DNA of 64,000 bases from an uncultured archaeon (GTDB taxonomy: Archaea; Aenigmatarchaeota; Aenigmatarchaeia; CG10238-14; SCSR01): NCBI GenBank assembly GCA_964372485.1, contig CAYJQI010000001.1, positions 323,110-387,109 of the forward strand, given 5' to 3'. The translations under genes and the position numbers were made by a program. How positions within the stretch are numbered: the first letter of the stretch is position 1; every line of letters begins with the position of its first letter. Below are positions 1-64,000 of the stretch, piece by piece. The notes under the pieces are model-generated. The model was not told the DNA's origin and searched no databases. It worked only from the letters and a program-made list of their open reading frames with translations.

Positions 1-12
1 AAATTAAATAAC

Positions 13-339
13 TCATCCGATTAGTCGTAACTGATTTGATGAGTATGATCTAGTTTTTTCGGAGATAACCGCTGAAACATTCGTCACAGGTAAACATTCA
101 CCATATAACAAAAGAGGTGCTGATTCGACGGGAAGAACTTGAGTTCCTCGAGAAAATTGCAATGTCCTACCAGCCCCCCATGCCGAACTTGATATAACTG
201 TAGCATTTCTATATCTTAGAGAGCCACCTGCCGGACTTGACACTTCCTTTATACCGTCAGGTAGAAAATAATCGCCATCAAAACAGAACAAACTTCCAAC
301 TTCCATAACATCTATGGGTTTAACAGGCACAGTATCCAA
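13..339 (-). CDS. Hypothetical protein (108 aa), GC-elevated relative to neighbours.
   Basis: Complete ORF, divergent from mre11. No recognisable motif. Local GC is about 42 %, against about 30 % in the surrounding genome. Confidence 0.3.
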   Translation of the reverse strand: MDTVPVKPIDVMEVGSLFCFDGDYFLPDGIKEVSSPAGGSLRYRNATVISSSAWGAGRTLQFSRGTQVLPVESAPLLLYGECLPVTNVSAVISEKTRSYSSNQLRLIG

Positions 340-405
340 ATTCTATTTAGTTCGTCAGCTTATAAACTTTTCATGGATAAATAAATTTAGTTACAGTTTA
401 GTAGT

Positions 406-1653
406 ATGAAAATTTCGATCTTGTCAGATTTACACTTTGGATATTCTTATTCAACCGAACTGGATAATGATTCTTTCGATAATGCAGAAGAAGCTATACA
501 GAAATCACTTGATTCAGATATTATAATTCTTGCTGGTGATATTTTTGATATTCGTGCGCCTAAGACACAAACATGGGGGAAGGCCTTGAAGATATTATCA
601 AAACCACTTCTTCAAGAGAGTTCAGGTGTAAGTCTAGTAGAAACAGACAAGCAACTTAAAGACATATCCAAACGGACTTTGAATCATATTCCTGTCATAT
701 CAATTCACGGTAACCATGAACGTCTCGTTAAAGGTGATGTTAATACAGTTGAAGCTTTGGAGAATGCAGGATTGGTTATTCATCTCCATCTCAATACGAT
801 AATTTTTGAAAAAAATGGAACAAAAGTTGCAATACATGGAATGTCCTCAGTTCCTGAAAGATATGCTAAAGAAGTTCTTGATAGATGGAATCCTAAACCT
901 GTAGAAGGCTGTGTTAACATTCTTTTAATTCATCAAAGTATCGATCCTTACATTTATTCTCCCTTAGAACCACCAAGTATCAGTCTTTCGAACCTTCCAA
1001 AAGGATTTGATTTGATAATCAATGGTCATCTTCACGGACACAACGTAGAAAAGATAGATGACAAAACCACTTTGATAATGCCGGGAAGTACGGTGATAAC
1101 ACAATTTGAAAAAAATGAAGCGGTAACAGAAAAAGTAATTGCGCGAGCCATTATTGAGAATAATGTAGTTATAACGGAATTTGTACCTTTAGAAACAAAT
1201 AGGAAATTCTATTACGAGGAACTCGAACTTCAACAATCATCATTAACAGTGAGAGATCAAGTAGAGAGAAAGTTGGCACAGGTCATAGCGATGGCTGGGA
1301 ATAACAAAAAACCTGTGGTCAGATTACGTCTAAAGGGAAACGAATTTAATGTAATGGACAGCGAACTCAGGAATATAGAAAATAAATTCTCCGATAAGGC
1401 AATTTTGATACTTGTAAAGGAATTGGAATCCCAGGAAATTGCAGAGAAACGAGAACTTTTGAAAAGTTTACGTGAACAAAAGATGTCAATTGAAGAAATG
1501 GGACTTAATTTACTGAATAAAAATCTAGAAGAATTTGGAGCTGAGAAATCTATGGACTATGATACTTTATTCCATCTATTAAGCGATGACCAGACGGATA
1601 GTGTATTGAATATTTTACTTGGCGAACAAGCAACGTTGCAAAGATCATTATGA
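406..1653 (+). CDS. mre11: DNA double-strand-break repair nuclease Mre11.
   Basis: Calcineurin-like phosphoesterase motifs (DLHFG, GDIFD, HGNHE, GHLH). Start of rad50 overlaps its end by 4 nt. Confidence 0.9.
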   Translation: MKISILSDLHFGYSYSTELDNDSFDNAEEAIQKSLDSDIIILAGDIFDIRAPKTQTWGKALKILSKPLLQESSGVSLVETDKQLKDISKRTLNHIPVISIHGNHERLVKGDVNTVEALENAGLVIHLHLNTIIFEKNGTKVAIHGMSSVPERYAKEVLDRWNPKPVEGCVNILLIHQSIDPYIYSPLEPPSISLSNLPKGFDLIINGHLHGHNVEKIDDKTTLIMPGSTVITQFEKNEAVTEKVIARAIIENNVVITEFVPLETNRKFYYEELELQQSSLTVRDQVERKLAQVIAMAGNNKKPVVRLRLKGNEFNVMDSELRNIENKFSDKAILILVKELESQEIAEKRELLKSLREQKMSIEEMGLNLLNKNLEEFGAEKSMDYDTLFHLLSDDQTDSVLNILLGEQATLQRSL

Positions 1654-4016
1654 TTACAAAAGTAATATTGAAGAATTGGAGATCGCATCAGAATTCCACA
1701 TTGGGATTTTCTCCAGGAACTAATGCACTCATTGGAATAATGGGTAGCGGAAAAAGTTCAATATTGAATGCGATTTGTTTTGGTCTCTTTGGCACTAATC
1801 CAGAAATACAATCAAGAAAATTAAAACTAGACGAACTAATAACAAACAAACCAACACCTAAAGATCTTGCTGAAATAGAAGTATTTTTCAAAGTTGATGG
1901 AACTGAATATTCTGTGAAAAGAATAATTGAAAAAAGAAAAGGTACGTCATATTCTGAATTGCGAGTAAATGGGAAATTGCAAGAAGCACCTAGTACACAA
2001 AGAGTCAATGAACTTGTGGAAAAAATAATGAAAGTCGATTATGAACTTTTTAGCAAAGCAATCTATTCCGAACAAAACGCAATGGATTATTTCCTAACTA
2101 TTCCTAAAGGTCAACGAATGAGAAAGATCGATGAATTATTGATGATTGACAAATTTGAAAGGGCAAGAAGTAACACAATTTCATTAATAAACAGAATAAT
2201 AGAAAGAAAATCTGCAATGGAATCGTCACTTACGAATGTTAACATGACTGAACTTCAAAATACGATCGATAATCTAAAATCTTCTGTTGAAAATATTGTT
2301 AATGAGAAAGTTCAAATTGAAAAAAATATAAAACAAATCTCTCTTGAAAGAGCAACCTTGGAAAAGGAACTTCAGACTTTCTATAAAACTAAAGACAATT
2401 TTGATACTTTGAAAAGAGAAGAAATAGCTTTCTCAAGTGCAATCAATGAAATAGCATCTACTCTTAAAAAACTGGAGGAGTCATTAAAGGGAGTGAATGG
2501 GGATGATATAGAGAAAAATATAAAATCATTTTCAGATATTTCAACAAAATTAGAACAAACCTTTGCTGAAAGACAGGAAGAATATCATAAACTTGCAGAG
2601 CAATTTTCTAAAGCTAAAGCTGAAGCAGAAATGTACAAAAGAGAAACAATAAGTCGATTACAAAATGAGCTTGAGGAAAAACTTCAATTACAAAGGGATG
2701 CGAACAAATTCAAGAAGCAGATAGGTGGCAGTGTCGACAAGATAATGGAGGAGAAGAAGAAACTAGTTGAAAAGTACGTTGGTAAAATGGAAGCAATGCG
2801 AATTAAAATTGAGGATGCTACGAACATAATAGATCAATTGTCTTCCATAAAAGCAAAATGTCCAATATGTGAAGCAAAAATTACTGAAGCTAGAAAAATA
2901 ATTTTGATCAAGCAAAAGAAAGTTCAAGTTAAGGATTTGTATGAAGAAATGGAACATGCAGCGAAGCAAAAACAAATGAGTGAACAAGATCTCAAGGATC
3001 TTGAAATGTCGATTGTTAAATTAAATAGAATACTGGACGAAATAGAAAATTTGGATGCTATAAAGTCAAATCTGGAAAATGCTGAACATATATACAAAGT
3101 GTTAGAAGAAAGTTCTTTGAAACTAGAGAAGGAAATAAAAACTACACGAATAGATCTTGAAAAAATGTCGAAAACCCTATCAGAAACACGAAGTGAAAAA
3201 CAAAAGTATGATTTGATATCATTACAAATGAAAGATTATGAAACCAAGAAATCCAGAATAAATGAATTGATTAGACAAAGAGATGAAATAAACCGTCATC
3301 TACAAACTTTGGAAAAATTGGTAACAGGAAAAGAATCATCTTCTTTGGAGACAAGTTTGAGGAATCTTGTAGGTCAAGAAAGAGAACTGATGGCTAAATT
3401 AGCTGCTTTAGACCAAATTTTACTAGAAAGAGAAGTACGATTGAAGGAATTGGATTCTACCTTTACCAAAACTACAAAAGAAAGACAGAATATAAAGAAA
3501 TTCGAGGATTTGTCCGTACAATTAAAGATTTTTGAAAAATCACTCGAACAAACACAGATACAATTACGTCAAGAATTCATAACACTCGTCAATTATTCCA
3601 TGTCTCAATTATGGCAGACGCTTTATCCATATCAGGATTTCACAGGAATACGGTTGAATATTGATGAAGGAGATTATGTTTTGCAACTGCAATCACGAAA
3701 TGAATGGGTAAATGTTGAAGGTATTGCATCAGGTGGTGAGAGAAGTATAGCGGCTTTGACATTGAGGATTGCATTTTCCCTAGTTCTGGCGCCTAACCTT
3801 AGGATGATATTCTTGGACGAGCCTACACATAATCTAGATTCCAATGCCGTTGCTATGCTTTCATCTGTATTAAGGGAAAGAATAAATGAATTCATCGATC
3901 AGACATTTCTAATAACACACCAAAGCGAACTGGAGGAAGCTGTTACAGGCATGGCTTATCGATTGGAAAGAGATAAAGTAAATGATGGATATACTCAGAT
4001 CACACAATTAAATTAG
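1650..4016 (+). CDS. rad50: DNA double-strand-break repair ATPase Rad50.
   Basis: Walker A (GSGKSS), long coiled coil with a CPICEAK zinc hook, ABC signature (SGGERS) and Walker B (IFLDEP). Confidence 0.9.
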   Translation: MITKVILKNWRSHQNSTLGFSPGTNALIGIMGSGKSSILNAICFGLFGTNPEIQSRKLKLDELITNKPTPKDLAEIEVFFKVDGTEYSVKRIIEKRKGTSYSELRVNGKLQEAPSTQRVNELVEKIMKVDYELFSKAIYSEQNAMDYFLTIPKGQRMRKIDELLMIDKFERARSNTISLINRIIERKSAMESSLTNVNMTELQNTIDNLKSSVENIVNEKVQIEKNIKQISLERATLEKELQTFYKTKDNFDTLKREEIAFSSAINEIASTLKKLEESLKGVNGDDIEKNIKSFSDISTKLEQTFAERQEEYHKLAEQFSKAKAEAEMYKRETISRLQNELEEKLQLQRDANKFKKQIGGSVDKIMEEKKKLVEKYVGKMEAMRIKIEDATNIIDQLSSIKAKCPICEAKITEARKIILIKQKKVQVKDLYEEMEHAAKQKQMSEQDLKDLEMSIVKLNRILDEIENLDAIKSNLENAEHIYKVLEESSLKLEKEIKTTRIDLEKMSKTLSETRSEKQKYDLISLQMKDYETKKSRINELIRQRDEINRHLQTLEKLVTGKESSSLETSLRNLVGQERELMAKLAALDQILLEREVRLKELDSTFTKTTKERQNIKKFEDLSVQLKIFEKSLEQTQIQLRQEFITLVNYSMSQLWQTLYPYQDFTGIRLNIDEGDYVLQLQSRNEWVNVEGIASGGERSIAALTLRIAFSLVLAPNLRMIFLDEPTHNLDSNAVAMLSSVLRERINEFIDQTFLITHQSELEEAVTGMAYRLERDKVNDGYTQITQLN

Positions 4017-4048
4017 AATTTTATTACCCGGCAAATCAATTTTATTAT

Positions 4049-4444
4049 ATGAAATCTCAGGTCGCTCTAGAGTATCTTATGGTTATTGGGTTGGCATTGA
4101 TCGTTGTAATACCGTTCTTCTATTATGCATTAACGAATTCATCGGATTCCGTTCTTGTAGCTCAAACTCAGGATGTTGTAGATACTTTAGCAAAAACAAG
4201 TGACTATGTTTATTCTTTAGGTACTGGATCATCTACAAAAATTGAGATAACAATACCTGAAAATATTAAACGCAGTGCTTTGGAAGGTCATCTTATCATA
4301 CTCGAATTGCATACTAGTTCTGGTGTTACAAATGTTACGGCTTCTTCACGTGCAAATTTGATTGGCACTATACCGATAGAATCAGCTACATATTCAATAT
4401 TAGTCAATATGACAGGATCAAATGTGGAAATTAAGAAGGTTTAG
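4049..4444 (+). CDS. Pilin-like protein with a class III (type IV prepilin-like) signal peptide.
   Basis: N-terminus MKSQVALEYL followed by a hydrophobic helix (DUF361-like QxxLEY motif). Lies 32 nt after rad50. Confidence 0.6.
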   Translation: MKSQVALEYLMVIGLALIVVIPFFYYALTNSSDSVLVAQTQDVVDTLAKTSDYVYSLGTGSSTKIEITIPENIKRSALEGHLIILELHTSSGVTNVTASSRANLIGTIPIESATYSILVNMTGSNVEIKKV

Positions 4445-4446
4445 TT

Positions 4447-4860
4447 ATGAAAGGTCAGAGTGGATTTGAAGTCCTTATAGCAATCTCTTTAGTTCTGATA
4501 CTTTTAATTTTTTCCATAATAGCATATGTGACAAAACGCGGGGAGGTGGATTTTACACGAGAACATATAGAAGCACAAACAATTTGTTTTGAAATCAAAA
4601 ATGTGATAAATCAAATATTTTCTGATGGACCTGGTGCGAATTTGCCATTGAATGTTTCCAGTAAATTGGAAGATAATGATTTTAACGTGACTGTTAATTC
4701 TCCTAGCCGATCCATATCCGTTGAATGGAAAGGAAATGTATTTTCATGTACGATGGTCGTTCAAAATGTCACTAACAGTACTTTCAGTAAAATTTTCAAT
4801 ATAAAAAGCGGAACGTCGACTATAAAAAATGTTGAGGGAGTTGTTGTAATTGAACCGTAA
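4447..4860 (+). CDS. Pilin-like protein with a class III signal peptide.
   Basis: MKGQSGFEVL followed by a hydrophobic stretch. KG|Q is a PibD/EppA-type cleavage motif. Confidence 0.65.
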   Translation: MKGQSGFEVLIAISLVLILLIFSIIAYVTKRGEVDFTREHIEAQTICFEIKNVINQIFSDGPGANLPLNVSSKLEDNDFNVTVNSPSRSISVEWKGNVFSCTMVVQNVTNSTFSKIFNIKSGTSTIKNVEGVVVIEP

Positions 4861-5353
4861 AGGACAATTTATCACGACAGAACTTTTGGTAACAATGTCA
4901 ATTATAATATTTTTGTTCATTGTTGCTACATTCATGTGGAATACCATATCGGACAAAATTGTTGAAAACAGGGTAAGAAATGAAGTAAGAACTACTGCTA
5001 TAGATGTTTCCGATCAACTTTTAAAATCTAGTGGTGTCCCATCTGATTGGGAAACAAGGCCAGGTCAAAATTTTTCTATAGGACTAGTGGATAGAGACAA
5101 TAAACTAAACATAAATAAGACTTTGGAATTGAAAAAAATGAATTACCCTTCACTCAAAACTTCGCTAGGTGTATCTGCATATGGATTCTATTTTAAAGTT
5201 ACTGACCTTTTTGGAAATATTTTAAGTTATTCTGGAAATAATCTTGATGCCGGTTTAAAACCAACTTCAAATGCTAGTATGATAGTAAATTCCAAACGCC
5301 TAGCAATATGGAACAACAATATAGTTTCTGTGGATGTGGTATTATGGCTATGA
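4850..5353 (+). CDS. Pilin-like protein with a class III signal peptide.
   Basis: MNRKGQFITTELL followed by a TM helix. Overlaps the upstream gene by 11 nt. Confidence 0.6.
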   Translation: MNRKGQFITTELLVTMSIIIFLFIVATFMWNTISDKIVENRVRNEVRTTAIDVSDQLLKSSGVPSDWETRPGQNFSIGLVDRDNKLNINKTLELKKMNYPSLKTSLGVSAYGFYFKVTDLFGNILSYSGNNLDAGLKPTSNASMIVNSKRLAIWNNNIVSVDVVLWL

Positions 5354-6867
5354 GACATGGATTTGTTTTTAGCTTAGATACAGCTCTGGCAATTACGATT
5401 GCAATATTTTTAATTGCAGGAACTTTTTATTTTCTCAATGCCAATGAATCTGATGCGTTCAGTAGGTTATACATGACAAAATTTGCAAATGATCTTCTGA
5501 TAACCGCCGATAAAAATGGAACACTCGAAACATTGAACACGTCTTTCATAAGGAATATGTTATCCAATACGATCGCATCAAATTTTGCTTCTAAAATTAC
5601 AATCGATTCATATCAATGCTTTAATCAACAATGTCAAAATTTCAGCAAGACAAACACTACCATAATGTTCATTCCAACTGCAAAAATAGATGTTGTGCTT
5701 GTGTTTGACACATCGGGAAGTATGGATGATGATGGTATAGAGCAGTCTCCAGGAGTTTGTTTTAATCAACGGCAACCTATTTGTGATGCAAAAGAAGCTG
5801 CAAAAGGCTTTATTGATTTATTAGATCCTGTCAATGACAGATCTGGATTGGTTGCTTTTAATACTACTGCCATATTATCCAACCCTCTTACATATAATCA
5901 TGTGTCAATTAAAAATGGGTTGACAAACCTTGTTGCAAGTGGTAATACGGCTATAGGGGACGGAATAAATGTTGCAAATCAAGAACTTCAAAGTAACGGA
6001 AGACAAGATTCAAAATATTTTATAATACTTTTAACAGATGGTATGAACAATCAGGGGCTAGAACCGCTCATGGCTACCGACGATTCTGTGGATATTGGAG
6101 TTCCAATTTATACTATAGGATTAGGTGAAGATGTGAATGTAGAGCAACTTCAAACTATTGCAAATACTTCAGGAGGAAAATATTACTTTGCACCTACCAG
6201 TGATCAATTGGAAGGTATCTATAATGAAATAGCTGCGGATATTTTCGGAGAAGCTGATAATTATGTTATTGCACGGAGAAGTTTCCTTACTTTCGACAGT
6301 AATCGAATCAAATATTTCAACATTGCTGAAATACGAATGTGGTTGAGAGATATAATAACAGAGTTCCATCCAAAAAGTGTTTTCTATCATAGTTTTGAAG
6401 ATTTAGGTTGTGAGGGCGAAAATTGTTTCAATACTACGGTTTGGGATCCAATAGAAAGAGGTGGTGATAATAATGAAGCTACAACGCAAGATGCTCGTTC
6501 TTACACTGGCGATTTTTCTGCTGAACTGGAGGAAGGCGATGAAGGAGAAGTTGCACTTACCACTGCGGCAGGGTTAATAAATTTGGCTGGTTATTCGAGC
6601 TGTACTCTAAAACTATATGTTAATTTAGACAGTAACTGGGAAACGACTGATGATATTTTCCTAGACATATACGATGGCAGTTGGCACTATGGGGTTCTAA
6701 AAATAGACGGTGACCTGATCGATGATGATGAATGGCATCGTTTCAAGTTTTCCTTCACTTCACAGAACTATGTCTTCGATAACAATTTCCGATTAAGGAT
6801 AGATCATGAAGCGAGTGATGATAACGAAGAAGCATTTTACGATGATATAAGAATATTATGTTCCTAG
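5344..6867 (+). CDS. vWA (MIDAS) domain protein with a pilin-like N-terminus. Putative pilus adhesin.
   Basis: MAMRHG|FVFSLDTALAITIAI pilin-like N-terminus. vWA motifs DVVLVFDTSGSMDDD and LLTDGMNN. The track start at 5308 is probably an over-extension. Confidence 0.65.
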   Translation: MAMRHGFVFSLDTALAITIAIFLIAGTFYFLNANESDAFSRLYMTKFANDLLITADKNGTLETLNTSFIRNMLSNTIASNFASKITIDSYQCFNQQCQNFSKTNTTIMFIPTAKIDVVLVFDTSGSMDDDGIEQSPGVCFNQRQPICDAKEAAKGFIDLLDPVNDRSGLVAFNTTAILSNPLTYNHVSIKNGLTNLVASGNTAIGDGINVANQELQSNGRQDSKYFIILLTDGMNNQGLEPLMATDDSVDIGVPIYTIGLGEDVNVEQLQTIANTSGGKYYFAPTSDQLEGIYNEIAADIFGEADNYVIARRSFLTFDSNRIKYFNIAEIRMWLRDIITEFHPKSVFYHSFEDLGCEGENCFNTTVWDPIERGGDNNEATTQDARSYTGDFSAELEEGDEGEVALTTAAGLINLAGYSSCTLKLYVNLDSNWETTDDIFLDIYDGSWHYGVLKIDGDLIDDDEWHRFKFSFTSQNYVFDNNFRLRIDHEASDDNEEAFYDDIRILCS

Positions 6868-6900
6868 GATCTAATAATAAGCAAATACAATAAATAATTT

Positions 6901-7830
6901 ATGAAGGGAATTGTTTCTACGTTAATTATATTGTTAATTTTCACTGTATCTTTGTTACTTGCAATAAGCTTTTCATCTAAAACATTGGAACTGGATGATA
7001 TAGTAATACGAAATCTTGTGCTGGATAAGGTTTATAATACATTTATTTCAATAGAACATGCCGTTCAAGAATTGATGCTCTTTGTATCCCCAAATGGTGG
7101 AATTAATGTTACTATATCTGATCAAAATAACTTTACAATAGTTACTTTCAATGAAACATTACCACGATATGTAAACTCTTCTAAATTTAATGAAGATTTG
7201 GAGAACTTTGAAAGATTCGCAGAAACGAAACTAAACGAAACAAATATAGCAGTTGATTTAATTCTTGATGCTAAATGCCTTTCCTTCGTTATTCAACCAT
7301 ACAATATAACATATACACATAATCCTGGGATAGATTGTTTGAGTGTAAGTGCTCATACAGAAGTTGTTGTAGATCCACAATCCAGTTGGCAGTATGTGAA
7401 TGGATACTCGTTTATTTTCAGGCCAAATGGTAATTTATCTGGAGCATCTATTACAGGATGGAGCGGTCCAGGTTGCAATAAGCCAGGGTTAGGACTCAAT
7501 ATAACTATCGCAGGTAAAGATATCACATTAGGTCCTTCTGCGACTACCAGCAATTACAATAGAATGTGTAGATACAATATTGATGATATATCATGCCCGG
7601 CTGGATTAGGCTATATTCACCTTATCCATAATCAAAATTCCGACGTTACCGATAATGGTGTAGTAGATATAGAAATTCATCCTAATTGCAACATTACGTC
7701 GGCAGTGTCATTGAATTTGACTAAAACAACAGGAAAGGTAAGCGTAGAGTCACTTTTCCAAAAAATAAAGATAAAGGAAACCCTATATAGAATAGAAAAG
7801 AATGACACAATCCGGAATATTGGTGGTTAG
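6901..7830 (+). CDS. Secreted, sequon-rich protein with a pilin-like N-terminal TM segment.
   Basis: MKG|IVSTLIILLIF N-terminus, many N-x-S/T sequons and six Cys. Confidence 0.45.
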   Translation: MKGIVSTLIILLIFTVSLLLAISFSSKTLELDDIVIRNLVLDKVYNTFISIEHAVQELMLFVSPNGGINVTISDQNNFTIVTFNETLPRYVNSSKFNEDLENFERFAETKLNETNIAVDLILDAKCLSFVIQPYNITYTHNPGIDCLSVSAHTEVVVDPQSSWQYVNGYSFIFRPNGNLSGASITGWSGPGCNKPGLGLNITIAGKDITLGPSATTSNYNRMCRYNIDDISCPAGLGYIHLIHNQNSDVTDNGVVDIEIHPNCNITSAVSLNLTKTTGKVSVESLFQKIKIKETLYRIEKNDTIRNIGG

Positions 7831-8952
7831 TTGAGAACTATAATGGATATTATAAAAGATCTTTTGAATCGACGTCAAAAGCAAGTTGAAATCACACTTT
7901 CAGAGCCAATAGAACCTCCATCACAACCAATTAGAAAAGTTAAGAGAAGGGTTAAACGGGTTAGAAGAACAAAAGCAAAAATAAAAACTACTCGTACAAA
8001 ATCAGTTGTGAAAATTAAACCACCTCGAATAAGCACCGTTGCACCTGAGAAAGAAATTGAAATACCCAAAATTCAAGTTTCTTCAGTAGAGAAATTGCAA
8101 AAAATTCTAGAACAAAGTGATCTATCAACTTCTCCAAAACAAGAAAGTAATGTAATAAAACCTGCTCAAAAAAGTCGGTTTCATCTTAGTTTTCCATCAT
8201 TTCGAAGAATAAACAAATCTAGCGAACAAAAATTGCGATCACCAATTCCACATAAAACTAAAAAAGAATCATTTGTAACAAAAATTCCTACAGAGCATAT
8301 CACAGAAGCTATTGTTGCCGATGTTATGTCACGAGATGTTAGTTCATTAGAACCGAATGATACAATAAGTTACGCGATCAGATTATTTTCAGATAGAAAA
8401 ATAAGTGGTGCCCCAGTGGTGAAAGGTACCAATTTGGTAGGTATGTTGGTTGAATCTGATATAATAAAACTCATAGGAAGCAAGGAACTTTTATTAGGTC
8501 AGGGAAAGGGACTGAAATCTCTCGGGGAGATTAAAGTGGAAGGTGTTATGCATAGAAATCCAATTACTGTGCGTGAGTATACAAAATTATCTGAAGTAGC
8601 GGATTTGATGAATAAATACGGAATCACACAAATACCAGTTTTAGATGAGCGACGAGAATTAACTGGAGTTTTATCACGTAGCGATATAATGCGTGCAGTC
8701 TCCAAGAAATTATTATTCAAGTTATTACAAAAACACGAAGTACAGGAGGTTATGAAAGTAGATACGGATATTGATGAGATTCTTCAAATTGTTGAAAGGA
8801 GAGGATCGATCGGGATGGATGAAATTCAGAAAAGATTAACAATACCTGAAGACAAAATTGAAGAATGGGGTAAGATTCTAGAAAGACATAACTTGATTGA
8901 GATGTTCTATCCCCCTATTGGAAAGCCAGAATTTAGGAAGAAGATATCATGA
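7831..8952 (+). CDS. CBS-pair domain protein with a basic low-complexity N-terminus and a winged-helix-like C-terminus. Putative regulator.
   Basis: K/R-rich repeats (RKVKRRVKRVRRTKAK), two CBS-like modules (VMSRDV ... GAPVV ... GVMHRNPITV ... IPVLD). Its stop overlaps the ATPase start. Confidence 0.7.
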   Translation: MRTIMDIIKDLLNRRQKQVEITLSEPIEPPSQPIRKVKRRVKRVRRTKAKIKTTRTKSVVKIKPPRISTVAPEKEIEIPKIQVSSVEKLQKILEQSDLSTSPKQESNVIKPAQKSRFHLSFPSFRRINKSSEQKLRSPIPHKTKKESFVTKIPTEHITEAIVADVMSRDVSSLEPNDTISYAIRLFSDRKISGAPVVKGTNLVGMLVESDIIKLIGSKELLLGQGKGLKSLGEIKVEGVMHRNPITVREYTKLSEVADLMNKYGITQIPVLDERRELTGVLSRSDIMRAVSKKLLFKLLQKHEVQEVMKVDTDIDEILQIVERRGSIGMDEIQKRLTIPEDKIEEWGKILERHNLIEMFYPPIGKPEFRKKIS

Positions 8953-10481
8953 AGGAAAATGAAGTAATTGCAAAATATTTTATAGAGGGGTATAAGGTTA
9001 AAGCAGAAGTTAGTGTTGAACGAACTATAAAGGAATTTGTTCCATTATATGTTTTGAAACTCCCCGAGATACAGCCAGCCACTTTGGCTTTGATGGATCA
9101 GATAAGAGAAAAGATTTTAGCACAAGCTGCAATTAAGACGACAGAATTATTAGAACCAAAAGCTTTCGAAGACCTCAAAGTAAAATTTTATGAAAGGGCT
9201 TATGAATTAGTTAGCAGAGAATTGGCAAATGAAACTCAAAACGTGTGGCAGTTTCTTGCTGGTATGCTTGTTTATGAGATGTTGGGTTTAGGTAGATTGG
9301 AACTTTTAATTGCTGATGGGGAACTTGAGGATATTGTAATCAACAATGCAGAAGATCCGATATGGGTATATCATAGAAAACATGGATGGCTTAAAACCAA
9401 TGTTGTAGTCCCCTCAGAATCACAAATTCAAAATTATGCTGCAACAATCGGACGAAGAGTTGGTAGACAAATAACTACACTGGCTCCATTGATGGATGCT
9501 CACATGACGACAGGTGATAGGGTTAATGCCACGTTATTCCCTATCAGTACTTCTGGAAATACGATAAGCATACGAAAATTCAGGAGAAAACCATGGGTAA
9601 TTACCGAACTTTTAGAAAGCAACACATTGTCTTTGGATATAGCCGCTTTATTGTGGTTGGCGATTCAGTATGAAAGTAATGTGATTTTCTCAGGTGGAAC
9701 AGGGTCTGGTAAAACAACTTTTCTAAATGTTCTGATGCCATTTATCCCGCCAAATCAAAGAATACTCAGCATAGAAGATACACGAGAGATTCAATTACCA
9801 AGATTCTTGCACTGGGTTCCATTAACAACTAGAGAACCAAACCCTGAGGGTAAAGGTGGAGTTTCAATGTTGGACCTTCTTGTGAATAGCTTGCGTATGA
9901 GGCCAGATAGAATCGTTGTCGGTGAGATTAGAAGAGGTGAACAGGCAGAGGTTTTGTTTGAAGCAATGCATACAGGTCACAGTGTTTATGCAACACTTCA
10001 CGCAGATACAGCAGAGCAAACTTATCGAAGATTGATTAATCCACCAATTAATGTTCCGCAGACATTGTTAGAAGCATTGCATCTTATTGCGGTTGCCTTC
10101 AGAGATAGAAGAAAAGGTATACGTAGAATTTTCCAAATAGCTGAAATTGTTCCGGTAACAAAATGGGAAGAGTACAGTCCACATATTAACGTTTTGTACA
10201 AATGGAATCCTGCAGACGATATAATTAAAAAAGTTAAAGAAAGTGTGCGAGTTTTAGATGAATTGAAACTGCATACAGGAATGACTGATCAAGAATTCCA
10301 AAAGGATTTGATAGAAAAAGCATCCATCTTAAAATGGATGAAGGATAAGAAAATCAATACAGTCGATGGTGTAGGAAAAGTAGTTGTTGAATATTATTTT
10401 GACCCCGATAAAGTTTTGAGTGTTGTTAAAAAGAATGAGAATCCGACAACGCTTGTTCCACCGGCACTGCTTCAGGTGTGA
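8949..10481 (+). CDS. Type IV pilus / secretion ATPase, FlaI/TadA/VirB11 family.
   Basis: Walker A FSGGTGSGKTTFLNV, followed by IEDTREIQL and His-box-like motifs. Confidence 0.85.
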   Translation: MKENEVIAKYFIEGYKVKAEVSVERTIKEFVPLYVLKLPEIQPATLALMDQIREKILAQAAIKTTELLEPKAFEDLKVKFYERAYELVSRELANETQNVWQFLAGMLVYEMLGLGRLELLIADGELEDIVINNAEDPIWVYHRKHGWLKTNVVVPSESQIQNYAATIGRRVGRQITTLAPLMDAHMTTGDRVNATLFPISTSGNTISIRKFRRKPWVITELLESNTLSLDIAALLWLAIQYESNVIFSGGTGSGKTTFLNVLMPFIPPNQRILSIEDTREIQLPRFLHWVPLTTREPNPEGKGGVSMLDLLVNSLRMRPDRIVVGEIRRGEQAEVLFEAMHTGHSVYATLHADTAEQTYRRLINPPINVPQTLLEALHLIAVAFRDRRKGIRRIFQIAEIVPVTKWEEYSPHINVLYKWNPADDIIKKVKESVRVLDELKLHTGMTDQEFQKDLIEKASILKWMKDKKINTVDGVGKVVVEYYFDPDKVLSVVKKNENPTTLVPPALLQV

Positions 10482-11386
10482 ATATGCCTCAACGCCGTAT
10501 ACCATTTGTACTTTTTTCCACTAATAGAATTTTAAATTATTCAAGGAGCCTTGGATTATTTGGTATAGGTAATCGAATTTCAAAATTATTTCCATTCCTT
10601 TCACTTTACTTGTATCAATCAGAATCAACTCATGACGCAGGTGAATATGTTTCTATCGCCCTTTTTTCTGCTATTACATGGTTTATAATTCCATTCTCAT
10701 TCGGAATGTTTCTTTCATTAGTAGCGACACTTCCTTCTAATTTTCCTTTAATTATTACAGCGGTCTCTTTTGCAATGTTTGGATTATCATTTTTGTATAT
10801 AATTTTTTATCCCAGAGTATTTGTTACAAGAAGAACTCGTGAGTTGGAGAAGAATTTGCTATTCGCATTAAGACATTTGATGATTCAGGCAAAATCTGGT
10901 ATACCTCTTTTTGATTCGATGGCATCTGTCGCACGCGCAAATTATGGTTTGGTATCCAAAGAATTCAATGAAGTTGTTCGAAGGATCAGTACAGGAGTAA
11001 GAGATGTAGAGGCGTTGGAAGAATTGGCTTTGAAAAATCCATCATTATACTTCCGACGAGCTCTTTGGCAAGTGTCAAATGCAATTCGAGTCGGAGCTGA
11101 TATAGGAAACACATTGGAAATTATCATACAAAATCTTGCGAATGAACAAAGAATACTTGTAAGAAAATACGGTTCACAACTTAATCCTCTTGCATTTCTT
11201 TACATGATGTTTGGTGTAATAATGCCAAGTTTAGGCATAGCATTGTTGATAATATTATCATCTTTCGCAGGATTGCCAATTAAAAAATATTTCTTCTGGG
11301 CGATTTTGGGATTTCTGGTTATTTTCAAGTTTAACTTTCTTGGAATAGTCAAAAGCAGAAGACCATCGGTGGAAGTTTATGTATAG
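10478..11386 (+). CDS. Pilus platform membrane protein, first half (TadB/FlaJ-like T2SSF domain).
   Basis: Polytopic membrane protein with one T2SSF-like domain. Overlaps the ATPase gene by 4 nt. Confidence 0.7.
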   Translation: MNMPQRRIPFVLFSTNRILNYSRSLGLFGIGNRISKLFPFLSLYLYQSESTHDAGEYVSIALFSAITWFIIPFSFGMFLSLVATLPSNFPLIITAVSFAMFGLSFLYIIFYPRVFVTRRTRELEKNLLFALRHLMIQAKSGIPLFDSMASVARANYGLVSKEFNEVVRRISTGVRDVEALEELALKNPSLYFRRALWQVSNAIRVGADIGNTLEIIIQNLANEQRILVRKYGSQLNPLAFLYMMFGVIMPSLGIALLIILSSFAGLPIKKYFFWAILGFLVIFKFNFLGIVKSRRPSVEVYV

Positions 11387-12362
11387 ATTCTTTTATGCAC
11401 TCAGCCCTGTGAAATACAGGAAGTGGGTTACACAACAACTCAACTATTGTGATTTTTCAGTATCGCCAATAAAATTAATTGGTTTCTTGATAATTTTTGG
11501 TCTGATGGCAGGATTTGCTGCAGGTTTACTTTTGTACGGATTTGGGATTGTCGGATTAATTGGTTTTCTTATTACTTGGATAGCGGTGTTGATGGGTTTT
11601 GAAATATTGAGTCATCTCACTTTGATTTTCGTTGCAGATGGCAGAGCAAATTTCGTAGAACAGATTTTACCGGATGCACTACAGATAGTTTCTGCAAATA
11701 TGCGTTCAGGATTGACTCCAGATAAGGCAATTTTGACATCGGCACGACCGGAATTTGGTCCACTTGAGAAAGAATTGAGAAAAGCAGCAAAGGAGACTTT
11801 ATCGGGTAAATCTTTCGAAGATGCGTTGAAAGGGGTTACTGCAAAAATTAAATCAAAAAGTTTAGATAAGACAATTGCACTTGTTGTTGAAGGATTATCG
11901 AAAGGCGGAAGCATAACAAGTCTATTGGATAGCGTGGCAGATGATATAAGACAGGCTCGAGTGCTCAGAAATGAAATAAAATCATATGTCATGATGTATG
12001 GAATATTTATTTTCTTTGCAGCTGGTGTCGGAGGACCTTTGCTTTACTCTGTTGCAACGTATTTGATACAAACAATGACAACTATTGGGGGCTCTGTTGA
12101 TTTGGGAGATTCTTTGACACAATCTTCAATACCATTGCTTAAATTTGGATCGGCTGAGATAGATGTGGATTTCTTACGAACGTATTCCTATATTGCTATA
12201 GTAGTGACAGCATTTTTTGGTAGTTTGTTGATAGGACTGGTTCAGGAAGGCACTGAAAAAGGTGGTTTGAAGTTTTTCCCGATTCTTCTAGTTGTTGGAT
12301 TGGGCGTTTTTACAGTAACTCAGATCGCTCTAAAAGGTATTTTTGGTACACTTGCGGGATAG
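11379..12362 (+). CDS. Pilus platform membrane protein, second half (TadC/FlaJ-like T2SSF domain).
   Basis: Second T2SSF-like domain with TM helices. Overlaps the previous gene by 8 nt in a different frame. Confidence 0.7.
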   Translation: MYRFFYALSPVKYRKWVTQQLNYCDFSVSPIKLIGFLIIFGLMAGFAAGLLLYGFGIVGLIGFLITWIAVLMGFEILSHLTLIFVADGRANFVEQILPDALQIVSANMRSGLTPDKAILTSARPEFGPLEKELRKAAKETLSGKSFEDALKGVTAKIKSKSLDKTIALVVEGLSKGGSITSLLDSVADDIRQARVLRNEIKSYVMMYGIFIFFAAGVGGPLLYSVATYLIQTMTTIGGSVDLGDSLTQSSIPLLKFGSAEIDVDFLRTYSYIAIVVTAFFGSLLIGLVQEGTEKGGLKFFPILLVVGLGVFTVTQIALKGIFGTLAG

Positions 12363-12388
12363 TGCTTTATAAGGCAGGAAAACGAAAT

Positions 12389-12874
12389 ATGAGTTATATG
12401 TTTAAAATAGTACGAAAAGGCCAAACGGCTTTGGAATACTTGATGACTTACGGGTGGGCTATATTGATAGTAATCATTGCTATCGGTGCCCTTTACGCTT
12501 TAGGACTTACAAAACCATGTAGATGGACAGGAACACAAATAACAGGATTCACAGGTGGTGGATTCGAAGCATCTGTTCCGAGATTTAGTGGAGGTGGCGA
12601 CGATCTAGTATTGGACTTCAAAAGAATCGGAGCCAATTCAGTAAATTTCTATCACGCAAATGCAACGTACAAGACAGCACATATCGACTTGAACTCAACT
12701 GAACCTAATGCGATATTGGCGACAGGCGCAACAAAAACAGTCACATTTGATTTCAATCCTCCAGAAGATTCATCATCCGGTGACTGCTATGCAGTTGATA
12801 TAATACTAGGCTACAGCGAAAGTGGAAGAAATTTCACAGCAGCAGGTCGAGTTAGCGGAACAATTGAAACTTAA
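12389..12874 (+). CDS. Pilin with a class III signal peptide.
   Basis: MSYMFKIVRKG|QTALEYLMTYGWAILIV. The track start at 12362 is a GTG extension. Confidence 0.65.
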   Translation: MSYMFKIVRKGQTALEYLMTYGWAILIVIIAIGALYALGLTKPCRWTGTQITGFTGGGFEASVPRFSGGGDDLVLDFKRIGANSVNFYHANATYKTAHIDLNSTEPNAILATGATKTVTFDFNPPEDSSSGDCYAVDIILGYSESGRNFTAAGRVSGTIET

Positions 12875-12875
12875 A

Positions 12876-14378
12876 TCACATAAAAGTCTCTAAATCAGTA
12901 GCACTAAGATTAGAATCAGCGAAACCCAAAAGTTCGTCTTCAAGATTTTTTCCTTTCCCAATTATTTTACTTTTTCTTTCTCTTACATTAACCAAAATAG
13001 GGTAGTTCACAGCTTCTCCAACAATAAATGCTTCACCAACTTTTAATCCTGGAATTGAACTTAATATACCGCTTGTAATTCCTTCTGAACTTTCTTTTAT
13101 ATGATCGAGGTCGTACGGGTTAGTTACACGCATAATGATGTCGGTATTGCATTGTGAAAGTGCGGTTGTAGCTAATCCGGCAGGTCTTTGTGTTATCAAT
13201 GTTAAACAAGCATTAAACTTTCTACCTTCACGAGCTATTTGTTCGATTATACTTCTAGATAATGCAAGATCATGTTCTTCGCCTTCCGGTGCGAATTGAT
13301 GCGCCTCTTCTACAAATAAAACGAATGGAGATATTTTCTTTTGTCGTCTCGCTTCGAATAATTTCCATGCAAAGTAAGCAACAATTATTTGTTTTCTTTT
13401 AATGTCCACAATATCCGACAAATCAAAAATACTTAGATTTCCTTTGAATGCAAGATCCTTTATCGAAGGATAGTCTCTGTTGGAAAATAATCCTGTATAT
13501 TCAATTTCATGCAACCAAGATGCCAGAACTTCTTTTGTATTGTCTTTAATCTCACTTTTCAATACTGCATCAATAAGATCTTGCATGTTGTATGTAGGTT
13601 TTTCTTCCCTGAGTTTTCTAATCACAGGTCCAAGTTCTCTTCTTTGAACAGCAGAAATTTTTGGCTGTAAAACTGAAAGTTGATATGCAGACAAACTATT
13701 CGTCGATATACTGATTTCATTTGCATTGTAAACTTTGGTGGATAATCTATACTTTTCATCCTGCGCAAATCCACTATATTCACCATGCGGATCCACAATA
13801 ATTACAGACGGCCTTGCATTTCTTTCTCTGTTAAGAAGTTCTTCCAATAAAACTGAAGTTAAATATGATTTTCCTGCACCGGACATTGCAAGTATGGCTA
13901 GATGTTTTTGGAATAGTTTTGTAATATTAATTTTAGCATCGATATTATGAAATTCAACTTTACCAAGATTCAATCCAGAATTAACATCCAATCCCAAAGC
14001 ATTGTTCAATAAAGTTTCATCAATTGGAAATACATCATTCCCAGGTGATGGGGGAAATGTTACTCGTTTTTGCATTCCATTAGAGAAAATTCCTAAAGGA
14101 CGCGCCTGAGCAATTAAATATTCCCATCTATCAACAGGAAATTGATCGATGAGAGGTTTGCCTGAACGTTCAAATTCACTCACAGATTCTGCACGTTGAT
14201 AATAACGGTTGGTTTTTATAATATCTTCCACTCGAGCAACTAGAACTCCATCTTGAGTGTCCAATTGAATAAATTCACCTTTCCTTACAGGCACACCTTT
14301 ATTCTCATTTAGAACGAACCAGAATTCCGTACTGTTTGGGCCTAGCTCAGATGAAATAACTGTGCCAATCTCTCGCAT
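12876..14378 (-). CDS. herA: HerA-like (DUF87) FtsK-superfamily ATPase.
   Basis: N-terminal barrel, Walker A MSGAGKS, IVDPHGEY, Walker B VEEAHQF and a QRPAGL C-terminus. Convergent with the last pilin gene. Confidence 0.75.
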   Translation of the reverse strand: MREIGTVISSELGPNSTEFWFVLNENKGVPVRKGEFIQLDTQDGVLVARVEDIIKTNRYYQRAESVSEFERSGKPLIDQFPVDRWEYLIAQARPLGIFSNGMQKRVTFPPSPGNDVFPIDETLLNNALGLDVNSGLNLGKVEFHNIDAKINITKLFQKHLAILAMSGAGKSYLTSVLLEELLNRERNARPSVIIVDPHGEYSGFAQDEKYRLSTKVYNANEISISTNSLSAYQLSVLQPKISAVQRRELGPVIRKLREEKPTYNMQDLIDAVLKSEIKDNTKEVLASWLHEIEYTGLFSNRDYPSIKDLAFKGNLSIFDLSDIVDIKRKQIIVAYFAWKLFEARRQKKISPFVLFVEEAHQFAPEGEEHDLALSRSIIEQIAREGRKFNACLTLITQRPAGLATTALSQCNTDIIMRVTNPYDLDHIKESSEGITSGILSSIPGLKVGEAFIVGEAVNYPILVNVRERKSKIIGKGKNLEDELLGFADSNLSATDLETFM

Positions 14379-14410
14379 AGTTTTTAAGTTGAATGTAAAA
14401 AGATAAATGT

Positions 14411-15169
14411 ATGGTCATCAAGTTTATCACGAACTACCCAGCGGCTTTAATTACGGATAAGAAGATTCTTGTAATCTCTGATATCCACATAGGACTAGAA
14501 TCGGAACTTGGAAGTGCTGGAGTAAGAATTCATAAGCAAATAGAAAAATTCCAGGAAATCCTTTACAAATTGATCGAATTAACAGATGCAAAAACTTTGG
14601 TAATTTTGGGAGATGTTAAACACAAAGTTCCTGGAGCAACGATGCAAGAATTGAGAGATATACCTAAATTCCTACAAAATCTTTCTTCAAAAGTAAAAGT
14701 TATTATAACAAAAGGAAATCATGACGATTATTTGGAAACAATGGTACCAACTGGAGTTAAAATATACGGGAGCAAAGGATTCAAAATTGGAAAATATGGA
14801 TTTTTTCATGGTCATGCAAAACCTGGTAAGACTCTTCTAAAATGTGATCAACTTTTCATAGGTCATTTGCAGCCTTCAGTGGAATTTAGAGATGGTTTTG
14901 GATATGCTACCCGTCAACAAGTGTGGTTGAAAGGTAAATTAAATCCCGACGTTGTAAAAAAGTTGTACAAAACCAAATCAACTGGAAAAATGAATATAAT
15001 AATTGTTCCTTCTTTCAATTCCATGATCGGAAGTATGAATGTTATATCAACCGAAGATCTGTTAGGACCATTATTAGTGAATGAGATGGTTCAATTGGAT
15101 ACAATGCGTACATATCTTCTTGATGGGACGTATTTGGGATTGTTGAGTTCAATAAAAGAACAAATTTAA
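14411..15169 (+). CDS. Calcineurin-like metallophosphoesterase (Mre11/SbcD-like fold).
   Basis: Motifs SDIHIG, GDVKH, GNHDD and GH. Divergent from herA across a 32-nt gap. Confidence 0.7.
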   Translation: MVIKFITNYPAALITDKKILVISDIHIGLESELGSAGVRIHKQIEKFQEILYKLIELTDAKTLVILGDVKHKVPGATMQELRDIPKFLQNLSSKVKVIITKGNHDDYLETMVPTGVKIYGSKGFKIGKYGFFHGHAKPGKTLLKCDQLFIGHLQPSVEFRDGFGYATRQQVWLKGKLNPDVVKKLYKTKSTGKMNIIIVPSFNSMIGSMNVISTEDLLGPLLVNEMVQLDTMRTYLLDGTYLGLLSSIKEQI

Positions 15170-15183
15170 ACGATAAAACACAA

Positions 15184-16497
15184 ATGGATAGTATGAAATC
15201 TACCTTTTTTGTGTCTTTAGTATTGGTAGTGATGAGTGCATCGATTGTGGGTTTTGCACATGCAGACGAGACTGGTTCAAAAACAGGCACTCTTCGAGAT
15301 TTTGCACAAAAGATAGAACAACTAACTCCAGAACAACAACAAAGGTTGCGAGAATTGACATTGGAGAAAACAAGAAATCTAGGCGAATTAAATACACCTA
15401 CTCTTGAAAAGGTTTCACAACTCAATCCAGATGAATTGGAAAAATTGACTTTATTGGGAAAAAGTAGATTGAATGAACTATCAGCTCTTGACAGGGAGAT
15501 GCTTAAAAAAAGATTGGAAAATATAACTATTGAAAGAGTGACGAAAGAACGATTGTTGGAGAAACGAGATATTCTGCAAGGAAAAATAGAGGAAGCACGA
15601 GAAAAAGTAGATGAGTTGAAGGATAGAATAAAAGATCTGAGATCTGAAATAAATGAGAGCAAGAAAGATCTTCAAGAAATACGAGATGAGTTAAAATCAT
15701 GTAAAAATTCGACTTCTGTAGAATGTAATGAAACGAAATCTAGGGCATTAGAGCACGGAAAGAAAGTAGTTCTTAGAAATATTGATCTTGCAATAGATCA
15801 CCTCAATAAAATCAAAGCTCACATTGAAGGAAATGATGACATTGATGAAACTACAGCGAATGAAGCTATAGCAGATATAGATGCCGCGATTGCAGAACTT
15901 GAAGCCTTGAAACCTAAAGTAGAAGGTGCAACTACACTTGCAGAGTTGCGTGATTTAGCTAAACAAGTAAAAGCTGTTTGGAAAAGAATTGAACATCGCG
16001 CCAGATTACACGCTGCAAATTCAATACTTTCTGATGTAGGAGAAATTTTGAGCAGAGCACGACATCTTGAAAGAAAATTGGAAAGAGTACTTGCCTTCGC
16101 AGACAAACACGGAGTTGATGTTTCTGATTTGAACGGTTCAATTAATGATTTTTCTGATAAAGTAGAGTCAGCACGAGTTAAGATAGAAGAATCTAAATCA
16201 AAATTCAAAGAAGCCAAGGAATTGCGAAATGCATCGAGAGCAGATGGTAATATAACGGACGACGAGTCGTCACAAATTAAATCATTATTGAACGAATCTC
16301 GTGTATTATCAAGGGAAGCACATCAATTGCTGAAAGATGCACACGTTATTTTGAAATCCATCTCTGCAAGTATTCGAGAAAGAATAACAGTGGAAACAGA
16401 AGTTGAAATAAAAGAAGAAGAACTCGTTAATGTGGAAGTTGATTTGAATGCTGAGGTGGGTGAACCAGAAGCAGTAGAAATAAATGAGGGATCATAA
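15184..16497 (+). CDS. Secreted coiled-coil protein.
   Basis: Signal peptide MKSTFFVSLVLVVMSASIVGFAHA. The rest is E/K/L-rich heptad-like sequence. Confidence 0.5.
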   Translation: MDSMKSTFFVSLVLVVMSASIVGFAHADETGSKTGTLRDFAQKIEQLTPEQQQRLRELTLEKTRNLGELNTPTLEKVSQLNPDELEKLTLLGKSRLNELSALDREMLKKRLENITIERVTKERLLEKRDILQGKIEEAREKVDELKDRIKDLRSEINESKKDLQEIRDELKSCKNSTSVECNETKSRALEHGKKVVLRNIDLAIDHLNKIKAHIEGNDDIDETTANEAIADIDAAIAELEALKPKVEGATTLAELRDLAKQVKAVWKRIEHRARLHAANSILSDVGEILSRARHLERKLERVLAFADKHGVDVSDLNGSINDFSDKVESARVKIEESKSKFKEAKELRNASRADGNITDDESSQIKSLLNESRVLSREAHQLLKDAHVILKSISASIRERITVETEVEIKEEELVNVEVDLNAEVGEPEAVEINEGS

Positions 16498-16720
16498 AAT
16501 GAAAAATAAAATATTGATATTGTTGATTGGTATTTCAGTATTTCTTGCTGGATGTACTAAGGCTCCGGCAGAACAAGATGTAATTACAGGAAATGTTCCT
16601 CTTGTAGATACAACACAACAAAGCATAACTGACACAGACATTGCCGATTCTGATTTGGGCGACGAAGAAGTTCAACAGATTTCATCGGATATGGATGAAC
16701 TTGATGAAATTTTAAGTTAG
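16484..16720 (+). CDS. Small acidic lipoprotein.
   Basis: Lipobox LAGC after a hydrophobic leader, with a D/E-rich tail. Confidence 0.4.
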   Translation: MRDHKMKNKILILLIGISVFLAGCTKAPAEQDVITGNVPLVDTTQQSITDTDIADSDLGDEEVQQISSDMDELDEILS

Positions 16721-18502
16721 TTCATTCAACAATTCTTTTTCACTTTCTGTGAGTTCATCAAAAACTTCTCTAAGAACTCTTACATCATCCATATTTAACA
16801 CGGATGTTAACACGTCTCCTTCAAAAATTTGTCTGCCAACAGTTGCATCTTCAATACTGACTGCAACTTTGTCATTCTTCTTTGCAAATTCTATTGATTT
16901 ACCTTCACTCTGAACTTCTTTTACTCTACCAACAAATTTTCCATCTTCTCGTTTGAGTAAAACTCCAGTTTTCAAATAACCTCTTAAAATTTCCACACCT
17001 ACAACAGCTGGATTTGAGCTACGGAATACAGCACCTTTGATTAATCTAATTTCAACAGGCCGATTTATTCTACTTAATTTTTCTTCAGTCAAATTTTGTT
17101 TTTTATTTTCCACCCATTCCTTATAATCTTCAATCAAACGATAGATTACATTATTTTCGAAAATCTTAACTCCCAAGTCAGTGGCCATAGATTTTATTTC
17201 ATCTGATACTTTTACATTGAAAACAAGAATAGCTCGTTTGAGTAGATCTTCATTGCCTTGTGCTGCTATAACATCTTCTCTAGTGACTTGTCCGGCATCG
17301 GCATGTCTTATCGATATTCCTTCTTCAGTTAAAAGTTTTATCATTGCTTCAACACTTCCTAAACTATCAGCTTCAATTGCAATTCCATCAATATCTTTGG
17401 TGAACTCGACTTCCTCGACTTCCTTCTGCGCTTCTTCTACGTACTGTTTCACATCTTCTTCAGAACTGACTGCAATAATTGGTGATCCTGGAATTACATT
17501 TTCCAAATTAGGTGCAGAAATTTTAATTCCCGCAGCAGCTTCAACTTTTTCAATAGTGTCAAATTGTTTTTCTACTCGTAGTTCTTTCAGTTCTTTAGGA
17601 CGCAATATAGCTTTTATCTTGGTTACAATCGGTTGTTTCCCACCAATTACCATCGTGTCCCCCTTTCGAATTATTCCATCATATAATATCACATCCACTG
17701 TTGTCCCTAATCCACGAACATCTTTGACTTCTAACACAGAACCTTTAGCAACATTGGATAGAGTTAGTTTATTTTTCAAAAATTGTTGTGATAACCCAGC
17801 TAACATCAAAACCAATTCAGGTATACCTTCTCCTGTTGTGCCAGAACAAGGTACAATGGCAATTTGTTTGGTAAAATCTGTTATTCTATCAAATCTTTCT
17901 GATTCAAAACCCCTTTGCGCGAGTTCAGAAACAATAGAATATAATTTTGTATCGAGTTCGTTTTTAACATATTCTTGTTGTCGAGGTATATTTTCTATAA
18001 ATGATGTTGAGTTGGAAAACCATCCTTGCATTTTGTCTAATTTTGTAGCTGCAACTACAAATGGAGTTTTATATTCTTTCAAAATAGCCAGAGATTCATT
18101 TGTTTGTTCTTGAAACCCTTGCGTAATGTCAACTACCAGAATTGCCAAGTCAGCTACACTCCCTCCTCTTTTTCTTAATGTGATAAATGCCGCATGGCCA
18201 GGTGAATCAATTAATAGCAATCCTGGGATAACTAGTTCAATTTTGAATTTTCCTAAAAGATGACCGCAGATATTTTTTATTGTGGATATAGGAATGTTTG
18301 TTGCACCAATGGATTGGGTTATAAGTCCTGGTTCAGATTTGGCAACTGTAGTACCTCTGATTTTGTCCAGTAAAGTGGTTTTACCATGGTCTACATGACC
18401 CGCTGTAAGGATAATTGGAGATCGTATCATACTATCAATTGTATAAAACAAATGAGAACTTTTAAATACATTAAGTATATCCAAAATACGTCCCGAATTC
18501 AA
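16712..18502 (-). CDS. infB: Translation initiation factor aIF5B (IF2 homologue).
   Basis: G-domain GHVDHGKTTLLD, DSPGH and NKLD motifs. Domain layout matches aIF5B. Confidence 0.9.
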   Translation of the reverse strand: MNSGRILDILNVFKSSHLFYTIDSMIRSPIILTAGHVDHGKTTLLDKIRGTTVAKSEPGLITQSIGATNIPISTIKNICGHLLGKFKIELVIPGLLLIDSPGHAAFITLRKRGGSVADLAILVVDITQGFQEQTNESLAILKEYKTPFVVAATKLDKMQGWFSNSTSFIENIPRQQEYVKNELDTKLYSIVSELAQRGFESERFDRITDFTKQIAIVPCSGTTGEGIPELVLMLAGLSQQFLKNKLTLSNVAKGSVLEVKDVRGLGTTVDVILYDGIIRKGDTMVIGGKQPIVTKIKAILRPKELKELRVEKQFDTIEKVEAAAGIKISAPNLENVIPGSPIIAVSSEEDVKQYVEEAQKEVEEVEFTKDIDGIAIEADSLGSVEAMIKLLTEEGISIRHADAGQVTREDVIAAQGNEDLLKRAILVFNVKVSDEIKSMATDLGVKIFENNVIYRLIEDYKEWVENKKQNLTEEKLSRINRPVEIRLIKGAVFRSSNPAVVGVEILRGYLKTGVLLKREDGKFVGRVKEVQSEGKSIEFAKKNDKVAVSIEDATVGRQIFEGDVLTSVLNMDDVRVLREVFDELTESEKELLNELT

Positions 18503-18542
18503 GCTTATCAGTTTTTATTCACATTTAATAATTAGTGATTTT

Positions 18543-18989
18543 GTGGCATTGACTCTCCAAGAAGTAATCCCGCTGGGTTTGTGTATGGCTACTCAGGATC
18601 TTATAGACACACGAAGATTTCAACAAAATTTTGCTGATAACCTGCTTTTAAGAGGACGCGATAAAGTGCTTGGAAGTAAACTAGTTCCGATAAAGAGAGA
18701 GTTGAATTCTTCAAATCTTCAAAAAAAGTACATAGAGGGTCATAAAATTGCCATTGTGAGTAACCTTGATAAGATAATTGCAATTGTTGCATCCCGTTAT
18801 TCGGAAATAGATTTGAATCTAGTTGACTCGATAGCATATAATGGAAGGCTTATTATAGAAAAAGTCCTGGAAGCAGAATCATTCGATAAAATAGCAGAAT
18901 TAGATTCTACATTCAAAACAAAAATAACTTTACCTGTATATGATTTATTTATTCGACATATGAAGAAATCGCGCATTTCAATGATTTGA
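18543..18989 (+). CDS. Hypothetical protein.
   Basis: ORF with a GTG start. No recognisable motif. Confidence 0.3.
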   Translation: MALTLQEVIPLGLCMATQDLIDTRRFQQNFADNLLLRGRDKVLGSKLVPIKRELNSSNLQKKYIEGHKIAIVSNLDKIIAIVASRYSEIDLNLVDSIAYNGRLIIEKVLEAESFDKIAELDSTFKTKITLPVYDLFIRHMKKSRISMI

Positions 18990-19154
18990 ATGGACGATAT
19001 CGATAATGAAATAGAACGTTTGAAAATGAAGAAGGTTGAAATTACTAACAAGTTAAACTTGGCAGAATTCATAGATGAAAAGGAAGAATATAATAAACAG
19101 ATTGAACTTATTCAAAGACAAATTGAAATTTTAGAAAGAATGAGAACTATGTGA
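18990..19154 (+). CDS. Small coiled-coil protein (54 aa), below the ORF-track cut-off.
   Basis: ATG at 18990 read manually. MDDIDNEIERLKMKK...EILERMRTM. Confidence 0.2.
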   Translation: MDDIDNEIERLKMKKVEITNKLNLAEFIDEKEEYNKQIELIQRQIEILERMRTM

Positions 19155-19156
19155 TC

Positions 19157-21499
19157 TCATTTGCTTTCAGTAATAGTTTTCTTTTTGCGGCCAAACATTG
19201 AAAAGAATTTTTTCAATCCAGTCGGTTTCTTTTCGTCAGCAGGTTTTGCGAATACATATCCGGTTGCAGTTCTATATCCTTTCTTCGATGGCCAGAACAA
19301 GTACCCTACAAATGCTACGATGACTATAATAAGAATCACTACAACTATTATCCAAACACTCGAAGACACGTTCAATAATCCGTTAGGCTCGGCAGATTCA
19401 ATTCGTGCCTCAATTTCTGCAATGAGAGCTTGGACAATATCCAAAGTTTCTTCTGCGTTGAAATAATCGTTAGCGGTTATGTAATCTTCGGCTTGCTTCA
19501 ATGCAGCTTTCAATTCGTTTAATTTTTGTTCTATAGGCTCAGTATTGTTTGTAGTATTTTTAATTGCGTTAAATTCACTTTCCAATTTACTTGCTTCTAA
19601 TTTGTATAAAATTAATGTATCATTTATCTTAATTTTTGTTTCAGCCGATGGAAGAATTCTTAATGTGAAATCTTTTGTTACTGTTGTGTTTGTGCTACTT
19701 GCAGAGAATTTTGCAGCATAATCCCTTATATCAAATCCTTTTATTGTGAATGTAATTGTATATGAAAGTGTCTGTCCTATTGCAAATTTCTTAGTCGCTT
19801 GATCAATAGTATACCAACTTTTATCGAGATCTAGTATATCCAAAGTTATGTTTTGTTCAACCCCACCAGTGTTTTTAATTTTAATTTCTGTTATATTGGT
19901 TTGGTTCTGGATTATCTCTATCAATTGAGGATATTGGATGAAGCTTATGCTGGCCGATGGAGTGAGTTTTATAGACAATGTATTCTTACTGGTTCCAGTT
20001 GTGTAATTTTGATCTGAAGTGCTGTTACAAAGATATTCATATTTGCTTCCTGCAGTGAAGGTTTGTGTTTCGGGATTACTTACAGACGTCAAGTTTCTGT
20101 ATAGATTCGCTGTTAATCCACTCACTCCTACCGAACAAGTTACAACAGTTTGCACAGGAGTGTCCAATTCCCATTGAGGAGATATTGTAAGAGTTAATGG
20201 TGCAGCGGCTTTATTAATTGTAAATGATGTTGATGGAGTTAAATTGAATACATGATCCTGATATTTTCCAAATATTCTCCATGAATGAGTGCCGGCCGGC
20301 AAGGAAGCATTATAATAATAGTAAAGACTCGAGTTTGTTAAAGTGAAATTTTGAGTTGTACTCCATCCTCCTTCTATGAACGAAGTTACAAAGCCAGGAT
20401 TACTTGCAAATGTTGTGTTGAATATGCTATAAGTTGTGTTTGAAAATGTAAGAGGGATATTTGATGTGGTTGTTGTATAACTTGGAACTGTTGCAACAAA
20501 ATAAGTTGCAGTATTTGTGCTATAGTTAGTATTTGTAGCAACGGTAACAGTATAGTTATGCAATCCTATTGATGTAATCACATCATTTATCGTGTATGTG
20601 TTAGGAACACCAGACGCAACTGTTGTGGTGTTGTCTCTCGTTATCGTAACATTACAATTGGTTTGAGAACATGTTGCATTTGTAGTTATGTTGATTGCGG
20701 TATTGTTTATAGCTGTTATGTTTGTGTTTAATGACCCATTTAGATATACTTTTAATGTGTTGGTCGCTTTCGCTACTAAATATGTGAATTGAATTGTTGA
20801 ATTGAATGTGTTGTTTGTGTCATTTGCATATACTCTCCAAACATACGTACCGGCAGAAAGATCGGAAGTGTTGAAATAATACACACTGCTTGAATTGCTC
20901 ATTGTTTCGTTATGGATGGTAGAGCTTCCTGTTATATTGTGTTCTAACAAAACTTTTGAAATCCCCACATTATCTGTCCATGTTATGTTAAACCAGTAAC
21001 TTTGATTTTGAGCATAACTAGTGTTTGAGCTTGGAGTTGTTGTATTGCTTGAATATGCAGGAGCGATGATGTCAAATAATGTTAATGATACATTGTTGGA
21101 AGTAAATGCACCGGTTATGTCTGTTGTTGATATGTTGAATCCATTACTTCCAGTTGATAGCGGAGTGTCGACGTATATCCAGAAATATTGTGTGGCTCCA
21201 TTTCCAATTAGTCCCAGTATAGAACTATTTGTCCATGCAGGAGAAGATGATGAAGCTGTATAAGGGTTTGTATTTGTTGTACCGGAGCTTCCCGTGAATG
21301 CAAATCCAGGAGGTAGTGTGATATTCAAGTGGGTGATGTTTACAGATCCTGTATTTGCAATAGAAAAGTTGATTAGTTGACTGCTTTGTCCAGATGCAAG
21401 TGTTGTTGGGCTGGAACTAGCTGTAAATGTCGCAGCTAAAGAAGTGCTCACTACGATAAAGAAAGCCAATAAAGAAAAGAGAATAATCAATCTTGTCAT
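19157..21499 (-). CDS. Large cell-surface protein with many N-glycosylation sequons (S-layer or adhesin candidate), C-terminal TM anchor.
   Basis: Signal peptide, T/N/S-rich with dozens of N-x-T/S sequons, internal repeats, and a C-terminal hydrophobic helix followed by a basic tail. Confidence 0.6.
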   Translation of the reverse strand: MTRLIILFSLLAFFIVVSTSLAATFTASSSPTTLASGQSSQLINFSIANTGSVNITHLNITLPPGFAFTGSSGTTNTNPYTASSSSPAWTNSSILGLIGNGATQYFWIYVDTPLSTGSNGFNISTTDITGAFTSNNVSLTLFDIIAPAYSSNTTTPSSNTSYAQNQSYWFNITWTDNVGISKVLLEHNITGSSTIHNETMSNSSSVYYFNTSDLSAGTYVWRVYANDTNNTFNSTIQFTYLVAKATNTLKVYLNGSLNTNITAINNTAINITTNATCSQTNCNVTITRDNTTTVASGVPNTYTINDVITSIGLHNYTVTVATNTNYSTNTATYFVATVPSYTTTTSNIPLTFSNTTYSIFNTTFASNPGFVTSFIEGGWSTTQNFTLTNSSLYYYYNASLPAGTHSWRIFGKYQDHVFNLTPSTSFTINKAAAPLTLTISPQWELDTPVQTVVTCSVGVSGLTANLYRNLTSVSNPETQTFTAGSKYEYLCNSTSDQNYTTGTSKNTLSIKLTPSASISFIQYPQLIEIIQNQTNITEIKIKNTGGVEQNITLDILDLDKSWYTIDQATKKFAIGQTLSYTITFTIKGFDIRDYAAKFSASSTNTTVTKDFTLRILPSAETKIKINDTLILYKLEASKLESEFNAIKNTTNNTEPIEQKLNELKAALKQAEDYITANDYFNAEETLDIVQALIAEIEARIESAEPNGLLNVSSSVWIIVVVILIIVIVAFVGYLFWPSKKGYRTATGYVFAKPADEKKPTGLKKFFSMFGRKKKTITESK

Positions 21500-21528
21500 T
21501 CAATCCCTATTAATTCTATTTAAACTTT

Positions 21529-21537
21529 GTATAAAAT
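21529..21537 (-). promoter_or_regulatory. Putative TATA box for the surface-protein gene.
   Basis: TTTTATAC on the minus strand, about 34 nt upstream of the ATG at 21499. Confidence 0.3.
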
Positions 21538-21621
21538 AATGCTTTTAGCTCCTAATTCAATGAAGATTGATGGGCGGCATGATACAAGATGAATAGTTTG
21601 CCGAGTTCTGAGAAGGAAAAG

Positions 21622-22089
21622 CTATTTGCCATAACCGGCTTGAGTTTGGTCTGATTTGATTTCAAGTTTGTTGAATTCTTCTTTCCAGTCCAATTCGAAA
21701 ACTATGACATTTCCAGATTTTATAGAATCTTTGTTATTCAGAATGTTCACCTGTTCATTATCGATGTATGCGGTGAAATTTGAAAGTTCCAATTGTCCAG
21801 TGTTGACTACCGTTGCAAGCAAATTACCATTTGATCCTGTGTAAACTCCTATAATATCCATATTATAGGCACTATCCTTAATCACGGCGATTGTTTTCCC
21901 TGTGGTGGGGATGAATTTTCCAACAAGTGGTATATCCGACATGCTTGGAAAAGATCCGACTAGAAGATAGCTTGCTAGGAAAACTACAATGACAAGCAAA
22001 GCACCAATCGCTATACTGCCGACTATTCTAAACAGTACGAAAGCCACTATTACTAATAGTGCCACTCCGAAGAAAAATTCTAGAACCAT
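21622..22089 (-). CDS. Membrane protein.
   Basis: Two N-terminal TM helices. Confidence 0.4.
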   Translation of the reverse strand: MVLEFFFGVALLVIVAFVLFRIVGSIAIGALLVIVVFLASYLLVGSFPSMSDIPLVGKFIPTTGKTIAVIKDSAYNMDIIGVYTGSNGNLLATVVNTGQLELSNFTAYIDNEQVNILNNKDSIKSGNVIVFELDWKEEFNKLEIKSDQTQAGYGK

Positions 22090-22098
22090 AAGATTATA

Positions 22099-22743
22099 TT
22101 GTGCCAGATGCTTAAATCATATATGAAATCCACTAAATTGCCTGTTTTCAAAACATTGAGTGAAGGATTTGAACTGTTGAAAAATTATCCTATTATATTC
22201 GTCCCTGTGTTCATATCGACAGTTGCCTCCTTTTTGACACCTGATGATTTTCTGATATCAATTGCGAGTGCTCTTGTTCAGGGGTTTCTTTACCTGGTAA
22301 CTATAGTAATGACTTGGCAGGCGCTTACAAAAAGAAAAATTTTAATTGGGGATGCAGCTGAACTTTCACTTAAACGAGTTCCTCAGGTAATATTAGGTAC
22401 TATTCTTTTCTTCATTGCAATTGTAGCTGGTTTCATTGCGTTGATAATACCTGGAATTTTCCTTTCAATAAAGCTGGTTTTCTTCCAGTATTTTATACTT
22501 TTTGAAAATGTTGGAGTAATGGATTCTTTCAAGAAAAGTTGGAAAGCTACTGATAAAAATTGGTGGAGAATGTTTGCACTTAATTTGCTGCTTGTTATAT
22601 CCTTTATACCTGCGGGTGTAATATCACTTCCTGTAGCTTTTGTCAGTTCTATAGTTAGTATCATGTTATTGTCTGTACTTACAACAGTTGTTTCCGCTTG
22701 GTACACAACTTCTTTGGTTGTTGCTTATAAGAAATTGAGGTAG
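22099..22743 (+). CDS. Polytopic membrane protein.
   Basis: Four to five hydrophobic helices. Confidence 0.45.
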   Translation: MCQMLKSYMKSTKLPVFKTLSEGFELLKNYPIIFVPVFISTVASFLTPDDFLISIASALVQGFLYLVTIVMTWQALTKRKILIGDAAELSLKRVPQVILGTILFFIAIVAGFIALIIPGIFLSIKLVFFQYFILFENVGVMDSFKKSWKATDKNWWRMFALNLLLVISFIPAGVISLPVAFVSSIVSIMLLSVLTTVVSAWYTTSLVVAYKKLR

Positions 22744-22836
22744 TGTCCCCGATGGGATTTGAACCCACAACCTCATCCTTAGGACGGATTTGAACTACTT
22801 TCGTATTCGCTCTGGTCCAGGTTGAGCTACGGGGAC
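22744..22836 (-). tRNA. tRNA-Arg (anticodon CCU) with a roughly 17-nt intron at a non-canonical position (D-arm / anticodon-stem junction).
   Basis: Acceptor GTCCCCG/CGGGGAC, D-arm GCTC..GAGC, anticodon loop GTCCTAA, T-arm GTGGG-TTCAAAT-CCCAT, discriminator A. The 93-nt length requires an insertion after position 26. Confidence 0.7.
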
Positions 22837-22857
22837 ATAGTAATGCCTTTAACTTAA

Positions 22858-22864
22858 TTTTAAA
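22858..22864 (-). promoter_or_regulatory. Putative TATA box for tRNA-Arg(CCU).
   Basis: TTTAAAA about 25 nt upstream of the tRNA 5' end. Confidence 0.3.
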
Positions 22865-22904
22865 TAATTAACATATAATTCATTGTTATACTTTTGGTGT
22901 AAAT

Positions 22905-23966
22905 TTGTACGATGCGATAATTGTAGGTGGAGCCCTAGCAGGCAGTAGAACAGCTGGACTTTTAGCTAAACAGGGAAAGAATGTTCTATTGATTGAAGAA
23001 CATGAAAAAATCGGTTTACCATGTAAATGTACTGGTTTGGTGAGTTGGAGAACTCCTGAGATGCTTAAACTTCCTAAAAGATTGATAACGAACAAATTGG
23101 ATATTGGGAAATTCTTCGCAGCAGACGGAACTAATTTCACATTAAAGTCAAAGAAACCAGCGTATGTTCTTGACAGACCAGGATTGGATAAATTTTTATT
23201 TGATAATGCAAAGAAAGCTGGAGCTGATATTAAGATAGAACATTTTGAGTCTTTCAAATATACAAACAGTCATGTTGAGGTTAGAACTACAAAAGGAACT
23301 TATGATACAAAAATTCTAATTGGTGCAGATGGTGCCAATTCTACAGTTGCACAACAAGCTAATTTAGAGCAACCTAAAAATATTTACATTGGACTTCAAA
23401 CAACAGCAAAAGGAAATTTTGAACAAGTTGCAGAACTTTGGTTTGGTAAGAAAATTGCACCTGATTTTTTTGCATGGGTAGTTCCAGAACATGAAGAATC
23501 CGCAAGAATAGGTGTGGGAGCTTCCATTAGTCCGAAAAAGTTTTATGAAAATTTCCTAATATCGCGATTAGGACATAATGGATTGAAACCTGATGTTGCA
23601 GGAGTTATGAGATTTGGTGTAATGAAAGATACTTCAGCTAAGAATATTATGCTTGTAGGAGATTCTGCATGTCAAGTCAAACCATTTTCTGGTGGAGGAA
23701 TTACTTATGGGTTGACTGCTGCACAGATTTGTGCAGATGCAGCAAACAAAGCTTTGGATGAAAATAGATTTGATAAAACATTTTTCAAAAATAATTATGA
23801 TGCAGAATGGAAGAAGAAATTATCAATGGGAATACGAAAAGGAATGATTATGAGAAAAACATTTGAGATATTTTCAGATAGTCATACAAATCTTTTGTTC
23901 AAGAGTTTGAAATTGTTTGGACATAAAGTGTTGACGAAATTAGATTTTGATTTATTATCAGGATAA
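22905..23966 (+). CDS. Geranylgeranyl reductase (FAD-dependent, digeranylgeranylglycerophospholipid reductase family).
   Basis: FAD-binding N-terminus YDAIIVGGALAGS. Overall GGR architecture. Confidence 0.85.
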   Translation: MYDAIIVGGALAGSRTAGLLAKQGKNVLLIEEHEKIGLPCKCTGLVSWRTPEMLKLPKRLITNKLDIGKFFAADGTNFTLKSKKPAYVLDRPGLDKFLFDNAKKAGADIKIEHFESFKYTNSHVEVRTTKGTYDTKILIGADGANSTVAQQANLEQPKNIYIGLQTTAKGNFEQVAELWFGKKIAPDFFAWVVPEHEESARIGVGASISPKKFYENFLISRLGHNGLKPDVAGVMRFGVMKDTSAKNIMLVGDSACQVKPFSGGGITYGLTAAQICADAANKALDENRFDKTFFKNNYDAEWKKKLSMGIRKGMIMRKTFEIFSDSHTNLLFKSLKLFGHKVLTKLDFDLLSG

Positions 23967-23967
23967 T

Positions 23968-25791
23968 TTACAAGAAAGCTTTAATTTTTTTCTTACCGAC
24001 AACAGCTCTTAACAATTCCTTACCAATTTCAGAATCCTTAGTTATCTTGATATCTCCCTTTTTTCCAACAGTTGCAGAAAATAAGAATTGATCTTCAACA
24101 AATACACTTGCAGCTCTACCAATTAAACTTCTGTTGAATACAAATTCAAAACTATTTCCCTTTTCAAACATATCAAACTGAATTTCATTTCCAGTAACTC
24201 CAGTTTTTGGTTCAACATCAATACGTATTCCTAATCTTTCTTCTAATCCATTAATTGTCACACCTTCCTTTCCAATTAATCGTGCAATAATATCGTTATC
24301 AACTCTTACTACTGCCTTATCCTCAGATACAAGCTCAACTTCAACATCAGGATCGAACTTTCTTATTTCTTGAACAATTCTTTCACTTGCCAATCTCTTG
24401 ACAGGAGATATTTTATTACTACCTTCTTTGACAGGAACAATAACGTTTTCTTCACCGAATGTGTAAATTTCATATTCAGTTGTTCCACTTTCAAAATCTT
24501 TTACTTCAACTAATGGTCTTGCTAAATCAGCTTCAGTCATCCCTGAAGGAACCTTCACACTCAATTCTAAATAGTAGACTTTCTTTATCTCACCAGCTTT
24601 TACAAAAATTACTGTATCAAGTATATGTGGAATTACTCCGAGTTCAATTCTACCGATGAATCTTTGAATGGCGTTAATTGCTTCACTTGCATGAACAACT
24701 CCTATCATTCCAACTCCTGCTAATCTCATGTCAGAAAATATTTCAAAATCTCTAGTCTTTCTAACTTCATCATATGCCGAATAATCCGGTCTTACCAAAA
24801 GTAGTATATCTGCTGTTTTTTCAAAATCACCTTCCAATGGACCATATTGTGTAACTTCAGGTGGAACTTGCAAATCACGTGGAGATTCTAATGTTTTTAC
24901 AATCTTTCCTTGCTTTTGATAAAAGTCAATCATCGATCCACATAATGTTGATTTACCTGATCCTGGTGGACCTGCGATAACAATACCTTCTGCTTTTTCT
25001 TTCAATCTTTTCATCAATTTTTCTGATAATTTGTAATCATCCAAAGTCAATCTTACAATTGGTCTTACAAGTGTTATTTCAACTCTTTCGGAGAATGGCG
25101 GTCGAGTTATAGCAATCCTATAATTACCAAGTTGTATAACTGTTGCGCCTGATCTGACTATTTCAAATGAACCTTCACTTCCCACTCGTGCAGCTTCTGA
25201 AATTTCTAAAATTATATCTTCGAGTTCTTTTTCTGTCATTGGTTTGTCATTTATTTTTACAAGTTCGAAATTACCAGGCTTTCCTCTCTTTGCCATTGGG
25301 ACAATATCTTCCTTTAAATGAAGTGATAATGTATCTGGCGTGAAGAATTTTTCAAATGTGAGTCCTTCAGTTTTTATTTCAGCTGCGATGTGAACTACAT
25401 TTACACCTTCAGCTTCACCAACAAGTGCTTGAACATAATCTGCTGTATATAATGTTCCGCTTTCTGATTTCGCGACATCTCGTATCAATGCATCCATCCT
25501 TCCAGATTTTGCAAGCTTGATATCTTCAATTGAAGGTCTGTCTCCTAGAAATCTCATCTTCAGTTTTTTCTGTTTACAAATTTCACGAAGTTTTTTTAAT
25601 TCTTCCAATCCTACAAATCCAGTTTCTCTTCCTTTCGAAGCTTGAGCTTGCAATTCATCTAATACCGCATAAGGTATAATAATCTCGACATTCTCCAATT
25701 CACCATCTTTTATCATCTGAGAAATCTTTCCATCGACAATTATGCTCGTGTCTAAAATTATTTTATTCAACTTTTCTACCATACAAATCAA
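23968..25791 (-). CDS. PIN-domain / P-loop ATPase / KH-domain protein (COG1855-like PilT-family ATPase).
   Basis: N-terminal PIN (ILDTSIIVDG), Walker A AGPPGSGKST and C-terminal KH (IGKEGVTINGLEERLG). Confidence 0.75.
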   Translation of the reverse strand: MICMVEKLNKIILDTSIIVDGKISQMIKDGELENVEIIIPYAVLDELQAQASKGRETGFVGLEELKKLREICKQKKLKMRFLGDRPSIEDIKLAKSGRMDALIRDVAKSESGTLYTADYVQALVGEAEGVNVVHIAAEIKTEGLTFEKFFTPDTLSLHLKEDIVPMAKRGKPGNFELVKINDKPMTEKELEDIILEISEAARVGSEGSFEIVRSGATVIQLGNYRIAITRPPFSERVEITLVRPIVRLTLDDYKLSEKLMKRLKEKAEGIVIAGPPGSGKSTLCGSMIDFYQKQGKIVKTLESPRDLQVPPEVTQYGPLEGDFEKTADILLLVRPDYSAYDEVRKTRDFEIFSDMRLAGVGMIGVVHASEAINAIQRFIGRIELGVIPHILDTVIFVKAGEIKKVYYLELSVKVPSGMTEADLARPLVEVKDFESGTTEYEIYTFGEENVIVPVKEGSNKISPVKRLASERIVQEIRKFDPDVEVELVSEDKAVVRVDNDIIARLIGKEGVTINGLEERLGIRIDVEPKTGVTGNEIQFDMFEKGNSFEFVFNRSLIGRAASVFVEDQFLFSATVGKKGDIKITKDSEIGKELLRAVVGKKKIKAFL

Positions 25792-25799
25792 TTATAGAA

Positions 25800-27041
25800 C
25801 TATTTTAATAAAGAAACAATCTTGCTTAACACTAACTCCTTTTGTTCACCAGTTTTCATATCTTTCAGTTTAAACTTTTTCTTTTTCAACTCTTCTTTCC
25901 CCACAATCAGAACATAAGGAATTCCAGAAGAACTCGCATACTCCAATTGTTTAACAAAACTTCTGTTCATTAGATCAATTTGAACATTTAAATCCTTTCT
26001 CAAATCATTCGCAATTTTTATTACATCATCTTTTACATCATCATTAACATTTGCGATGAAAACTTTTGTGTTGCTTTTTTCATCCTTGAACATTTTATTC
26101 TCTTTCATAACTTCCAAAATACGATCCAATCCCAATGATATACCAGTTGCTGGCATTTCTTGTCCACCGATTGCTTTAATCAAATTATCGTATCTTCCAC
26201 CACCACCACAGGATACTTTGGCACCAAGATTAATTTCAAAAACCACCGAAGTGTAATATTCCAATCCACGTACAAGTGAGATATCGAATTTCAATTTCTT
26301 TTCAATTCCAAATTTCTTCGCAAGTTTGAATAATTCTTCCAATTCAGTTTTACCTTCACTATTAGGAAGTTTACTTAATTCATTTGACTTCAATACTGCA
26401 ACGATTTTAGTAGTTTCTAATCCTTTAGTTTTCAATTCTGCTTCCACACCTTCAAATCCAATTTTATCTAACTTGTCAATTGTTCTGAAAACATCAATTA
26501 TTCTTTCCTTTTTGACAATTTTTTCAAATTCATTCTGGAGTAATTTTCTGCTATTAACTCGTATCTGATAATTTTTGAATCCTAACTTGTCAAGAATTTC
26601 GCATATTGCAGTTAAACATTCTACATCTGAAATTAGAGAAGTACTTCCAACAACATCAATATCTGATTGCCAGAATTCTCTGAATCTCATGCTACCTGGT
26701 TGATCATATCTCCAGACTTTATCAATTGCATACCGTTTGAATGGTTTTGGAAATGATCCAGATGAAACAACTCGCGAAAGAGGCATTGTTAGATCAAATC
26801 TCAATCCTAACTCTCGGTCGGACTTGTCCTTGAAATAATAAATTTCATCTTTTACCGCTTCACCCAATCCACCTTTGGCTGAGAGCAGTTCAAAATTCTC
26901 AAAAGCAGGTGTTATCAACGGGCTGAATCCGTATTTTTCATAAACTTCTCTACAAATTTTTATTATTTGTTGTAATTTGCTTGCATCTTCTGGTAACAAA
27001 TCTCTTGTACCTTTTGGAGGTTGGAAGTTCATGTTCCTCAA
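25800..27041 (-). CDS. hisS: Histidyl-tRNA synthetase.
   Basis: Class II aaRS. N-terminal PKGTRDLLPED and an anticodon-binding C-terminus. Confidence 0.9.
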   Translation of the reverse strand: MRNMNFQPPKGTRDLLPEDASKLQQIIKICREVYEKYGFSPLITPAFENFELLSAKGGLGEAVKDEIYYFKDKSDRELGLRFDLTMPLSRVVSSGSFPKPFKRYAIDKVWRYDQPGSMRFREFWQSDIDVVGSTSLISDVECLTAICEILDKLGFKNYQIRVNSRKLLQNEFEKIVKKERIIDVFRTIDKLDKIGFEGVEAELKTKGLETTKIVAVLKSNELSKLPNSEGKTELEELFKLAKKFGIEKKLKFDISLVRGLEYYTSVVFEINLGAKVSCGGGGRYDNLIKAIGGQEMPATGISLGLDRILEVMKENKMFKDEKSNTKVFIANVNDDVKDDVIKIANDLRKDLNVQIDLMNRSFVKQLEYASSSGIPYVLIVGKEELKKKKFKLKDMKTGEQKELVLSKIVSLLK

Positions 27042-27147
27042 TTTATTTTTAGGGATAGGACTAGTTAAAGTTCGTTCATTTGAAATGAAGTAAACCGCCG
27101 TTCACTTTAATCACAGATTATAGAAGGATTTCTGACTTTAAATATTT

Positions 27148-27735
27148 TTAATTTCTTTGTCGATCTCTTACACAAGCATACCATGCAGCAACGTCAGAGT
27201 TACGTAATCCTTGAGATTTCCAAAAACGTCTTCCGAAAATGTCGCCTTCAATTGGAAAATATCCGTCATTATGCGAATTTAAATGACCTGCTAATTTTTC
27301 ATTCAACATAGCGATTCTATCAATATGTGCATCACCACTTACGTGAGCAATATCATCCCCTAAACCAAGAATTTCAACAGTAAGATTACCAGTTTTAATA
27401 TTTGTAAAGGTGTCAACGGAAGATTTGACAGGTTCAATAATATCTTGTGGATTTACACCATTATCAATCATTACATCTTTCATTCGATCTATCTCTCCTT
27501 CTGTTCCAAGCGGAATCATTCTTCTAAAATAACCAGATTCGTATAATTTTGCAGCTTCTGTAGCTCTGAACTCACTATTACCACCATATACAAATGCTAC
27601 ACTGTAAGTTTTATCAGAAGGACCTTCTTTTACTGATGGACAATTCCCCGGTTTTGTAGCGTAAACACTACCTATTAAAGAAACAAGACCTATAGCTGTA
27701 CTGATCCATATTAATTTTCGATTCTTTAAACTCAT
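27148..27735 (-). CDS. DUF218 / YdcF-like secreted protein.
   Basis: Signal peptide. VAFVYGGNSEFRATEAA...GVNPQDII...DTFTN pattern. Confidence 0.5.
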   Translation of the reverse strand: MSLKNRKLIWISTAIGLVSLIGSVYATKPGNCPSVKEGPSDKTYSVAFVYGGNSEFRATEAAKLYESGYFRRMIPLGTEGEIDRMKDVMIDNGVNPQDIIEPVKSSVDTFTNIKTGNLTVEILGLGDDIAHVSGDAHIDRIAMLNEKLAGHLNSHNDGYFPIEGDIFGRRFWKSQGLRNSDVAAWYACVRDRQRN

Positions 27736-27759
27736 ACTAATATGGAGATAGTAAATTAT

Positions 27760-28110
27760 TTAAGCAGATTTCATGTGAGAATTCCGACGGGAATTTCTGT
27801 TGCCCAAGTACGTACCTATAGTACAGCCTGCAACTGTTCCTACCACAATTAATCCAGCGGCTATACCTACTGGAATGTAAGTATGTAATGGAGCATCTAA
27901 TGGCCACAATGTCCAATTGATAGAAGTTTCACCCGTTTCAAGTTTTTTAATATAATCATTTACTCCAAACCGTTCAAACAAATACGGTCGTAGAACTAGT
28001 GCTGTTCCAACACCTATTGCACTACCGAGGACAGATCCTCCAATTCCATAAGTCAGAGATTTGATTGCACGATTCATAATTTTATAGGAAGATGTTAAAT
28101 ATTTAAACAT
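27760..28110 (-). CDS. Small membrane protein.
   Basis: Three hydrophobic helices. Confidence 0.4.
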   Translation of the reverse strand: MFKYLTSSYKIMNRAIKSLTYGIGGSVLGSAIGVGTALVLRPYLFERFGVNDYIKKLETGETSINWTLWPLDAPLHTYIPVGIAAGLIVVGTVAGCTIGTYLGNRNSRRNSHMKSA

Positions 28111-28149
28111 TCCAATAATCGTTAAATCCCTCTAAAACAAATTCTAATA

Positions 28150-28653
28150 ATGCCTTATGCAGTAACTCATATGCTTATTCCAATGCTCATTCTTGATCTC
28201 CTAAGACACAAACTTCCTAAAATCAAAAAAGAATTACCGAATAGATATGTACTATTTGCAGGTTTGGGAGGACTAATTCCTGATATCGATATACCAATTT
28301 CATTGTTATTCCCGGGTTTACTAGTTCATCGAGGTATAACTCACACTGTGTGGATACCATTTGTATTTTTAACAATATTTTTAATTTTTTACTCTCTCAG
28401 AAAACATAATTTGGCAAAAATCTTTCTCATGATTTCTATAGGAACAGCTTTTCATGTTTTACTGGACTTTGTAACAGCAGGTTCTATACAATTATTCTAC
28501 CCATTAAGTCAATCGTATTTCGAAGTCAATAGTATTTCAACTCTTCTACCAAATTTCCAAGTGCCTTTCGTATATGCAGGAATGGATGCAATTTTATTTT
28601 TTGTGTGGATATTTCGGATGAGTATCAAAAGAAAAGTTCGGGATATCTTTTAA
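28150..28653 (+). CDS. Membrane-bound metal-dependent hydrolase-like protein (YdjM/DUF457-like).
   Basis: MPYAVTHMLIP start, conserved His residues and a polytopic layout. Confidence 0.5.
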   Translation: MPYAVTHMLIPMLILDLLRHKLPKIKKELPNRYVLFAGLGGLIPDIDIPISLLFPGLLVHRGITHTVWIPFVFLTIFLIFYSLRKHNLAKIFLMISIGTAFHVLLDFVTAGSIQLFYPLSQSYFEVNSISTLLPNFQVPFVYAGMDAILFFVWIFRMSIKRKVRDIF

Positions 28654-28656
28654 TAG

Positions 28657-28872
28657 TTGACTACGAGAAAGGTAATTATGAACAAGAAAATTTTGATTCC
28701 ATTAATATTCGCACTCGTAGCTTTAGGTAGTTTATCAACATTTTTCGAATTTTCTAGTATGTCAGGAAGATTTAGTGGTGCTCCAATAATAACAAATATT
28801 TATGCAACTGCAACATTTTTCATATTGTTCGGAATCGCGCTTTATATGATGTTTAGAAAACATTCGCGCTAA
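28657..28872 (+). CDS. Small membrane protein.
   Basis: Two TM helices. Confidence 0.35.
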   Translation: MTTRKVIMNKKILIPLIFALVALGSLSTFFEFSSMSGRFSGAPIITNIYATATFFILFGIALYMMFRKHSR

Positions 28873-29330
28873 CTAACTTCTACAATATCCCCGACGGTTA
28901 AGTCTATTTTCTTCTTTTCATCTCTACGTAAGAGTGTACCGTCAACTTTTTCTCTTAATCTAATATCAAGAAAATTTTCTATTCTTTTTACAAGATCTTC
29001 ATGCGGTTCAAAATCCTGATCTTCAATTCGTTTTAATATCGATTCCTTCTCATTAAGTTTGATTGCAAAATCATATCTTGATAACCCTTTACTTTCTCTA
29101 ACTTGAGTTATCAATTTCCCATATTCAGGCACAAGTTCCATTCCATCCTCTTCTAATTTTGCTACAGAAATGGTATTTTTAATTGGTGTATACGGTAAAG
29201 GTTGAGATACAGAAACTTTTGTTCCAAATCGAGAACATCTTTCACAAACGTCAATAATGGCCCCTTCAATCTTGGTAGGATTTAATTTTGGAAAATCTTT
29301 TCCACAACATGTACATTCCGTAAATATCAT
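28869..29330 (-). CDS. mbf1: Archaeal multiprotein-bridging factor 1 (aMBF1): zinc ribbon plus HTH-XRE.
   Basis: N-terminal CxxC...CxxC. C-terminal HTH KGLSRYDFAIKLNEKESILKRIE. Confidence 0.75.
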   Translation of the reverse strand: MIFTECTCCGKDFPKLNPTKIEGAIIDVCERCSRFGTKVSVSQPLPYTPIKNTISVAKLEEDGMELVPEYGKLITQVRESKGLSRYDFAIKLNEKESILKRIEDQDFEPHEDLVKRIENFLDIRLREKVDGTLLRRDEKKKIDLTVGDIVEVS

Positions 29331-29461
29331 CTCTTATAGTGTTCATCTACTCAATCTTTATAAACATTAACTTATAAAACTTTCTTATGAGTGGTTTACG
29401 GATTGTTGCGTAACTTATTTACTTTACTATTCCTAATTCTAAAAATTGGTATCGTGATGAA

Positions 29462-32458
29462 ATGATAAAGGAAGTTAAAGGCCCTTACAATCCTAAGGAA
29501 TTGGAAAAAAGAATCAGGGAACACTGGGAGAAGAACAAGATACCAAACAAACTGACTAAACTCGATCCTAAGAAGAAAAAATTCTATCTTTTAGATGGTC
29601 CACCTTATGCAAATGCTGATGCACATGTTGGGCATGTTAAAACAACAACTCTGAAGGATATTTGGAGTAGGTTCAAGTTAATGCAGGGATTTACTTCGTG
29701 GTTTCAACCTGGATTTGACATGCATGGATTACCGATAGAAAATATGGTTGAGAAGAAACTCGGAATAAAATCAAAACAAGATATCGAAATGATGGGTGTT
29801 GATAAATTCCTCGAAGAATGCAAAAGATTTGCAAGTGGTAATGAAGAAAAATGGCTGGAAATGTATCGCAAACTCGGTGCATGGCGCGGATATTTGGAAC
29901 CTTACATCACATTCAAAAATTATTATATTGAATCAGGCTGGTGGACAGTCAAACAACTTTTTGAAAAGGGAATGTTAGTAATGGGCGATAAATCAATTCA
30001 TTGGTGTCCTCATTGTGAGACGGCTTTAGCAGGTTATGAAGTAAGTGATAGTTATGCTGATGTTAAAGATCCTTCGATATATGTCAAGTTTCCTGTAGTT
30101 GGAAAAGAAAATGAATATATTGTAGTTTGGACAACCACACCATGGACATTAATTTCAAATGTTGCAATAGCTGTAAATCCGAATGAATATTATTTGCGTG
30201 TTAAAGTTGGAAATGAAATTTTGATAATTGCAGAAAAACGAGTAGAACCTGTTTTGAAAGATTTACTAAATAAAGAATATGAAATTCTAGAAAAATTCTT
30301 AGGAAAGGAATTGGATGGAATAAAATACAAACCTCTACTTGATGTTCCATCACAGAAAAACTTAGATAAAAATTCGAATGCACGAAAAATAATTTTGTCA
30401 ATTCCAGTTCTAGTGAAGAAAACTTACAAACATCGATTTAAGGAAGGACAAGAGACGAAAGAGGAAAATGTTAAAGAGTTTGTTACGATGAATGAAGGTT
30501 CTGGAGCTGTTCATACTGCACCGGGACATGGACCTGAAGATCATTTGATGGGTTTGCATTACAATCTTCCAATAGTTTCACCAGTTGATGAACAAGGACG
30601 ATATACAGAAGAAGGTGGAGAACTAAAAGGAATCTTTGTTAAAGATGCAGACAAGATGATAGTTGAAAAGTTGGAAAAGAAAAATCTTCTTCTGAATTTC
30701 AGTTGGGTTGTACACTCATATCCATTATGCTGGAGATGTAAATCACCATTAGTTTTCCGTGTAAGCAAACAATGGTTCTTCAAAGTCGATAAAATAAAAG
30801 AAAAAATGATGAGGGAAAATGAAAAAGTAAAATGGTTACCTGAATTTGGTAGGGAAAGATTTCATAATTGGTTGGAAGATGCTGTCGATTGGTGTATTTC
30901 TCAGCAAAGATATTGGGGAATTCCATTACCTGTTTGGATATGTGGAAAATGTGAGAACATTGAAGTTATAGGAAGTTTGTCTGATTTAGAAAAACGTTCG
31001 ACAAAACGATTGCCAAAGAACATAGATTTACATAAGCATGTTGTTGATAAGATAGAGTTGAAATGTAAAAATTGTTCTGGCGTAATGAATCGTGTTCCTG
31101 ATACAATGAATGTTTGGTTTGATTCTGGAATTGCACCATGGGCATCTTTGGGATACCCATATCAAAATAAAGAACTTTTTGAAAAATTATGGCCAGTGGA
31201 TCTTGTAGATGAAAGTCAGGACCAAATACGTGGATGGTTTTATTCTTTGATGTTTTGCGGTGTTGCAACTTTTGGCACATCACCGTATAAATCTGTTGGA
31301 TTGAATGGATGGGTCGTTGATGAGAAAGGAGAAAAGATGAGCAAATCATTAGGAAATGTTGTATGGGCGAATGATGGTTTAGAAAAATTAGGTGCAGACA
31401 TCTTGAGATTGTATTATTGTTGGGAAGTTGCACCATGGGAGGTTCAAAGTTTCAGTTTCAAAACTGCTGAAGAGATTCGAAGAGCATTAAACATATTATG
31501 GAACTCATATTCATTCTTTACAACTTATGTTACATCAGATTTCAAACCAAATTTCAAAAATTTAAAAATAGAAGACAAGTGGATACAGTCAAGATTGAAT
31601 TCTTTGATACAAGAAGTTACTAGACATCTTGAAAATTTTGAATTTCATCATGCGGGAAGAAAGATTGTTGACTTTATTGTTAATGATCTCAGTAGAGTTT
31701 ACATCAAATTAATTCGAGATCGAGTATGGGTAAGTGAAACAGGTAAGGATAGACAAGCTGCATTATCAGTTTTGTATGAATGTTTGTTAACATCTTCAAA
31801 ATTATTGGCTCCAATAGCCCCATTCTTGTCAGAAGAAATATATCAGAACTTGGATAACACCGAGAAATCTGTTTTCATGACAGAATGGCCAGAAGAAGAT
31901 AAAGAATTGATTGACAAAGATCTAGAACTTCATATGGAAATTGGAAAGAAAATAACTGAAGCAGTTCTTGCAGCAAGACAAACAGCAGGAATAAAATTAA
32001 GATGGCCAATTGCAGAATTTTTTGTAGAAAGTGAAGATGAAAATGTGATTAAAACAGTCGCAAAATTGGATAGTACTTTAGCATTCATGACAAATTCGAA
32101 AACAGTCAAAATAACAAAGAAACCTTTAAGTTCAGATTTTGTAGAAACTCAATTCGAACAAGGTAAAGTGTATGTTAACAAAACTTTGGATAAATCAGTT
32201 CTCGAAGAGGCTTTGGTAAAAGAATTGACAAGAGAAATTCAAAATATGAGAAAACAAAATAACTTTAACGTTAAGGAACACATTTCACTTTTCATAAAAT
32301 CTGATGATAATACACAAAAAATATTAACAAAGCACATCGATATAATAAAGAAGGAAGTCGGTGCTACGAAAATAACAACAGGTAAACTCAACGGGGAATA
32401 CAAAAGTAAAGTAAACTTTGAAGATAAAGTCGTTGAAGTCGGCTTTGATCGAGTCTGA
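29462..32458 (+). CDS. ileS: Isoleucyl-tRNA synthetase.
   Basis: GPPYANADAHVGH, WCISQQRYWGIP and KMSKSLGN motifs. Length about 1000 aa. Confidence 0.9.
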   Translation: MIKEVKGPYNPKELEKRIREHWEKNKIPNKLTKLDPKKKKFYLLDGPPYANADAHVGHVKTTTLKDIWSRFKLMQGFTSWFQPGFDMHGLPIENMVEKKLGIKSKQDIEMMGVDKFLEECKRFASGNEEKWLEMYRKLGAWRGYLEPYITFKNYYIESGWWTVKQLFEKGMLVMGDKSIHWCPHCETALAGYEVSDSYADVKDPSIYVKFPVVGKENEYIVVWTTTPWTLISNVAIAVNPNEYYLRVKVGNEILIIAEKRVEPVLKDLLNKEYEILEKFLGKELDGIKYKPLLDVPSQKNLDKNSNARKIILSIPVLVKKTYKHRFKEGQETKEENVKEFVTMNEGSGAVHTAPGHGPEDHLMGLHYNLPIVSPVDEQGRYTEEGGELKGIFVKDADKMIVEKLEKKNLLLNFSWVVHSYPLCWRCKSPLVFRVSKQWFFKVDKIKEKMMRENEKVKWLPEFGRERFHNWLEDAVDWCISQQRYWGIPLPVWICGKCENIEVIGSLSDLEKRSTKRLPKNIDLHKHVVDKIELKCKNCSGVMNRVPDTMNVWFDSGIAPWASLGYPYQNKELFEKLWPVDLVDESQDQIRGWFYSLMFCGVATFGTSPYKSVGLNGWVVDEKGEKMSKSLGNVVWANDGLEKLGADILRLYYCWEVAPWEVQSFSFKTAEEIRRALNILWNSYSFFTTYVTSDFKPNFKNLKIEDKWIQSRLNSLIQEVTRHLENFEFHHAGRKIVDFIVNDLSRVYIKLIRDRVWVSETGKDRQAALSVLYECLLTSSKLLAPIAPFLSEEIYQNLDNTEKSVFMTEWPEEDKELIDKDLELHMEIGKKITEAVLAARQTAGIKLRWPIAEFFVESEDENVIKTVAKLDSTLAFMTNSKTVKITKKPLSSDFVETQFEQGKVYVNKTLDKSVLEEALVKELTREIQNMRKQNNFNVKEHISLFIKSDDNTQKILTKHIDIIKKEVGATKITTGKLNGEYKSKVNFEDKVVEVGFDRV

Positions 32459-32873
32459 TTTTATGGAACTGTCACGAAAAACATTGTTGACAGCCAGCCT
32501 TTCCATTTCTATAATCGGATTAATTGTAATATATTTTGCGACTCTGTTTATTGAACCAGCCAAAATCGAAATAAGCGATATTACTCCAGAATTGGAAGGA
32601 CGGAAAATAAGTGTGGTAGGTCACATCACTCAAAAACGAGAACATCAAGATGGTCATTTGTTTCTTACTTTATCAGATGGAAAATCAACTATAGATGTTC
32701 CGCTTTTTTCAGATATGATGACCACATTGGAAAATTTTGGTATTTCCGCCAAGGAATTTAAGTTCGGTAAAAAAGTTTCTGTTGGTGGTGTTCTTGAAAT
32801 TTACAAAGGTAAACTACAAATAGTTCCTAGAAGTCCAGAAGAAATAAAAATTTTGGTGGATAATGTTTCTTGA
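32418..32873 (+). CDS. Membrane-anchored OB-fold-like protein.
   Basis: Single TM helix followed by a beta-rich domain. Confidence 0.4.
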   Translation: MKIKSLKSALIESDFMELSRKTLLTASLSISIIGLIVIYFATLFIEPAKIEISDITPELEGRKISVVGHITQKREHQDGHLFLTLSDGKSTIDVPLFSDMMTTLENFGISAKEFKFGKKVSVGGVLEIYKGKLQIVPRSPEEIKILVDNVS

Positions 32874-34104
32874 AATTATTTTTTTCAGTTTAATTGGAAT
32901 GATTATTGGGGTTGCATTGGGGTTATTACCTGGATTCCATTTGAATAACATAATACCATTTCTTCTGTTGTTATTACCATTTGTAGATTCCCCATATTAC
33001 ATAGTTACATTGATCGTATCCACTGCAATAAGTCAGATATTCACTAGTTTCATCCCGTCGATTTATTTGGGAGCTCCGGATGGAGATAGTAATAGCCTAT
33101 CAGTTTTGCCAGGTCACAGACTTCTTTTCGAGGGAAGAGGATATGAAGCAATTAAATTGACAGTGATCGGAGGTTTCATAGCTTTACTAACTTCAGCGTT
33201 GATTGTTTTGTTTTTAGGAAGCTACTTTGCAAAAATTTACGAATTTTCACGCCCTTACATCACATATGCACTGATGTTGATTATATTGTTCATGGTATTC
33301 AGTGAGAAGGGTAACAAGAAAGTTTTCGCATTCTCGATAATATTACTTTCAGGAATTTTTGGATTAATTGTACTCAATTCTTCTCTAGTACCGCAACAAA
33401 ATTCTCTCTTTCCAACATTTGCAGGTTTATTTGCACTGAGTACTTTGATAACATCTATTGCTGAAAAATCTAACATGCCTAAACAGGAAATTGATTCAAA
33501 ATTAAATCTTCCAAAAAATGGAATAATAAAAGCTGCTATTTTTGGAGTTATTGCAGGTATATTGATAGGATTATTACCTGCAATTGGAGTATCTCAAGGT
33601 GCAACTCTTATGCAATATATAGGTGGTTTAGGAGAACCAAGAATGTTTTTAACCACTCTATCCGGAATTAACACAGCAAATGAAGTGGTTTCACTTAATT
33701 CGTTATATCTTATATCAAATCCAAGATCTGGTGCATCAGTGGGGATAGAAAGAATAATGCCGGAGATTGGTTTTTATGATATGTTACTTTTCATGGGAAT
33801 AATGATTTTCGTTGCAGGAATGATAGCACCAATAACAATCTATCTTGGGAAGATTGTACCAAAATTTTTAATTAAATTAAACTATACAAAATTATCTTTA
33901 GGTGTCATAATTTTCTTATTACTGTCTATATTTGGTTTGACTGGATTTTACGGATTGTTGATAGCTGCTACAGCCACAGGAATAGGTTTACTTTCAACTT
34001 ATCTTGGAGTAAAAAGAAGTACATGCATGGGTGTGTTAATTGTCCCTACATTGTTATTTTTTGCCGGAGCTAATCCATTTATTTTTGCTCTATTGAATCT
34101 TTAA
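32863..34104 (+). CDS. TctA/DUF112-like polytopic membrane protein.
   Basis: GLLPGFH N-terminus with repeated TM domains. Confidence 0.5.
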   Translation: MFLEIIFFSLIGMIIGVALGLLPGFHLNNIIPFLLLLLPFVDSPYYIVTLIVSTAISQIFTSFIPSIYLGAPDGDSNSLSVLPGHRLLFEGRGYEAIKLTVIGGFIALLTSALIVLFLGSYFAKIYEFSRPYITYALMLIILFMVFSEKGNKKVFAFSIILLSGIFGLIVLNSSLVPQQNSLFPTFAGLFALSTLITSIAEKSNMPKQEIDSKLNLPKNGIIKAAIFGVIAGILIGLLPAIGVSQGATLMQYIGGLGEPRMFLTTLSGINTANEVVSLNSLYLISNPRSGASVGIERIMPEIGFYDMLLFMGIMIFVAGMIAPITIYLGKIVPKFLIKLNYTKLSLGVIIFLLLSIFGLTGFYGLLIAATATGIGLLSTYLGVKRSTCMGVLIVPTLLFFAGANPFIFALLNL

Positions 34105-34129
34105 ATTCTTTTCTATCCTCTACTAATTC

Positions 34130-34873
34130 ATGGCCATAATACCATTTGGATTATATGTAGTTTTGAATGGCGTAGAAAGACCAATAAGACCAGAAATATC
34201 CTTGCTAGGTAAGTCAAAATTTGATATAAGGCGATACACACAAAATCCAGATAATGGTGAAGTAGAATTAGATGATTCAAGAACAATCAACAGAATTGTT
34301 TATGCACTTCAGAGTGCAAGATCGGATAGATACGACTCATTAGCAAGAAGTCAGACTCTTGTAAGAGCAGGAAAGGTGACTATTGATGAAATGAGAGAAG
34401 CCTTATCCAAATTCGATGGTGAAATACGGGATTCCGATATGAGCGTGTGGGGTGAACTTATGGATTCACAACCTCAGTTAAGAGGATTGGAACTTCCTAA
34501 AGGCAAGAATGCACTTTTATACAGAGGACCATGGACAGTGAAAAGGGATTATGAGATAGATGTATTGACCATGCATGATCCAGAAAGAGATATTGTGCCA
34601 GTTTATGTGCCTGAACATATAGACTTCATTACTCAGGAATGGACGGTAGCAACAGAAGCAAATCCAGATACTACTCATTACACAGCTAATTTGGAATACG
34701 CAGAAGAAAATCCAAATGGACTCAATGCTCTCCGTTGGGACTTCGGGACCCCTGAGTGGCCGAGTCTCGAATCGGGCTGGGATCCGTTGGACGGGAACTC
34801 CGGGGGTGCCTTGTTGGGTAGTATACTGAAAATTGATGAAATTGTCGAAAGATTCGAAAGAACTGATCTATGA
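34130..34873 (+). CDS. Hypothetical protein. Its 3' portion contains an extreme GC spike (see findings).
   Basis: Continuous 247-aa ORF. The last roughly 45 codons switch to G/C-ending codons. Confidence 0.35.
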   Translation: MAIIPFGLYVVLNGVERPIRPEISLLGKSKFDIRRYTQNPDNGEVELDDSRTINRIVYALQSARSDRYDSLARSQTLVRAGKVTIDEMREALSKFDGEIRDSDMSVWGELMDSQPQLRGLELPKGKNALLYRGPWTVKRDYEIDVLTMHDPERDIVPVYVPEHIDFITQEWTVATEANPDTTHYTANLEYAEENPNGLNALRWDFGTPEWPSLESGWDPLDGNSGGALLGSILKIDEIVERFERTDL

Positions 34874-35072
34874 ACGAAACAACCACGATGAAACTGAAAT
34901 ATCAAACTTCAAAAACCCACTATTGAATTTCTAGAACACATAAAAGATCAAGTATGCTAGTTTTGTGTGCTTGTCTTGTGATTCTTTCCAGCCTGAAATA
35001 TGATGTACATAAAATAAAATTTTATTCCATCTTAAATTAATTTTTACTTTACTAATATTTAATTAGAACAAA

Positions 35073-36980
35073 ATGCCAAAGTCACGAACATCCAAGGTAA
35101 ATAGTAAGAAAATATCATTCGATGACATAAGATCTAGATATTTCGAATTTTTCAAGAAAAATGGCCATGTTATAGTTCCTTCAGCATCACTTATACCTGA
35201 AAATGATCCTACTACACTTTTTACAGGATCTGGTATGCAGCCATTAATCCCGTATCTAGTTGGTCAACCTCATCCCATGGGTAAAAGATTATGTAATTCC
35301 CAAAAATCATTCCGAGCTGAAGATATCATGGAGGTTGGTGATAATCGACATACAACGTTTTTTGAAATGTTGGGAAATTGGTCTTTGGGAGATTATTTTA
35401 AACAAGAACAATTATCGTGGTTTTTTGAATTTCTTACAGAAGAATTGAAACTTGATCCAAAGAAATTATACGTCTCAGTTTTTTCTGGAGATGAGAAAAA
35501 TAAAGTTCCTAAAGATGAAGAATCTATTGCAATTTGGAAAAAATTATTCGCAAAGAAAGGTATTGATGCAAACTCTGTGGATCTTGTTACAACTGAAAAA
35601 GGAAGCGAGTTGGGAATGCAAGATGGGAGGATTTTTTCATATGGTGCTAAAAAAAATTGGTGGAGTAGAGTCGGTTCTCCAGAAAATATGCCTACAGGCG
35701 AACTAGGCGGACCTGATTCGGAAGTTTTTTATGAATTCACTGATGTGAAGCATGATACAAAATACGGGAAGAAGTGTCATCCAAATTGTGATTGTGGAAG
35801 ATTTCTTGAAATCGGAAATTCAGTTTTCATGGAATATAAAAAATCTGCAGCAGGATTTGAAAAACTAAAACAGAAAAATGTTGATTTTGGAGGAGGATTG
35901 GAGAGAATAGCTGCTGCAATGGCAAATGACCCCGATGTGTTTAGAAATGATGTATTTCAGGAACTTTTTGAAGATATTCGAATCCGTCATGGATGGAATT
36001 ATAATGATGCGACTGAAAAGGAAAAGAAAGCAATGCGAATTGTTGCCGATCACATGCGTTCAGCAGTTTTCATGATTGGAGACGGAGTTACTCCTTCAAA
36101 TAAAGAGCAAGGATACATTTTAAGAAGATTAATACGAAGAGCAATTCATAGCGCACATGAGTTCAATTCACAAACTTCTGATTTGTATGTGCTTGTAGAT
36201 ACGATAACGAACTCGTATAAAATTTCATATCCTGATTTGCTTGCTAAAACTGTAGAGATCAGTGAAGTGTTTAGATTAGAAGAAGAAAAGTTTGGGAAAA
36301 CTTTGAAGAAGGGGTTGAAGATTTACGATTCTTTGGGTAAAAAAATTACAGGGGAAGAAGCTTTCATTTTATTCACAAGTCATGGATTTCCAATTGAATT
36401 GACACAAGAATTGGCAGAACGTGATGGAAAAACTATTGATATAGAATCATTTAAACAAAAAATGAAAGAACATCAGGAACTTTCACGAACTGCTGCTGCG
36501 GGAAGATTCAAAGGAGGGTTGGCTGATACATCGATGCAAACTACGAGATTGCATACAGCACATCATCTTTTGTTAGCAGCTTTGAGAAAAGTTTTAGGTG
36601 ATCATGTGCATCAGCGTGGAAGTAATATCACTTCAGAAAGATTACGAATAGACTTCTCACATCCAGCTAAATTGACTCCTGAAGAATTGAATAAAGTTGA
36701 GAATCTTGTTAATGAAAAAATAAAAGAGAATTTGGATATGGTGAGAAAAGAAATGTCGAAGGATCAAGCTATCAAACTTGGTGCAGAAATGGAATTTGGT
36801 GTGAAATATGGAGATATAGTTTCTGTTTATGTGGCACAAGACAAGAAAGGAAATATTTTCAGCAAAGAATTTTGTGGAGGTCCGCATGTGAAGAATACTG
36901 GTGAACTTGGGATATTTGAAATTATCAAGGAAGAGTCAGTTGCTGCAGGTATTAGAAGAATAAAAGCAATTCTTAAATAG
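35073..36980 (+). CDS. alaS: Alanyl-tRNA synthetase, short form (catalytic plus editing domains, no C-Ala domain).
   Basis: N-terminal FTGSGMQP, WSLGDYFK, editing motifs HTAHHLL and CGGPHV. Confidence 0.85.
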   Translation: MPKSRTSKVNSKKISFDDIRSRYFEFFKKNGHVIVPSASLIPENDPTTLFTGSGMQPLIPYLVGQPHPMGKRLCNSQKSFRAEDIMEVGDNRHTTFFEMLGNWSLGDYFKQEQLSWFFEFLTEELKLDPKKLYVSVFSGDEKNKVPKDEESIAIWKKLFAKKGIDANSVDLVTTEKGSELGMQDGRIFSYGAKKNWWSRVGSPENMPTGELGGPDSEVFYEFTDVKHDTKYGKKCHPNCDCGRFLEIGNSVFMEYKKSAAGFEKLKQKNVDFGGGLERIAAAMANDPDVFRNDVFQELFEDIRIRHGWNYNDATEKEKKAMRIVADHMRSAVFMIGDGVTPSNKEQGYILRRLIRRAIHSAHEFNSQTSDLYVLVDTITNSYKISYPDLLAKTVEISEVFRLEEEKFGKTLKKGLKIYDSLGKKITGEEAFILFTSHGFPIELTQELAERDGKTIDIESFKQKMKEHQELSRTAAAGRFKGGLADTSMQTTRLHTAHHLLLAALRKVLGDHVHQRGSNITSERLRIDFSHPAKLTPEELNKVENLVNEKIKENLDMVRKEMSKDQAIKLGAEMEFGVKYGDIVSVYVAQDKKGNIFSKEFCGGPHVKNTGELGIFEIIKEESVAAGIRRIKAILK

Positions 36981-36986
36981 AGACAA

Positions 36987-37415
36987 ATGAAAAAATGTCC
37001 GTTTTGTGATAAGGAGAACCTTGGTAGGCACGAAATACTCTATGAGACTAATGATAATTTAGTGTTTTTTTCAGCCGAACCTGTCACGATTGGTCATACG
37101 CTTGTAATTCCTAAAAAACATGTTAAGTCCATGCTGGTACTGACTGATAGAGAGGTGGATAGATTATTTGAAGTTGTAAAAAAGACGGCAAAAATTCTTC
37201 ATAAAGTTCTCAAACCTAGTGGATTGGATATAGGAACTAATTATGGGAGATTGGCTGGACAAAGTGTTGATCACTTGCATGTTCATGTTGTTCCACGATA
37301 TAAAGGAGATTTTACTTTCCTACAAATAGTAGGTAAAAATATAGCGCCTTATTCAAGGGTTTTGAAAAATGATGAAATTGGAATTGTAAAGAAATTGAAG
37401 ACGGCTTTCTCTTGA
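36987..37415 (+). CDS. HIT-family hydrolase.
   Basis: CPFC...HTLVIPKKH...HLHVHVVPR histidine triad. Confidence 0.8.
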   Translation: MKKCPFCDKENLGRHEILYETNDNLVFFSAEPVTIGHTLVIPKKHVKSMLVLTDREVDRLFEVVKKTAKILHKVLKPSGLDIGTNYGRLAGQSVDHLHVHVVPRYKGDFTFLQIVGKNIAPYSRVLKNDEIGIVKKLKTAFS

Positions 37416-37459
37416 AGCGTCAAAAAGAGTGATTTATAGACTCCCTCCTAATAATTATT

Positions 37460-38050
37460 ATGCCAATCGTTAAGATGAGAGGCCCTCGTTTAGAATGTTC
37501 ATTGATAGATTCGAGTTCCTTATGGGATCCTGATGTTTTAGTTGTTTTAGTTGAAAATAATCGTACAGTGAACGATGTAACACCATTTAATACTTATCCA
37601 TTGACAAAATATGGATTGGGTTTACGTATTTTGTTTCCTCATGAAAGAGGGTGGACACTTTATGCATCGCCCCTAAATGGTTCTAAAGGCTCGGCTGCCA
37701 TCTACATTGCTGAACGAGAAGGACATGCGGTACAAATTATTCCTCCTTATAGTAGGACTTCTGCACATTTGCATCCTGATACAATTGAAACATTTCAACC
37801 GTTATATGGTAAATCGTGGTTGGCCACAGGAGATGGTACAGTAAAAGTTGAAGAGTTAGACTGGAGATGTGCGACGCATACAGAACCACTAGTAAATCAT
37901 ATGTTAATTACAAGAGAGTCTCCCGCTGTTAATCTTCTACAAACTGACCCTCCGCAATGGTTGCGTGAAATACATCATGTGCATATGAGTGATGAAGAAA
38001 CAGAACGTCTTTATAGCGAATCCTTGCGTATTATATCCTCGCGTTTTTAA
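37460..38050 (+). CDS. Hypothetical protein, possible cupin fold, GC-atypical.
   Basis: HLHPDTIE(x6)G resembles cupin motif 1. GC is about 43-45 %. Confidence 0.4.
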   Translation: MPIVKMRGPRLECSLIDSSSLWDPDVLVVLVENNRTVNDVTPFNTYPLTKYGLGLRILFPHERGWTLYASPLNGSKGSAAIYIAEREGHAVQIIPPYSRTSAHLHPDTIETFQPLYGKSWLATGDGTVKVEELDWRCATHTEPLVNHMLITRESPAVNLLQTDPPQWLREIHHVHMSDEETERLYSESLRIISSRF

Positions 38051-38075
38051 ATTTATTAGTAATAATGATGATTTT

Positions 38076-38735
38076 ATGGTAACCTCAATTGATTTAAGAA
38101 AAAGTAATACGCGGCGAGCGGCGCAATTAGAAGTGGAAGGTTTTATTCTTCACGATCAAGGAAATTATCGTCTAGGTGGAGAAAAATTTGGACATTCATA
38201 TCATGCTGTTGATCGCTACCGTGAAACTCCTGTTGGTCTTGACAGATGTTTAGAAGCAGGTCTCAATAAAATGGCTGTCCTGATAGCTTATGATAGAATA
38301 ATATATTCAAATCCACCGTCTTTTATTGACGAGAGTATTATATCACATCCAGAATTTGGTAATATGGGGACATTTGCTCTTAGGGAAGCTCGAGAGCTTG
38401 GCGTACCTCCTGAATATGGTAGGTTTACTGTTCAATGGTACCTGGAACATGCTGAATGGATGAGAGGCCTTGCCGGTAAAGAACATCTACCTCAAGACGA
38501 TTATCCATTTTTAGAAGGATTGAAAATAGCCAGAAAACATTTTGACATTGGTATGGTAGGAAAGTTGGATGATGCAACTTCTGAACGGTCTTGGAGATTG
38601 TATTTGAAGTGTGTATTGGCACATGATCATCGTAGAGTATTTGGATTGAACGATCATTCACCAGAAATGATAAGAGAAATGGAAGAAAACTATCAAGCAT
38701 ACCTCGATAATCTATTTGAGCACGGTTCTAAATAA
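38076..38735 (+). CDS. Hypothetical protein, GC-atypical.
   Basis: The ATG at 38076 avoids the overlap created by the track start at 37989. No recognisable motif. Confidence 0.35.
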   Translation: MVTSIDLRKSNTRRAAQLEVEGFILHDQGNYRLGGEKFGHSYHAVDRYRETPVGLDRCLEAGLNKMAVLIAYDRIIYSNPPSFIDESIISHPEFGNMGTFALREARELGVPPEYGRFTVQWYLEHAEWMRGLAGKEHLPQDDYPFLEGLKIARKHFDIGMVGKLDDATSERSWRLYLKCVLAHDHRRVFGLNDHSPEMIREMEENYQAYLDNLFEHGSK

Positions 38736-38746
38736 TATTAGAGAAA

Positions 38747-39316
38747 ATGTTACCATTCGTCACAAAGTTACTAGTTGGAGGTCAGCTTAAATTTGAAAAA
38801 GGTAATTTGTCTATCTTTGGAGAAAGAGTTTTAATAATCCCATTGGAATTAGTTTTAATTCTAGTAAAAGAATCCATGAAAGATAAAAAACTAGCAAAAT
38901 CTGTCTACGAAAGTTCAAAACAATCAGTAATAAAATTTTGTGAAAGTATTCAAAAGAGATTGAAAATAAGCAATAAGGAAGTTCTTGAGATTTTAATTAG
39001 TTTAACAGAGATGAACGGCTATGGCGAAATAACTCCGATAAAAATTGATTATATAGAAAAAAATGCAGTATTTCATCTCAAAGGATTGCCGTCTATTGCA
39101 TTTTTCGGTAATATGGACAATGTAACTGATACAACTACTGTCGATGTCTATTGGTGTGGATTGGTTGCTGGAGGAATGTCTTTCGTCTTTTCAGAAGATA
39201 TTGATTGTTTAGAAACTAGGTGTATAGTTTCCGGCAAGGAAACATGTGAGGTTATTGCCGGTCAGAAGGTAGCTCTTAAAAAACAATATCCGAAAGCAAC
39301 AAAATATTTTTCTTAA
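38747..39316 (+). CDS. V4R (4-vinyl reductase-like) domain protein.
   Basis: C-terminal WCGLVAGG...C..C...C pattern. Confidence 0.55.
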   Translation: MLPFVTKLLVGGQLKFEKGNLSIFGERVLIIPLELVLILVKESMKDKKLAKSVYESSKQSVIKFCESIQKRLKISNKEVLEILISLTEMNGYGEITPIKIDYIEKNAVFHLKGLPSIAFFGNMDNVTDTTTVDVYWCGLVAGGMSFVFSEDIDCLETRCIVSGKETCEVIAGQKVALKKQYPKATKYFS

Positions 39317-40009
39317 CTATTTTTTAATAGACACGCCATTTTTCGAAATTTCGAATGGATATATATCAGTTCCATGTGACGTTCTCCTCATTTTTCTTAC
39401 CATTAAACTTCTAGGAGTTCCACCTGCTGCATATTCCAAATAATTGAGCATTACTACACCATCTGCAAGAAATTCTTCAAACCCAAATCTGCTCAATGCT
39501 TTCACATCATTTTCAGGAACTTCTGTTATCAACAAACTCGTCACCCCTAATTGCTTCAAAGTTTTCATATAACCAAAAGTCTCACTTCTTATTTTAGTAA
39601 CATCCAACGCTCCCATTCTCCACCCCATTGTTGCAATTGATAAACTATCCAAAACAAATCTCGTCGCACCCGTTTTCTTTACAACTTCAGCTGTTTGCAT
39701 GGTAAGATCTTCTATACTTGTTGGTTCGAGTGCGATTAATGAAAATCTTCCTTGCTTGATGTAATTTTTCAGTTCCACATCCCATCCGAATGCAGCAACA
39801 TCTGCTAATATTTCATCAACTTCTTCACCAAGAGAAATGTATAATCCTTTCTCACCACTTTTCAATCCATGTAAAAGATATTGTGTACTGAAAATTGTCT
39901 TTCCAGCACCTGTTTGTCCGGCTAGAAGATTAACAGAACCTTTCACCAGCCCACCTTGTATGAGTTTATCCAATCCAGGAATACCAGTCTCGATTCTTTC
40001 AGTAGGCAT
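39317..40009 (-). CDS. KaiC/RadA-like single-domain RecA-superfamily ATPase.
   Basis: GIPGLDKLIQGG plus Walker A AGQTGAGKT. Confidence 0.75.
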   Translation of the reverse strand: MPTERIETGIPGLDKLIQGGLVKGSVNLLAGQTGAGKTIFSTQYLLHGLKSGEKGLYISLGEEVDEILADVAAFGWDVELKNYIKQGRFSLIALEPTSIEDLTMQTAEVVKKTGATRFVLDSLSIATMGWRMGALDVTKIRSETFGYMKTLKQLGVTSLLITEVPENDVKALSRFGFEEFLADGVVMLNYLEYAAGGTPRSLMVRKMRRTSHGTDIYPFEISKNGVSIKK

Positions 40010-40018
40010 AATAATTAT

Positions 40019-40516
40019 TTATTTCCTGCCTTTTTTACTTTTTACCTGGCTTAATTCGACCTCAATTTCGGCCAATTCTTTCAATAACCCAGAATATGTC
40101 GCTTCCAATTCCTTCTCGCTTATTTCCTGCCTATAATACTTGTCCTTGAGATTGGAGATGACTTCCTTTATTTCACCCGATCTTCTTTTCAAGTTCGATA
40201 ATCTTATAACATTTTCATAAAATACCCACACAATTCCAGTCACGGTAAAAATAGATCCGGCTGCTACAGTAACAGTTACCACAGGTGAAGTGTCTTGGTC
40301 TAACCACATTCTAAACAAATGCGATATTCCAATAAGATTTACCCCCACAGCCAGTGAGAACATGTTAACACTAACTTTCGGGCTTATCAGTCCTCCGAGA
40401 TAGAAGATGGTATATGTAGCGGCAGTTAGACCAGAAAAAGCGAACAGATTGACAATATCCGGTATGTCGATTGCAATCATAATAGAATATTTTAGTTTAC
40501 TTTGATATAAGCGCAC
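40019..40516 (-). CDS. Membrane protein with a C-terminal coiled coil.
   Basis: Three to four TM helices, then a charged helical tail. Confidence 0.4.
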   Translation of the reverse strand: MRLYQSKLKYSIMIAIDIPDIVNLFAFSGLTAATYTIFYLGGLISPKVSVNMFSLAVGVNLIGISHLFRMWLDQDTSPVVTVTVAAGSIFTVTGIVWVFYENVIRLSNLKRRSGEIKEVISNLKDKYYRQEISEKELEATYSGLLKELAEIEVELSQVKSKKGRK

Positions 40517-40952
40517 AAGAAACAGGAGGTGCTACCATAAGCTTGCAGAGTGAGTGGAAAATTTGAGTTTCGTTTGCTCCCACCAGCTCATCCTTCCCAT
40601 AAACACTTTCTACTGTTAATTTTGATACACTCAAACTATCATCTCTTATCTCTTCAAGAAAGATCTGCTCTTTGTATTCATTTGCGAGAAATTCTAGATT
40701 TGATTTCTGATTAACACAATCTTCACATACTAGATTGTAATCAAATGTCATTAAAGTGACACCATACTGTAATAACGCAGCTCTGAGATTAGGATCCAAT
40801 TGGTAATTGATAATATTTGTTTCTGGTAATTGCAGATTCTGTGACGGTGAGGAGAAAGATTGAATTATGGCATAAGCAAAAGTTGAGAAAAGCATTGTAG
40901 CTATCAAAAACAATCCAATCCAGGATGTCTTTACTTTGAGTTTCATAAACAT
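40497..40952 (-). CDS. Membrane-anchored protein with a CxxC (thioredoxin-like?) motif.
   Basis: N-terminal TM helix and a CEDC motif. Confidence 0.3.
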   Translation of the reverse strand: MFMKLKVKTSWIGLFLIATMLFSTFAYAIIQSFSSPSQNLQLPETNIINYQLDPNLRAALLQYGVTLMTFDYNLVCEDCVNQKSNLEFLANEYKEQIFLEEIRDDSLSVSKLTVESVYGKDELVGANETQIFHSLCKLMVAPPVSCALISK

Positions 40953-40979
40953 TAATTTTTAAATTACTTATTTAAGAAT

Positions 40980-41771
40980 ATGGTACTTGAGAAGCTGGTA
41001 ACGATACGTGAAGCTGTCCAGCACCCTATGTGGATGTTTGCTATTGGGGCTATAATTTCGGTAATAAGTCTGTTCTTATCCTTCTGGGTGTTTCCAGATT
41101 CTGTTGGGCTTTTCACAACGGTTTTGATAACTTTCATAATGACTCCATTCATGGTCAATCTTTTGACGTATGAAATGTTTATGACAGAGTTGGATATTAA
41201 GAAAAGAAAGATGCAAAACTTTTTCCAGCGACATTGGGGGATTTTGATGGTCTACAGCGCATTTTTCTCCGGAATGATCGTTGCATTATCATTAGCTTTC
41301 ATATTTTTGCCCGATGGTACAGTAACTAAACTTTTTGAGGATCAGATAAATGAAATAAAATTAATACGGGGAAATTTCCTATCTTCAACAACTTTCTTGA
41401 AAATAATAATTAACAATATTGGCGTGTTGTTGATTTCAGTTTTGTTTGCATTTATTTTTGGGTCAGGTGCAATATTCATTTTATCATGGAATGCTTCAGT
41501 TTTATCCGCAGCTATAGGCCTAACTGCAAAAGCAGTTGGGGGTGTTCATGGTATTCCTGTTGCACTTGCAACTTATATGCCTCATGGTATATTTGAAATA
41601 ATTGCATATTTCTTGGGTGGAATTGCGGGTGGAATTCTATCCGCAGAAGTCATGAAGGACAGAAAAGCATTTTTTAAAATAGTCATGATAGATAGTATGA
41701 AAGTTATTCTTGCAGCTGTAATTCTTTTATTCATTGGAGCTTTCATAGAAAGCGTGTTAATAGGCGTGTGA
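40980..41771 (+). CDS. SpoIIM/DUF95-family membrane protein.
   Basis: HGIFEIIAYFLGGIAGG motif. Confidence 0.55.
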   Translation: MVLEKLVTIREAVQHPMWMFAIGAIISVISLFLSFWVFPDSVGLFTTVLITFIMTPFMVNLLTYEMFMTELDIKKRKMQNFFQRHWGILMVYSAFFSGMIVALSLAFIFLPDGTVTKLFEDQINEIKLIRGNFLSSTTFLKIIINNIGVLLISVLFAFIFGSGAIFILSWNASVLSAAIGLTAKAVGGVHGIPVALATYMPHGIFEIIAYFLGGIAGGILSAEVMKDRKAFFKIVMIDSMKVILAAVILLFIGAFIESVLIGV

Positions 41772-44423
41772 TTATTCTAAATAGATTGCCGGTTTGCCGT
41801 ATTTTGCTCTAGATGCTCTGTTTTCAGGATCATGTTTTCTTTTGTCAGAAACTTTGAATAATTCTAATTTCTTGAATTCAAACAAACTCTTAATATAATC
41901 CTTACCTTCTTTGAAATATTCAAGCTCTTTGTCTGTTACAAAATACAAATATGCATTCTTCTTTCCTTCAGCAAGTTTCAATACTTGATGGAGATCTTGT
42001 TGGGTTTTTTTGAAAATATTTTCTAATTCGAGTACATTTTTGTCAATTAATTTTTCATTAAAGGTTGGCCATGAACTTGTCGATATGAAATTTTTATTCC
42101 CCAATTTTTCCCACAATTCTTCAGATATGTGAGGTGTAAATGGTGCAATGAGCTTCACCATTGTTGATATGCATTCTTCAAGAATTTCCTTATTGGCTTT
42201 TTTAATTCCGCCATTTCTTTCTATGTAATATTGTATTTCGTTCATTAGTTGGAAAACACTAAACTGTGATCCAGATCTAAATTTCATAACTTCATAACTT
42301 TCAGTTGCACCTTTCACACAATTTTGAAGAATTGTTAAAATATATTTGTCCAAATCATTTTTGGATTTCCTTTTAGCAGTTTTGTAATCTTTTACTAGTT
42401 TTTCTAAATTTTCCAATCTGATCGAAAATGTTTTTAGAGAATCTTCTCTCCAATCTGCATCATCCATGTTTTCATTTGATGTTGTGATGTTAATTCTAAC
42501 TAAATCTGGACCATAATTTTTGATTAATTTTGTCAATGGAATTATGTTACCTTTGGATTTAGCCATTTTCTCTCCGGCTACTGTAACAAATCCATTTACA
42601 CCATATGTTTTTGGCCAATATTTTGGATCATCCCATATTGCTACATGATGGAATAGTGCATAAGTTAAATGATTTTGAACTAATTCTTTCGCAGAGTTTC
42701 TCATATCAAGTGGATAGAAATATTCAAATTCCCCTCTCATTTCTTCAATTAATTTCTCTTTCAATTTGGATGATTTGCTAATATTTTTCAAATTTCCCTT
42801 GCCTAAAAATACATAATCAAAAACTTCATCGGTTAAACTATCTGCTTTTATTTTATTTTCATTTATCACTCGAGCTATTGTATAATACGCCATGTAAATC
42901 ACAGAATCGCTCAATGTTTCAACAATCCATTCTTTATCCCATGGTAATCTAGTTCCCAACCCGCTTTTTCTTGCGCATGCTTTATCATCCAACCAATCTA
43001 CTGTGTTAAGAAATTGGATTCGAGCTTCTTCTGGATAAAATTTCATCTGATCTATTGCATGCTTTACTTTTTCCTTCCATACAACGTCTGAAAATTTCAA
43101 AAACCACTGATTTTCAAGAATTTTTACATGGCATTTTGTAGTACATCGACATACAACTTCATTTGTAGTTTCCCACATTGTATCTGCTATATTTTGATCA
43201 ACAAAATCGTCAATTAACTCGTCTTTTACCTCAGAAACTTTCCTTCCTGCATATTTTCCACAAGCTTCTCCAAGAATTCCTGTGTGAAATTCCTTTTTGT
43301 ATACTTGAGATGTTGCCTCTTCCAACTTTTCAGATTCTTTTGTACTTTTTATTCCCATTTTTTCTGAAATATCTATTGCAAGATTTTTTGAATTATCTAC
43401 ATTTACAACTGGGACAGGTTTTATCATTTCAAGTTTTCCCAATTCTTTCAATGCAACATAATCATACGGTGCATGTGATGGAACTGACATTACTATTCCA
43501 GTTGCCGTTGCCGAATTTACAAATTCTCCTGGGAAAATAGGGACTTTATGATTTGTTAATGGATTTGTAGCATCTTTTAATGAATTAACAGATATCTTTC
43601 CTATAATTTCAATATTTTTCAATTGGTCTTTTAATTTTTCCACAGCTTCCTTACTCACAATCCAAGTTTCTTTGTCAATTTTTACTTTTACATATTCCGA
43701 TTTTGGATTTATCCAAAGGTTTGTTACGCCGAAAATTGTTTCAGGTCGGAGTGTTGCACAAGGAAGTATTTCACCAGAATCTAGTTTGAATTTCAAAATA
43801 ACAAATTCTGTAGGACTTTCTCCTTCACCTTTCAATCTATCATGGTCACCTGTTGGTGACTGATCATGTGGACACCAAATAACAGGATGTGTTCCTTGAA
43901 TTACAAATCCTTTTTCTTTTAGTGTGTTGTATTGCCATTCGATGAATCTATTGAATGTAGGTGTTATTGCCGTAATGAATTTTCTTCTCCAATCGATTGA
44001 ATATCCGATACTTTTCAAATCTTCAACAAACTTTTCTGCCCAATAATTGGCTACAAATTCTGGTCCATGTTTTACAAAATCTTTCAAATCTTTTTCAGTT
44101 GCACCATACATTTTGAATGTTTCTATTTGAGTTTTGTCACCTTTCTTCAGTCTTTCAACAGTGCCGATTATAGGTTCTCCAGTTGCATGAAATCCAACTG
44201 CTTCCAAAGTGTTGAATCCTTGCATTCTTTTGAAACGAGCATATATGTCAGTTCTTGTATTTGTGAATGAATGACCGATGTGTGGTCTTCCATTAACATA
44301 TGGAATAACAATCGATGTGAAGAATTTTGATTTTTTAGTATTGATGTCGGTGTCGAAAAGTTTATATTTCTCCCATTTTGCTTGCCATTTTTTATCGATT
44401 TTTCGGAAATCCATTAAAATCAT
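41772..44423 (-). CDS. leuS: Leucyl-tRNA synthetase (archaeal/eukaryal type).
   Basis: [35 protein letters not shown] and KMAKSKGN motifs. Confidence 0.9.
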   Translation of the reverse strand: [883 protein letters not shown]

Positions 44424-44437
44424 TTGACTAATTTAGA

Positions 44438-44767
44438 TTAAGTTTCTATTGGCTCTACCCAATATTCATATTGTGGACTTTTCCCCCTAAATCTTTGTAC
44501 AATTATTTTCACACCTTTCGCATTTACTAGTCTTTGGCTTACAGGTAAACTGTTTGGAACAGGACTCTCATAGAATCTCAGTCTCATTCTTTCTCTTTTA
44601 CGTTTCACATGTGTAGACGATTTCATACCAATTTTATAATAGTCTCCCGGTTTCGGTCTTGTACCGTTAAAATAAAATTCCCTGGATAATGGTCTGTCAT
44701 GAGCAGGTCTTTTAAATGGTATGCTCAGATATGGTTGCTGATAAAGTTCTCTAATCAAATCTTGCAT
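44438..44767 (-). CDS. Hypothetical basic protein (109 aa).
   Basis: K/R-rich, sits downstream of leuS. Confidence 0.4.
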   Translation of the reverse strand: MQDLIRELYQQPYLSIPFKRPAHDRPLSREFYFNGTRPKPGDYYKIGMKSSTHVKRKRERMRLRFYESPVPNSLPVSQRLVNAKGVKIIVQRFRGKSPQYEYWVEPIET

Positions 44768-44976
44768 CTAAGAAACCTCCTTATTCAGAAATCGGTTAAG
44801 GGTCCTCTGCAACCACTTGGCAGAATCCTCCCCTATTGCCCCAAAACGAGCAACAGAGGTAGTATCAATACATTCAAGAGTAGAATAATAATGTTAGAAT
44901 CAAGATTCAATAATTGAGTTGGTCCCAAATTCATCAATAATCACTGATTTTATAAAACTCATTAAAACTTTAAAAC

Positions 44977-44984
44977 TTATAAAT
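44977..44984 (+). promoter_or_regulatory. Putative TATA box for tRNA-Arg(UCU).
   Basis: TTATAAAT about 20 nt upstream of the tRNA 5' end. Confidence 0.3.
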
Positions 44985-44999
44985 ATTATTGAAATCAAT

Positions 45000-45088
45000 G
45001 CTCCCGTAGCTCAACTTGGATAGAGCAAATATTATAGCTCAATTCCCTTCTAAGGAAGAGGTTGAGGGTTCAAATCCCTCCGGGGGCA
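45000..45088 (+). tRNA. tRNA-Arg (anticodon UCU) with a roughly 14-nt intron at a non-canonical position.
   Basis: Acceptor GCTCCCG/CGGGGGC, D-arm, anticodon loop CTTCTAA, T-arm GAGGG-TTCAAAT-CCCTC. The 89-nt length needs an insertion after position 26. Confidence 0.7.
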
Positions 45089-45341
45089 TATTTATACAAA
45101 TGGATAAATATTATTATGAATCCTTTACGCTATCTTGATGTTCACCGAGGCGATAATTTTTTCCAAATTGCATTGAAATTAAATGTACCAGGAAGTTATT
45201 TGTATAACGTAAGAAGACTTGTTGAACCAACATGGACTAGTCGAAGTATGGGATATTCTGGTGCTGCACTTTTAGAATTGCCTAAATTAGGTTTATTGTG
45301 TGTATTTTTGGGTTGGCACAATCTTTAAACTATAGAAAACT

Positions 45342-45692
45342 TTAGGAACGTCGACCTGTGTAAGCAGCTATTTCTGTTTTTGTTAAAGGCATACCCACAA
45401 AGGTTTCATGCTCGTCAAAATATCTTGCCGATTCTTTTATGAAATCATTTATAGCTTTTCTTGCTCTAGCTTGTCTTTGTCTTTCCCATTTCGCATCCCT
45501 CTCTATGTCTAGTTGGACATCTTCAGGATTTCTCTGGTCATATCTTGGCAGCACACCTGAATAACATGGATTTTTGCCTGTATATCTTTGAGATCGCTCC
45601 GCTTGTAAATCTTCGAAAAATTGACGCATTCCAGATTTACTCATACTATCATGTGAACCTTCAACTATTTGAATTTTACCAGACTGCAACAT
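45342..45692 (-). CDS. Hypothetical protein (116 aa).
   Basis: Charged protein with moderately elevated GC. Confidence 0.35.
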   Translation of the reverse strand: MLQSGKIQIVEGSHDSMSKSGMRQFFEDLQAERSQRYTGKNPCYSGVLPRYDQRNPEDVQLDIERDAKWERQRQARARKAINDFIKESARYFDEHETFVGMPLTKTEIAAYTGRRS

Positions 45693-45721
45693 TTAAACGA
45701 ATAAAAACTTAATTATCTTTA

Positions 45722-46477
45722 ATGACTCGAGTAATTGGTATAGTTTCTGGCAAGGGTGGGGTTGGAAAAACTACCCTAGTATCTAATTTATCACATGTTT
45801 TGACAGAATTAGGCAAGGACGTTACAGCTGTTGATGCTAATTTAACCACACCACATCTTGGTTTACATCTCGGATATCATATGGTTCCGAAATCTTTGCA
45901 TGATTATCTACGCGGCGATGCAAAGTTGAAAGATGTCATTTATCCTCATCCCTATGGATTCAAAGTTATACCTGCGGGATTGTCTATTAGTGATCTCGTT
46001 GGGATTAACGCTGACAAATTCCATAGTTTAACTCTAAGTCTTATTGGGAAAACTGATTATGTTTTAGTCGATTCTGCACCATCATTAGGAAAGGAAGCAA
46101 CATTGTCATTGAAAGTTTCTGACGAATTGATTCTTTTAACAAATCCTAATTTACCTGCAGTTTTGGATATACTAAAAGTTGCCAAAGTCAGTGAATCGCT
46201 CAAGAAAAGTATTCTTGGTGTGGTTGTTAATCGATCTACAAGAAAGGATGATTTGAAAGCAGATGAAATTGGAGAAATTTTGAAATATCCTATCATCGGT
46301 GAAATACCAGAAGATGTGAATGTTCAGAAAGCATTAGCTGCAAGAACAGCTGTAGTCGATTACAGTCCAAAATCACCAGCATCAATTGAATTTAGACGAT
46401 TGGGTCATCATCTTGTGGGAAAGAAATTCAATCATAGACGCGGATTGTTTGAAATGTTACTCAATAATTTCAGATAA
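45722..46477 (+). CDS. minD: MinD/ParA-family ATPase.
   Basis: Deviant Walker A SGKGGVGKTT. Confidence 0.85.
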   Translation: MTRVIGIVSGKGGVGKTTLVSNLSHVLTELGKDVTAVDANLTTPHLGLHLGYHMVPKSLHDYLRGDAKLKDVIYPHPYGFKVIPAGLSISDLVGINADKFHSLTLSLIGKTDYVLVDSAPSLGKEATLSLKVSDELILLTNPNLPAVLDILKVAKVSESLKKSILGVVVNRSTRKDDLKADEIGEILKYPIIGEIPEDVNVQKALAARTAVVDYSPKSPASIEFRRLGHHLVGKKFNHRRGLFEMLLNNFR

Positions 46478-48101
46478 GATCAAGATTTATTTCAAAAGCA
46501 GCACAAGGCATTTCTAATTTCCAATTTCCTAAAACTACAGGAGATATTTCTCCTATCATTCCAATAGATTTATCATTCGATATTATATCAGCCCTTCTTC
46601 CTTCAATGAAGGTCCCATTTGAATTTTCTTTAAATGAATATTTTACTCCTGCTTGCCGTAATAATGTTTCTACAATTCCTTTTATTTCTGTGTAACTACT
46701 TTTTGAATGACATGTTATTCCCGCTAATTTTCTAACAGTTTTTGACATTGTTTCTTCAGATGAATCAAATACAACTACATCCCCAACTTCGAAAATATTT
46801 TGAGGATATTCAACATGTTTATTTTTAGACAACACTTCTATCAGGCTTGGTAACAACCAACTTCTCAAACACGTGTATTCTTCTGATACAGGATTTTCTA
46901 GTTCTATTATTTTTTCTTTCTCTACATTCATCATTGCGAAGAGATTTTTATTATTCGTCAGAATAGGTTGTATAATTTCTTGCAAACCAAATCCAACCAT
47001 TAATTGCCTGATTTTCGATGATAATTTTTCTGTTGTATGAGAACGGCCAACTGTTGCGATATTTGGTAGTTGTGGTATTAGATTGTTGAATCCATATCCT
47101 ATTGCGATATCTTCCATTACATCCATTTTATGAAGTATATCCGTTCTGTAAGCAGGAATGAAAATTCTTAAAGCATTTCTATTTTCTGCAACATCATAAC
47201 CCATTCTATTTAGTACAGCAGTAACGTCCATCTTTTGTAATTCCAATCCAAGCAATTTGTTTATTTCCTCTAGAGTAATTTCAACAAAAACTGGGCTGAT
47301 AACAGGTGTGATGTAATACTTATCTCCTGAAAATATTTTAACTCCTTCTATCTCACATCCTCGATCTGCAAAATTTGTTACTATTATATTCAAAGTTTGT
47401 AATACAGCTTCTTGGTCAGTGCCCGTCAATTCTACAAGTAAATTTTTAGTTGATTCTGTTACACGGGTTCTCTCTGAATTTATTATTGGTGGAAAACTGA
47501 AAATTCCTTTTGTATCCGAATAAACAGGGAATTTTTGATTGTTTGAAACAATGTGGCCGTATTCTTTACCTTTGGGAATTTTTTCCAATACTTCTTTTAA
47601 AGTCATTTCTTCTTTCATGCCTAGAGGTATGATTGTTTCATTTGGATTTACTTCTGAATATGTTATGTTTGAAACAATTTTATCAAAATCATGAATACCT
47701 ATAGCAACTTTCTTTCTTTTTCTTCCAATACTTTCAGCAAGAACTTCTTGAATGTTCATCATGCTTTTAATGAATGCATCTGACATGGGAACATTTTTTA
47801 CAACAGCGGCTGCTAAATACGGTCTATTGGGAACATGCGAATCTTTAATCTGCAATCTCGCACTTGATAAAGTATATTTTTTCATTCCCATCTGTATTCC
47901 AAGAAATTGTTTTATACTTCTTGCCAATCCTTCAACACCAAACATGTCAGGCCTATCAGGAGTCATTTTCAGAGTAATTTCATGTTCAGTTAAAGTTTCA
48001 AGTTCAGGTTTCAGTAAATGTATCGCTTCTTCCAATTGTTCATGAGAAATTTTACCAATAAGATTCATCAAATCTTTTCTATCATAAGTTATTGTTGGCA
48101 T
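46470..48101 (-). CDS. pheT: Phenylalanyl-tRNA synthetase beta subunit.
   Basis: Archaeal PheT architecture. The likely start MPTITYD abuts the pheS stop. Confidence 0.85.
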
Positions 48102-49363
48102 TATTTCACCATCTCCTTCTGTCTCACCCAATTAATATCATCCGAGAAAAGATATCGAATATCACTTATTCCCAGCTTCAACATTGCCAATCTCCCAATT
48201 CCAATTCCCCATGCAAGTACAGGAACTTCTACACCTAATGGAATTGTAACTTCAGGACGGAATATTCCTGATCCTCCAGCTTCTACCCAACCAAGATCTT
48301 TAAAGTAAACATACATTTCAGTGCTGAATTCTGTAAATGGAAAGTAATGTGGTTTGAATCTAACTTTCTCTGCACCAATTGTTAATGCAAATTCTTTCAA
48401 ATATCCAAGTAAATGTCTGAATGTTAATCCTTCACCCGCTACAATTCCTTCACATTGATCAAAATCAACAGAATGGGTTGCATCAATTACATCGGGTCTA
48501 AAATTTCTATGAATAACAAACATTTTATGCGGCAAGTCTTCCCTTTTCAATGTTGATAATACTCGTGAAGATACAGCTGTTGTTTGACTTCGGAGAATTA
48601 ATTTCTTTGCAAGTTCTAAATTCCAATGCCCCCAACCTTTACTTCCAGTTATCCAACCACTCTTATGAGTTTCTTCAACTCGTTTCCATAAATCGTTGTT
48701 AATAATTTTTCCTTGTGTAGGATCCTTTACCATGTAAACATCATGTATACCTCGTGCTGGATGATCACTGGGCATGAATAATGCATCTGCATTCCAGAAA
48801 TTCAATTCAACCAATGGACCCTTTGCTTCAACAAATCCCAATCCAATTAATTTTTCTCTAAACTCTTCAATAACTTGACGATACGGATGAAGATTTCCCG
48901 GATATACTGATGATACAGGAACATTCACATCATATTTTTGTAATTTTACTTGTTTCCATAATCCTGTTTTCAATAATTGCGGTGTAAGATTTGTAATTTC
49001 CTTTCCAACTAATTCGTCAGCTTCACTTGTAACAACTTTTCTTATTAATTTTCTTTGAAGTAATATATTGGTTATATGTGGATCAGTTTCTTCTCCTTTG
49101 TCTAATTTTTCAAGAGTATCGTGTTCAGGGCTGAATTCTTGATAATGTACAAGTTCAATATTTTTACCATCAGATTTTACCCATTTATTTTTTAATGCCC
49201 ATTGCAGAGCTATGTAGAAATTTTTTATTTTGTGTTTTGCTTCTTCGACAGAGATCGATTTTGAGGGAGTTTCATTTAGAATTTTTAGAAGTTGTTTCTC
49301 TGGAAGTCCACTTTTCAAGTACTCCTGGCCTTCTTCAGTTAGCTTGTATTCAGCACTTGCCAT
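48101..49363 (-). CDS. pheS: Phenylalanyl-tRNA synthetase alpha subunit.
   Basis: NADALFMPSDHPAR class II motifs. Confidence 0.85.
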   Translation of the reverse strand: MASAEYKLTEEGQEYLKSGLPEKQLLKILNETPSKSISVEEAKHKIKNFYIALQWALKNKWVKSDGKNIELVHYQEFSPEHDTLEKLDKGEETDPHITNILLQRKLIRKVVTSEADELVGKEITNLTPQLLKTGLWKQVKLQKYDVNVPVSSVYPGNLHPYRQVIEEFREKLIGLGFVEAKGPLVELNFWNADALFMPSDHPARGIHDVYMVKDPTQGKIINNDLWKRVEETHKSGWITGSKGWGHWNLELAKKLILRSQTTAVSSRVLSTLKREDLPHKMFVIHRNFRPDVIDATHSVDFDQCEGIVAGEGLTFRHLLGYLKEFALTIGAEKVRFKPHYFPFTEFSTEMYVYFKDLGWVEAGGSGIFRPEVTIPLGVEVPVLAWGIGIGRLAMLKLGISDIRYLFSDDINWVRQKEMVK

Positions 49364-49396
49364 AAATTATCTTTTGATTTAGATTATTTAATCAGT

Positions 49397-49756
49397 TTAT
49401 TCCAATCCTACTTTTACCCATCGGTTCCTATCTAAATATTCATCCGATAGTACATGAATGTATCTCAATTTTCTCCATGTTCTTGGGGGATTTTTATTAG
49501 GATGAGTAATAGTTGCATAGATACCTTTATGACCTAACATGCGCCATGCGACTGCTCTATGATTTCCATCGTCTAGGCCGAAACAATCTTTTTCTCCATT
49601 ATGTGGATTGTATCTAATAACAATTGGAGGACCTAAATCAACACCGCGACACAATAATTCTCTAAAATCCCTTACTTTGCTTCCATAAACATTCCGTTGT
49701 GGAGTATATAATCGATCAAATGGGACGAATATTTTACCTTCTGAACCGTAATTCAC
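49397..49756 (-). CDS. ParB/sulfiredoxin-like domain protein.
   Basis: DGNHRAVAWRMLG motif. Confidence 0.45.
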   Translation of the reverse strand: MNYGSEGKIFVPFDRLYTPQRNVYGSKVRDFRELLCRGVDLGPPIVIRYNPHNGEKDCFGLDDGNHRAVAWRMLGHKGIYATITHPNKNPPRTWRKLRYIHVLSDEYLDRNRWVKVGLE

Positions 49757-49815
49757 CAGTCATTCTGACTCCTCTTGAACCAATTGAAAATTAATTTGAG
49801 AATTAACTTTATAAA

Positions 49816-50919
49816 TTAATCACTTTTCAATATCTTTTCTGCTTTAGATCTCATCTTCTCTTTTTTCTTCTGATGGTCTTTAATAAATTTGGTTATAATC
49901 TCAACTGTAATTTCTTTCATCTCTCCATCAAGCATCTTTCCTGATTTATAATCATCATAGATTTTCTTCACTTTTTTGTCATCGTCCATGAAATGATAGT
50001 AAAGTAGTTCATATACGACTGAATCCTCTGGTACCCCACCAAGTTTCCTCTGTTCTTCAATTGTATTTCTCCCACCCGTTATAGCGCCCATAACCTTTCT
50101 CTTCACCATCTCAGGAGGATCATTTAACGAAAGCATCGATAGCGGGTCTCTTTTACTCATTTTACTATCACCCTTTAATGATCGGAAGAATTTGTGATAG
50201 ATTCCGGATATTGGTAAGAATTTGAATTCTGTAGTTTTCCTTATAATGTCTCTGCATAAAAGAATGTGATAAACTTGATCAGCACCTACTGGTATTAAAA
50301 CTATTTTTGGTCCACCAAATTCTGGTAATTGTGGCAAAAGCATATCACCACATTGTGTCAATGCTGCAAAATACAATCCAAGTTCTCTTTCACCATACAA
50401 ATTTTTCATGTGATTTGTTGTAACTTTTCTGCTGAAAAGATACGCCATGTTCATTACATGTTGTTCCTGAGATTGTCGGTAAATGTATGCATTTTTTGCA
50501 TCTAATCCAAGCGCAAGTAAATCAGCAACATTATCAATTGCGGTTTTCAGTTGTTCTTCTAAAGGTAAACCATTATCGACCATTCCTTCCAAATCTGCGA
50601 TAGCATAGAAAACTTTAGTTTTGAATTCTTTCTGGAAATAAATTATTTTTTCTGCAGTAATTTTACTTCCCAAGTGGAATTGATTGGTAGGTTTGATACC
50701 CGTCATTATGGCCGTAGGTTCTTTTTTCTCATATGCATCTAAAAATTTATCAAAATCTGTATGTGCAAAATCAATTCCTCTTCTGAGAAATCTGTTGGGA
50801 TGTTTTATTCTTTTTAAAATAGCACTGTCAATCGGTTTTATTCCCAATTCTGTTATTAATTTAGAATAATCCTTTACTTCTGATGCTCCAAATGGATCTA
50901 TCTTATTCTGGATGTCCAT
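49816..50919 (-). CDS. trpS: Tryptophanyl-tRNA synthetase.
   Basis: RRGIDFAHTDFDKFLDAYEKKEP N-terminus typical of archaeal TrpRS. HLGS and KMSK motifs. Confidence 0.8.
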   Translation of the reverse strand: MDIQNKIDPFGASEVKDYSKLITELGIKPIDSAILKRIKHPNRFLRRGIDFAHTDFDKFLDAYEKKEPTAIMTGIKPTNQFHLGSKITAEKIIYFQKEFKTKVFYAIADLEGMVDNGLPLEEQLKTAIDNVADLLALGLDAKNAYIYRQSQEQHVMNMAYLFSRKVTTNHMKNLYGERELGLYFAALTQCGDMLLPQLPEFGGPKIVLIPVGADQVYHILLCRDIIRKTTEFKFLPISGIYHKFFRSLKGDSKMSKRDPLSMLSLNDPPEMVKRKVMGAITGGRNTIEEQRKLGGVPEDSVVYELLYYHFMDDDKKVKKIYDDYKSGKMLDGEMKEITVEIITKFIKDHQKKKEKMRSKAEKILKSD

Positions 50920-51044
50920 AGAATCATAATCCTGTTAAGAAGTAATTTAGAAATCTGAGTAAATAAAATCTACAAACTATTGCTGAAAGGCATTCCATTG
51001 GAACATACCACTCATCTTTAATTACCAACCCCACTAATTTAAGC

Positions 51045-51054
51045 TTTAAAAATA
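51045..51054 (+). promoter_or_regulatory. Putative TATA box for the rps6e-eIF2gamma operon.
   Basis: TTTAAAAATA about 24 nt upstream of the ATG, suggesting a leaderless transcript. Confidence 0.35.
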
Positions 51055-51073
51055 TGTAATCTGTGATAAGATT

Positions 51074-51505
51074 ATGGCAAACTTCACAATTGTAATATCA
51101 GATCCAGAATCGAAGAAATCCTACCAGACTTTGGTAGATCAGAATAATGCTGTTTCTCTCGTTGGAAAGAAACTTGGAGAAGAAATATCAGGTGATATTT
51201 TTGGTATATCCGGCTATTCATTGAAAATAACAGGCGGAAGCGATAGGGATGGTTTTCCAATGAGTCCAGAATTTCCAGGACAAGGAAGAAGACGAGCACT
51301 TTTAAGAAAACCTCCTGGATTTCACCCAACTGCTCAGGGAGAAAGACGAAGAAAAACTATACGTGGAAATACAGTTTCAAATGAAATAGCACAAATCAAT
51401 TGCAAAGTTGTAAAGAAAGGAGATAAATCATTGGAAGAAGTTTTTGGTAAGAAAGAAGAAAAGAAGGAAGGGGGCGATGGAAGTACAGAACCAAAAGCAA
51501 GCTGA
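51074..51505 (+). CDS. rps6e: Ribosomal protein S6e.
   Basis: MANFTIVISDPESKKSYQ S6e N-terminus. Confidence 0.85.
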   Translation: MANFTIVISDPESKKSYQTLVDQNNAVSLVGKKLGEEISGDIFGISGYSLKITGGSDRDGFPMSPEFPGQGRRRALLRKPPGFHPTAQGERRRKTIRGNTVSNEIAQINCKVVKKGDKSLEEVFGKKEEKKEGGDGSTEPKAS

Positions 51506-52712
51506 TCCTCGATTGATTCCAGAAATTAATATTGGTATAGTCGGACACGTGTCCCATGGTAAAACAACTCTTGTAAAAGCATTGACCGGGAAACTTACAT
51601 TGACCCATTCGGAAGAATTGAAACGTGGAATAACTATTCGTTTGGGTTATGCTGATACTACAATTTACAAATGTTCAAGTTGCGGCAAGTATTCAGTTAA
51701 TCAAAAATGTATTTATTGTCTGTCTAGTGCAGAAGTTGTTAGAACAATAAGTTTTATTGATGCGCCAGGGCATGAAACTCTGATGGCGACTGTTCTTACA
51801 GGTGCGAGTTTAATGGATGGTGCTATTCTTTTAGTTGCCGCAAATGAAAAATGTCCACAACCGCAAACAAGAGAACATTTAACAGCACTTGAAGTTGTTG
51901 GAATTAAAAATGTAATCATTGTTCAAAGCAAGATAGACCTTGTAACAAAAGAACAAGCAGTTGAGAATTATAATCAAATAAAAGAATTCGTCAAAGGAAG
52001 CAGCATAGAAAATGCTCCTATAATTCCAGTCTCTTCACAATACAATATCAATATTGATTTTCTTCTTGAAACAATACAAAATGTTATTCCCTCATCACAA
52101 AAAGATTTGGACACAGATCCATTAATGTTTGTTGCGAGAAGTTTTGATGTCAACAAACCTGGTTACAAGCCTGAAGAATTATCAGGAGGAGTAATTGGAG
52201 GATCAGTTGTTCAAGGCAAGTTTAAAGTTGGTGATGAAATAGAAATTAAACCCGGTGTTCTCAAGAAAAATGTTTACTATTCTTTGAAAACTACCATAAA
52301 TGAATTGGAGAAAGGACATCAAAAATTAGAAGAAGCCGGTGCAGGAGGATTATTGGGATTGATGACAAAATTAGATCCGTCATTAGCAAAATCAGATGGT
52401 TTAGTCGGTAATGTAGTTGGAATGCCTGGTAAATTACCGCCAGTTATGACTTCGTTGAATGTTGAATTGCATTTATTGGAAAGAGTTGTCGGTGCAAAAG
52501 AATTGGAAACTGTGGAACCAATCAAAATGAACGAGACATTATTAATAAACAGAGGAACTAGCAGATCTGTTGGAAATGTTCTTTCTTCAAAGAAGGGAAT
52601 AATTCAATTGAACCTCAAGATTCCAATCTGTGCAAACATTAATGATAGAATTGTTATCTCACGACAAATCCAGGGAAGATGGAGATTAGTCGGTTACGGT
52701 ATTTTAAAATAA
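51444..52712 (+). CDS. eif2g: Translation initiation factor aIF2 gamma.
   Basis: NIGIVGHVSHGKTT G-domain and a Cys4 zinc knuckle. The true start is probably MEVQ at 51477. Confidence 0.9.
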   Translation: MVRKKKRRKGAMEVQNQKQADPRLIPEINIGIVGHVSHGKTTLVKALTGKLTLTHSEELKRGITIRLGYADTTIYKCSSCGKYSVNQKCIYCLSSAEVVRTISFIDAPGHETLMATVLTGASLMDGAILLVAANEKCPQPQTREHLTALEVVGIKNVIIVQSKIDLVTKEQAVENYNQIKEFVKGSSIENAPIIPVSSQYNINIDFLLETIQNVIPSSQKDLDTDPLMFVARSFDVNKPGYKPEELSGGVIGGSVVQGKFKVGDEIEIKPGVLKKNVYYSLKTTINELEKGHQKLEEAGAGGLLGLMTKLDPSLAKSDGLVGNVVGMPGKLPPVMTSLNVELHLLERVVGAKELETVEPIKMNETLLINRGTSRSVGNVLSSKKGIIQLNLKIPICANINDRIVISRQIQGRWRLVGYGILK

Positions 52713-53165
52713 TTATCCTGTGCAAGATACTGCAGCTTCAATTGTTCTTCCTGCAGGTGGGGTTATTCTATAAACACAACTTCTTGCAACCCCAACGGTG
52801 GTGCATCCACGATCTATTAAATTAGCTGGTGCACCAGCCCCTACGGGAGATCTATCACCCTCCATGTCTAGAGTACCCCCACCACTAGTTCTAGTTACTG
52901 TTACTGATCCACAAGTTGCTACGTTTCCTGATATTGTACAATCTGCAAAAGTTCCTCCACTACCTACAAATGTAATTTCACTTGTACCGATATTTCTGAA
53001 TGCAATTCTTGCCTGAGTGCCAGCAGTGCAATAACTATCAGAAATATCAATTCCTTGAAGCTCTCTTTTGAATGAAGCGTTAATGAATGTATAAGCAGTT
53101 CCTGCCAAACCTATTGTAATCATCAGCATCAGAATAGTAGCAATAATCGTCGAAACCCCTTTCAT
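52713..53165 (-). CDS. Small pilin / archaellin-N-terminal-domain protein.
   Basis: MKG|VSTIIATILMLMITIGLAG class III signal peptide. Confidence 0.6.
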   Translation of the reverse strand: MKGVSTIIATILMLMITIGLAGTAYTFINASFKRELQGIDISDSYCTAGTQARIAFRNIGTSEITFVGSGGTFADCTISGNVATCGSVTVTRTSGGGTLDMEGDRSPVGAGAPANLIDRGCTTVGVARSCVYRITPPAGRTIEAAVSCTG

Positions 53166-53206
53166 ACAGCACCTTTATAAAATATTTGGTGACCGCTTTT
53201 TAAATA

Positions 53207-53602
53207 TCACTGGCAAGAAACAGCTGCAACTATTGATTTACCAACTGGAGGTGAAATTCTGTAAACACATGTTCTTCCCTCTGTTCCCTCACATTCATCT
53301 ATCATAGTAACAAGCGCTTCAGACAATATGTTTTCTTTACTCCATGTAACACTTGTCGTTGAATCAGATTGCATTACAATTATACTTGAAGAATCTATGG
53401 GGGATGTGCCGATATTTCTAACCAATATATTCGCAGTGGAAATACCCGTCGTAGGATCTTTAAAACAATATGCATCAACAAGTTGCATTCCTTGTGTTTG
53501 TTGCGAAAAAATAATTGAAATGAACATATAAGCTGCTCCAGCTAAGCTAATTGTAATAATCATCATAATTAGGTTTCCAATAATATCAGAAATCGCCTTC
53601 AT
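53207..53602 (-). CDS. Small pilin / archaellin-N-terminal-domain protein.
   Basis: MKAISDIIGNLIMMIITISLAG. Paralogue of the preceding gene. Confidence 0.6.
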   Translation of the reverse strand: MKAISDIIGNLIMMIITISLAGAAYMFISIIFSQQTQGMQLVDAYCFKDPTTGISTANILVRNIGTSPIDSSSIIVMQSDSTTSVTWSKENILSEALVTMIDECEGTEGRTCVYRISPPVGKSIVAAVSCQ

Positions 53603-53653
53603 CTTCTCTGAGTTATATTTAACACTTCCGAATATAAGCTATAAGAGAGTTTC

Positions 53654-54022
53654 ATGAAGATTTTGCTTGACACAAATTTCCTTATCGATATGATGAGGTT
53701 CAAAGTAGATTTGAATGAACTTGATGAATTGATAGATTCTGAATATTCTTTAGCCGTTATAACGCCAGTTTTACAAGAATTAAGAACTATATCCAACAGA
53801 AAAACGAAAGAATCTATGTACGCCAAGGTCGCATTGAAACTAATTGAGGTAGAAAATTTGGAAATTATTAAATCAGGTAAAAGAACCGACGAAGAACTAG
53901 TGAATTTGTCCCATGGTAAAACCATCGTAGCAACCAATGATGGTGGCTTGAGGAAAGAGTTAAAAGCTTTGGGGAAGAAATCTATTTATTTAAAATCTAA
54001 AAAACATTTAGCTATAGGTTAG
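53654..54022 (+). CDS. PIN-domain protein.
   Basis: [12 protein letters not shown]...TNDG acidic residues. Confidence 0.6.
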
Positions 54023-54027
54023 ATAAA

Positions 54028-55995
54028 ATGGTAGTGTTATTCGGATTCGGCGCTGGGGTACTTGCATTGATATATGCAACCTATCTTATCCTACGTATCA
54101 ACTCTAAACAAGCTGGAAACAATCGAATGGTCGAAATTGCGAGTGCGATTAGAAATGGTGCAAATGCATACCTTGTTAGACAGTACAAAGTTCTTGTTCC
54201 TATTCTAGTTGTTCTATCAGTCATACTTTACTTTACATTTGGTTTATGGACTGTGATTACATTTGTTGCCGGTGCTGTAATGTCGGCATTGGCAGGATAC
54301 ATCGGAATGAGTATTTCAGTTCGTGCAAATGTTAGAACTGCGGAAGCTGCAAAATCAGGATTATCAAAAGCACTTGATGTTGCTTTCAAAGGAGGAGCTG
54401 TTACAGGATTTGTTGTTGCAGGTTTGGCACTTTTGGGTGTTACTTCGATTTTATTTTTTACAGAAGATGTTGCATTAACGGTTGGGTTTGGTTTTGGTGC
54501 AAGTTTGATAAGTTTGTTTATGAGAGTCGGTGGTGGAATATACACAAAAGCAGCTGATGTTGGTGCAGATCTTGTAGGAAAAATCGAGAAAGGAATTCCA
54601 GAAGACGATCCAAGAAATCCAGGAGTGATTGCAGATAATGTTGGTGACAATGTTGGTGATTGTGCGGGAATGGCTGCTGATCTTTTTGAATCATATTCCA
54701 TTACATTAATCGCAGCAATGCTTTTGGGATTATCAATAGGAATTGGTGCAGTTTTGTTCCCAATTACAATCGGTGCAGCTGCAATAGTAGCTTCGATCGT
54801 AGGAACATTTTTTGTAAGATTGAGTAACGATCAGAATATTTGGAATGCATTGTACAAAGGAGTTCTTGTTACGGCAGGAGTTTCAGCGGTTTTATTCTTC
54901 TTATTGTCATTCTTCATTTTCAAAAATCTGAATATATTTTACGCATCATTAGTTGGTCTTGTTGCAACACTTGGAATAACTTATATAACTGAATTTTACA
55001 CTGCACGTGATAGAAAAGCTGTGAAGGAAGTCGCTGAAGCAGCAAAGACAGGTGCAGGTACAAATGTAATTGCAGGTCTTGCATTAGGAATGAGAAGCAC
55101 ATACCCTACAGCAATATTGATTGGAGTTGCTATATTCGCAGCATATTATTTTGCAGGAGTTTATGGAATTGCAGTTGCAGCTTTAGGAATGCTTTCTGTA
55201 ACTGCGATGATTGTTGCAGTTGATTCTTATGGACCAATAACTGATAATGCAGGTGGAATTGCTGAAATGGCAAGATTGCCAGCAAAAGTAAGAAAAGTTA
55301 CTGATGCACTTGATGCTGTGGGTAATACAACAAAGGCTGTTACAAAAGGATTTGCAATTGGATCTGCTGCATTAGCTGCATTGTCTTTGTTTGTTGCATA
55401 TGCAGAATCTGCACAATTACAAGTTATTGACATATTGAAGGTGAATGTAGTAATTGGATTGTTTGTTGGTGGAATGATTCCATTTTTGTTTTCATCATTT
55501 TTGATGAGAGCAGTTGGAAAGGCAGCATTTTCAATAGTTGAAGAAGTTCGAAGACAATTCAAGACAATTAAAGGAATTATGGATGGTAAAGCTAAACCAG
55601 ATTATGCGGCATGTGTTGATATAACAACGAAAGCTGCATTGAAAGAATTTGTTGTTCCAGGAGTGATTGCAGTTTTAGCACCATTAGCAGTTGGATTTCT
55701 ACTTGGAGCAGAAGCTCTGGGTGGAATGTTGGCAGGAAGTATTGTTACAGGATTGTTGATGGCAATAATGATGGCGAATGCAGGTGCGGCATGGGATAAT
55801 TCTAAGAAATTTATCGAAGCAGGTAACTTTGGTGGAAAAGGTTCTGAAGCACACAAAGCAGCTGTTGTAGGTGATACCGTTGGAGACCCTTACAAAGACA
55901 CGGCTGGACCAAGCTTAAATCCTTTAATAAAAGTAATGAATATGGTTGCTCTTTTAGCAGCTGTTTTAATAATAAAGTATTCGTGGTTGGGATAA
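54028..55995 (+). CDS. hppA: Membrane H+/Na+-translocating pyrophosphatase.
   Basis: [39 protein letters not shown] and [15 protein letters not shown] motifs. Confidence 0.9.
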
Positions 55996-56556
55996 ATGTA
56001 TAGAGTAATGACAATTGAAGATACAATTAGAGTACCCCCTGAAAAGTTTACAATGAAGTCTCGGGATGCAGTCAGGCAAGCACTATCTGATAAATATGAG
56101 TGTTTGATTGAACCCAAGCTTGGTGTTGTTTTGATGATTATAAATGTTGACAAGATTAGCGAAGGAAAGATATTCCCAGAAGATCCTGGTATACATTACC
56201 CTGTTATTTTCAAAGCTTTGGTTTACAGACCAGAAATACACGAACTAGCTTTTGGTGAAGTAGTCGACAATACAGAATTTGGCTCATTTGTACGAGTCGG
56301 TCCACTTGACGGATTGGTTCATATTTCACAATTAATGGATGATTATGTGAGTTTTGACAGCAAAAATTCTTTATTCTTAGGAAAGGAAACCAAAAAGACT
56401 TTGAAAGAAGGAGATCTTGTCAGAGGAAGAGTAATTTCAATTTCTTGGGAAGAAGGGAATAAGATTGGATTAACAATGAGACAACCTCTTCTTGGCGCTC
56501 TACAATGGATAGAAGCTGATAAAAAGAAACAATTAAAAGCTACGAAAGAGAAGTGA
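55996..56556 (+). CDS. rpoE: RNA polymerase subunit E' (Rpb7 homologue).
   Basis: S1-domain architecture with the conserved N-terminus. Confidence 0.85.
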   Translation: MYRVMTIEDTIRVPPEKFTMKSRDAVRQALSDKYECLIEPKLGVVLMIINVDKISEGKIFPEDPGIHYPVIFKALVYRPEIHELAFGEVVDNTEFGSFVRVGPLDGLVHISQLMDDYVSFDSKNSLFLGKETKKTLKEGDLVRGRVISISWEEGNKIGLTMRQPLLGALQWIEADKKKQLKATKEK

Positions 56557-56560
56557 TTGA

Positions 56561-56749
56561 ATGGCTAAACGATTGCAGGTCTGTAGAAATTGTAGACGAT
56601 TTACAAGCGAAAAAGTATGTGAATTTTGCAAATCTACTAATCTTTCTACAAGTTGGAAAGGATTGGTTGTTATTACAGATGCAAACAGTGAGATGGCTAA
56701 ACTTCTAAACATAGTTGAACCAGGTCGTTATGCAATTTATGTAGAGTGA
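56561..56749 (+). CDS. spt4: Spt4 / RpoE'' zinc-ribbon protein.
   Basis: CRNCRRF...CEFC. Confidence 0.7.
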   Translation: MAKRLQVCRNCRRFTSEKVCEFCKSTNLSTSWKGLVVITDANSEMAKLLNIVEPGRYAIYVE

Positions 56750-56753
56750 TTTT

Positions 56754-57050
56754 ATGGAATTAACAATAGTTACAGAAAAGGAAAATCCATTTTTCAAAAG
56801 AAAGGATTTGGAAGTCAAAGTAAAACATACAGGAAATTCTACACCATCAAAAGTTGACTTGACAAAAGAACTCGCGACGAAATACAGTGTTGATAATTCA
56901 CAGGTTGTTATCAATTACGTCTCTTCACAGAGAGGAATTGGGGAAACATTCATAAAATGTAAAATTTTAAATGAGAAACCTAAGGAAGTTCCGAAACCAC
57001 AAGAAGTAAAAGGTGAGCAAACTGAAACACAAGCTAGTCCAACAGCATAA
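56754..57050 (+). CDS. rps24e: Ribosomal protein S24e.
   Basis: Conserved S24e N-terminus and gene order. Confidence 0.8.
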   Translation: MELTIVTEKENPFFKRKDLEVKVKHTGNSTPSKVDLTKELATKYSVDNSQVVINYVSSQRGIGETFIKCKILNEKPKEVPKPQEVKGEQTETQASPTA

Positions 57051-57189
57051 ATATTATCTGATTAAAGAGGGGAAAGTTGAAAGAACTAGACGATACTGTC
57101 CACGATGCGGAACATCTATCTTAGCTCAACATAAGAATCGACTTACATGCGGTAAATGTACATATTCAGAAATTTTAAAAACAAATTAA
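57013..57189 (+). CDS. rps27ae: Ribosomal protein S27ae, below the ORF-track cut-off.
   Basis: Read manually. ...HKYYLIKEGKVERTRRYCPRCGTSILAQHKNRLTCGKCTYSEI. The in-frame GTG start at 57013 is uncertain. Confidence 0.6.
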   Translation: MSKLKHKLVQQHKYYLIKEGKVERTRRYCPRCGTSILAQHKNRLTCGKCTYSEILKTN

Positions 57190-57417
57190 CTATTCAACAA
57201 ATTCTACTCTCGTAGTTTTTTCATCCTTAACAATTTTTACTCTAATTTTTGGATTTTTTTCAGACCAAAACTTTTCATTAAGTCCCTGTGAAATTTTCAA
57301 ATTATCATCCTTGAATTTTTCTCTAATTATTTTTGCAAATGCACTTTGTCTTTTCCAAACAGGAACTTTTTTCAATTCTTTTCTCAGATTTAACTTGACT
57401 AATTTTTCTTCTGCCAT
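57190..57417 (-). CDS. rpl31e: Ribosomal protein L31e.
   Basis: L31e-like pattern (LNLRKEL...IREKF...LNEKFW...RVKIV). Confidence 0.65.
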   Translation of the reverse strand: MAEEKLVKLNLRKELKKVPVWKRQSAFAKIIREKFKDDNLKISQGLNEKFWSEKNPKIRVKIVKDEKTTRVEFVE

Positions 57418-57419
57418 AA

Positions 57420-57587
57420 TTATACCTTAATTCTAGTTCTTCTCCATCTTTTTATTGATGTTATTTGTATTCTTCTTCTCCTTGCCTTTTTCATTCCAAA
57501 TTTTCTTATGTCTGCCCATCTTGGAGCATTCTTTACTTTGTGAATTCTCGCAAGTTTTATCTTCTTACCAACTGTTTTTCGGCTCAT
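57420..57587 (-). CDS. rpl39e: Ribosomal protein L39e (55 aa), below the ORF-track cut-off.
   Basis: Translated manually: MSRKTVGKKIKLARIHKVKNAPRWADIRKF...KRWRRTRIKV. Confidence 0.7.
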   Translation of the reverse strand: MSRKTVGKKIKLARIHKVKNAPRWADIRKFGMKKARRRRIQITSIKRWRRTRIKV

Positions 57588-58345
57588 TTAACCAACTTTC
57601 GTAATTCTTTGGATTTTTCAATCGCTATATCAAAAATTTCTTCCAATCTATCAAATTCTATTCCACTATATCCTTGTTTTTGTATTGCGCAAATCTTATC
57701 ATCTTCTCTAACTGCAATTGAAAGTTTCGTTTCTATGATTGGTTCTTCCTCTTTTGTCGGATCCAAAAATAATTTGTCACCTACCTTGCATACAGAAACT
57801 GTTACAGGTTTGTGTGCAATAGGTAATTTACCTTCACGTTCACCTTTTATGATCTTTCCTTCTGCATCAAGCTTTGGCATTCTTGCACTTAAAAGAGCTG
57901 AAATTGCTGCTAATGCAGCTGCATCCAAAAGATTACCTTGATTGTCAATTATATGAATGTCGATGAAAACACTCCAGCATTTTTCACCAGGCGTGATAAT
58001 AAGTTTTTCCATTTCAATTGTTTTTGATTCTCTAATTCCACGATCAACAATTCTCGCAAGTTCGATTGCATTTTCACTAGGTGGACCTGATTCGAAATCA
58101 GGTGATGCCAATGGTGTAAATTCTGCGCCTACTGACAGCACTCCTTCATTCGGCGTATCAGCAAAAGGTGTTCCAACACCCATTTTCACTCCAACAAGAA
58201 CTTGTGTATTTCCCAATCTAATATGAGTAGACCCTTCCGCCTTTTCTATCACATTTTCCTTAATCTCAATATTTCTAAATTGCGTAAATTCTCTTTTGTC
58301 AACTCTTTTATTATTCTGTATCAATTCTAATGCGTATGTTTCCAT
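57584..58345 (-). CDS. rrp42: Exosome subunit Rrp42.
   Basis: RNase PH-like, catalytically inactive. Gene order places it after rrp41. Confidence 0.85.
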   Translation of the reverse strand: METYALELIQNNKRVDKREFTQFRNIEIKENVIEKAEGSTHIRLGNTQVLVGVKMGVGTPFADTPNEGVLSVGAEFTPLASPDFESGPPSENAIELARIVDRGIRESKTIEMEKLIITPGEKCWSVFIDIHIIDNQGNLLDAAALAAISALLSARMPKLDAEGKIIKGEREGKLPIAHKPVTVSVCKVGDKLFLDPTKEEEPIIETKLSIAVREDDKICAIQKQGYSGIEFDRLEEIFDIAIEKSKELRKLVK

Positions 58346-59076
58346 TATTCTTCACCTTTGTATTTTTCTAATAATGCGACTTTTTGCATTTCATAAACTT
58401 TCTCACATGTTTCTTTCGCCATTTTTACAAGTTTCATAACTTCCGCCTTTGTCAAAACACCATCCATCTGAAGTAATGTTACAAGATTTTTTGTTGGCAT
58501 CATTGCAACTGCTACATCAGCTTCTGAATTGTTGTCTTCTATTCCATTCAAATCAACAATCAATGTTCCATTTATTTTTCCAACAGAACATGCTGTGACC
58601 AAATCTCTCATTGGTATGCCTGAAGATGCTAATGCAAGTGTTAATGCATTAATTCCCGTTACTCTTGTGCTACCATCAGCTTCTATGATTTCAATAAATC
58701 CATCAACAGTTGATTTCGGATAATCGTCCAAAAATAATGAAGGTTCCAATGCAAGTCTTATGACTTTGGACAATTCTGTACTTCTTCTGTCCTGTCCTGG
58801 AGATTTTCGATCATCAACAGAGAATGGTGCCATGTTATATCTTACACGTAAAATTCCTCTTTGTGATTCTTGCATATGCCTAGGGAAAACAGGTCTAGGT
58901 CCATGGACAGCTGCCAGTGCAGTTGTGTGACCAAAGCTAACTTGTGCAGATCCATTCGCACTCGTAATGTTCCCAACATTCATTTTAATTTCTCTAGGTT
59001 GGTCTGACGTTCTTTTATCAGTTCTTATCCCGTCGATTATCAATTCAATATCAGATTTCTTTCCCATTTTATACAC
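58345..59076 (-). CDS. rrp41: Exosome catalytic subunit Rrp41.
   Basis: RTDKR...ANGSAQVSFGHTTALAAVHGPR and GQDRRSTE motifs. Confidence 0.9.
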   Translation of the reverse strand: MYKMGKKSDIELIIDGIRTDKRTSDQPREIKMNVGNITSANGSAQVSFGHTTALAAVHGPRPVFPRHMQESQRGILRVRYNMAPFSVDDRKSPGQDRRSTELSKVIRLALEPSLFLDDYPKSTVDGFIEIIEADGSTRVTGINALTLALASSGIPMRDLVTACSVGKINGTLIVDLNGIEDNNSEADVAVAMMPTKNLVTLLQMDGVLTKAEVMKLVKMAKETCEKVYEMQKVALLEKYKGEE

Positions 59077-59725
59077 CTAACATTTTTTCAATTTTTTCTG
59101 TCAATCCGGTAGTATGCGAATCTCTTTCGATTGTGAGAATTGCTTCAATAGCTTTATCCTTTTCATCTCCTCTTATCCAAACCCATCCATTCTGACCCGC
59201 AATTATTTCGCATCCTGTTTTCGTTTTAATCATTGATATCATACTTCCTTCCTTTCCAATTAATCTTGGCACTTTCGATGGTGTAATCTTCATTGTAATT
59301 CCGCCGCGTAATTTTCTTGATTCGAAATCTCGCATTGAAAGTTGTATTGTTTTGTTTCTAGTAACACGAGATATTTTTCCAAAAACAACATCGCCTATAT
59401 CAAAGTACCTGCTCAAATCGCTTCTCTTATCGACAAATTCATCGATCGCTTCGCTCAATGGTAAGAATGCCGAATATGGTGAATTTATTTCAACAAACCA
59501 TCCTGAAAGTTCAACTTCTTCAATAACACCCAAAATTCTATCACCAAATCTTGGAAGATAAACTCCCGCCAATGGAATAACTGAAATTTCATTTTCGTTA
59601 ATTCGTGGCATACCTAAGAATTTCGAGAATACTTTCTCTCCTTCTTCATAAACACCCATTCCAAGTTTCCTACCTTTTCTTTCTTCTAGTTCATCTCCCG
59701 GTAAAACAACTTCTCTTGAACTCAT
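59069..59725 (-). CDS. rrp4: Exosome RNA-binding subunit Rrp4 (S1 plus KH).
   Basis: S1 and KH (IGKEGSMI) motifs. Confidence 0.85.
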   Translation of the reverse strand: MSSREVVLPGDELEERKGRKLGMGVYEEGEKVFSKFLGMPRINENEISVIPLAGVYLPRFGDRILGVIEEVELSGWFVEINSPYSAFLPLSEAIDEFVDKRSDLSRYFDIGDVVFGKISRVTRNKTIQLSMRDFESRKLRGGITMKITPSKVPRLIGKEGSMISMIKTKTGCEIIAGQNGWVWIRGDEKDKAIEAILTIERDSHTTGLTEKIEKMLGV

Positions 59726-60441
59726 ACATCTTCCCTCTTTAATATTTTTGATTCAAAACTACCATGAGTTAGATTCGAAAGTTTTTGAATAAAATCATCC
59801 ATGACTCCTGCAAGCATTTCTATGCTAACTTGCAATGAACCATCATTCAACCATTCTTCACTCAATAATTTTCCAGCGGATTTGACTACTGAAAATGACT
59901 TTCCAGCAACTTGTGGTTGGATTTTGACTTGAATTGTAACTTTTTGGAATCTGATCGGTATCAATGGCTTGATCGCAGGAATTACTTTTTCAACTTGGGC
60001 TTCTGCATCAATAAAAGGATCAATGTTCACACCAGCTTGGTGCATCGCATTCAATATTCTTTGTTCTGGATGAGGCGTATTTGTTTGAGGGTTTATTCCT
60101 CTTTTCGAAATAATTGACGCAACTAGGTTTCTTTTCTGTTCGACCATGGCTTTTCTCTGTTCTGTGGTTATTTGTATTTCCCCTTCTTTCAAAATTTTCG
60201 GAGCTATCTTCGCTACATCAGTTGTCCCGAAGGCTTTCTGTAGTTCACTGTCAGCCATAGTTTCTGCAGCCTTAACATCCTTGTAAACTGTCGGATATGC
60301 AAGTATTTCTTCCATAGAAACCGCCTTACCGCTCTTAAAATCCATCGCTTTATTAGGATCTACAAGCAGTTCAAACCTTTGGTTCGAGTAATTCAACCTC
60401 GCTATTACAGCCTTTTCTATACTTACCGTCAACAGAATCAC
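59722..60441 (-). CDS. sdo1: SBDS/Sdo1 ribosome maturation factor.
   Basis: VIARL...FELLVDP N-terminal pattern and gene context. Confidence 0.8.
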   Translation of the reverse strand: MILLTVSIEKAVIARLNYSNQRFELLVDPNKAMDFKSGKAVSMEEILAYPTVYKDVKAAETMADSELQKAFGTTDVAKIAPKILKEGEIQITTEQRKAMVEQKRNLVASIISKRGINPQTNTPHPEQRILNAMHQAGVNIDPFIDAEAQVEKVIPAIKPLIPIRFQKVTIQVKIQPQVAGKSFSVVKSAGKLLSEEWLNDGSLQVSIEMLAGVMDDFIQKLSNLTHGSFESKILKREDV

Positions 60442-60503
60442 TTATAATTACAATCACTCAATATAGTACATTAATAGGATTTAAATAGCTTTTGATAAAT
60501 CAT

Positions 60504-61205
60504 TCACTTTAATGATTTAGCGTATTCTTCACTTACTTTTTTGAATCTACCATCCTTTCGTATAACAGCCATGTCAGTTACAATTTCTCTTTTTTCCTTG
60601 TCGGCCTTTTCCGTCTTTTCTATAATGTCTAAAGCAATGTCAAACGCCTCTTTTTCAGTCAAGCTTTCCCTCCATTTTTGGTTTAATATCTTGTTTGCTA
60701 TAACAGCACCTCTCCCAATGGCTTGTGCTTTCCATTCAAACAATGTTCCTGAAGGATCGGTTTCAATCAAATGAACCCCTGTTCTGTCAACACCACCCAA
60801 GAGCATTGATACACCAAAAGGTCTCAATCCACCATATTGTGTTATAAGTTGCATTCTATTTCCAATTACCTTACCGATATTCCAAACGTCGATTGGTTCT
60901 TCGTATGTTATTTTGTGCATTTGTGCCTTGACTCGGATCATTTGTGAGAGTGCACGTGCATCAGCAATGAAACCAGCTGCTACGGCTGCCATGTGATCGT
61001 CAATTTGGAAAATCTTTTCAGTCGCATCCGACACGATCAATTTACCAGAAGGTTTAACAGTTGCTAAAACAACACCATCTTTGAATGTTATACCTAAAGC
61101 AGTACTTCCTCTTTTAACAGCCTCTTTTGCATATTCAACCTGGAATAATCGTCCATCTGGGCTGAACATAGCCATAGTACGATCATATCCCATGTATTCA
61201 GGCAT
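60504..61205 (-). CDS. psmA: Proteasome alpha subunit.
   Basis: YDRTMAMFSPDGRLFQVEYA N-terminus. Confidence 0.9.
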   Translation of the reverse strand: MPEYMGYDRTMAMFSPDGRLFQVEYAKEAVKRGSTALGITFKDGVVLATVKPSGKLIVSDATEKIFQIDDHMAAVAAGFIADARALSQMIRVKAQMHKITYEEPIDVWNIGKVIGNRMQLITQYGGLRPFGVSMLLGGVDRTGVHLIETDPSGTLFEWKAQAIGRGAVIANKILNQKWRESLTEKEAFDIALDIIEKTEKADKEKREIVTDMAVIRKDGRFKKVSEEYAKSLK

Positions 61206-61258
61206 TATATCTGGAATTCAAAATCACCTTGAGAATAAATTTCTTTCCACTATTTAAA

Positions 61259-61609
61259 TTAATTTACATTTAAGCTTTTTATCGTTCCTGACACTTTGAG
61301 TATCTTGAAAATTATCCTACTTTCACCTAGTCTGGTTATCAATCCCAGTCCTGCGATTACTTTGGGAACTGATTTATTGTTGCATCTTATTACACCCGAT
61401 TGTTCTTTTTCATTCCACAGATTTTTTACTAACCATATCGACATTTGACTAGTTCCCAATTCACCATAAAAATCTAATAATGTCGACCAAATACTTGCTT
61501 CTAAATCAGAATATGAAATTGGTTCTTCGGAAATTACTTTAAATGAAATATACCTTTCCTTCTCTCGTAATGTTGGTGAGAGGATTTTTAATTTTTCTTG
61601 TTGTTTCAT
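61259..61609 (-). CDS. rnp2: RNase P protein subunit Pop5 (Rnp2).
   Basis: RYISFKV...VSGTIK motif. Confidence 0.7.
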   Translation of the reverse strand: MKQQEKLKILSPTLREKERYISFKVISEEPISYSDLEASIWSTLLDFYGELGTSQMSIWLVKNLWNEKEQSGVIRCNNKSVPKVIAGLGLITRLGESRIIFKILKVSGTIKSLNVN

Positions 61610-62322
61610 TTCACTACCTTAACTCCAGGTAATATCCATTTTTTAGATTTTCTTTCTTTTGATTGTTTTAAAATATTTTCTGGAATTTTTGATGCAGAGT
61701 TTTCTCCTTCATCTAAATCTAGACCTAGTTGATTTGATATGGATATCATCACTTGTGGATCTCGCAATTCGAAATGAGAAATTGCACCAGAACACAAAAT
61801 TATTGGTGCTTTGAATTTTTTAGCTAATTTGATATTGTTTAAAATATTTTTCATAATGAGATTTCTTGTACGTTTACTTGCTAGAACTATTTCTCGGAAA
61901 TTTACTTCAATTGCCACATTATTTTCTGCAGCAGATTTAACTAGAACATGATTTAGTCCAGAATCATTTCTATTATTTTCAGGATGAGTTAATATGTCAA
62001 CCTCTGGAGTTTCGCATGCTAATCTGTTCATTTTTAAATCCCCTCCTTGTACTAAAAGTACATCAAACATTTTCCTTCTTTCAACAAGCTTGTGCAATTC
62101 TTTCGGATGTCTTGCTTCAAATCCAAGATAAATATCAATTCCAACTTTTCTACTGACCTTCGCAATATCTTCTTTGAGTTTTTTTATTTGATCGTCATTC
62201 TCAAAATATTCGGCAAAACAAATTCCTGTATATCCAAGTTCTTTTGCAGTTGATGCCAATTGTTCTAAACTACTATGTCCACCGCTAAATGCACTGTGAA
62301 CATGAAGATCGAAATATCGCAT
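61606..62322 (-). CDS. rnp3: RNase P protein subunit Rpp30 (Rnp3), PHP domain.
   Basis: FDLHVHS start and a TIM-barrel PHP pattern. Confidence 0.75.
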   Translation of the reverse strand: MRYFDLHVHSAFSGGHSSLEQLASTAKELGYTGICFAEYFENDDQIKKLKEDIAKVSRKVGIDIYLGFEARHPKELHKLVERRKMFDVLLVQGGDLKMNRLACETPEVDILTHPENNRNDSGLNHVLVKSAAENNVAIEVNFREIVLASKRTRNLIMKNILNNIKLAKKFKAPIILCSGAISHFELRDPQVMISISNQLGLDLDEGENSASKIPENILKQSKERKSKKWILPGVKVVK

Positions 62323-62337
62323 AAACTAATTTACAAT

Positions 62338-62904
62338 TCAATGTTTTAATTCTCTGGATTTCTTTCCAGCAGAAGTCTTTCCATGAAATACTCTTTTCTT
62401 ATTTGCAGGATTCAATACCCAATTAACATTCGAGTCACTGATTATTGTAGGGTGTTTAGGATCGACCATTATAATTTCGTACCAATCATCTACACCATCT
62501 GATCCAACCCAATAAGAATTCAAAACTTCCATGTTGGAAAATCTTCTTTGTGCTTTTTCTTCAGCTATCCATTGAAGTGATTTTGGAGTAAAATGAACAA
62601 GTCCTGCGTGTCGTGGTCCTCTTCCCTTTTCAGGTTTTCTTCTTCTTCGTCCACCTTTCTTAACTCTAACACGTGCAATCGCATATCCGAGTTTTGCTTT
62701 ATAACCTAATTCTCGTGCTTTATCTAATCTTGTTGGTCCATCGGCTCGAACAACAACATTTTGTGTTCTCCATTCCATTAATCGGTATTTGAGTAATTCT
62801 CGTAAATTTACTTTAGGCTTCTTCCAAGTTTGCCTTAAAAATCCGTAAAACCCTTTTACCATACATTCACTTTGCAGATAAGGTTTAAATCTTTTTCCTT
62901 CCAT
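62338..62904 (-). CDS. rpl15e: Ribosomal protein L15e.
   Basis: VLNSYWVG and TSAGKKSR motifs. Confidence 0.85.
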   Translation of the reverse strand: MEGKRFKPYLQSECMVKGFYGFLRQTWKKPKVNLRELLKYRLMEWRTQNVVVRADGPTRLDKARELGYKAKLGYAIARVRVKKGGRRRRKPEKGRGPRHAGLVHFTPKSLQWIAEEKAQRRFSNMEVLNSYWVGSDGVDDWYEIIMVDPKHPTIISDSNVNWVLNPANKKRVFHGKTSAGKKSRELKH

Positions 62905-62923
62905 TTAATATCTTAGGTTAAAA

Positions 62924-63187
62924 ATGTCAGGATCCTTACTCAAAATAATAATTGGTGCTATTCTTGTTGTCGTAAGTGTGTGGTGGATTGCTCAAGGTTC
63001 TAGTTACATAGATCCTGTGAAAAGCTCATCTCTTGTAACAAGCAGACCAGCACTTGCTGATTTGATAGTTTTGGCCAATGGCGGATTGCCTCCATTTATT
63101 GCACTTGTAGGACTTTTAATTGTCTGGTTGGAATGGGATAGCTTTAAGATGCAAAAAGAAGTTGCTAAAGAAGAAAAGAAAAGCTAA
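62924..63187 (+). CDS. Small membrane protein.
   Basis: Two TM helices with a K/E tail. Confidence 0.35.
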   Translation: MSGSLLKIIIGAILVVVSVWWIAQGSSYIDPVKSSSLVTSRPALADLIVLANGGLPPFIALVGLLIVWLEWDSFKMQKEVAKEEKKS

Positions 63188-63199
63188 ACAACTATATTT

Positions 63200-64000
63200 A
63201 TGGGAGTTCAAATATCCAGCATAATTCCTTCTAAAGAAATTGAATTAACAGATCTATCAGGGAAAAAAATAGCCATTGATGCGTTCAACACAATTTTCCA
63301 ATTTCTTTCAATTATTCGAGACCGAATGACAGGAGAACCTCTGAAAGATCATAATGGAAATATTACAAGCCATCTTTCAGGATTGTTATACAGAAACATG
63401 AATTTAATTGAAGCCGGAATAACTCCTGTGTTTGTTTTTGATGGTGCATATCCGGAGTTCAAGAAAAAAACTGTGGAAGCACGTCGACGGGTTAGAGAAG
63501 AAGCAATGAAAAAATGGGAGGAAGCTGTTCGTAAAGGAGAGAAAGCGATGAAATATGCACAAGCAGCTTCTGAAATGAGTGATGAAATTTTGGAGAGTTC
63601 TAAAAAAATTCTAGATTTAATGGGAATATCTTGGATACAAGCTCCATCTGAAGGTGAAGCACAATGTTCACATATGTGTAAAAAAGGTGATGTTTTTGCA
63701 ACAGGATCACAAGATTCTGATAGTATATTATTTGGTTCACCGAGACTTGCTAGAAATCTTTCAATAAGTGGAAGAAAGAAATTACCTGGTAAAGAAGTTT
63801 TTATTGAAGTCAAACCACAGTTGATAGAGTTACAGAATGTTTTGAAAATACTTGATTTGACTCGGGAACAATTGATAATGATTGGATTGTTAATTGGGAC
63901 TGATTATAATGAAGGAGTAAAAGGTGTTGGACCAAAGACAGCATTGAAGTTGGTTAAAGAACACAAGACTTTGGATAAGCTTTTGTCCGCAGTTGAATTC
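63200..64000 (+). CDS. fen: Flap endonuclease FEN1, truncated at the window end.
   Basis: [10 protein letters not shown]...[21 protein letters not shown]...TSHLSGL...ITPVFVFDG. Absent from the ORF track because there is no stop codon within the window. Confidence 0.85.

Follow-up and report, generated by a model that had tools for sequence, protein, structure and literature searches.

Two arginine tRNA genes in the 64,000-nt stretch of DNA analysed here (“the window”), termed t1 and t2 in the following, carry short inserts between the D-stem and the anticodon stem. Very probably, these inserts are introns spliced by the tRNA-splicing endonuclease (EndA), whose predicted excision yields tRNA-Arg(CCU) from t1 and tRNA-Arg(UCU) from t2 (Table 1). 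The introns are located at the non-canonical site 27/28; they are of a kind already known in archaea and leave the accepted picture of tRNA splicing unchanged. Support for this site comes from two related genes of one genome.

Table 1. Features of the two interrupted tRNA-Arg genes in the window and composition of the corresponding genes in related archaea.
Feature	Source	Coordinates	Strand	Remarks
t1, tRNA-Arg(CCU) gene	window	22744..22836	-	93 nt including discriminator A73; CCA not encoded; spliced form is a canonical cloverleaf
t1 5′ exon	window	22807..22836	-	tRNA positions 1-27
t1 intron	window	22790..22806	-	AUACGAAAGUAGUUCAA; 17 nt; junction 27/28 according to the BHB register
t1 3′ exon	window	22744..22789	-	tRNA positions 28-73
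t1 helix H, strand 1	window	22809..22812	-	GAGC, D-stem 3′ strand; positions 22-25
t1 helix H, strand 2	window	22792..22795	-	GUUC, intronic; followed by bulge AA/A with the 3′ splice site
t1 intron-side helix h′	window	22796..22805	-	UAC-GAAA-GUA; 3 bp, GNRA tetraloop
t1 anticodon	window	22781..22783	-	CCT; Infernal alignment and in-silico splicing
t2, tRNA-Arg(UCU) gene	window	45000..45088	+	89 nt
t2 intron	window	45029..45042	+	AUAUUAUAGCUCAA; 14 nt; junction 27/28
t2 helix H, strand 1	window	45023..45026	+	GAGC; positions 22-25
t2 helix H, strand 2	window	45037..45040	+	GCUC, intronic; followed by bulge AA/U
t2 anticodon	window	45049..45051	+	TCT; Rfam alignment and in-silico splicing
L022, Arg(CCU) orthologue	GCA_016187415.1			no intron
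L016, Arg(CCU) orthologue	SRR16110251			11 nt at 37/38
L017, Arg(CCU) orthologue	GCA_016187385.1			11 nt at 37/38
L019, Arg(CCU) orthologue	GCA_964570195.1			13 nt at 37/38
L021, Arg(CCU) orthologue	GCA_964645905.1			13 nt at 37/38
L026, Arg(UCU) orthologue	GCA_016187385.1			no intron
L024, Arg(UCU) orthologue	GCA_053537075.1	4334-4436	-	15 nt at 30/31 and 13 nt at 37/38; closest relative, LeuRS 77%
L025, Arg(UCU) orthologue	GCA_038997065.1	3406-3528	-	14 nt at 30/31 and 34 nt at 37/38
L027, Arg(UCU) orthologue	GCA_016177025.1, JACOWB010000008.1	3954-4087	-	12 nt at 20/21 (D-loop), 15 nt at 30/31, 13 nt at 37/38 and 18 nt at 42/43
L003, tRNA-Arg(CCU)	JACRAC010000036.1, more distant Aenigmatarchaeota MAG	866-969		29-nt intron at 29/30

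The initial annotation had described t1 as a 93-nt tRNA-Arg(CCU) gene with a 17-nt insert between D-stem and anticodon stem. This description holds, including the coordinates; the orientation had to be corrected, to the minus strand. Read from 22836 to 22744, the gene consists of GUCCCCG UA GCUC AACCUGGACCA GAGC G A (intron AUACGAAAGUAGUUCAA) AUCC GUCCUAA GGAUG AGGUU GUGGG UUCAAAU CCCAU CGGGGAC A, where the arm AAUCC-GUCCUAA-GGAUG gives the anticodon CCU, and the same arm is picked by Infernal local alignment. Upon removal of positions 22806-22790, a canonical cloverleaf of 76 nt remains, which is identified as tRNA-Arg(cct) by ARAGORN; the predicted spliced junction is GAGCGA-AUCCGUCCUAAGG. 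Since the identical t1 sequence is contained in two independent Logan assemblies (ERR3478686 and ERR4904391), the insert is no assembly artefact.

A pair of such off-site introns had been claimed, and its second member is found in t2, in which 14 nt are inserted at the corresponding position; the gene has the sequence GCUCCCG UA GCUC AACUUGGAUA GAGC A A (intron AUAUUAUAGCUCAA) UUCC CUUCUAA GGAAG AGGUU GAGGG UUCAAAU CCCUC CGGGGGC A. Once positions 45029-45042 are removed, ARAGORN returns a 75-nt tRNA-Arg(tct) with the predicted spliced junction GAGCAA-UUCCCUUCUAAGG. Outside the insert, both genes are intact, containing U8, A14, G18G19, U33, the GTTCAAATC T-loop as well as fully paired acceptor and T stems. 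In t1 and t2 alike, removal of the insert restores a canonical cloverleaf with the conserved tertiary nucleotides, by which bulge-helix-bulge (BHB) introns are recognized. When compared in the spliced form, t1 and t2 are identical to their syntenic orthologues at 63-69 of 76-77 positions.

The surroundings of the t1 3′ exon display two peculiarities. The junction between intron and 3′ exon, GUUCAA/AUCC (22786-22795, minus strand; slashes denote cut sites throughout), is identical in 10/10 nt to the gene’s own T-loop segment GUUCAAAUCC (22755-22764), a repeat that has no counterpart in t2 and may be due to chance or may be a trace of the intron’s origin. Furthermore, a convergent gene for a UPF0259/DUF7847-like membrane protein (22099-22743, plus strand) directly adjoins t1, its stop codon abutting the last base of t1 at 22744, and there is no spacer for separate terminators between the two.

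The target of the archaeal splicing endonuclease is a 4-bp helix followed by a 3-nt bulge on each strand, with the cut occurring after the second bulge base. The cut position assumed here is consistent with the canonical 37/38 introns found in relatives. This register (4 bp, 2 bases, cut) was applied to every junction giving the identical spliced product. Owing to A repeats, four junctions (26/27 to 29/30) are equivalent in t1 and four are equivalent in t2; at exactly one of these per gene, 27/28 in both cases, all four pairs (4/4) of the central helix H are formed. The junction 26/27, which had been proposed earlier, does lead to the same spliced product, but only 2/4 helix pairs are available there and the motif puts the cut at 27/28.

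In t1, helix H is formed by GAGC (positions 22-25) and GUUC, a pairing already named in the initial annotation and comprising the pairs G-C, A-U, G-U and C-G; the bulges are GA/A and AA/A, and the intron-side helix h′ (UAC-GAAA-GUA) has 3 bp. In t2, GAGC pairs with GCUC, the bulges are AA/A and AA/U, and h′ is made up of only 2 AU bp, which are unstable according to energy computation. Both genes have the central helix of 4 bp, which on either strand is followed on its 3′ side by three unpaired nucleotides, while the exon-side helix h is reduced to 1 bp in both, which is less than in the strict hBHBh′ motif. Given that an exon-side outer helix of at least 2 bp is missing, the motif is a relaxed one, as had been suspected for t1 from its GAGC:GUUC core. 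The t1 motif is of the HBh′ type, while that of t2 is closer to a bulge-helix-loop, as the unstable h′ leaves the 5′ site in a 10-nt loop. Relaxed BHB motifs count as members of the class if the host has a broad-specificity EndA (PMC3239211).

When random genomic 17-mers or 14-mers were inserted at the same place, a 4/4 helix arose by chance in 3.6-3.8% of trials, and a 4/4 helix combined with an h′ of at least 2 bp in ~0.5% of trials per gene. At site 27/28, where two sequences only can be compared, the change in the helix is one-sided, with GUUC versus GCUC against an invariant GAGC. As H uses the D-stem 3′ strand, its formation requires D-stem melting, and in the precursor the two structures exclude each other; the computed energies of the BHB and cloverleaf-like conformers differ by 0-4 kcal/mol.

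Orthologous loci in related archaea were identified by conserved gene order together with conserved upstream blocks. In these relatives, predicted intron removal always restores an Arg tRNA of 75-77 nt. When the two introns of the window and 13 introns of relatives are taken together, 13/15 have 4/4 pairs at a single junction in the strict register and 2/15 have 3/4 pairs; among the introns of the Aenigmatarchaeota relatives, located at sites 20/21, 29/30, 30/31, 37/38 and 42/43, 11/13 are 4/4 in register. At the level of sequence, the register rule used on t1 and t2 is validated inside the clade, which, judging from these genes, is clearly able to remove short introns from several sites other than the canonical one. 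The 30/31 introns of L024, L025 and L027 have the helices CAGC:GUUG, CAAC:GUUG and CAGC:GCUG, respectively; hence, G-U, A-U and G-C replace one another as the third pair of the helix, both strands having changed. The 29/30 intron of the more distant L003 shows the hBHBh′ motif in full, with GCAC:GUGU as H, 4 bp in h′ and 3 bp in h.

The most unusual item seen is the gene L027, which is 133 nt long and was found with identical sequence in L028 (Logan SRR12113430). Each of its four inserts forms 4/4 helix pairs when read in the strict BHB register, and a canonical 75-nt tRNA-Arg(tct) remains after their removal. ARAGORN miscalls this gene as Pro(ggg), and it is missed by Rfam at the gathering threshold. 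The published maximum is three introns per tRNA gene (PMC3239211, PMC3293823), which the four-intron gene would exceed.

In most Arg tRNAs of the clade (t1, t2, L019 and L024-L027), the uppermost position of the anticodon stem is occupied by a purine-purine mismatch, A27-G43 or G27-A43; C27-G43 is found there in four CCU orthologues. The 5′ exon of t1 and t2 ends with the unpaired A27.

Conservation extends to the upstream regions of the loci. The TATA-like element TTTAAAA of t1 (22858..22864, minus strand; -28 to -22) is located within the block GTTAATTATTTAAAA, which is common to the window and 4/5 Arg(CCU) orthologous loci, namely L016, L019, L022 and, ending in AAAT, L017; L021 differs. 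The same TATA-like element is present upstream of t2 (44969..44975, plus strand; -31 to -25), again in a block shared by the orthologues, of which TCATTAAAACTTTAAA and TTATAAATATT are invariant and are separated by two variable bases. In 28 window genes, AGA accounts for 59% and AGG for 9% of the Arg codons; thus, the cell needs both tRNAs.

The automatic calls offer a different identity for both genes. ARAGORN, run on the unspliced genes with and without intron options, reports Phe(aaa) for t1 and Ala(agc) for t2, which would make them intronless tRNA-Phe(AAA) and tRNA-Ala(AGC) genes with a long variable arm, the insert hairpin serving as anticodon arm; in the local Rfam alignments, this hairpin is likewise used, but in the role of the D-arm. 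Such tRNAs would need an unmodified A34 together with a class II variable arm of ~21 nt on Phe and Ala tRNAs. Variable arms of this length are known solely from the tRNAs for Leu, Ser and Sec and from bacterial tRNA-Tyr. Moreover, the presumed variable arm is a perfect stem of 4-5 bp with a 7-nt loop of the form YU-NCU-AA, laid out as the anticodon arm of the orthologues, while the presumed anticodon stem of t1 contains an A-A mismatch and its 7-nt loop lacks U33. With A34 anticodons, a t1 loop devoid of U33 and a variable arm that is the orthologous Arg anticodon arm, the genes do not belong to the class II tRNAs. Infernal, in the Rfam local alignments, sets the anticodon arm on CCU (t1) and UCU (t2), and the syntenic orthologues in five relatives are unambiguously tRNA-Arg(CCU) or tRNA-Arg(UCU). 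The Phe(aaa) and Ala(agc) calls were rejected as artefacts, which result from reading the insert hairpin as anticodon arm and the real Arg anticodon arm as variable arm; these identities are practically untenable. A differing anticodon from such tools had been named in advance as speaking against the annotation of t1, and ARAGORN did return one, but the call, with its A34 and 21-nt variable arm, is the artefact just described. With the Rfam tRNA model, t1 reaches 18.2 bits versus a threshold of 29 bits, as a local match only that appears at a relaxed threshold, and t2 reaches 35.2 bits in a partial match covering model positions 8-63. Since intronless orthologues score 56-64 bits over their full length, the low scores of t1 and t2 are caused by the inserts alone.

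With the arginine identity of the genes in place, the fate of the inserts has to be considered. They might be retained, either because t1 and t2 are pseudogenes in decay whose function is provided by copies at other loci or because the mature tRNAs keep a hairpin at the 26/27 hinge; the position of t1 below the Rfam threshold would fit this, as would the fact that the set of tRNA genes seen is that of the 64-kb window and not of the whole genome. However, all parts outside the insert are intact, the promoter block is conserved, the t1 and t2 loci are the syntenic and only-seen copies in relatives, AGA is the main Arg codon, and both inserts comply with the splice register far beyond chance; an additional hairpin at the hinge between D-arm and anticodon arm would also be expected to break the L-shape. 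We regard retention as improbable. Alternatively, the inserts may well be introns, yet with cleavage in a different register (26/27, 28/29 or 29/30) or via another fold, e.g., the t1 hairpin GAAUAC-GAAA-GU(A)GUUC. Indeed, four junctions give the same spliced sequence in each gene, and no other local fold of t1 is as stable as this extended intron hairpin, whose computed stability surpasses that of the BHB conformer by 3.9 kcal/mol. Yet a 4/4 helix with 3-nt single-stranded segments exists only at 27/28, which is common to t1 and t2, and the extended hairpin is without counterpart in t2. In the hairpin fold, moreover, the cut sites would lie inside a helix, where EndA does not cleave because of its BHB requirement (PMC3239211), and cleavage in a different register or fold is very improbable.

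Other candidate interpretations were also rejected. A plus-strand match of the Rfam family “Plastid-ycf2” is noise (20.9 bits versus a cut-off of 65.7 bits); it covers the acceptor and T arms in reverse-complement orientation. Self-splicing group I and group II introns possess a catalytic core of a hundred or more nucleotides; the inserts have 14 and 17 nt and are without significant Rfam intron match, a single group II fragment match (11.4 bits, E 2.3) being taken as noise. The exons are contiguous and in order in both genes and no half-gene was seen in the window, hence a split or permuted tRNA gene was dismissed, too. A T-arm motif search of the window detected no further hidden or split tRNAs.

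For arginine tRNA genes with endonuclease-spliced introns at 27/28, the following maturation route can be proposed, the first two steps of which are read from the sequence. Transcription would start from the conserved TATA-like promoter. In the transcript, the 3′ segment of the intron, GUUC in t1 and GCUC in t2, would displace the D-stem 5′ strand and pair with GAGC (22-25) to form H. On the first strand, H would be followed by three unpaired bases (G26 A27/A in t1) and the small intron hairpin; on the second strand, three unpaired bases (A A/N28) would lead into the anticodon stem. The remaining steps are drawn from established knowledge of archaeal tRNA splicing: EndA would cleave both strands, in each case 3′ of the second unpaired base, an RtcB-type ligase would join A27 to N28, and the freed GAGC would pair with GCUC (10-13), forming the real D-stem and, with it, the L-shape.

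Non-canonical BHB introns are documented in Crenarchaeota/Thermoproteales, Nanoarchaeum and ARMAN-2 (PMC4090602, PMC4033280), and both these introns and a broad-specificity EndA are known from DPANN and TACK archaea (PMC4090602, PMC3239211, PMC5829648). Such introns are cut by (αβ)2 and ε2 endonucleases; in DPANN archaea, the disruption of tRNA genes goes along with α4 enzymes that carry an additional loop of the L3 type (PMC4090602, PMC3239211, PMC5829648). With known introns of this type, those of t1 and t2 share the small size, the location outside 37/38, protein-dependent splicing (predicted for t1 and t2), a relaxed motif without one outer helix, a 4-bp helix built from exon and intron, 3-nt single-stranded segments at the cut sites and a DPANN host; the difference is in the site, 27/28. 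Sites given in the literature cited here include 20/21, 22/23, 24/25, 25/26, 29/30, 30/31, 45/46, 53/54, 56/57 and 59/60, of which 24/25, 25/26, 29/30 and 30/31 flank 27/28; in the cited surveys, and within a non-exhaustive search of the literature, 27/28 itself is not among them. The DPANN archaea sampled in PMC5829648 are Pace-, Woese-, Nanohalo- and Micrarchaeota; Aenigmatarchaeota is a phylum not covered by the cited surveys.

The interruptions of Caldiarchaeum tRNA-Thr(GGU) at 24/25 (PMC3293823) and Caldivirga tRNA-Glu(UUC) at 25/26 (PMC4090602) likewise adjoin the D-stem 3′ strand, and in the D-stem introns of Cyanidioschyzon merolae (PMC3728597) the splice motif also competes with the D-stem. 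An interruption beside the D-stem 3′ strand implies this competition, so that the precursor cannot be a cloverleaf. In contrast to all of these cases, the t1 and t2 introns have only 14-17 nt, and their 3′ part copies positions 8-15. With the canonical 37/38 intron, which four t1 orthologues possess in a length of 11-13 nt, they have the cleavage register in common, but t1 and t2 are devoid of a 37/38 intron and their central helix uses a D-stem strand instead of the anticodon loop.

Several observations bear on the history of these introns. The t1 and t2 introns are identical at 11/17 positions and share the site, the helix partner, an ATA start and a TAG-TCAA end; this likeness suggests copying between isoacceptors. 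The t2 intron also resembles the 30/31 introns of relatives: that of L025 likewise has 14 nt and is identical at 8/14 positions, and identity to that of L024 is 9/15. Its helix strand is GCUC versus GUUG in the 30/31 introns, so that it pairs with GAGC, its new partner, and no longer with CAAC, and a 3-nt slide from 30/31 would fit as well as a re-insertion. An intron at 27/28 occurs in none of the 8 related assemblies sampled, and 37/38 introns are absent from t1 and t2. From the relatedness of the two introns and the absence of the relatives’ 37/38 introns, we infer that the window lineage recently lost, moved or copied introns between its two Arg isoacceptors.

The 3′ part of the intron repeats tRNA positions 8-15, exactly in t2 (UAGCUCAA) and at 8/9 positions in t1 (GUAGUUCAA versus GUAGCUCAA). 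This repeat is partly forced by the helix and the AA bulge, the latter being usual in the clade; it is also possible that it represents a relic of a duplicated 5′ tRNA fragment, in analogy to the Caldiarchaeum disruption model (PMC3293823). Among archaea within ~25% protein divergence of one another, the number of introns in these two tRNA-Arg loci is 0, 1, 2 or 4, with six different sites occupied (20/21, 27/28, 29/30, 30/31, 37/38 and 42/43), and, as far as these loci can tell, tRNA-Arg introns of Aenigmatarchaeota turn over quickly.

A comparable situation is the intron transposition of Thermoproteales described in 2010, to the extent that it is cited in PMC4033280 and PMC4090602: similar introns occur in isoacceptors of one genome, and intron content differs sharply among close relatives. 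Here, however, another phylum is concerned, the introns of t1 and t2 are much shorter, two genes only are involved, and transposition is presumed. A tentative and rather doubtful extension would be that Aenigmatarchaeota harbour a still-mobile family of BHB mini-introns of 12-18 nt. The pair at 27/28 would then be fresh, a 30/31 intron having slid or been re-inserted 3 nt upstream in Arg(UCU) and copied into Arg(CCU), at a site that may be unreported, and the intron would act as a decoy for the D-stem 5′ strand.

Further cases and the splicing enzymes were sought in sequence collections. A scan of genome contigs with narrow patterns for Arg tRNAs with an insert between D-stem and anticodon stem gave 3 matches, none at 27/28: L003, with its 29-nt intron at 29/30, and two bacterial matches, one of which is tRNA-like with a masked N run in the gap. 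Among metagenome contigs, a narrow pattern matched only 10 intronless tRNA-like sequences (spans of 59 or 58 nt, mostly Arg(CCU)) on mostly low-GC contigs, without a close relative, and a narrow pattern scan of viral contigs for such tRNAs gave no match. In the window and the fetched loci, no EndA was found by tblastn with the M. jannaschii enzyme (query checked against PDB 1A79), and neither EndA nor RtcB was found there with Pfam. Among the best 120 homologues of the N. equitans EndA α subunit, the named members all belong to Woese-/Nanoarchaeia; none of the 120 is labelled Aenigmatarchaeota or located on the known contigs.

The practical consequence is that standard annotation misses or mislabels t1 and t2, with ARAGORN reporting Phe(aaa) and Ala(agc) and t1 remaining below the Rfam threshold; automatic annotation of the genome concerned would omit the tRNA for its main Arg codon AGA and list two impossible A34 tRNAs. 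Mislabelled tRNAs distort estimates of completeness and codon capacity for DPANN genomes, and incomplete tRNA sets have been noted in new DPANN and Asgard genomes (PMC5829648). Moreover, snapshots showing how tRNA introns are gained and lost have been called for in reviews (PMC4033280). The two Arg loci in related Aenigmatarchaeota constitute such a series, ranging from intronless to four introns and including covariation in the splice helix; the organism of the window contributes a site at which displacement of the D-stem by the intron is required.

By its gene content and nearest homologues, the host is an archaeon of the Aenigmatarchaeota (DPANN). The window has a G+C content of 34.9% and encodes the archaeal markers S6e, L15e, aIF2-gamma, aIF5B, Rrp4/41/42, proteasome alpha, Rpp30, Pop5 and Mre11/Rad50/HerA. 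For the neighbouring GGR-like reductase and LeuRS, the best non-self homologues are 70-77% identical and stem from MAGs of Candidatus Aenigmatarchaeota/Aenigmarchaeota.

The gene neighbourhood is rich in functions related to translation and RNA processing. Seven aminoacyl-tRNA synthetase genes lie within ~25 kb (25800-50919), i.e., those for HisRS, IleRS, AlaRS, LeuRS, PheRS beta and alpha and a Trp/Tyr-type class I enzyme, and both Arg tRNA genes are interspersed near this cluster. The AlaRS is short, with 635 aa, and ends right after the tRNA_SAD domain. An archaeal exosome superoperon (57584-62904, minus strand) comprises an Rrp42/41-like RNase PH pair, Rrp4, SBDS, proteasome alpha, Pop5, Rpp30 and L15e; with Pop5 and Rpp30, protein subunits of RNase P are thus available to mature the 5′ ends of these tRNA precursors. 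The gene at 19157-21499 (minus strand), which is conserved beside the tRNA locus in relatives, encodes a protein of 780 aa that is rich in Asn, Thr and Ser, carries a signal-like segment at its N-terminus and a membrane anchor at its C-terminus and gives no Pfam match; it is likely a surface protein. Finally, in the region 406-14378, genes for a Mre11-like phosphoesterase, a Rad50-like ATPase and HerA flank those for a secretion/pilus ATPase, two T2SSF-type membrane proteins and a VWA-domain protein.

Follow-up and report, generated by a model that had tools for sequence, protein, structure and literature searches.

The window (the whole stretch of archaeal DNA analysed here, 64 kb long, with a mean GC content of 34.9%) contains, upstream of alaS, an open reading frame (ORF) of 247 amino acids whose 3′ end carries a conspicuous GC-rich patch. 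The features at this locus are as follows.

34130-34873, forward strand: ORF of 247 aa, from an uncharacterised archaeal family whose closest orthologues are target genes of diversity-generating retroelements (DGRs)
34727-34822, forward strand: tract holding the GC spike, homologous to variable repeats (VRs) as aligned to the VRs and template repeats (TRs) of the orthologues; codons and amino acids 200-231 of 247, ALRWDFGTPEWPSLESGWDPLDGNSGGALLGS
34803-34822, forward strand: 3′ end of the repeat, IMH-like GGGGGTGCCTTGTTGGGTAGT, coding for the conserved G-A-L-L-G-S
34874-35072, no strand: intergenic spacer of 199 nt, empty where the orthologues carry a cassette of leader, TR and reverse transcriptase (RT)
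35073-36980: alaS (Pfam), downstream of the 199-nt spacer

The GC content reached 64.8% over 88 nt (34728-34815), ca. 6 SD over the window mean, and this was the top GC peak of the 64 kb in windows of 60, 90 and 130 nt alike. A preliminary description of this DNA had reported a spike of about 130 nt at about 65% GC; the spike is real but its length was overstated, as GC over 34720-34850 was 54% and the spike spans ca. 90 nt. The same description correctly placed the patch inside the 3′ end of an ORF (34130-34873) and noted a break in codon usage. Across the 29 codons of the spike, GC at third codon positions (GC3) was 76%, compared with 10%-45% in all other 20-codon windows of the gene, and GC1 and GC2 were 55% and 62%, respectively. 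The opposite-strand frame that it had remarked on as being kept open is the default outcome of a GC-rich, stop-poor stretch. Adenine made up 13% of the tract compared with 37% of the remainder of the gene, whereas thymine stood at 24%-25% in both and G and C increased. The GC spike is really a depletion of adenine.

No Pfam match was found for the 247-aa protein or for any of 31 family members, and Pfam returned nothing informative on the longer members of about 600 aa. Homologues were 45%-58% identical to the window protein, with seven relatives in a collection of 5.8 billion proteins and 49 among 1.84 billion representatives; the protein cluster of the window protein had a single member, and all gene contexts of the family were archaeal. 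Protein-based scans recovered no relatives in genome contigs and, in metagenome contigs, only L007-like and L005-like loci again. Three homologues at 55%-58% identity (L005, L006 and L007) carried a GC spike at the same position, with 63%-66% GC and a GC3 of 73%-77%, whereas L008, L003 and an in-genome paralogue, P0007 (L001), had none. This paralogue lies outside the window in the same genome (L001:4001-4837; 278 aa, 46% identical). It had a GC3 of 35% and 24% adenine, i.e., neither the GC nor the adenine-depletion signature, and no RT within 4 kb.

In a DGR, an RT copies the RNA of a nearby TR into cDNA, placing random bases opposite template adenines, and this cDNA then replaces the sequence of the VR, which lies at the 3′ end of the target ORF. 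The spike-bearing orthologues belong to such elements. In L007, a direct repeat of the spike lies between the gene and an RT (Pfam RVT_1) located 350 nt downstream, and the mismatches between the two copies are A in the downstream copy:

L007, 592-1476: target gene
L007, about 1192-1290: VR
L007, about 1693-1810: TR
L007, 1828-2922: RVT_1 reverse transcriptase

The cassettes of L005 and L012 had the same layout, with TR and RT immediately downstream of the target gene, and L006 retained the conserved leader at its contig end. The best matches of the RTs were labelled Aenigmarchaeota. When the L005 TR was compared with its own VR, all 19 mismatches fell on the 30 adenines and none on the 69 other positions (P about 5e-13 for 19 of 19 by chance); the corresponding counts were 19 at adenines and two elsewhere in L007, and 15 and one in L012. 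Homology between TR and VR ended at an IMH-like site with a fixed difference (TTGTTGGGTAGC in VRs, TTGTTGAATAAC in TRs). The orthologues thus have the defining VR features summarised by Wu et al. (2018; PMC5758913).

Diversification in the orthologues is live, as was seen directly between samples. Three proteins from different contigs and source records (P0002, P0174 and P0175) were identical over 296 aa except within residues 201-228. L006 and L012, which represent one gene in different samples, differed at 15 of 891 nt, all at nt 602-679 in the VR; every one of these differences was at codon position 1 or 2, and 14 coincided with TR adenines. Similarly, the 4 differences between L010 and L005 in 629 nt were all located where the VR begins. 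Among the active VRs, identity at third codon positions was 91%-100%, compared with 68%-82% at positions 1 and 2. These VRs contained 10%-15% adenine with a GC3 of 73%-77%, compared with 24%-25% and 35%-48%, respectively, in family members lacking the spike.

Two ORF groups flank the L012 cassette: a 68-aa winged-helix-like ORF ahead of it (L012:1987-2193), present in L006 too, and ORFs of 156 aa and 52 aa after it (L012:4550-5179), which had no Pfam match. Pfam was uninformative on the ORFs flanking the cassette and revealed nothing of the Avd type in L012. These ORFs are candidate accessory proteins acting in place of Avd.

The window tract at 34727-34822 was in register with four orthologous VRs (L005, L006, L007 and L012), and with the corresponding TRs, in every column of the alignment. 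Like a DGR VR, it lies at the 3′ end of a target ORF, is homologous to demonstrated VRs, is depleted in adenine, and varies at codon positions 1 and 2 with position 3 fixed. It was 81%-82% identical to the heterologous TRs at their non-adenine positions, where the spike-less family members reached 55%-62%. It nevertheless had 12-13 mismatches at these positions; therefore, its own TR, past or present, must differ from the TRs seen. Identity to the orthologues at third codon positions was 61%-70% in the VR compared with 46%-50% in the remaining gene. Within the spike, amino acids were poorly conserved and third codon positions were conserved, the reverse of ordinary coding evolution and the signature of DGR mutagenesis. 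The preliminary description had named, as evidence against its own reading, a C-terminal peptide conserved with synonymous variation; what was found is the converse, with variation at codon positions 1 and 2 and conservation at position 3. Its broader view held up, i.e., the stretch is unlike ordinary coding sequence and its make-up is set by a process at the nucleotide level and not by amino-acid composition. Its option of foreign DNA was loosely right, in that retroelement cDNA overwrites the tract in the orthologues.

The window retains CTTGTTGGGTAGT where the repeat ends on its 3′ side, in agreement with the VRs of the orthologues (TTGTTGGGTAGC) but not with their TRs (TTGTTGAATAAC). By analogy with the sites described by Wu et al. 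(2018; PMC5758913), 34803-34822 is a putative IMH. These bases code for the conserved LLGS, which is kept in spike-less family members too, so their conservation does not prove an IMH function.

In contrast to L005, L007 and L012, in which an RT lies near the target and the TR/VR pair differs at adenines, the window contained no such pair and no RT. Neither an ungapped scan nor gapped blastn-short detected a TR for the window VR in the 64 kb, and an adenine-tolerant block scan, which did recover the TRs of its three positive controls (L005, L007 and L012), found none in the window. A 30-nt near-match from the latter scan (60218-60247, reverse strand) lies inside an SBDS-like gene, does not extend and was dismissed as chance. 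The leader motif was absent from the window at up to three mismatches, and tblastn with the L007 RT gave no RT anywhere in the 64 kb. When genome- and viral-contig DNA was pattern-scanned for the leader and for the 5′ motif of the VR, the only matches were chance ones to bacteria and phages that are unrelated, and tblastn detected neither an RT nor a target there.

Outside the window, the genome encodes an RT, P0078 (L011:1-1248), that is 78% identical to the L007 RT and is preceded by the same leader of roughly 28 nt as the L005, L006 and L007 cassettes. It is taken to lie on the same contig of the 791-kb genome as the window gene. Its TR (L011 1-234) was unrelated to the window VR and had no match anywhere in the window; L011 starts 234 nt upstream of the RT, so that it does not show the target gene of P0078. 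The P0078 TR ends in GGTCTTGGTTTCCGCCCAATAACC (GLGFRP), a canonical C-type-lectin-style VR end.

Taken together, these findings suggested, with a probability of roughly 0.8, that the GC patch is the VR of a DGR target gene, recently written by a DGR and now orphaned, static and evolving as ordinary coding sequence. The DGR membership of the window copy would follow from homology and composition and not from a demonstrated cassette; its orphan state is suggested by the lack of a TR, leader and RT nearby together with an in-genome RT whose TR is unrelated. The composition itself was measured, and the mechanism behind it is proposed from established DGR biology. Invariant scaffold codons of a TR would have to avoid A, and mutable AAC and AAT codons would be randomised at positions 1 and 2 with C or T held at position 3. 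A tract written in this way would become adenine-poor, producing a spike in GC and codon usage in a genome of 35% GC. In the window, the cassette may then have been lost or retargeted, leaving the VR behind. A GC3 that is still 76% in a genome of 35% GC speaks for either a very recent orphaning or continued activity; the orphaning, if real, was thus recent, with GC3 undecayed.

Continuing activity would take the form of a remote target, in which a matching TR elsewhere in the 791-kb genome, at a distance of over 29 kb, diversifies the window VR in trans. In its composition (13% A, GC3 76%), the window VR could not be told apart from active VRs, and the genome encodes a DGR RT that is closely related (P0078). 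Among cellular DGRs, targets lying over 100 kb away from their RT have been documented (Wu et al. 2018; PMC5758913). The TR and RT searches covered 64 kb of the genome, and the other 727 kb could hold a remote TR. However, TRs usually lie directly beside the RT (PMC5758913), and the sole TR seen beside P0078 was unrelated to the window VR. Furthermore, contigs of two sequencing runs (ERR3478686 and ERR4904391) ran through the VR unbroken and matched the window there at 100% identity, over 12.8 kb and 4.7 kb, although the two runs may sample one population and Logan contigs may suppress minor variants. By comparison, an orthologue sampled three times (P0002, P0174 and P0175) gave three different VRs in an otherwise identical gene. 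We therefore regard a remote, active target as improbable, though not far-fetched. A purely protein-level origin, in which a Gly/Trp/Pro/Arg/Asp-rich loop requires GC-rich codons or the tract was recombined from a GC-richer relative, is very unlikely. The peptide is indeed rich in G, W, P, D and S, with a GC1 of 55% and a GC2 of 62%, and protein-level conservation is seen in the flanking motifs ALRW.F and GALLGS. Amino-acid content, however, does not set synonymous sites, where GC reached 76%, and L008 and the paralogue L001 encode the same kind of loop at a GC3 of 35%-37% with 24%-25% adenine. The patch also occupies the identical position in orthologues, in which the TR explains it base by base, and the flanks are collinear with the orthologues without an insertion boundary, which speaks against recombination.

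In AT-rich archaeal genomes, a GC-rich island is often the mark of an RNA gene, and a further reading of the patch, that of an embedded structured non-coding RNA, sense or antisense, takes up the idea favoured in the preliminary description. By eye, local hairpins can be traced in this 3′ part of the ORF, and cmscan gave a marginal match to the C/D-box sR46 (E = 3.8). Nevertheless, the sole Rfam match in the whole 64-kb window at the gathering threshold was a tRNA (45021-45080), and 34500-35100 yielded nothing relevant at E up to 10, only noise at E > 3. The strong pairing potential claimed for the stretch did not exceed chance: the minimum free energy of 34720-34850 on the forward strand was −40 kcal/mol compared with −41.2 ± 3.7 kcal/mol for dinucleotide shuffles (RNAfold; z +0.32), and z on the reverse strand was −0.72. 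Any sequence of such composition would thus pair as well. RNAalifold on the four orthologous GC-rich tracts gave weak consensus structures with many broken pairs and a positive, i.e., unfavourable, covariation term on both strands (+2.19 and +1.75 kcal/mol); compensatory pairs numbered 0-2 among 20-30 predicted, from four sequences only. Apparent covariation in three hairpins (CCGA/TCGG, GCCGGA/TCCGGC and CCGTA/TACGG) was rejected as support, the varying bases being TR-adenine sites. A structured RNA also does not predict variation between samples that is restricted to TR adenine sites and codon positions 1 and 2. The patch resembles the GC-rich non-coding RNA islands of AT-rich archaea in its sharp local GC excess but differs from them in being coding and in lacking excess folding stability, an Rfam match and covariation. 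A structured RNA, including the RNase P or SRP RNA suggested as examples, is accordingly scarcely credible.

One aspect of the protein may fit the orphan VR less well. Display of the VR on a C-type lectin fold has been described as systematic for DGR variable proteins (Roux et al. 2021; PMC8144416). AlphaFold2, run with an alignment of 31 sequences, modelled the 247-aa protein with a pLDDT of 93.4 and a pTM of 0.91. The N-terminal part of the model is helical; the C-terminal part is rich in beta structure and includes three predicted strands formed by the VR (198-204, 212-217 and 225-231). Foldseek found no significant match for the full model in PDB or BFVD or for a model of the C-terminal domain (pLDDT 83.6) in PDB, and a profile search against PDB sequences also gave no significant match. 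In particular, no match to C-type lectin variable proteins of the Mtd, TvpA and AvpA types appeared in the Foldseek or profile searches. The modelled target fold, being without a match to the fold usual for DGR variable proteins, may count against the DGR reading. By eye, neither a signal peptide nor a transmembrane segment is obvious at the N-terminus, an unusual situation for a DGR target.

The TRs of the orthologues contain inserts that are absent from every VR. A 15-nt insert was found in L005, L007 and L012, and an extra 21-nt insert in L012 only:

L005, 4985-5003: TR insert
L007, 1717-1735: TR insert
L012, 3345-3363: TR insert
L012, 3405-3425: TR insert

Each insert pairs with TR sequence just upstream to form a hairpin. 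In the 15-nt hairpin, two base pairs differ between L005 and L007/L012 by compensatory changes. The VRs lacking these inserts are the actively rewritten ones, which suggests that the inserts are skipped during cDNA synthesis (template jumping) or removed by processing of the TR RNA before homing. Bulge-helix-bulge mini-introns were considered and rejected as an explanation, as the VR misses only the 3′ strand of the hairpin and the loop and not both strands. TR/VR length differences are known from about 7% of DGRs (PMC5758913); conserved TR-only hairpins were not found described in the DGR literature as far as its text was available. A more speculative proposal, which we consider rather unlikely as a whole, is that the family is a DGR target showing its variable residues on a fold other than that of C-type lectins, that its DGR is non-canonical in skipping TR hairpin inserts, and that the window genome records a retargeting. 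In such a retargeting, the same leader and RT may now stand beside a different, GLGFRP-type TR, with the former target left as a fossil VR.

DGRs are common in DPANN archaea (PMC6349945), and those of DPANN archaea, CPR bacteria, Nanoarchaeota and archaeal viruses have been treated by Paul et al. (2015, 2017; as cited in PMC6349945 and PMC5758913) and in the catalogue of Roux et al. (2021; PMC8144416). The orthologous loci resemble DPANN and CPR elements in the compact order of target gene, TR and RT, the VR at the 3′ end, the adenine-specific mismatches and the small-genome archaeal hosts; non-A substitutions and 3-nt indels opposite AAC occur likewise in the CPR set (PMC5758913). They differ in the 15- and 21-nt hairpin inserts of the TRs, in the lack of an Avd-type protein recognisable by Pfam in L012, and in a target family without a Pfam domain or a Foldseek match to C-type lectin variable proteins, whereas the window copy differs in having no TR or RT nearby. 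With the DGR of Bordetella phage BPP-1, the defining system (mtd VR, TR, brt and avd), they would share a common mechanism of A-to-N mutagenic retrohoming into a 3′-terminal VR. Mutable AAC/AAT units and non-identical repeat 3′ ends (IMH-like and IMH*-like) occur in both, but the present elements differ in their host, which is an archaeal cell and not a phage, and in the position of the TR, which lies immediately ahead of the RT. Downstream of the window VR, no inverted repeat rich in GC was noted, and the C-type lectin fold of Mtd was not detected. The tvpA paralogues of Treponema denticola, which are remote targets (PMC5758913), resemble the window gene in that the VR gene lies far from the RT in a genome encoding a DGR RT. 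Known remote targets, however, match the TR of the resident DGR, whereas the window VR did not match the resident TR (L011 1-234).

A striking compositional anomaly could thus be explained without a new RNA. For AT-rich DPANN genomes, this might provide a simple rule: a patch of ~90-100 nt that is depleted in adenine, has fixed third codon positions and lies at the 3′ end of an ORF would be a DGR footprint even without a nearby RT. Orphan VRs of this kind escape DGR finders that are anchored on the RT and may record past retargeting of retroelements. In addition, a confidently modelled fold with no structural match offers a test case for the restriction of DGR targets to C-type lectin scaffolds.

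Several other observations were made in the window. The second-highest GC peak (52790-52880, 54% GC) falls in a 150-aa ORF on the reverse strand (52713-53165) whose hydrophobic N-terminus resembles that of archaeal pilins (class III signal peptide-like) and whose body is rich in Gly, Ala, Thr and Cys; the peak was rejected as a second VR, as the ORF is pilin-like and the sequence matches neither TR. The adjoining alaS (35073-36980) encodes an AlaRS of only 635 aa, comprising the catalytic and SAD domains, which is short for an archaeal AlaRS. Inside its 3′ end lies position 36896, the shared end point of two Logan contigs (37.6 kb and 4.7 kb) that come from independent runs, which points to a repeat or strain polymorphism just downstream. 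ARAGORN called a 91-nt tRNA-Ala(agc) at 45000-45089 and a 94-nt tRNA-Phe(aaa) at 22743-22836. Rfam covered only 45021-45080 of the former (model positions 8-63) and did not report the latter. The anticodon assignments of both look doubtful, and the one at 45000-45089 has a long insertion around the anticodon arm, perhaps an archaeal intron.

Follow-up and report, generated by a model that had tools for sequence, protein, structure and literature searches.

A tRNA-Arg(UCU) gene of an Aenigmatarchaeota archaeon with a probable 14-nt protein-spliced intron at position 27/28

Results

Two interrupted tRNA-Arg genes in the window

We analyzed a 64-kb stretch of DNA, which is referred to as the window in its whole length. 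Its tRNA-Arg(UCU) gene lies at 45000-45088 on the plus strand, is 89 nt long including the discriminator A and carries a 14-nt insert, as the preliminary description of this DNA had stated. The gene reads GCTCCCG TA GCTC AACTTGGATA GAGC AA ATATTATAGCTCAA TTCC CTTCTAA GGAAG AGGTT GAGGG TTCAAAT CCCTC CGGGGGC A. The 5' exon (45000-45028, plus strand, positions 1-27) holds the acceptor strand, the D-arm with A20 and positions 26-27; its last 6 nt are the helix strand H (GAGC, 45023-45026) and AA, the first two nucleotides of a bulge. The intron, ATATTATAGCTCAA (14 nt, 45029-45042, plus strand), is placed at position 27/28 by the BHB rule. The 3' exon (45043-45088, plus strand, positions 28-73) contains the rest of the anticodon arm with the anticodon TCT at 45049-45051, the variable loop AGGTT, the T-arm, the acceptor strand and the discriminator A; CCA is not encoded in the gene. 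Canonical introns of archaeal and eukaryal tRNAs interrupt the gene at position 37/38, directly after the nucleotide that follows the anticodon. The UCU insert does not occupy that position: the anticodon loop CTTCTAA is unbroken and the insert stands between the D-stem and the anticodon stem. When the 14 nt are removed, ARAGORN recognizes a canonical 75-nt tRNA-Arg(tct), which keeps the four stems, the T-loop, G18 G19, A20 and C35.

The second gene, tRNA-Arg(CCU), is encoded on the minus strand at 22836-22744 and carries, at the same position, a 17-nt insert built in the same way, which bears out the earlier claim that the two tRNA-Arg genes share their architecture. ARAGORN on the spliced gene and the covariance model R1 delimit its 5' exon (22807-22836, minus strand, positions 1-27, ending GAGC GA) and its 3' exon (22744-22789, minus strand, positions 28-73, anticodon CCT), and the BHB rule together with folding sets the 17-nt intron ATACGAAAGTAGTTCAA at 22790-22806 (minus strand, position 27/28). 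The parts of this intron are a hairpin TAC-GAAA-GTA, the helix strand H' GTTC, which pairs with GAGC through one G-U pair, and AA. Removal of the 17 nt gives a canonical tRNA-Arg(cct) according to ARAGORN.

The covariance model R1 was trained on 26 Arg(YCU) sequences of relatives, either intronless or spliced computationally, and both window genes as well as the two other genes with an intron at 27/28 were left out of the training set. Exactly two loci were matched by R1 in the 64 kb, both over the full length: 45000-45088 with 68.8 bits (E 3e-17) and 22744-22836 with 62.9 bits. The preliminary description had considered that covariance models might fail on the UCU gene; R1 finds the gene whole, and together with the ARAGORN call on the spliced sequence this confirms the proposal of a tRNA-Arg(UCU) with a non-canonical intron. 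The R1 alignment (Infernal) sets the insertion in the D-loop, and the D-stem is then mismatched. We rejected this placement as a convenience of the alignment, since the placements from 25/26 to 27/28 keep a 4/4 D-stem and only 27/28 fits the BHB register. Thus R1 confirms the gene only, and the exact position of the intron is based on the BHB rule and the D-stem pairing. The Logan assembly of run ERR3478686 (L001), which is a separate one, contains the same 90 nt. Directly downstream of the UCU gene there is a 70-aa ORF (45116-45328, plus strand), which is a gene call in the Logan assembly and has no Pfam hit recorded; a longer TTG-started reading of it (45062-45328), overlapping the 3' end of the tRNA gene, is probably spurious.

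Host and surroundings

The 883-aa LeuRS encoded beside the UCU gene has its next relatives, at 60-77% identity, in proteins named Candidatus Aenigmatarchaeota/Aenigmarchaeota, and the geranylgeranyl-reductase homologues are likewise so named; the LeuRS relatives therefore indicate that the host is a DPANN archaeon. The window has a G+C content of about 35% and encodes an archaeal-type PheRS alpha/beta and RNase P protein subunits. The genes of the subunits Rpp30 and Rpp14 are situated at the right end of the window (61606-62322, minus strand, and the adjacent gene), and an Rpr2/Rpp21 homologue (L220 2082-2393) is found about 8 kb further, where it adjoins a tRNA-Pro(UGG) gene of the same genome that has no intron.

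Other observations concern the wider surroundings. The region 19157-21499 (minus strand) encodes a 780-aa protein, very rich in Asn, Thr and Ser, in which N-x-S/T sequons are numerous, the N-terminal segment is signal-like and a membrane anchor lies at the C terminus; only partial homologues were found, in L061, L079 and L090, and it is probably a glycosylated surface protein. A match to the alpha-proteobacterial SAM riboswitch at 26737-26799 (plus strand) is weak, its 20.7 bits (E 2.7) falling short of the gathering score of 36, and is most likely due to chance. In L019 (uncultured archaeon, CAYYVK010000005.1) the archaeal SSU rRNA match at 5819-7787 spans 1969 nt against a model of 1478 positions, which implies insertions of about 0.5 kb in the 16S gene, possibly rRNA introns.

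The splicing motif and the position of the intron

According to the BHB rule (Marck & Grosjean 2003, summarised in PMC4090602, PMC3239211) a 4-bp helix fixes both splice sites, each being 2 nt 3' of one of its strands, and therefore the 5' exon should end with H plus 2 nt and the intron with H' plus 2 nt. The placements 25/26, 26/27 and 27/28 of the 14-nt insert all yield an identical mature RNA, and 27/28 alone satisfies the rule. The earlier parse, in which the insert begins AATA and ends TCA, is a valid 26/27 placement with the same mature RNA, but the BHB rule selects 27/28. At this position the D-stem 3' strand GAGC (positions 22-25) faces GCTC (45037-45040) with 4/4 pairs; the complementarity of the two segments had been noticed before, and it represents the central 4-bp splicing helix. 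The CCU helix GAGC/GTTC also has 4/4 pairs at 27/28. The 5' splice site falls inside a 3-nt bulge, which is AA|A in the UCU gene (A45029 being the third nucleotide) and GA|A in the CCU gene. A mini-hairpin, TA-TTA-TA (45030-45036), abuts H' in the UCU gene with just two A-U pairs, the CCU mini-hairpin has 3 bp and a GAAA loop, and AA (45041-45042) stand before the UCU 3' splice site. In the folding calculations the GAGC/GCUC helix is present in the UCU centroid, and helix, bulge and hairpin are all present in the CCU fragment.

The UCU gene consequently combines an archaeal host, a cloverleaf upon removal of the insert, a 4-bp helix in register and a 3-nt 5' bulge closed by h', as is expected of a BHB-type intron. 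The strict hBHBh' motif is the substrate of the typical alpha4/alpha'2 EndA. Folding revealed neither a closed 3-nt bulge nor a contiguous outer helix h at the UCU 3' splice site: the best outer pairing, GGA(18-20)/TCC(29-31), spans a 2x3 or 3x3 internal loop, an alternative outer register, GGAU/AUUC, is without a bulge, and the local fold z-scores are weak (about -1.6). The outer helix of a strict BHB was not convincing and was rejected, and the motif was therefore classed as relaxed, that is HBh'- or bulge-helix-loop (BHL)-like. As the 3' strand of the D-stem serves as H, only one of the two, D-stem or splicing helix, can form at a time.

The significance of the pattern was estimated with 100,000 composition-preserving shuffles of each insert, a shuffle being counted as a pass when it had the 4-bp helix in register and a hairpin of at least 2 bp. 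Only 280/100,000 shuffles (0.28%) passed for the UCU insert and 44/100,000 (0.044%) for the CCU insert, and the pattern of the inserts exceeds chance. The parser itself was validated on tRNA-Arg(YCU) genes of DPANN and Thermoproteales, collected with a pattern scan in which each species was represented by one genome. Helices with 4/4 pairs were found under the same rule in 86 of the 123 introns parsed, which validates the rule on independent genes, and AA was the commonest pair after H' among these 4/4-helix introns (53/86). The 27/28 introns known to us from this analysis (both window genes, L049 and L159) share one layout of H GAGC, 3-nt bulge, hairpin, H' G(C/T)TC and AA; their hairpin stems differ (TA/TA, TAC/GTA, TG/CA and GAA/TTC) yet stay paired.

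Group I introns in tRNA genes of bacteria and plastids have a ribozyme core of about 200 nt or more and are located in the anticodon loop. A self-splicing group I intron was rejected for the UCU gene, as its insert has 14 nt and lies outside the anticodon loop, and no intron family was matched by Rfam in the 64-kb window.

Orthologous genes in related genomes

The UCU gene is situated between the LeuRS gene and a MinD/ParA gene, an arrangement kept in four related genomes. At the syntenic position L004 has an intronless tRNA-Arg(tct) (Rfam 64.1 bits, full length), L005 has a gene with a 14-nt D-loop intron, and L002 and L003 have genes with a 14-15-nt intron at 30/31 and a canonical 37/38 intron, the 30/31 helix being CAGC/GTTG in L002 and CAAC/GTTG in L003. 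The CCU gene adjoins the geranylgeranyl-reductase gene, and in the orthologues at that place introns are present at 27/28 and 37/38 in L049, at 37/38 only in L215 and L216, at 29/30 and about 43/44 in L218, at 22/23 in L055 and at 29/30 in L075. Several introns per gene were seen in L002, L003, L022 and L066. The latter two carry tRNA-Arg(UCU) genes of 116-118 nt, at 2095-2193 in L066 (CAYXOT010000010.1) and at 7401-7501 in L022 (CAYJVM010000007.1), which appear to have three mini-introns each, D-loop plus 30/31 plus 37/38 in L066 and 30/31 plus 37/38 plus about 43/44 in L022; the boundaries of the D-loop and 43/44 inserts fit the BHB register poorly (2/4 pairs).

Position 27/28 is rare. The 4/4-helix introns were found 24 times at 30/31, 20 times at 37/38 and 10 times at 22/23, and 27/28 was found, among the parsed genes and the metagenome matches listed, only in both window genes, in L049 and in the metagenome contig L159. 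The pattern used for the metagenome scan, GYTYAANNCCNTYCTA, also matches ordinary T-arm/acceptor sequence, GTTCAAATCCCTTCTA; among the matches listed only L159 is a true 27/28 tRNA-Arg(CCU), and the others are unrelated bacterial or other tRNAs.

The preliminary description had recorded an A:G mismatch at 27:43 in both Arg genes, which is indeed present in both sequences, and had taken it as a hint that the exon boundary might be wrong. Such mismatches occur in relatives with and without introns: 27:43 is G:A in L004, L002 and L005, A:G in L003 and A:A in L049, while it is C:G in L159 and L215. The suspicion about the boundary is thus not upheld, and the mismatch is best regarded as a trait of the lineage rather than an error of parsing.

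Discussion

Our data imply that the UCU gene encodes the AGA-reading tRNA of an Aenigmatarchaeota archaeon and is interrupted by a 14-nt protein-spliced intron, and we estimate the probability of this reading at about 0.88. In the precursor, GAGC (22-25) would pair with the intronic GCTC and not with its usual D-stem partner, which would give the 4-bp central helix of the BHB. Positions 26 and 27 together with the first intron base would form the 3-nt bulge with the 5' splice site, the 2-bp mini-hairpin would be stacked on the central helix, and the 3' splice site, after the two A's following GCTC, would lie in an unclosed single-stranded stretch beside the anticodon stem. EndA would then cleave at 27|i1 and i14|28, in each case two nucleotides beyond the 3' end of a strand of the central helix, an RtcB-type ligase would join the exons, and the D-stem could subsequently form to give a normal cloverleaf. 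The CCU gene would work in the same way with its 17-nt intron. We infer the cleavage, the ligation, the enzyme type and the use of a promoter; the putative promoter, of the archaeal BRE/TATA type, is an A/T-rich upstream block, CATTAAAACTTTAAAACTTATAAATATTATTG (44960-44991, plus strand), which is conserved in an alignment of the syntenic orthologues.

Neither an EndA catalytic motif, in the six-frame translation, nor an RtcB gene was found in the 64-kb window. The EndAs reported from DPANN are of the L3-loop alpha4, (alpha-beta)2 and epsilon2 types (PMC5829648), and for relaxed motifs the literature calls for an EndA that has a specificity loop (PMC5829648, PMC12397907). DPANN are known for interrupted tRNA genes and for splicing endonucleases of broad specificity (PMC5829648, PMC3239211), and non-canonical BHB introns of the relaxed kind as well as EndAs of broad specificity are well attested in both DPANN and TACK archaea (PMC5829648, PMC3239211, PMC12397907, PMC4090602). 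The sole EndA among the loci that we fetched is a 397-aa plus-strand ORF of L083 (Candidatus Micrarchaeota, CAYYPF010000036.1), a three-unit splicing endonuclease near the epsilon2 EndA of ARMAN-2 (PDB 4fz2, E 1e-97), which says nothing on the EndA of the window organism. It shares an 8-kb stretch with a tRNA-Arg gene bearing a long D-loop insert that the parser did not resolve.

It could be argued that the insert is not spliced at all, the UCU gene being either a pseudogene in decay or the source of a tRNA that carries an extra arm, and that another copy of the gene reads AGA. Room for such a copy exists, as the inspected part of the genome is 64 kb plus about 9 kb of flank out of roughly 0.79 Mb. 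However, AGA makes up 58.7% of the 656 Arg codons in 37 window ORFs and is the main arginine codon, so the UCU gene must be functional, and the AGA usage, the intact exon features and the conserved upstream block all indicate, as far as can be judged from sequence, that it is. The gene is found at the very site, between LeuRS and MinD/ParA, where the relatives keep their tRNA-Arg(UCU), its upstream block is conserved, and the stems, T-loop, G18 G19, A20 and C35 are intact once the insert is removed. The insert also keeps to the BHB register, with a shuffle p of about 0.003, and the orthologues have their inserts elsewhere or have none, therefore the inserts do not belong to the mature structure. 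Thus we regard a retained insert as highly improbable.

The idea that the locus is a different tRNA without any intron comes from the gene-finding programs. ARAGORN calls a tRNA-Ala(agc) with a long variable arm at 44999-45089, and a tRNA-Phe(aaa) at 22743-22836, and Rfam aligns 45021-45080 to positions 8-63 of the tRNA model with 35.2 bits by using GAGC...GCTC as a D-arm. The Ala fold, however, rests on a weak, mismatched A-U anticodon stem and relegates a perfect Arg anticodon arm to the role of a variable arm, whereas the partial match of Rfam lacks the acceptor stem and its D-loop has no GG. Moreover, the intronless orthologue in L004 is unambiguously a tRNA-Arg(tct), and R1 matches the UCU gene as Arg over the full length. 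Therefore, the intron-free fold whose possibility had been raised earlier amounts to program artefacts, both for the Ala and Phe calls and for the partial Rfam match, and a different tRNA is scarcely plausible. That the insert is an artefact of sequencing or assembly, for instance a local duplication of the 8-mer TAGCTCAA, which is present twice in the UCU gene, can practically be dismissed, because the separate Logan assembly has the same sequence, the CCU gene, L049 and L159 have the same design with other sequences, and the repeat is to be expected from the mimicry of the D-stem 5' strand by H' and from AA being the commonest pair after H'.

The putative intron at 27/28 raises the question of how two paralogues came to share it. 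The 27/28 intron is present in the CCU genes of two other genomes (L049, L159), and among UCU genes in the window genome only. In its 5' half, GTAGCTCAACTTGGATAGAGCAA (positions 7-27), the UCU gene does not differ from the L049 CCU gene, and it has the A15/U48 combination typical of CCU genes. It could be that gene conversion or intron transposition recently carried the intron from the CCU to the UCU member of the AGR-decoding tRNA-Arg paralogues, but we consider such a transfer rather unlikely. The same low likelihood attaches to a further idea, that H', being a copy of the D-stem 5' strand, serves as a folding switch and keeps the D-arm open until splicing. Over 75-nt sequences the exons of the window UCU gene and those of the UCU orthologues are 88% identical, against 87% for the L049 CCU gene, and these identities are too close and the sequences too short for a choice among gene conversion, transposition and independent gain. 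Of the two copies of TAGCTCAA in the UCU gene, one occupies exon positions 8-15 and the other the intron 3' end; the CCU intron ends in GTAGTTCAA, compared with GTAGCTCAA in the exon. We did not take the repeat as a sign of duplication, although a local duplication may have contributed to it: it is mostly explained by the necessity for H' to mimic the D-stem 5' strand, GCTC being forced by pairing and AA being the usual ending, so that only the TA is left unexplained.

The preliminary description had further suggested that the two Arg isoacceptors represent a lineage-specific intron class. Our analysis speaks against this notion. The inserts obey the ordinary BHB rule, as do 86 of the 123 introns parsed in tRNA-Arg(YCU) genes of DPANN and Thermoproteales, for which non-canonical relaxed BHB introns are well documented (PMC4090602, PMC5829648, PMC3239211, PMC8450103). 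Orthologues at the same genomic positions are intronless or interrupted elsewhere, and the tRNA-Pro(UGG) of the same genome has no intron; therefore the feature is neither genome-wide nor fixed in the lineage. Position 27/28 is better described, on the comparison of these genes, as a single state within a pattern of mini-introns that changes rapidly. The states observed among the orthologues are none, D-loop, 22/23, 27/28, 29/30, 30/31, 37/38 and about 43/44, which points to a very fast turnover of the mini-intron position in one orthologous tRNA gene.

The findings carry a warning for annotation. At the orthologous intron-bearing genes of L002, L003 and L005 (3/4 orthologues) ARAGORN made no call, and the Rfam scores of intron-bearing Arg genes are 27-46 bits against 64 for an intronless one. 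Because ARAGORN miscalls or misses such genes and Rfam matches them partially, annotations of DPANN genomes could list the tRNA for the most used Arg codon as missing or assign it wrongly, and incomplete tRNA sets of exactly such kind were described by Kaneta et al. (PMC5829648). Otherwise the scientific gain is modest: the relaxed BHB introns on record are extended by the rarely seen 27/28 position and by one more DPANN phylum.

Non-canonical BHB introns have been described in Crenarchaeota (Thermoproteales), Thaumarchaeota and Nanoarchaeota, and their known positions are 20/21, 22/23, 25/26, 29/30, 30/31, 45/46, 53/54, 56/57, 59/60 "etc." (PMC4090602, PMC8450103). The window introns resemble them in being short, seemingly protein-spliced and outside the anticodon loop, in having a 4-bp central helix with the splice sites 2 nt 3' of each strand, and in that the position varies between close relatives and several introns per gene are possible. 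They differ by their host, which belongs to the Aenigmatarchaeota (DPANN), and by their lengths of 14-17 nt, which are at the short end of the range. Position 27/28 is absent from the explicit list of the review, which ends with "etc." (PMC4090602, PMC8450103).

A closer parallel within DPANN is the pre-tRNA-Cys(GCA) of ARMAN-2 (Micrarchaeota), whose 13-nt relaxed hBH/BHL intron at 59/60 is cut in vitro by the epsilon2 EndA (PMC3239211, PMC12397907). The window intron is a mini-intron of similar length in a DPANN host, and in both cases only one of the splice sites sits in a proper bulge, the other being in an open loop, so that a broad-specificity endonuclease would be needed; the ARMAN-2 intron is, however, in the T-loop, whereas that of the window gene is at the junction of the D-stem and the anticodon stem. 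The pre-tRNA-Glu(UUC) of Methanopyrus kandleri has an HBh' intron in the D-loop, which is cut inefficiently by the EndA of this organism (PMC5829648). Here the likeness is in the relaxed HBh' motif built with D-arm nucleotides, due to which the formation of the motif competes with the folding of the D-arm, although the phylum and the position are different.

The nearest counterparts are the 30/31 and 29/30 mini-introns in the orthologous Arg genes of other Aenigmatarchaeota, Woesearchaeota and Micrarchaeota. They have the same succession of A, short hairpin, H' and AA, similar lengths, and an H that overlaps the D-stem 3' end (C25 A26 G/A27 C28 for 30/31). In contrast to the 27/28 introns, their register is shifted by 2-3 nt and their H' is G(C/T)TG, while the H' at 27/28 is G(C/T)TC. 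Taking these comparisons together, the window introns are to be assigned, on the strength of their predicted motif, to the archaeal EndA-dependent non-canonical type with a relaxed BHB, in which they represent a rare variant of position and not a new class.
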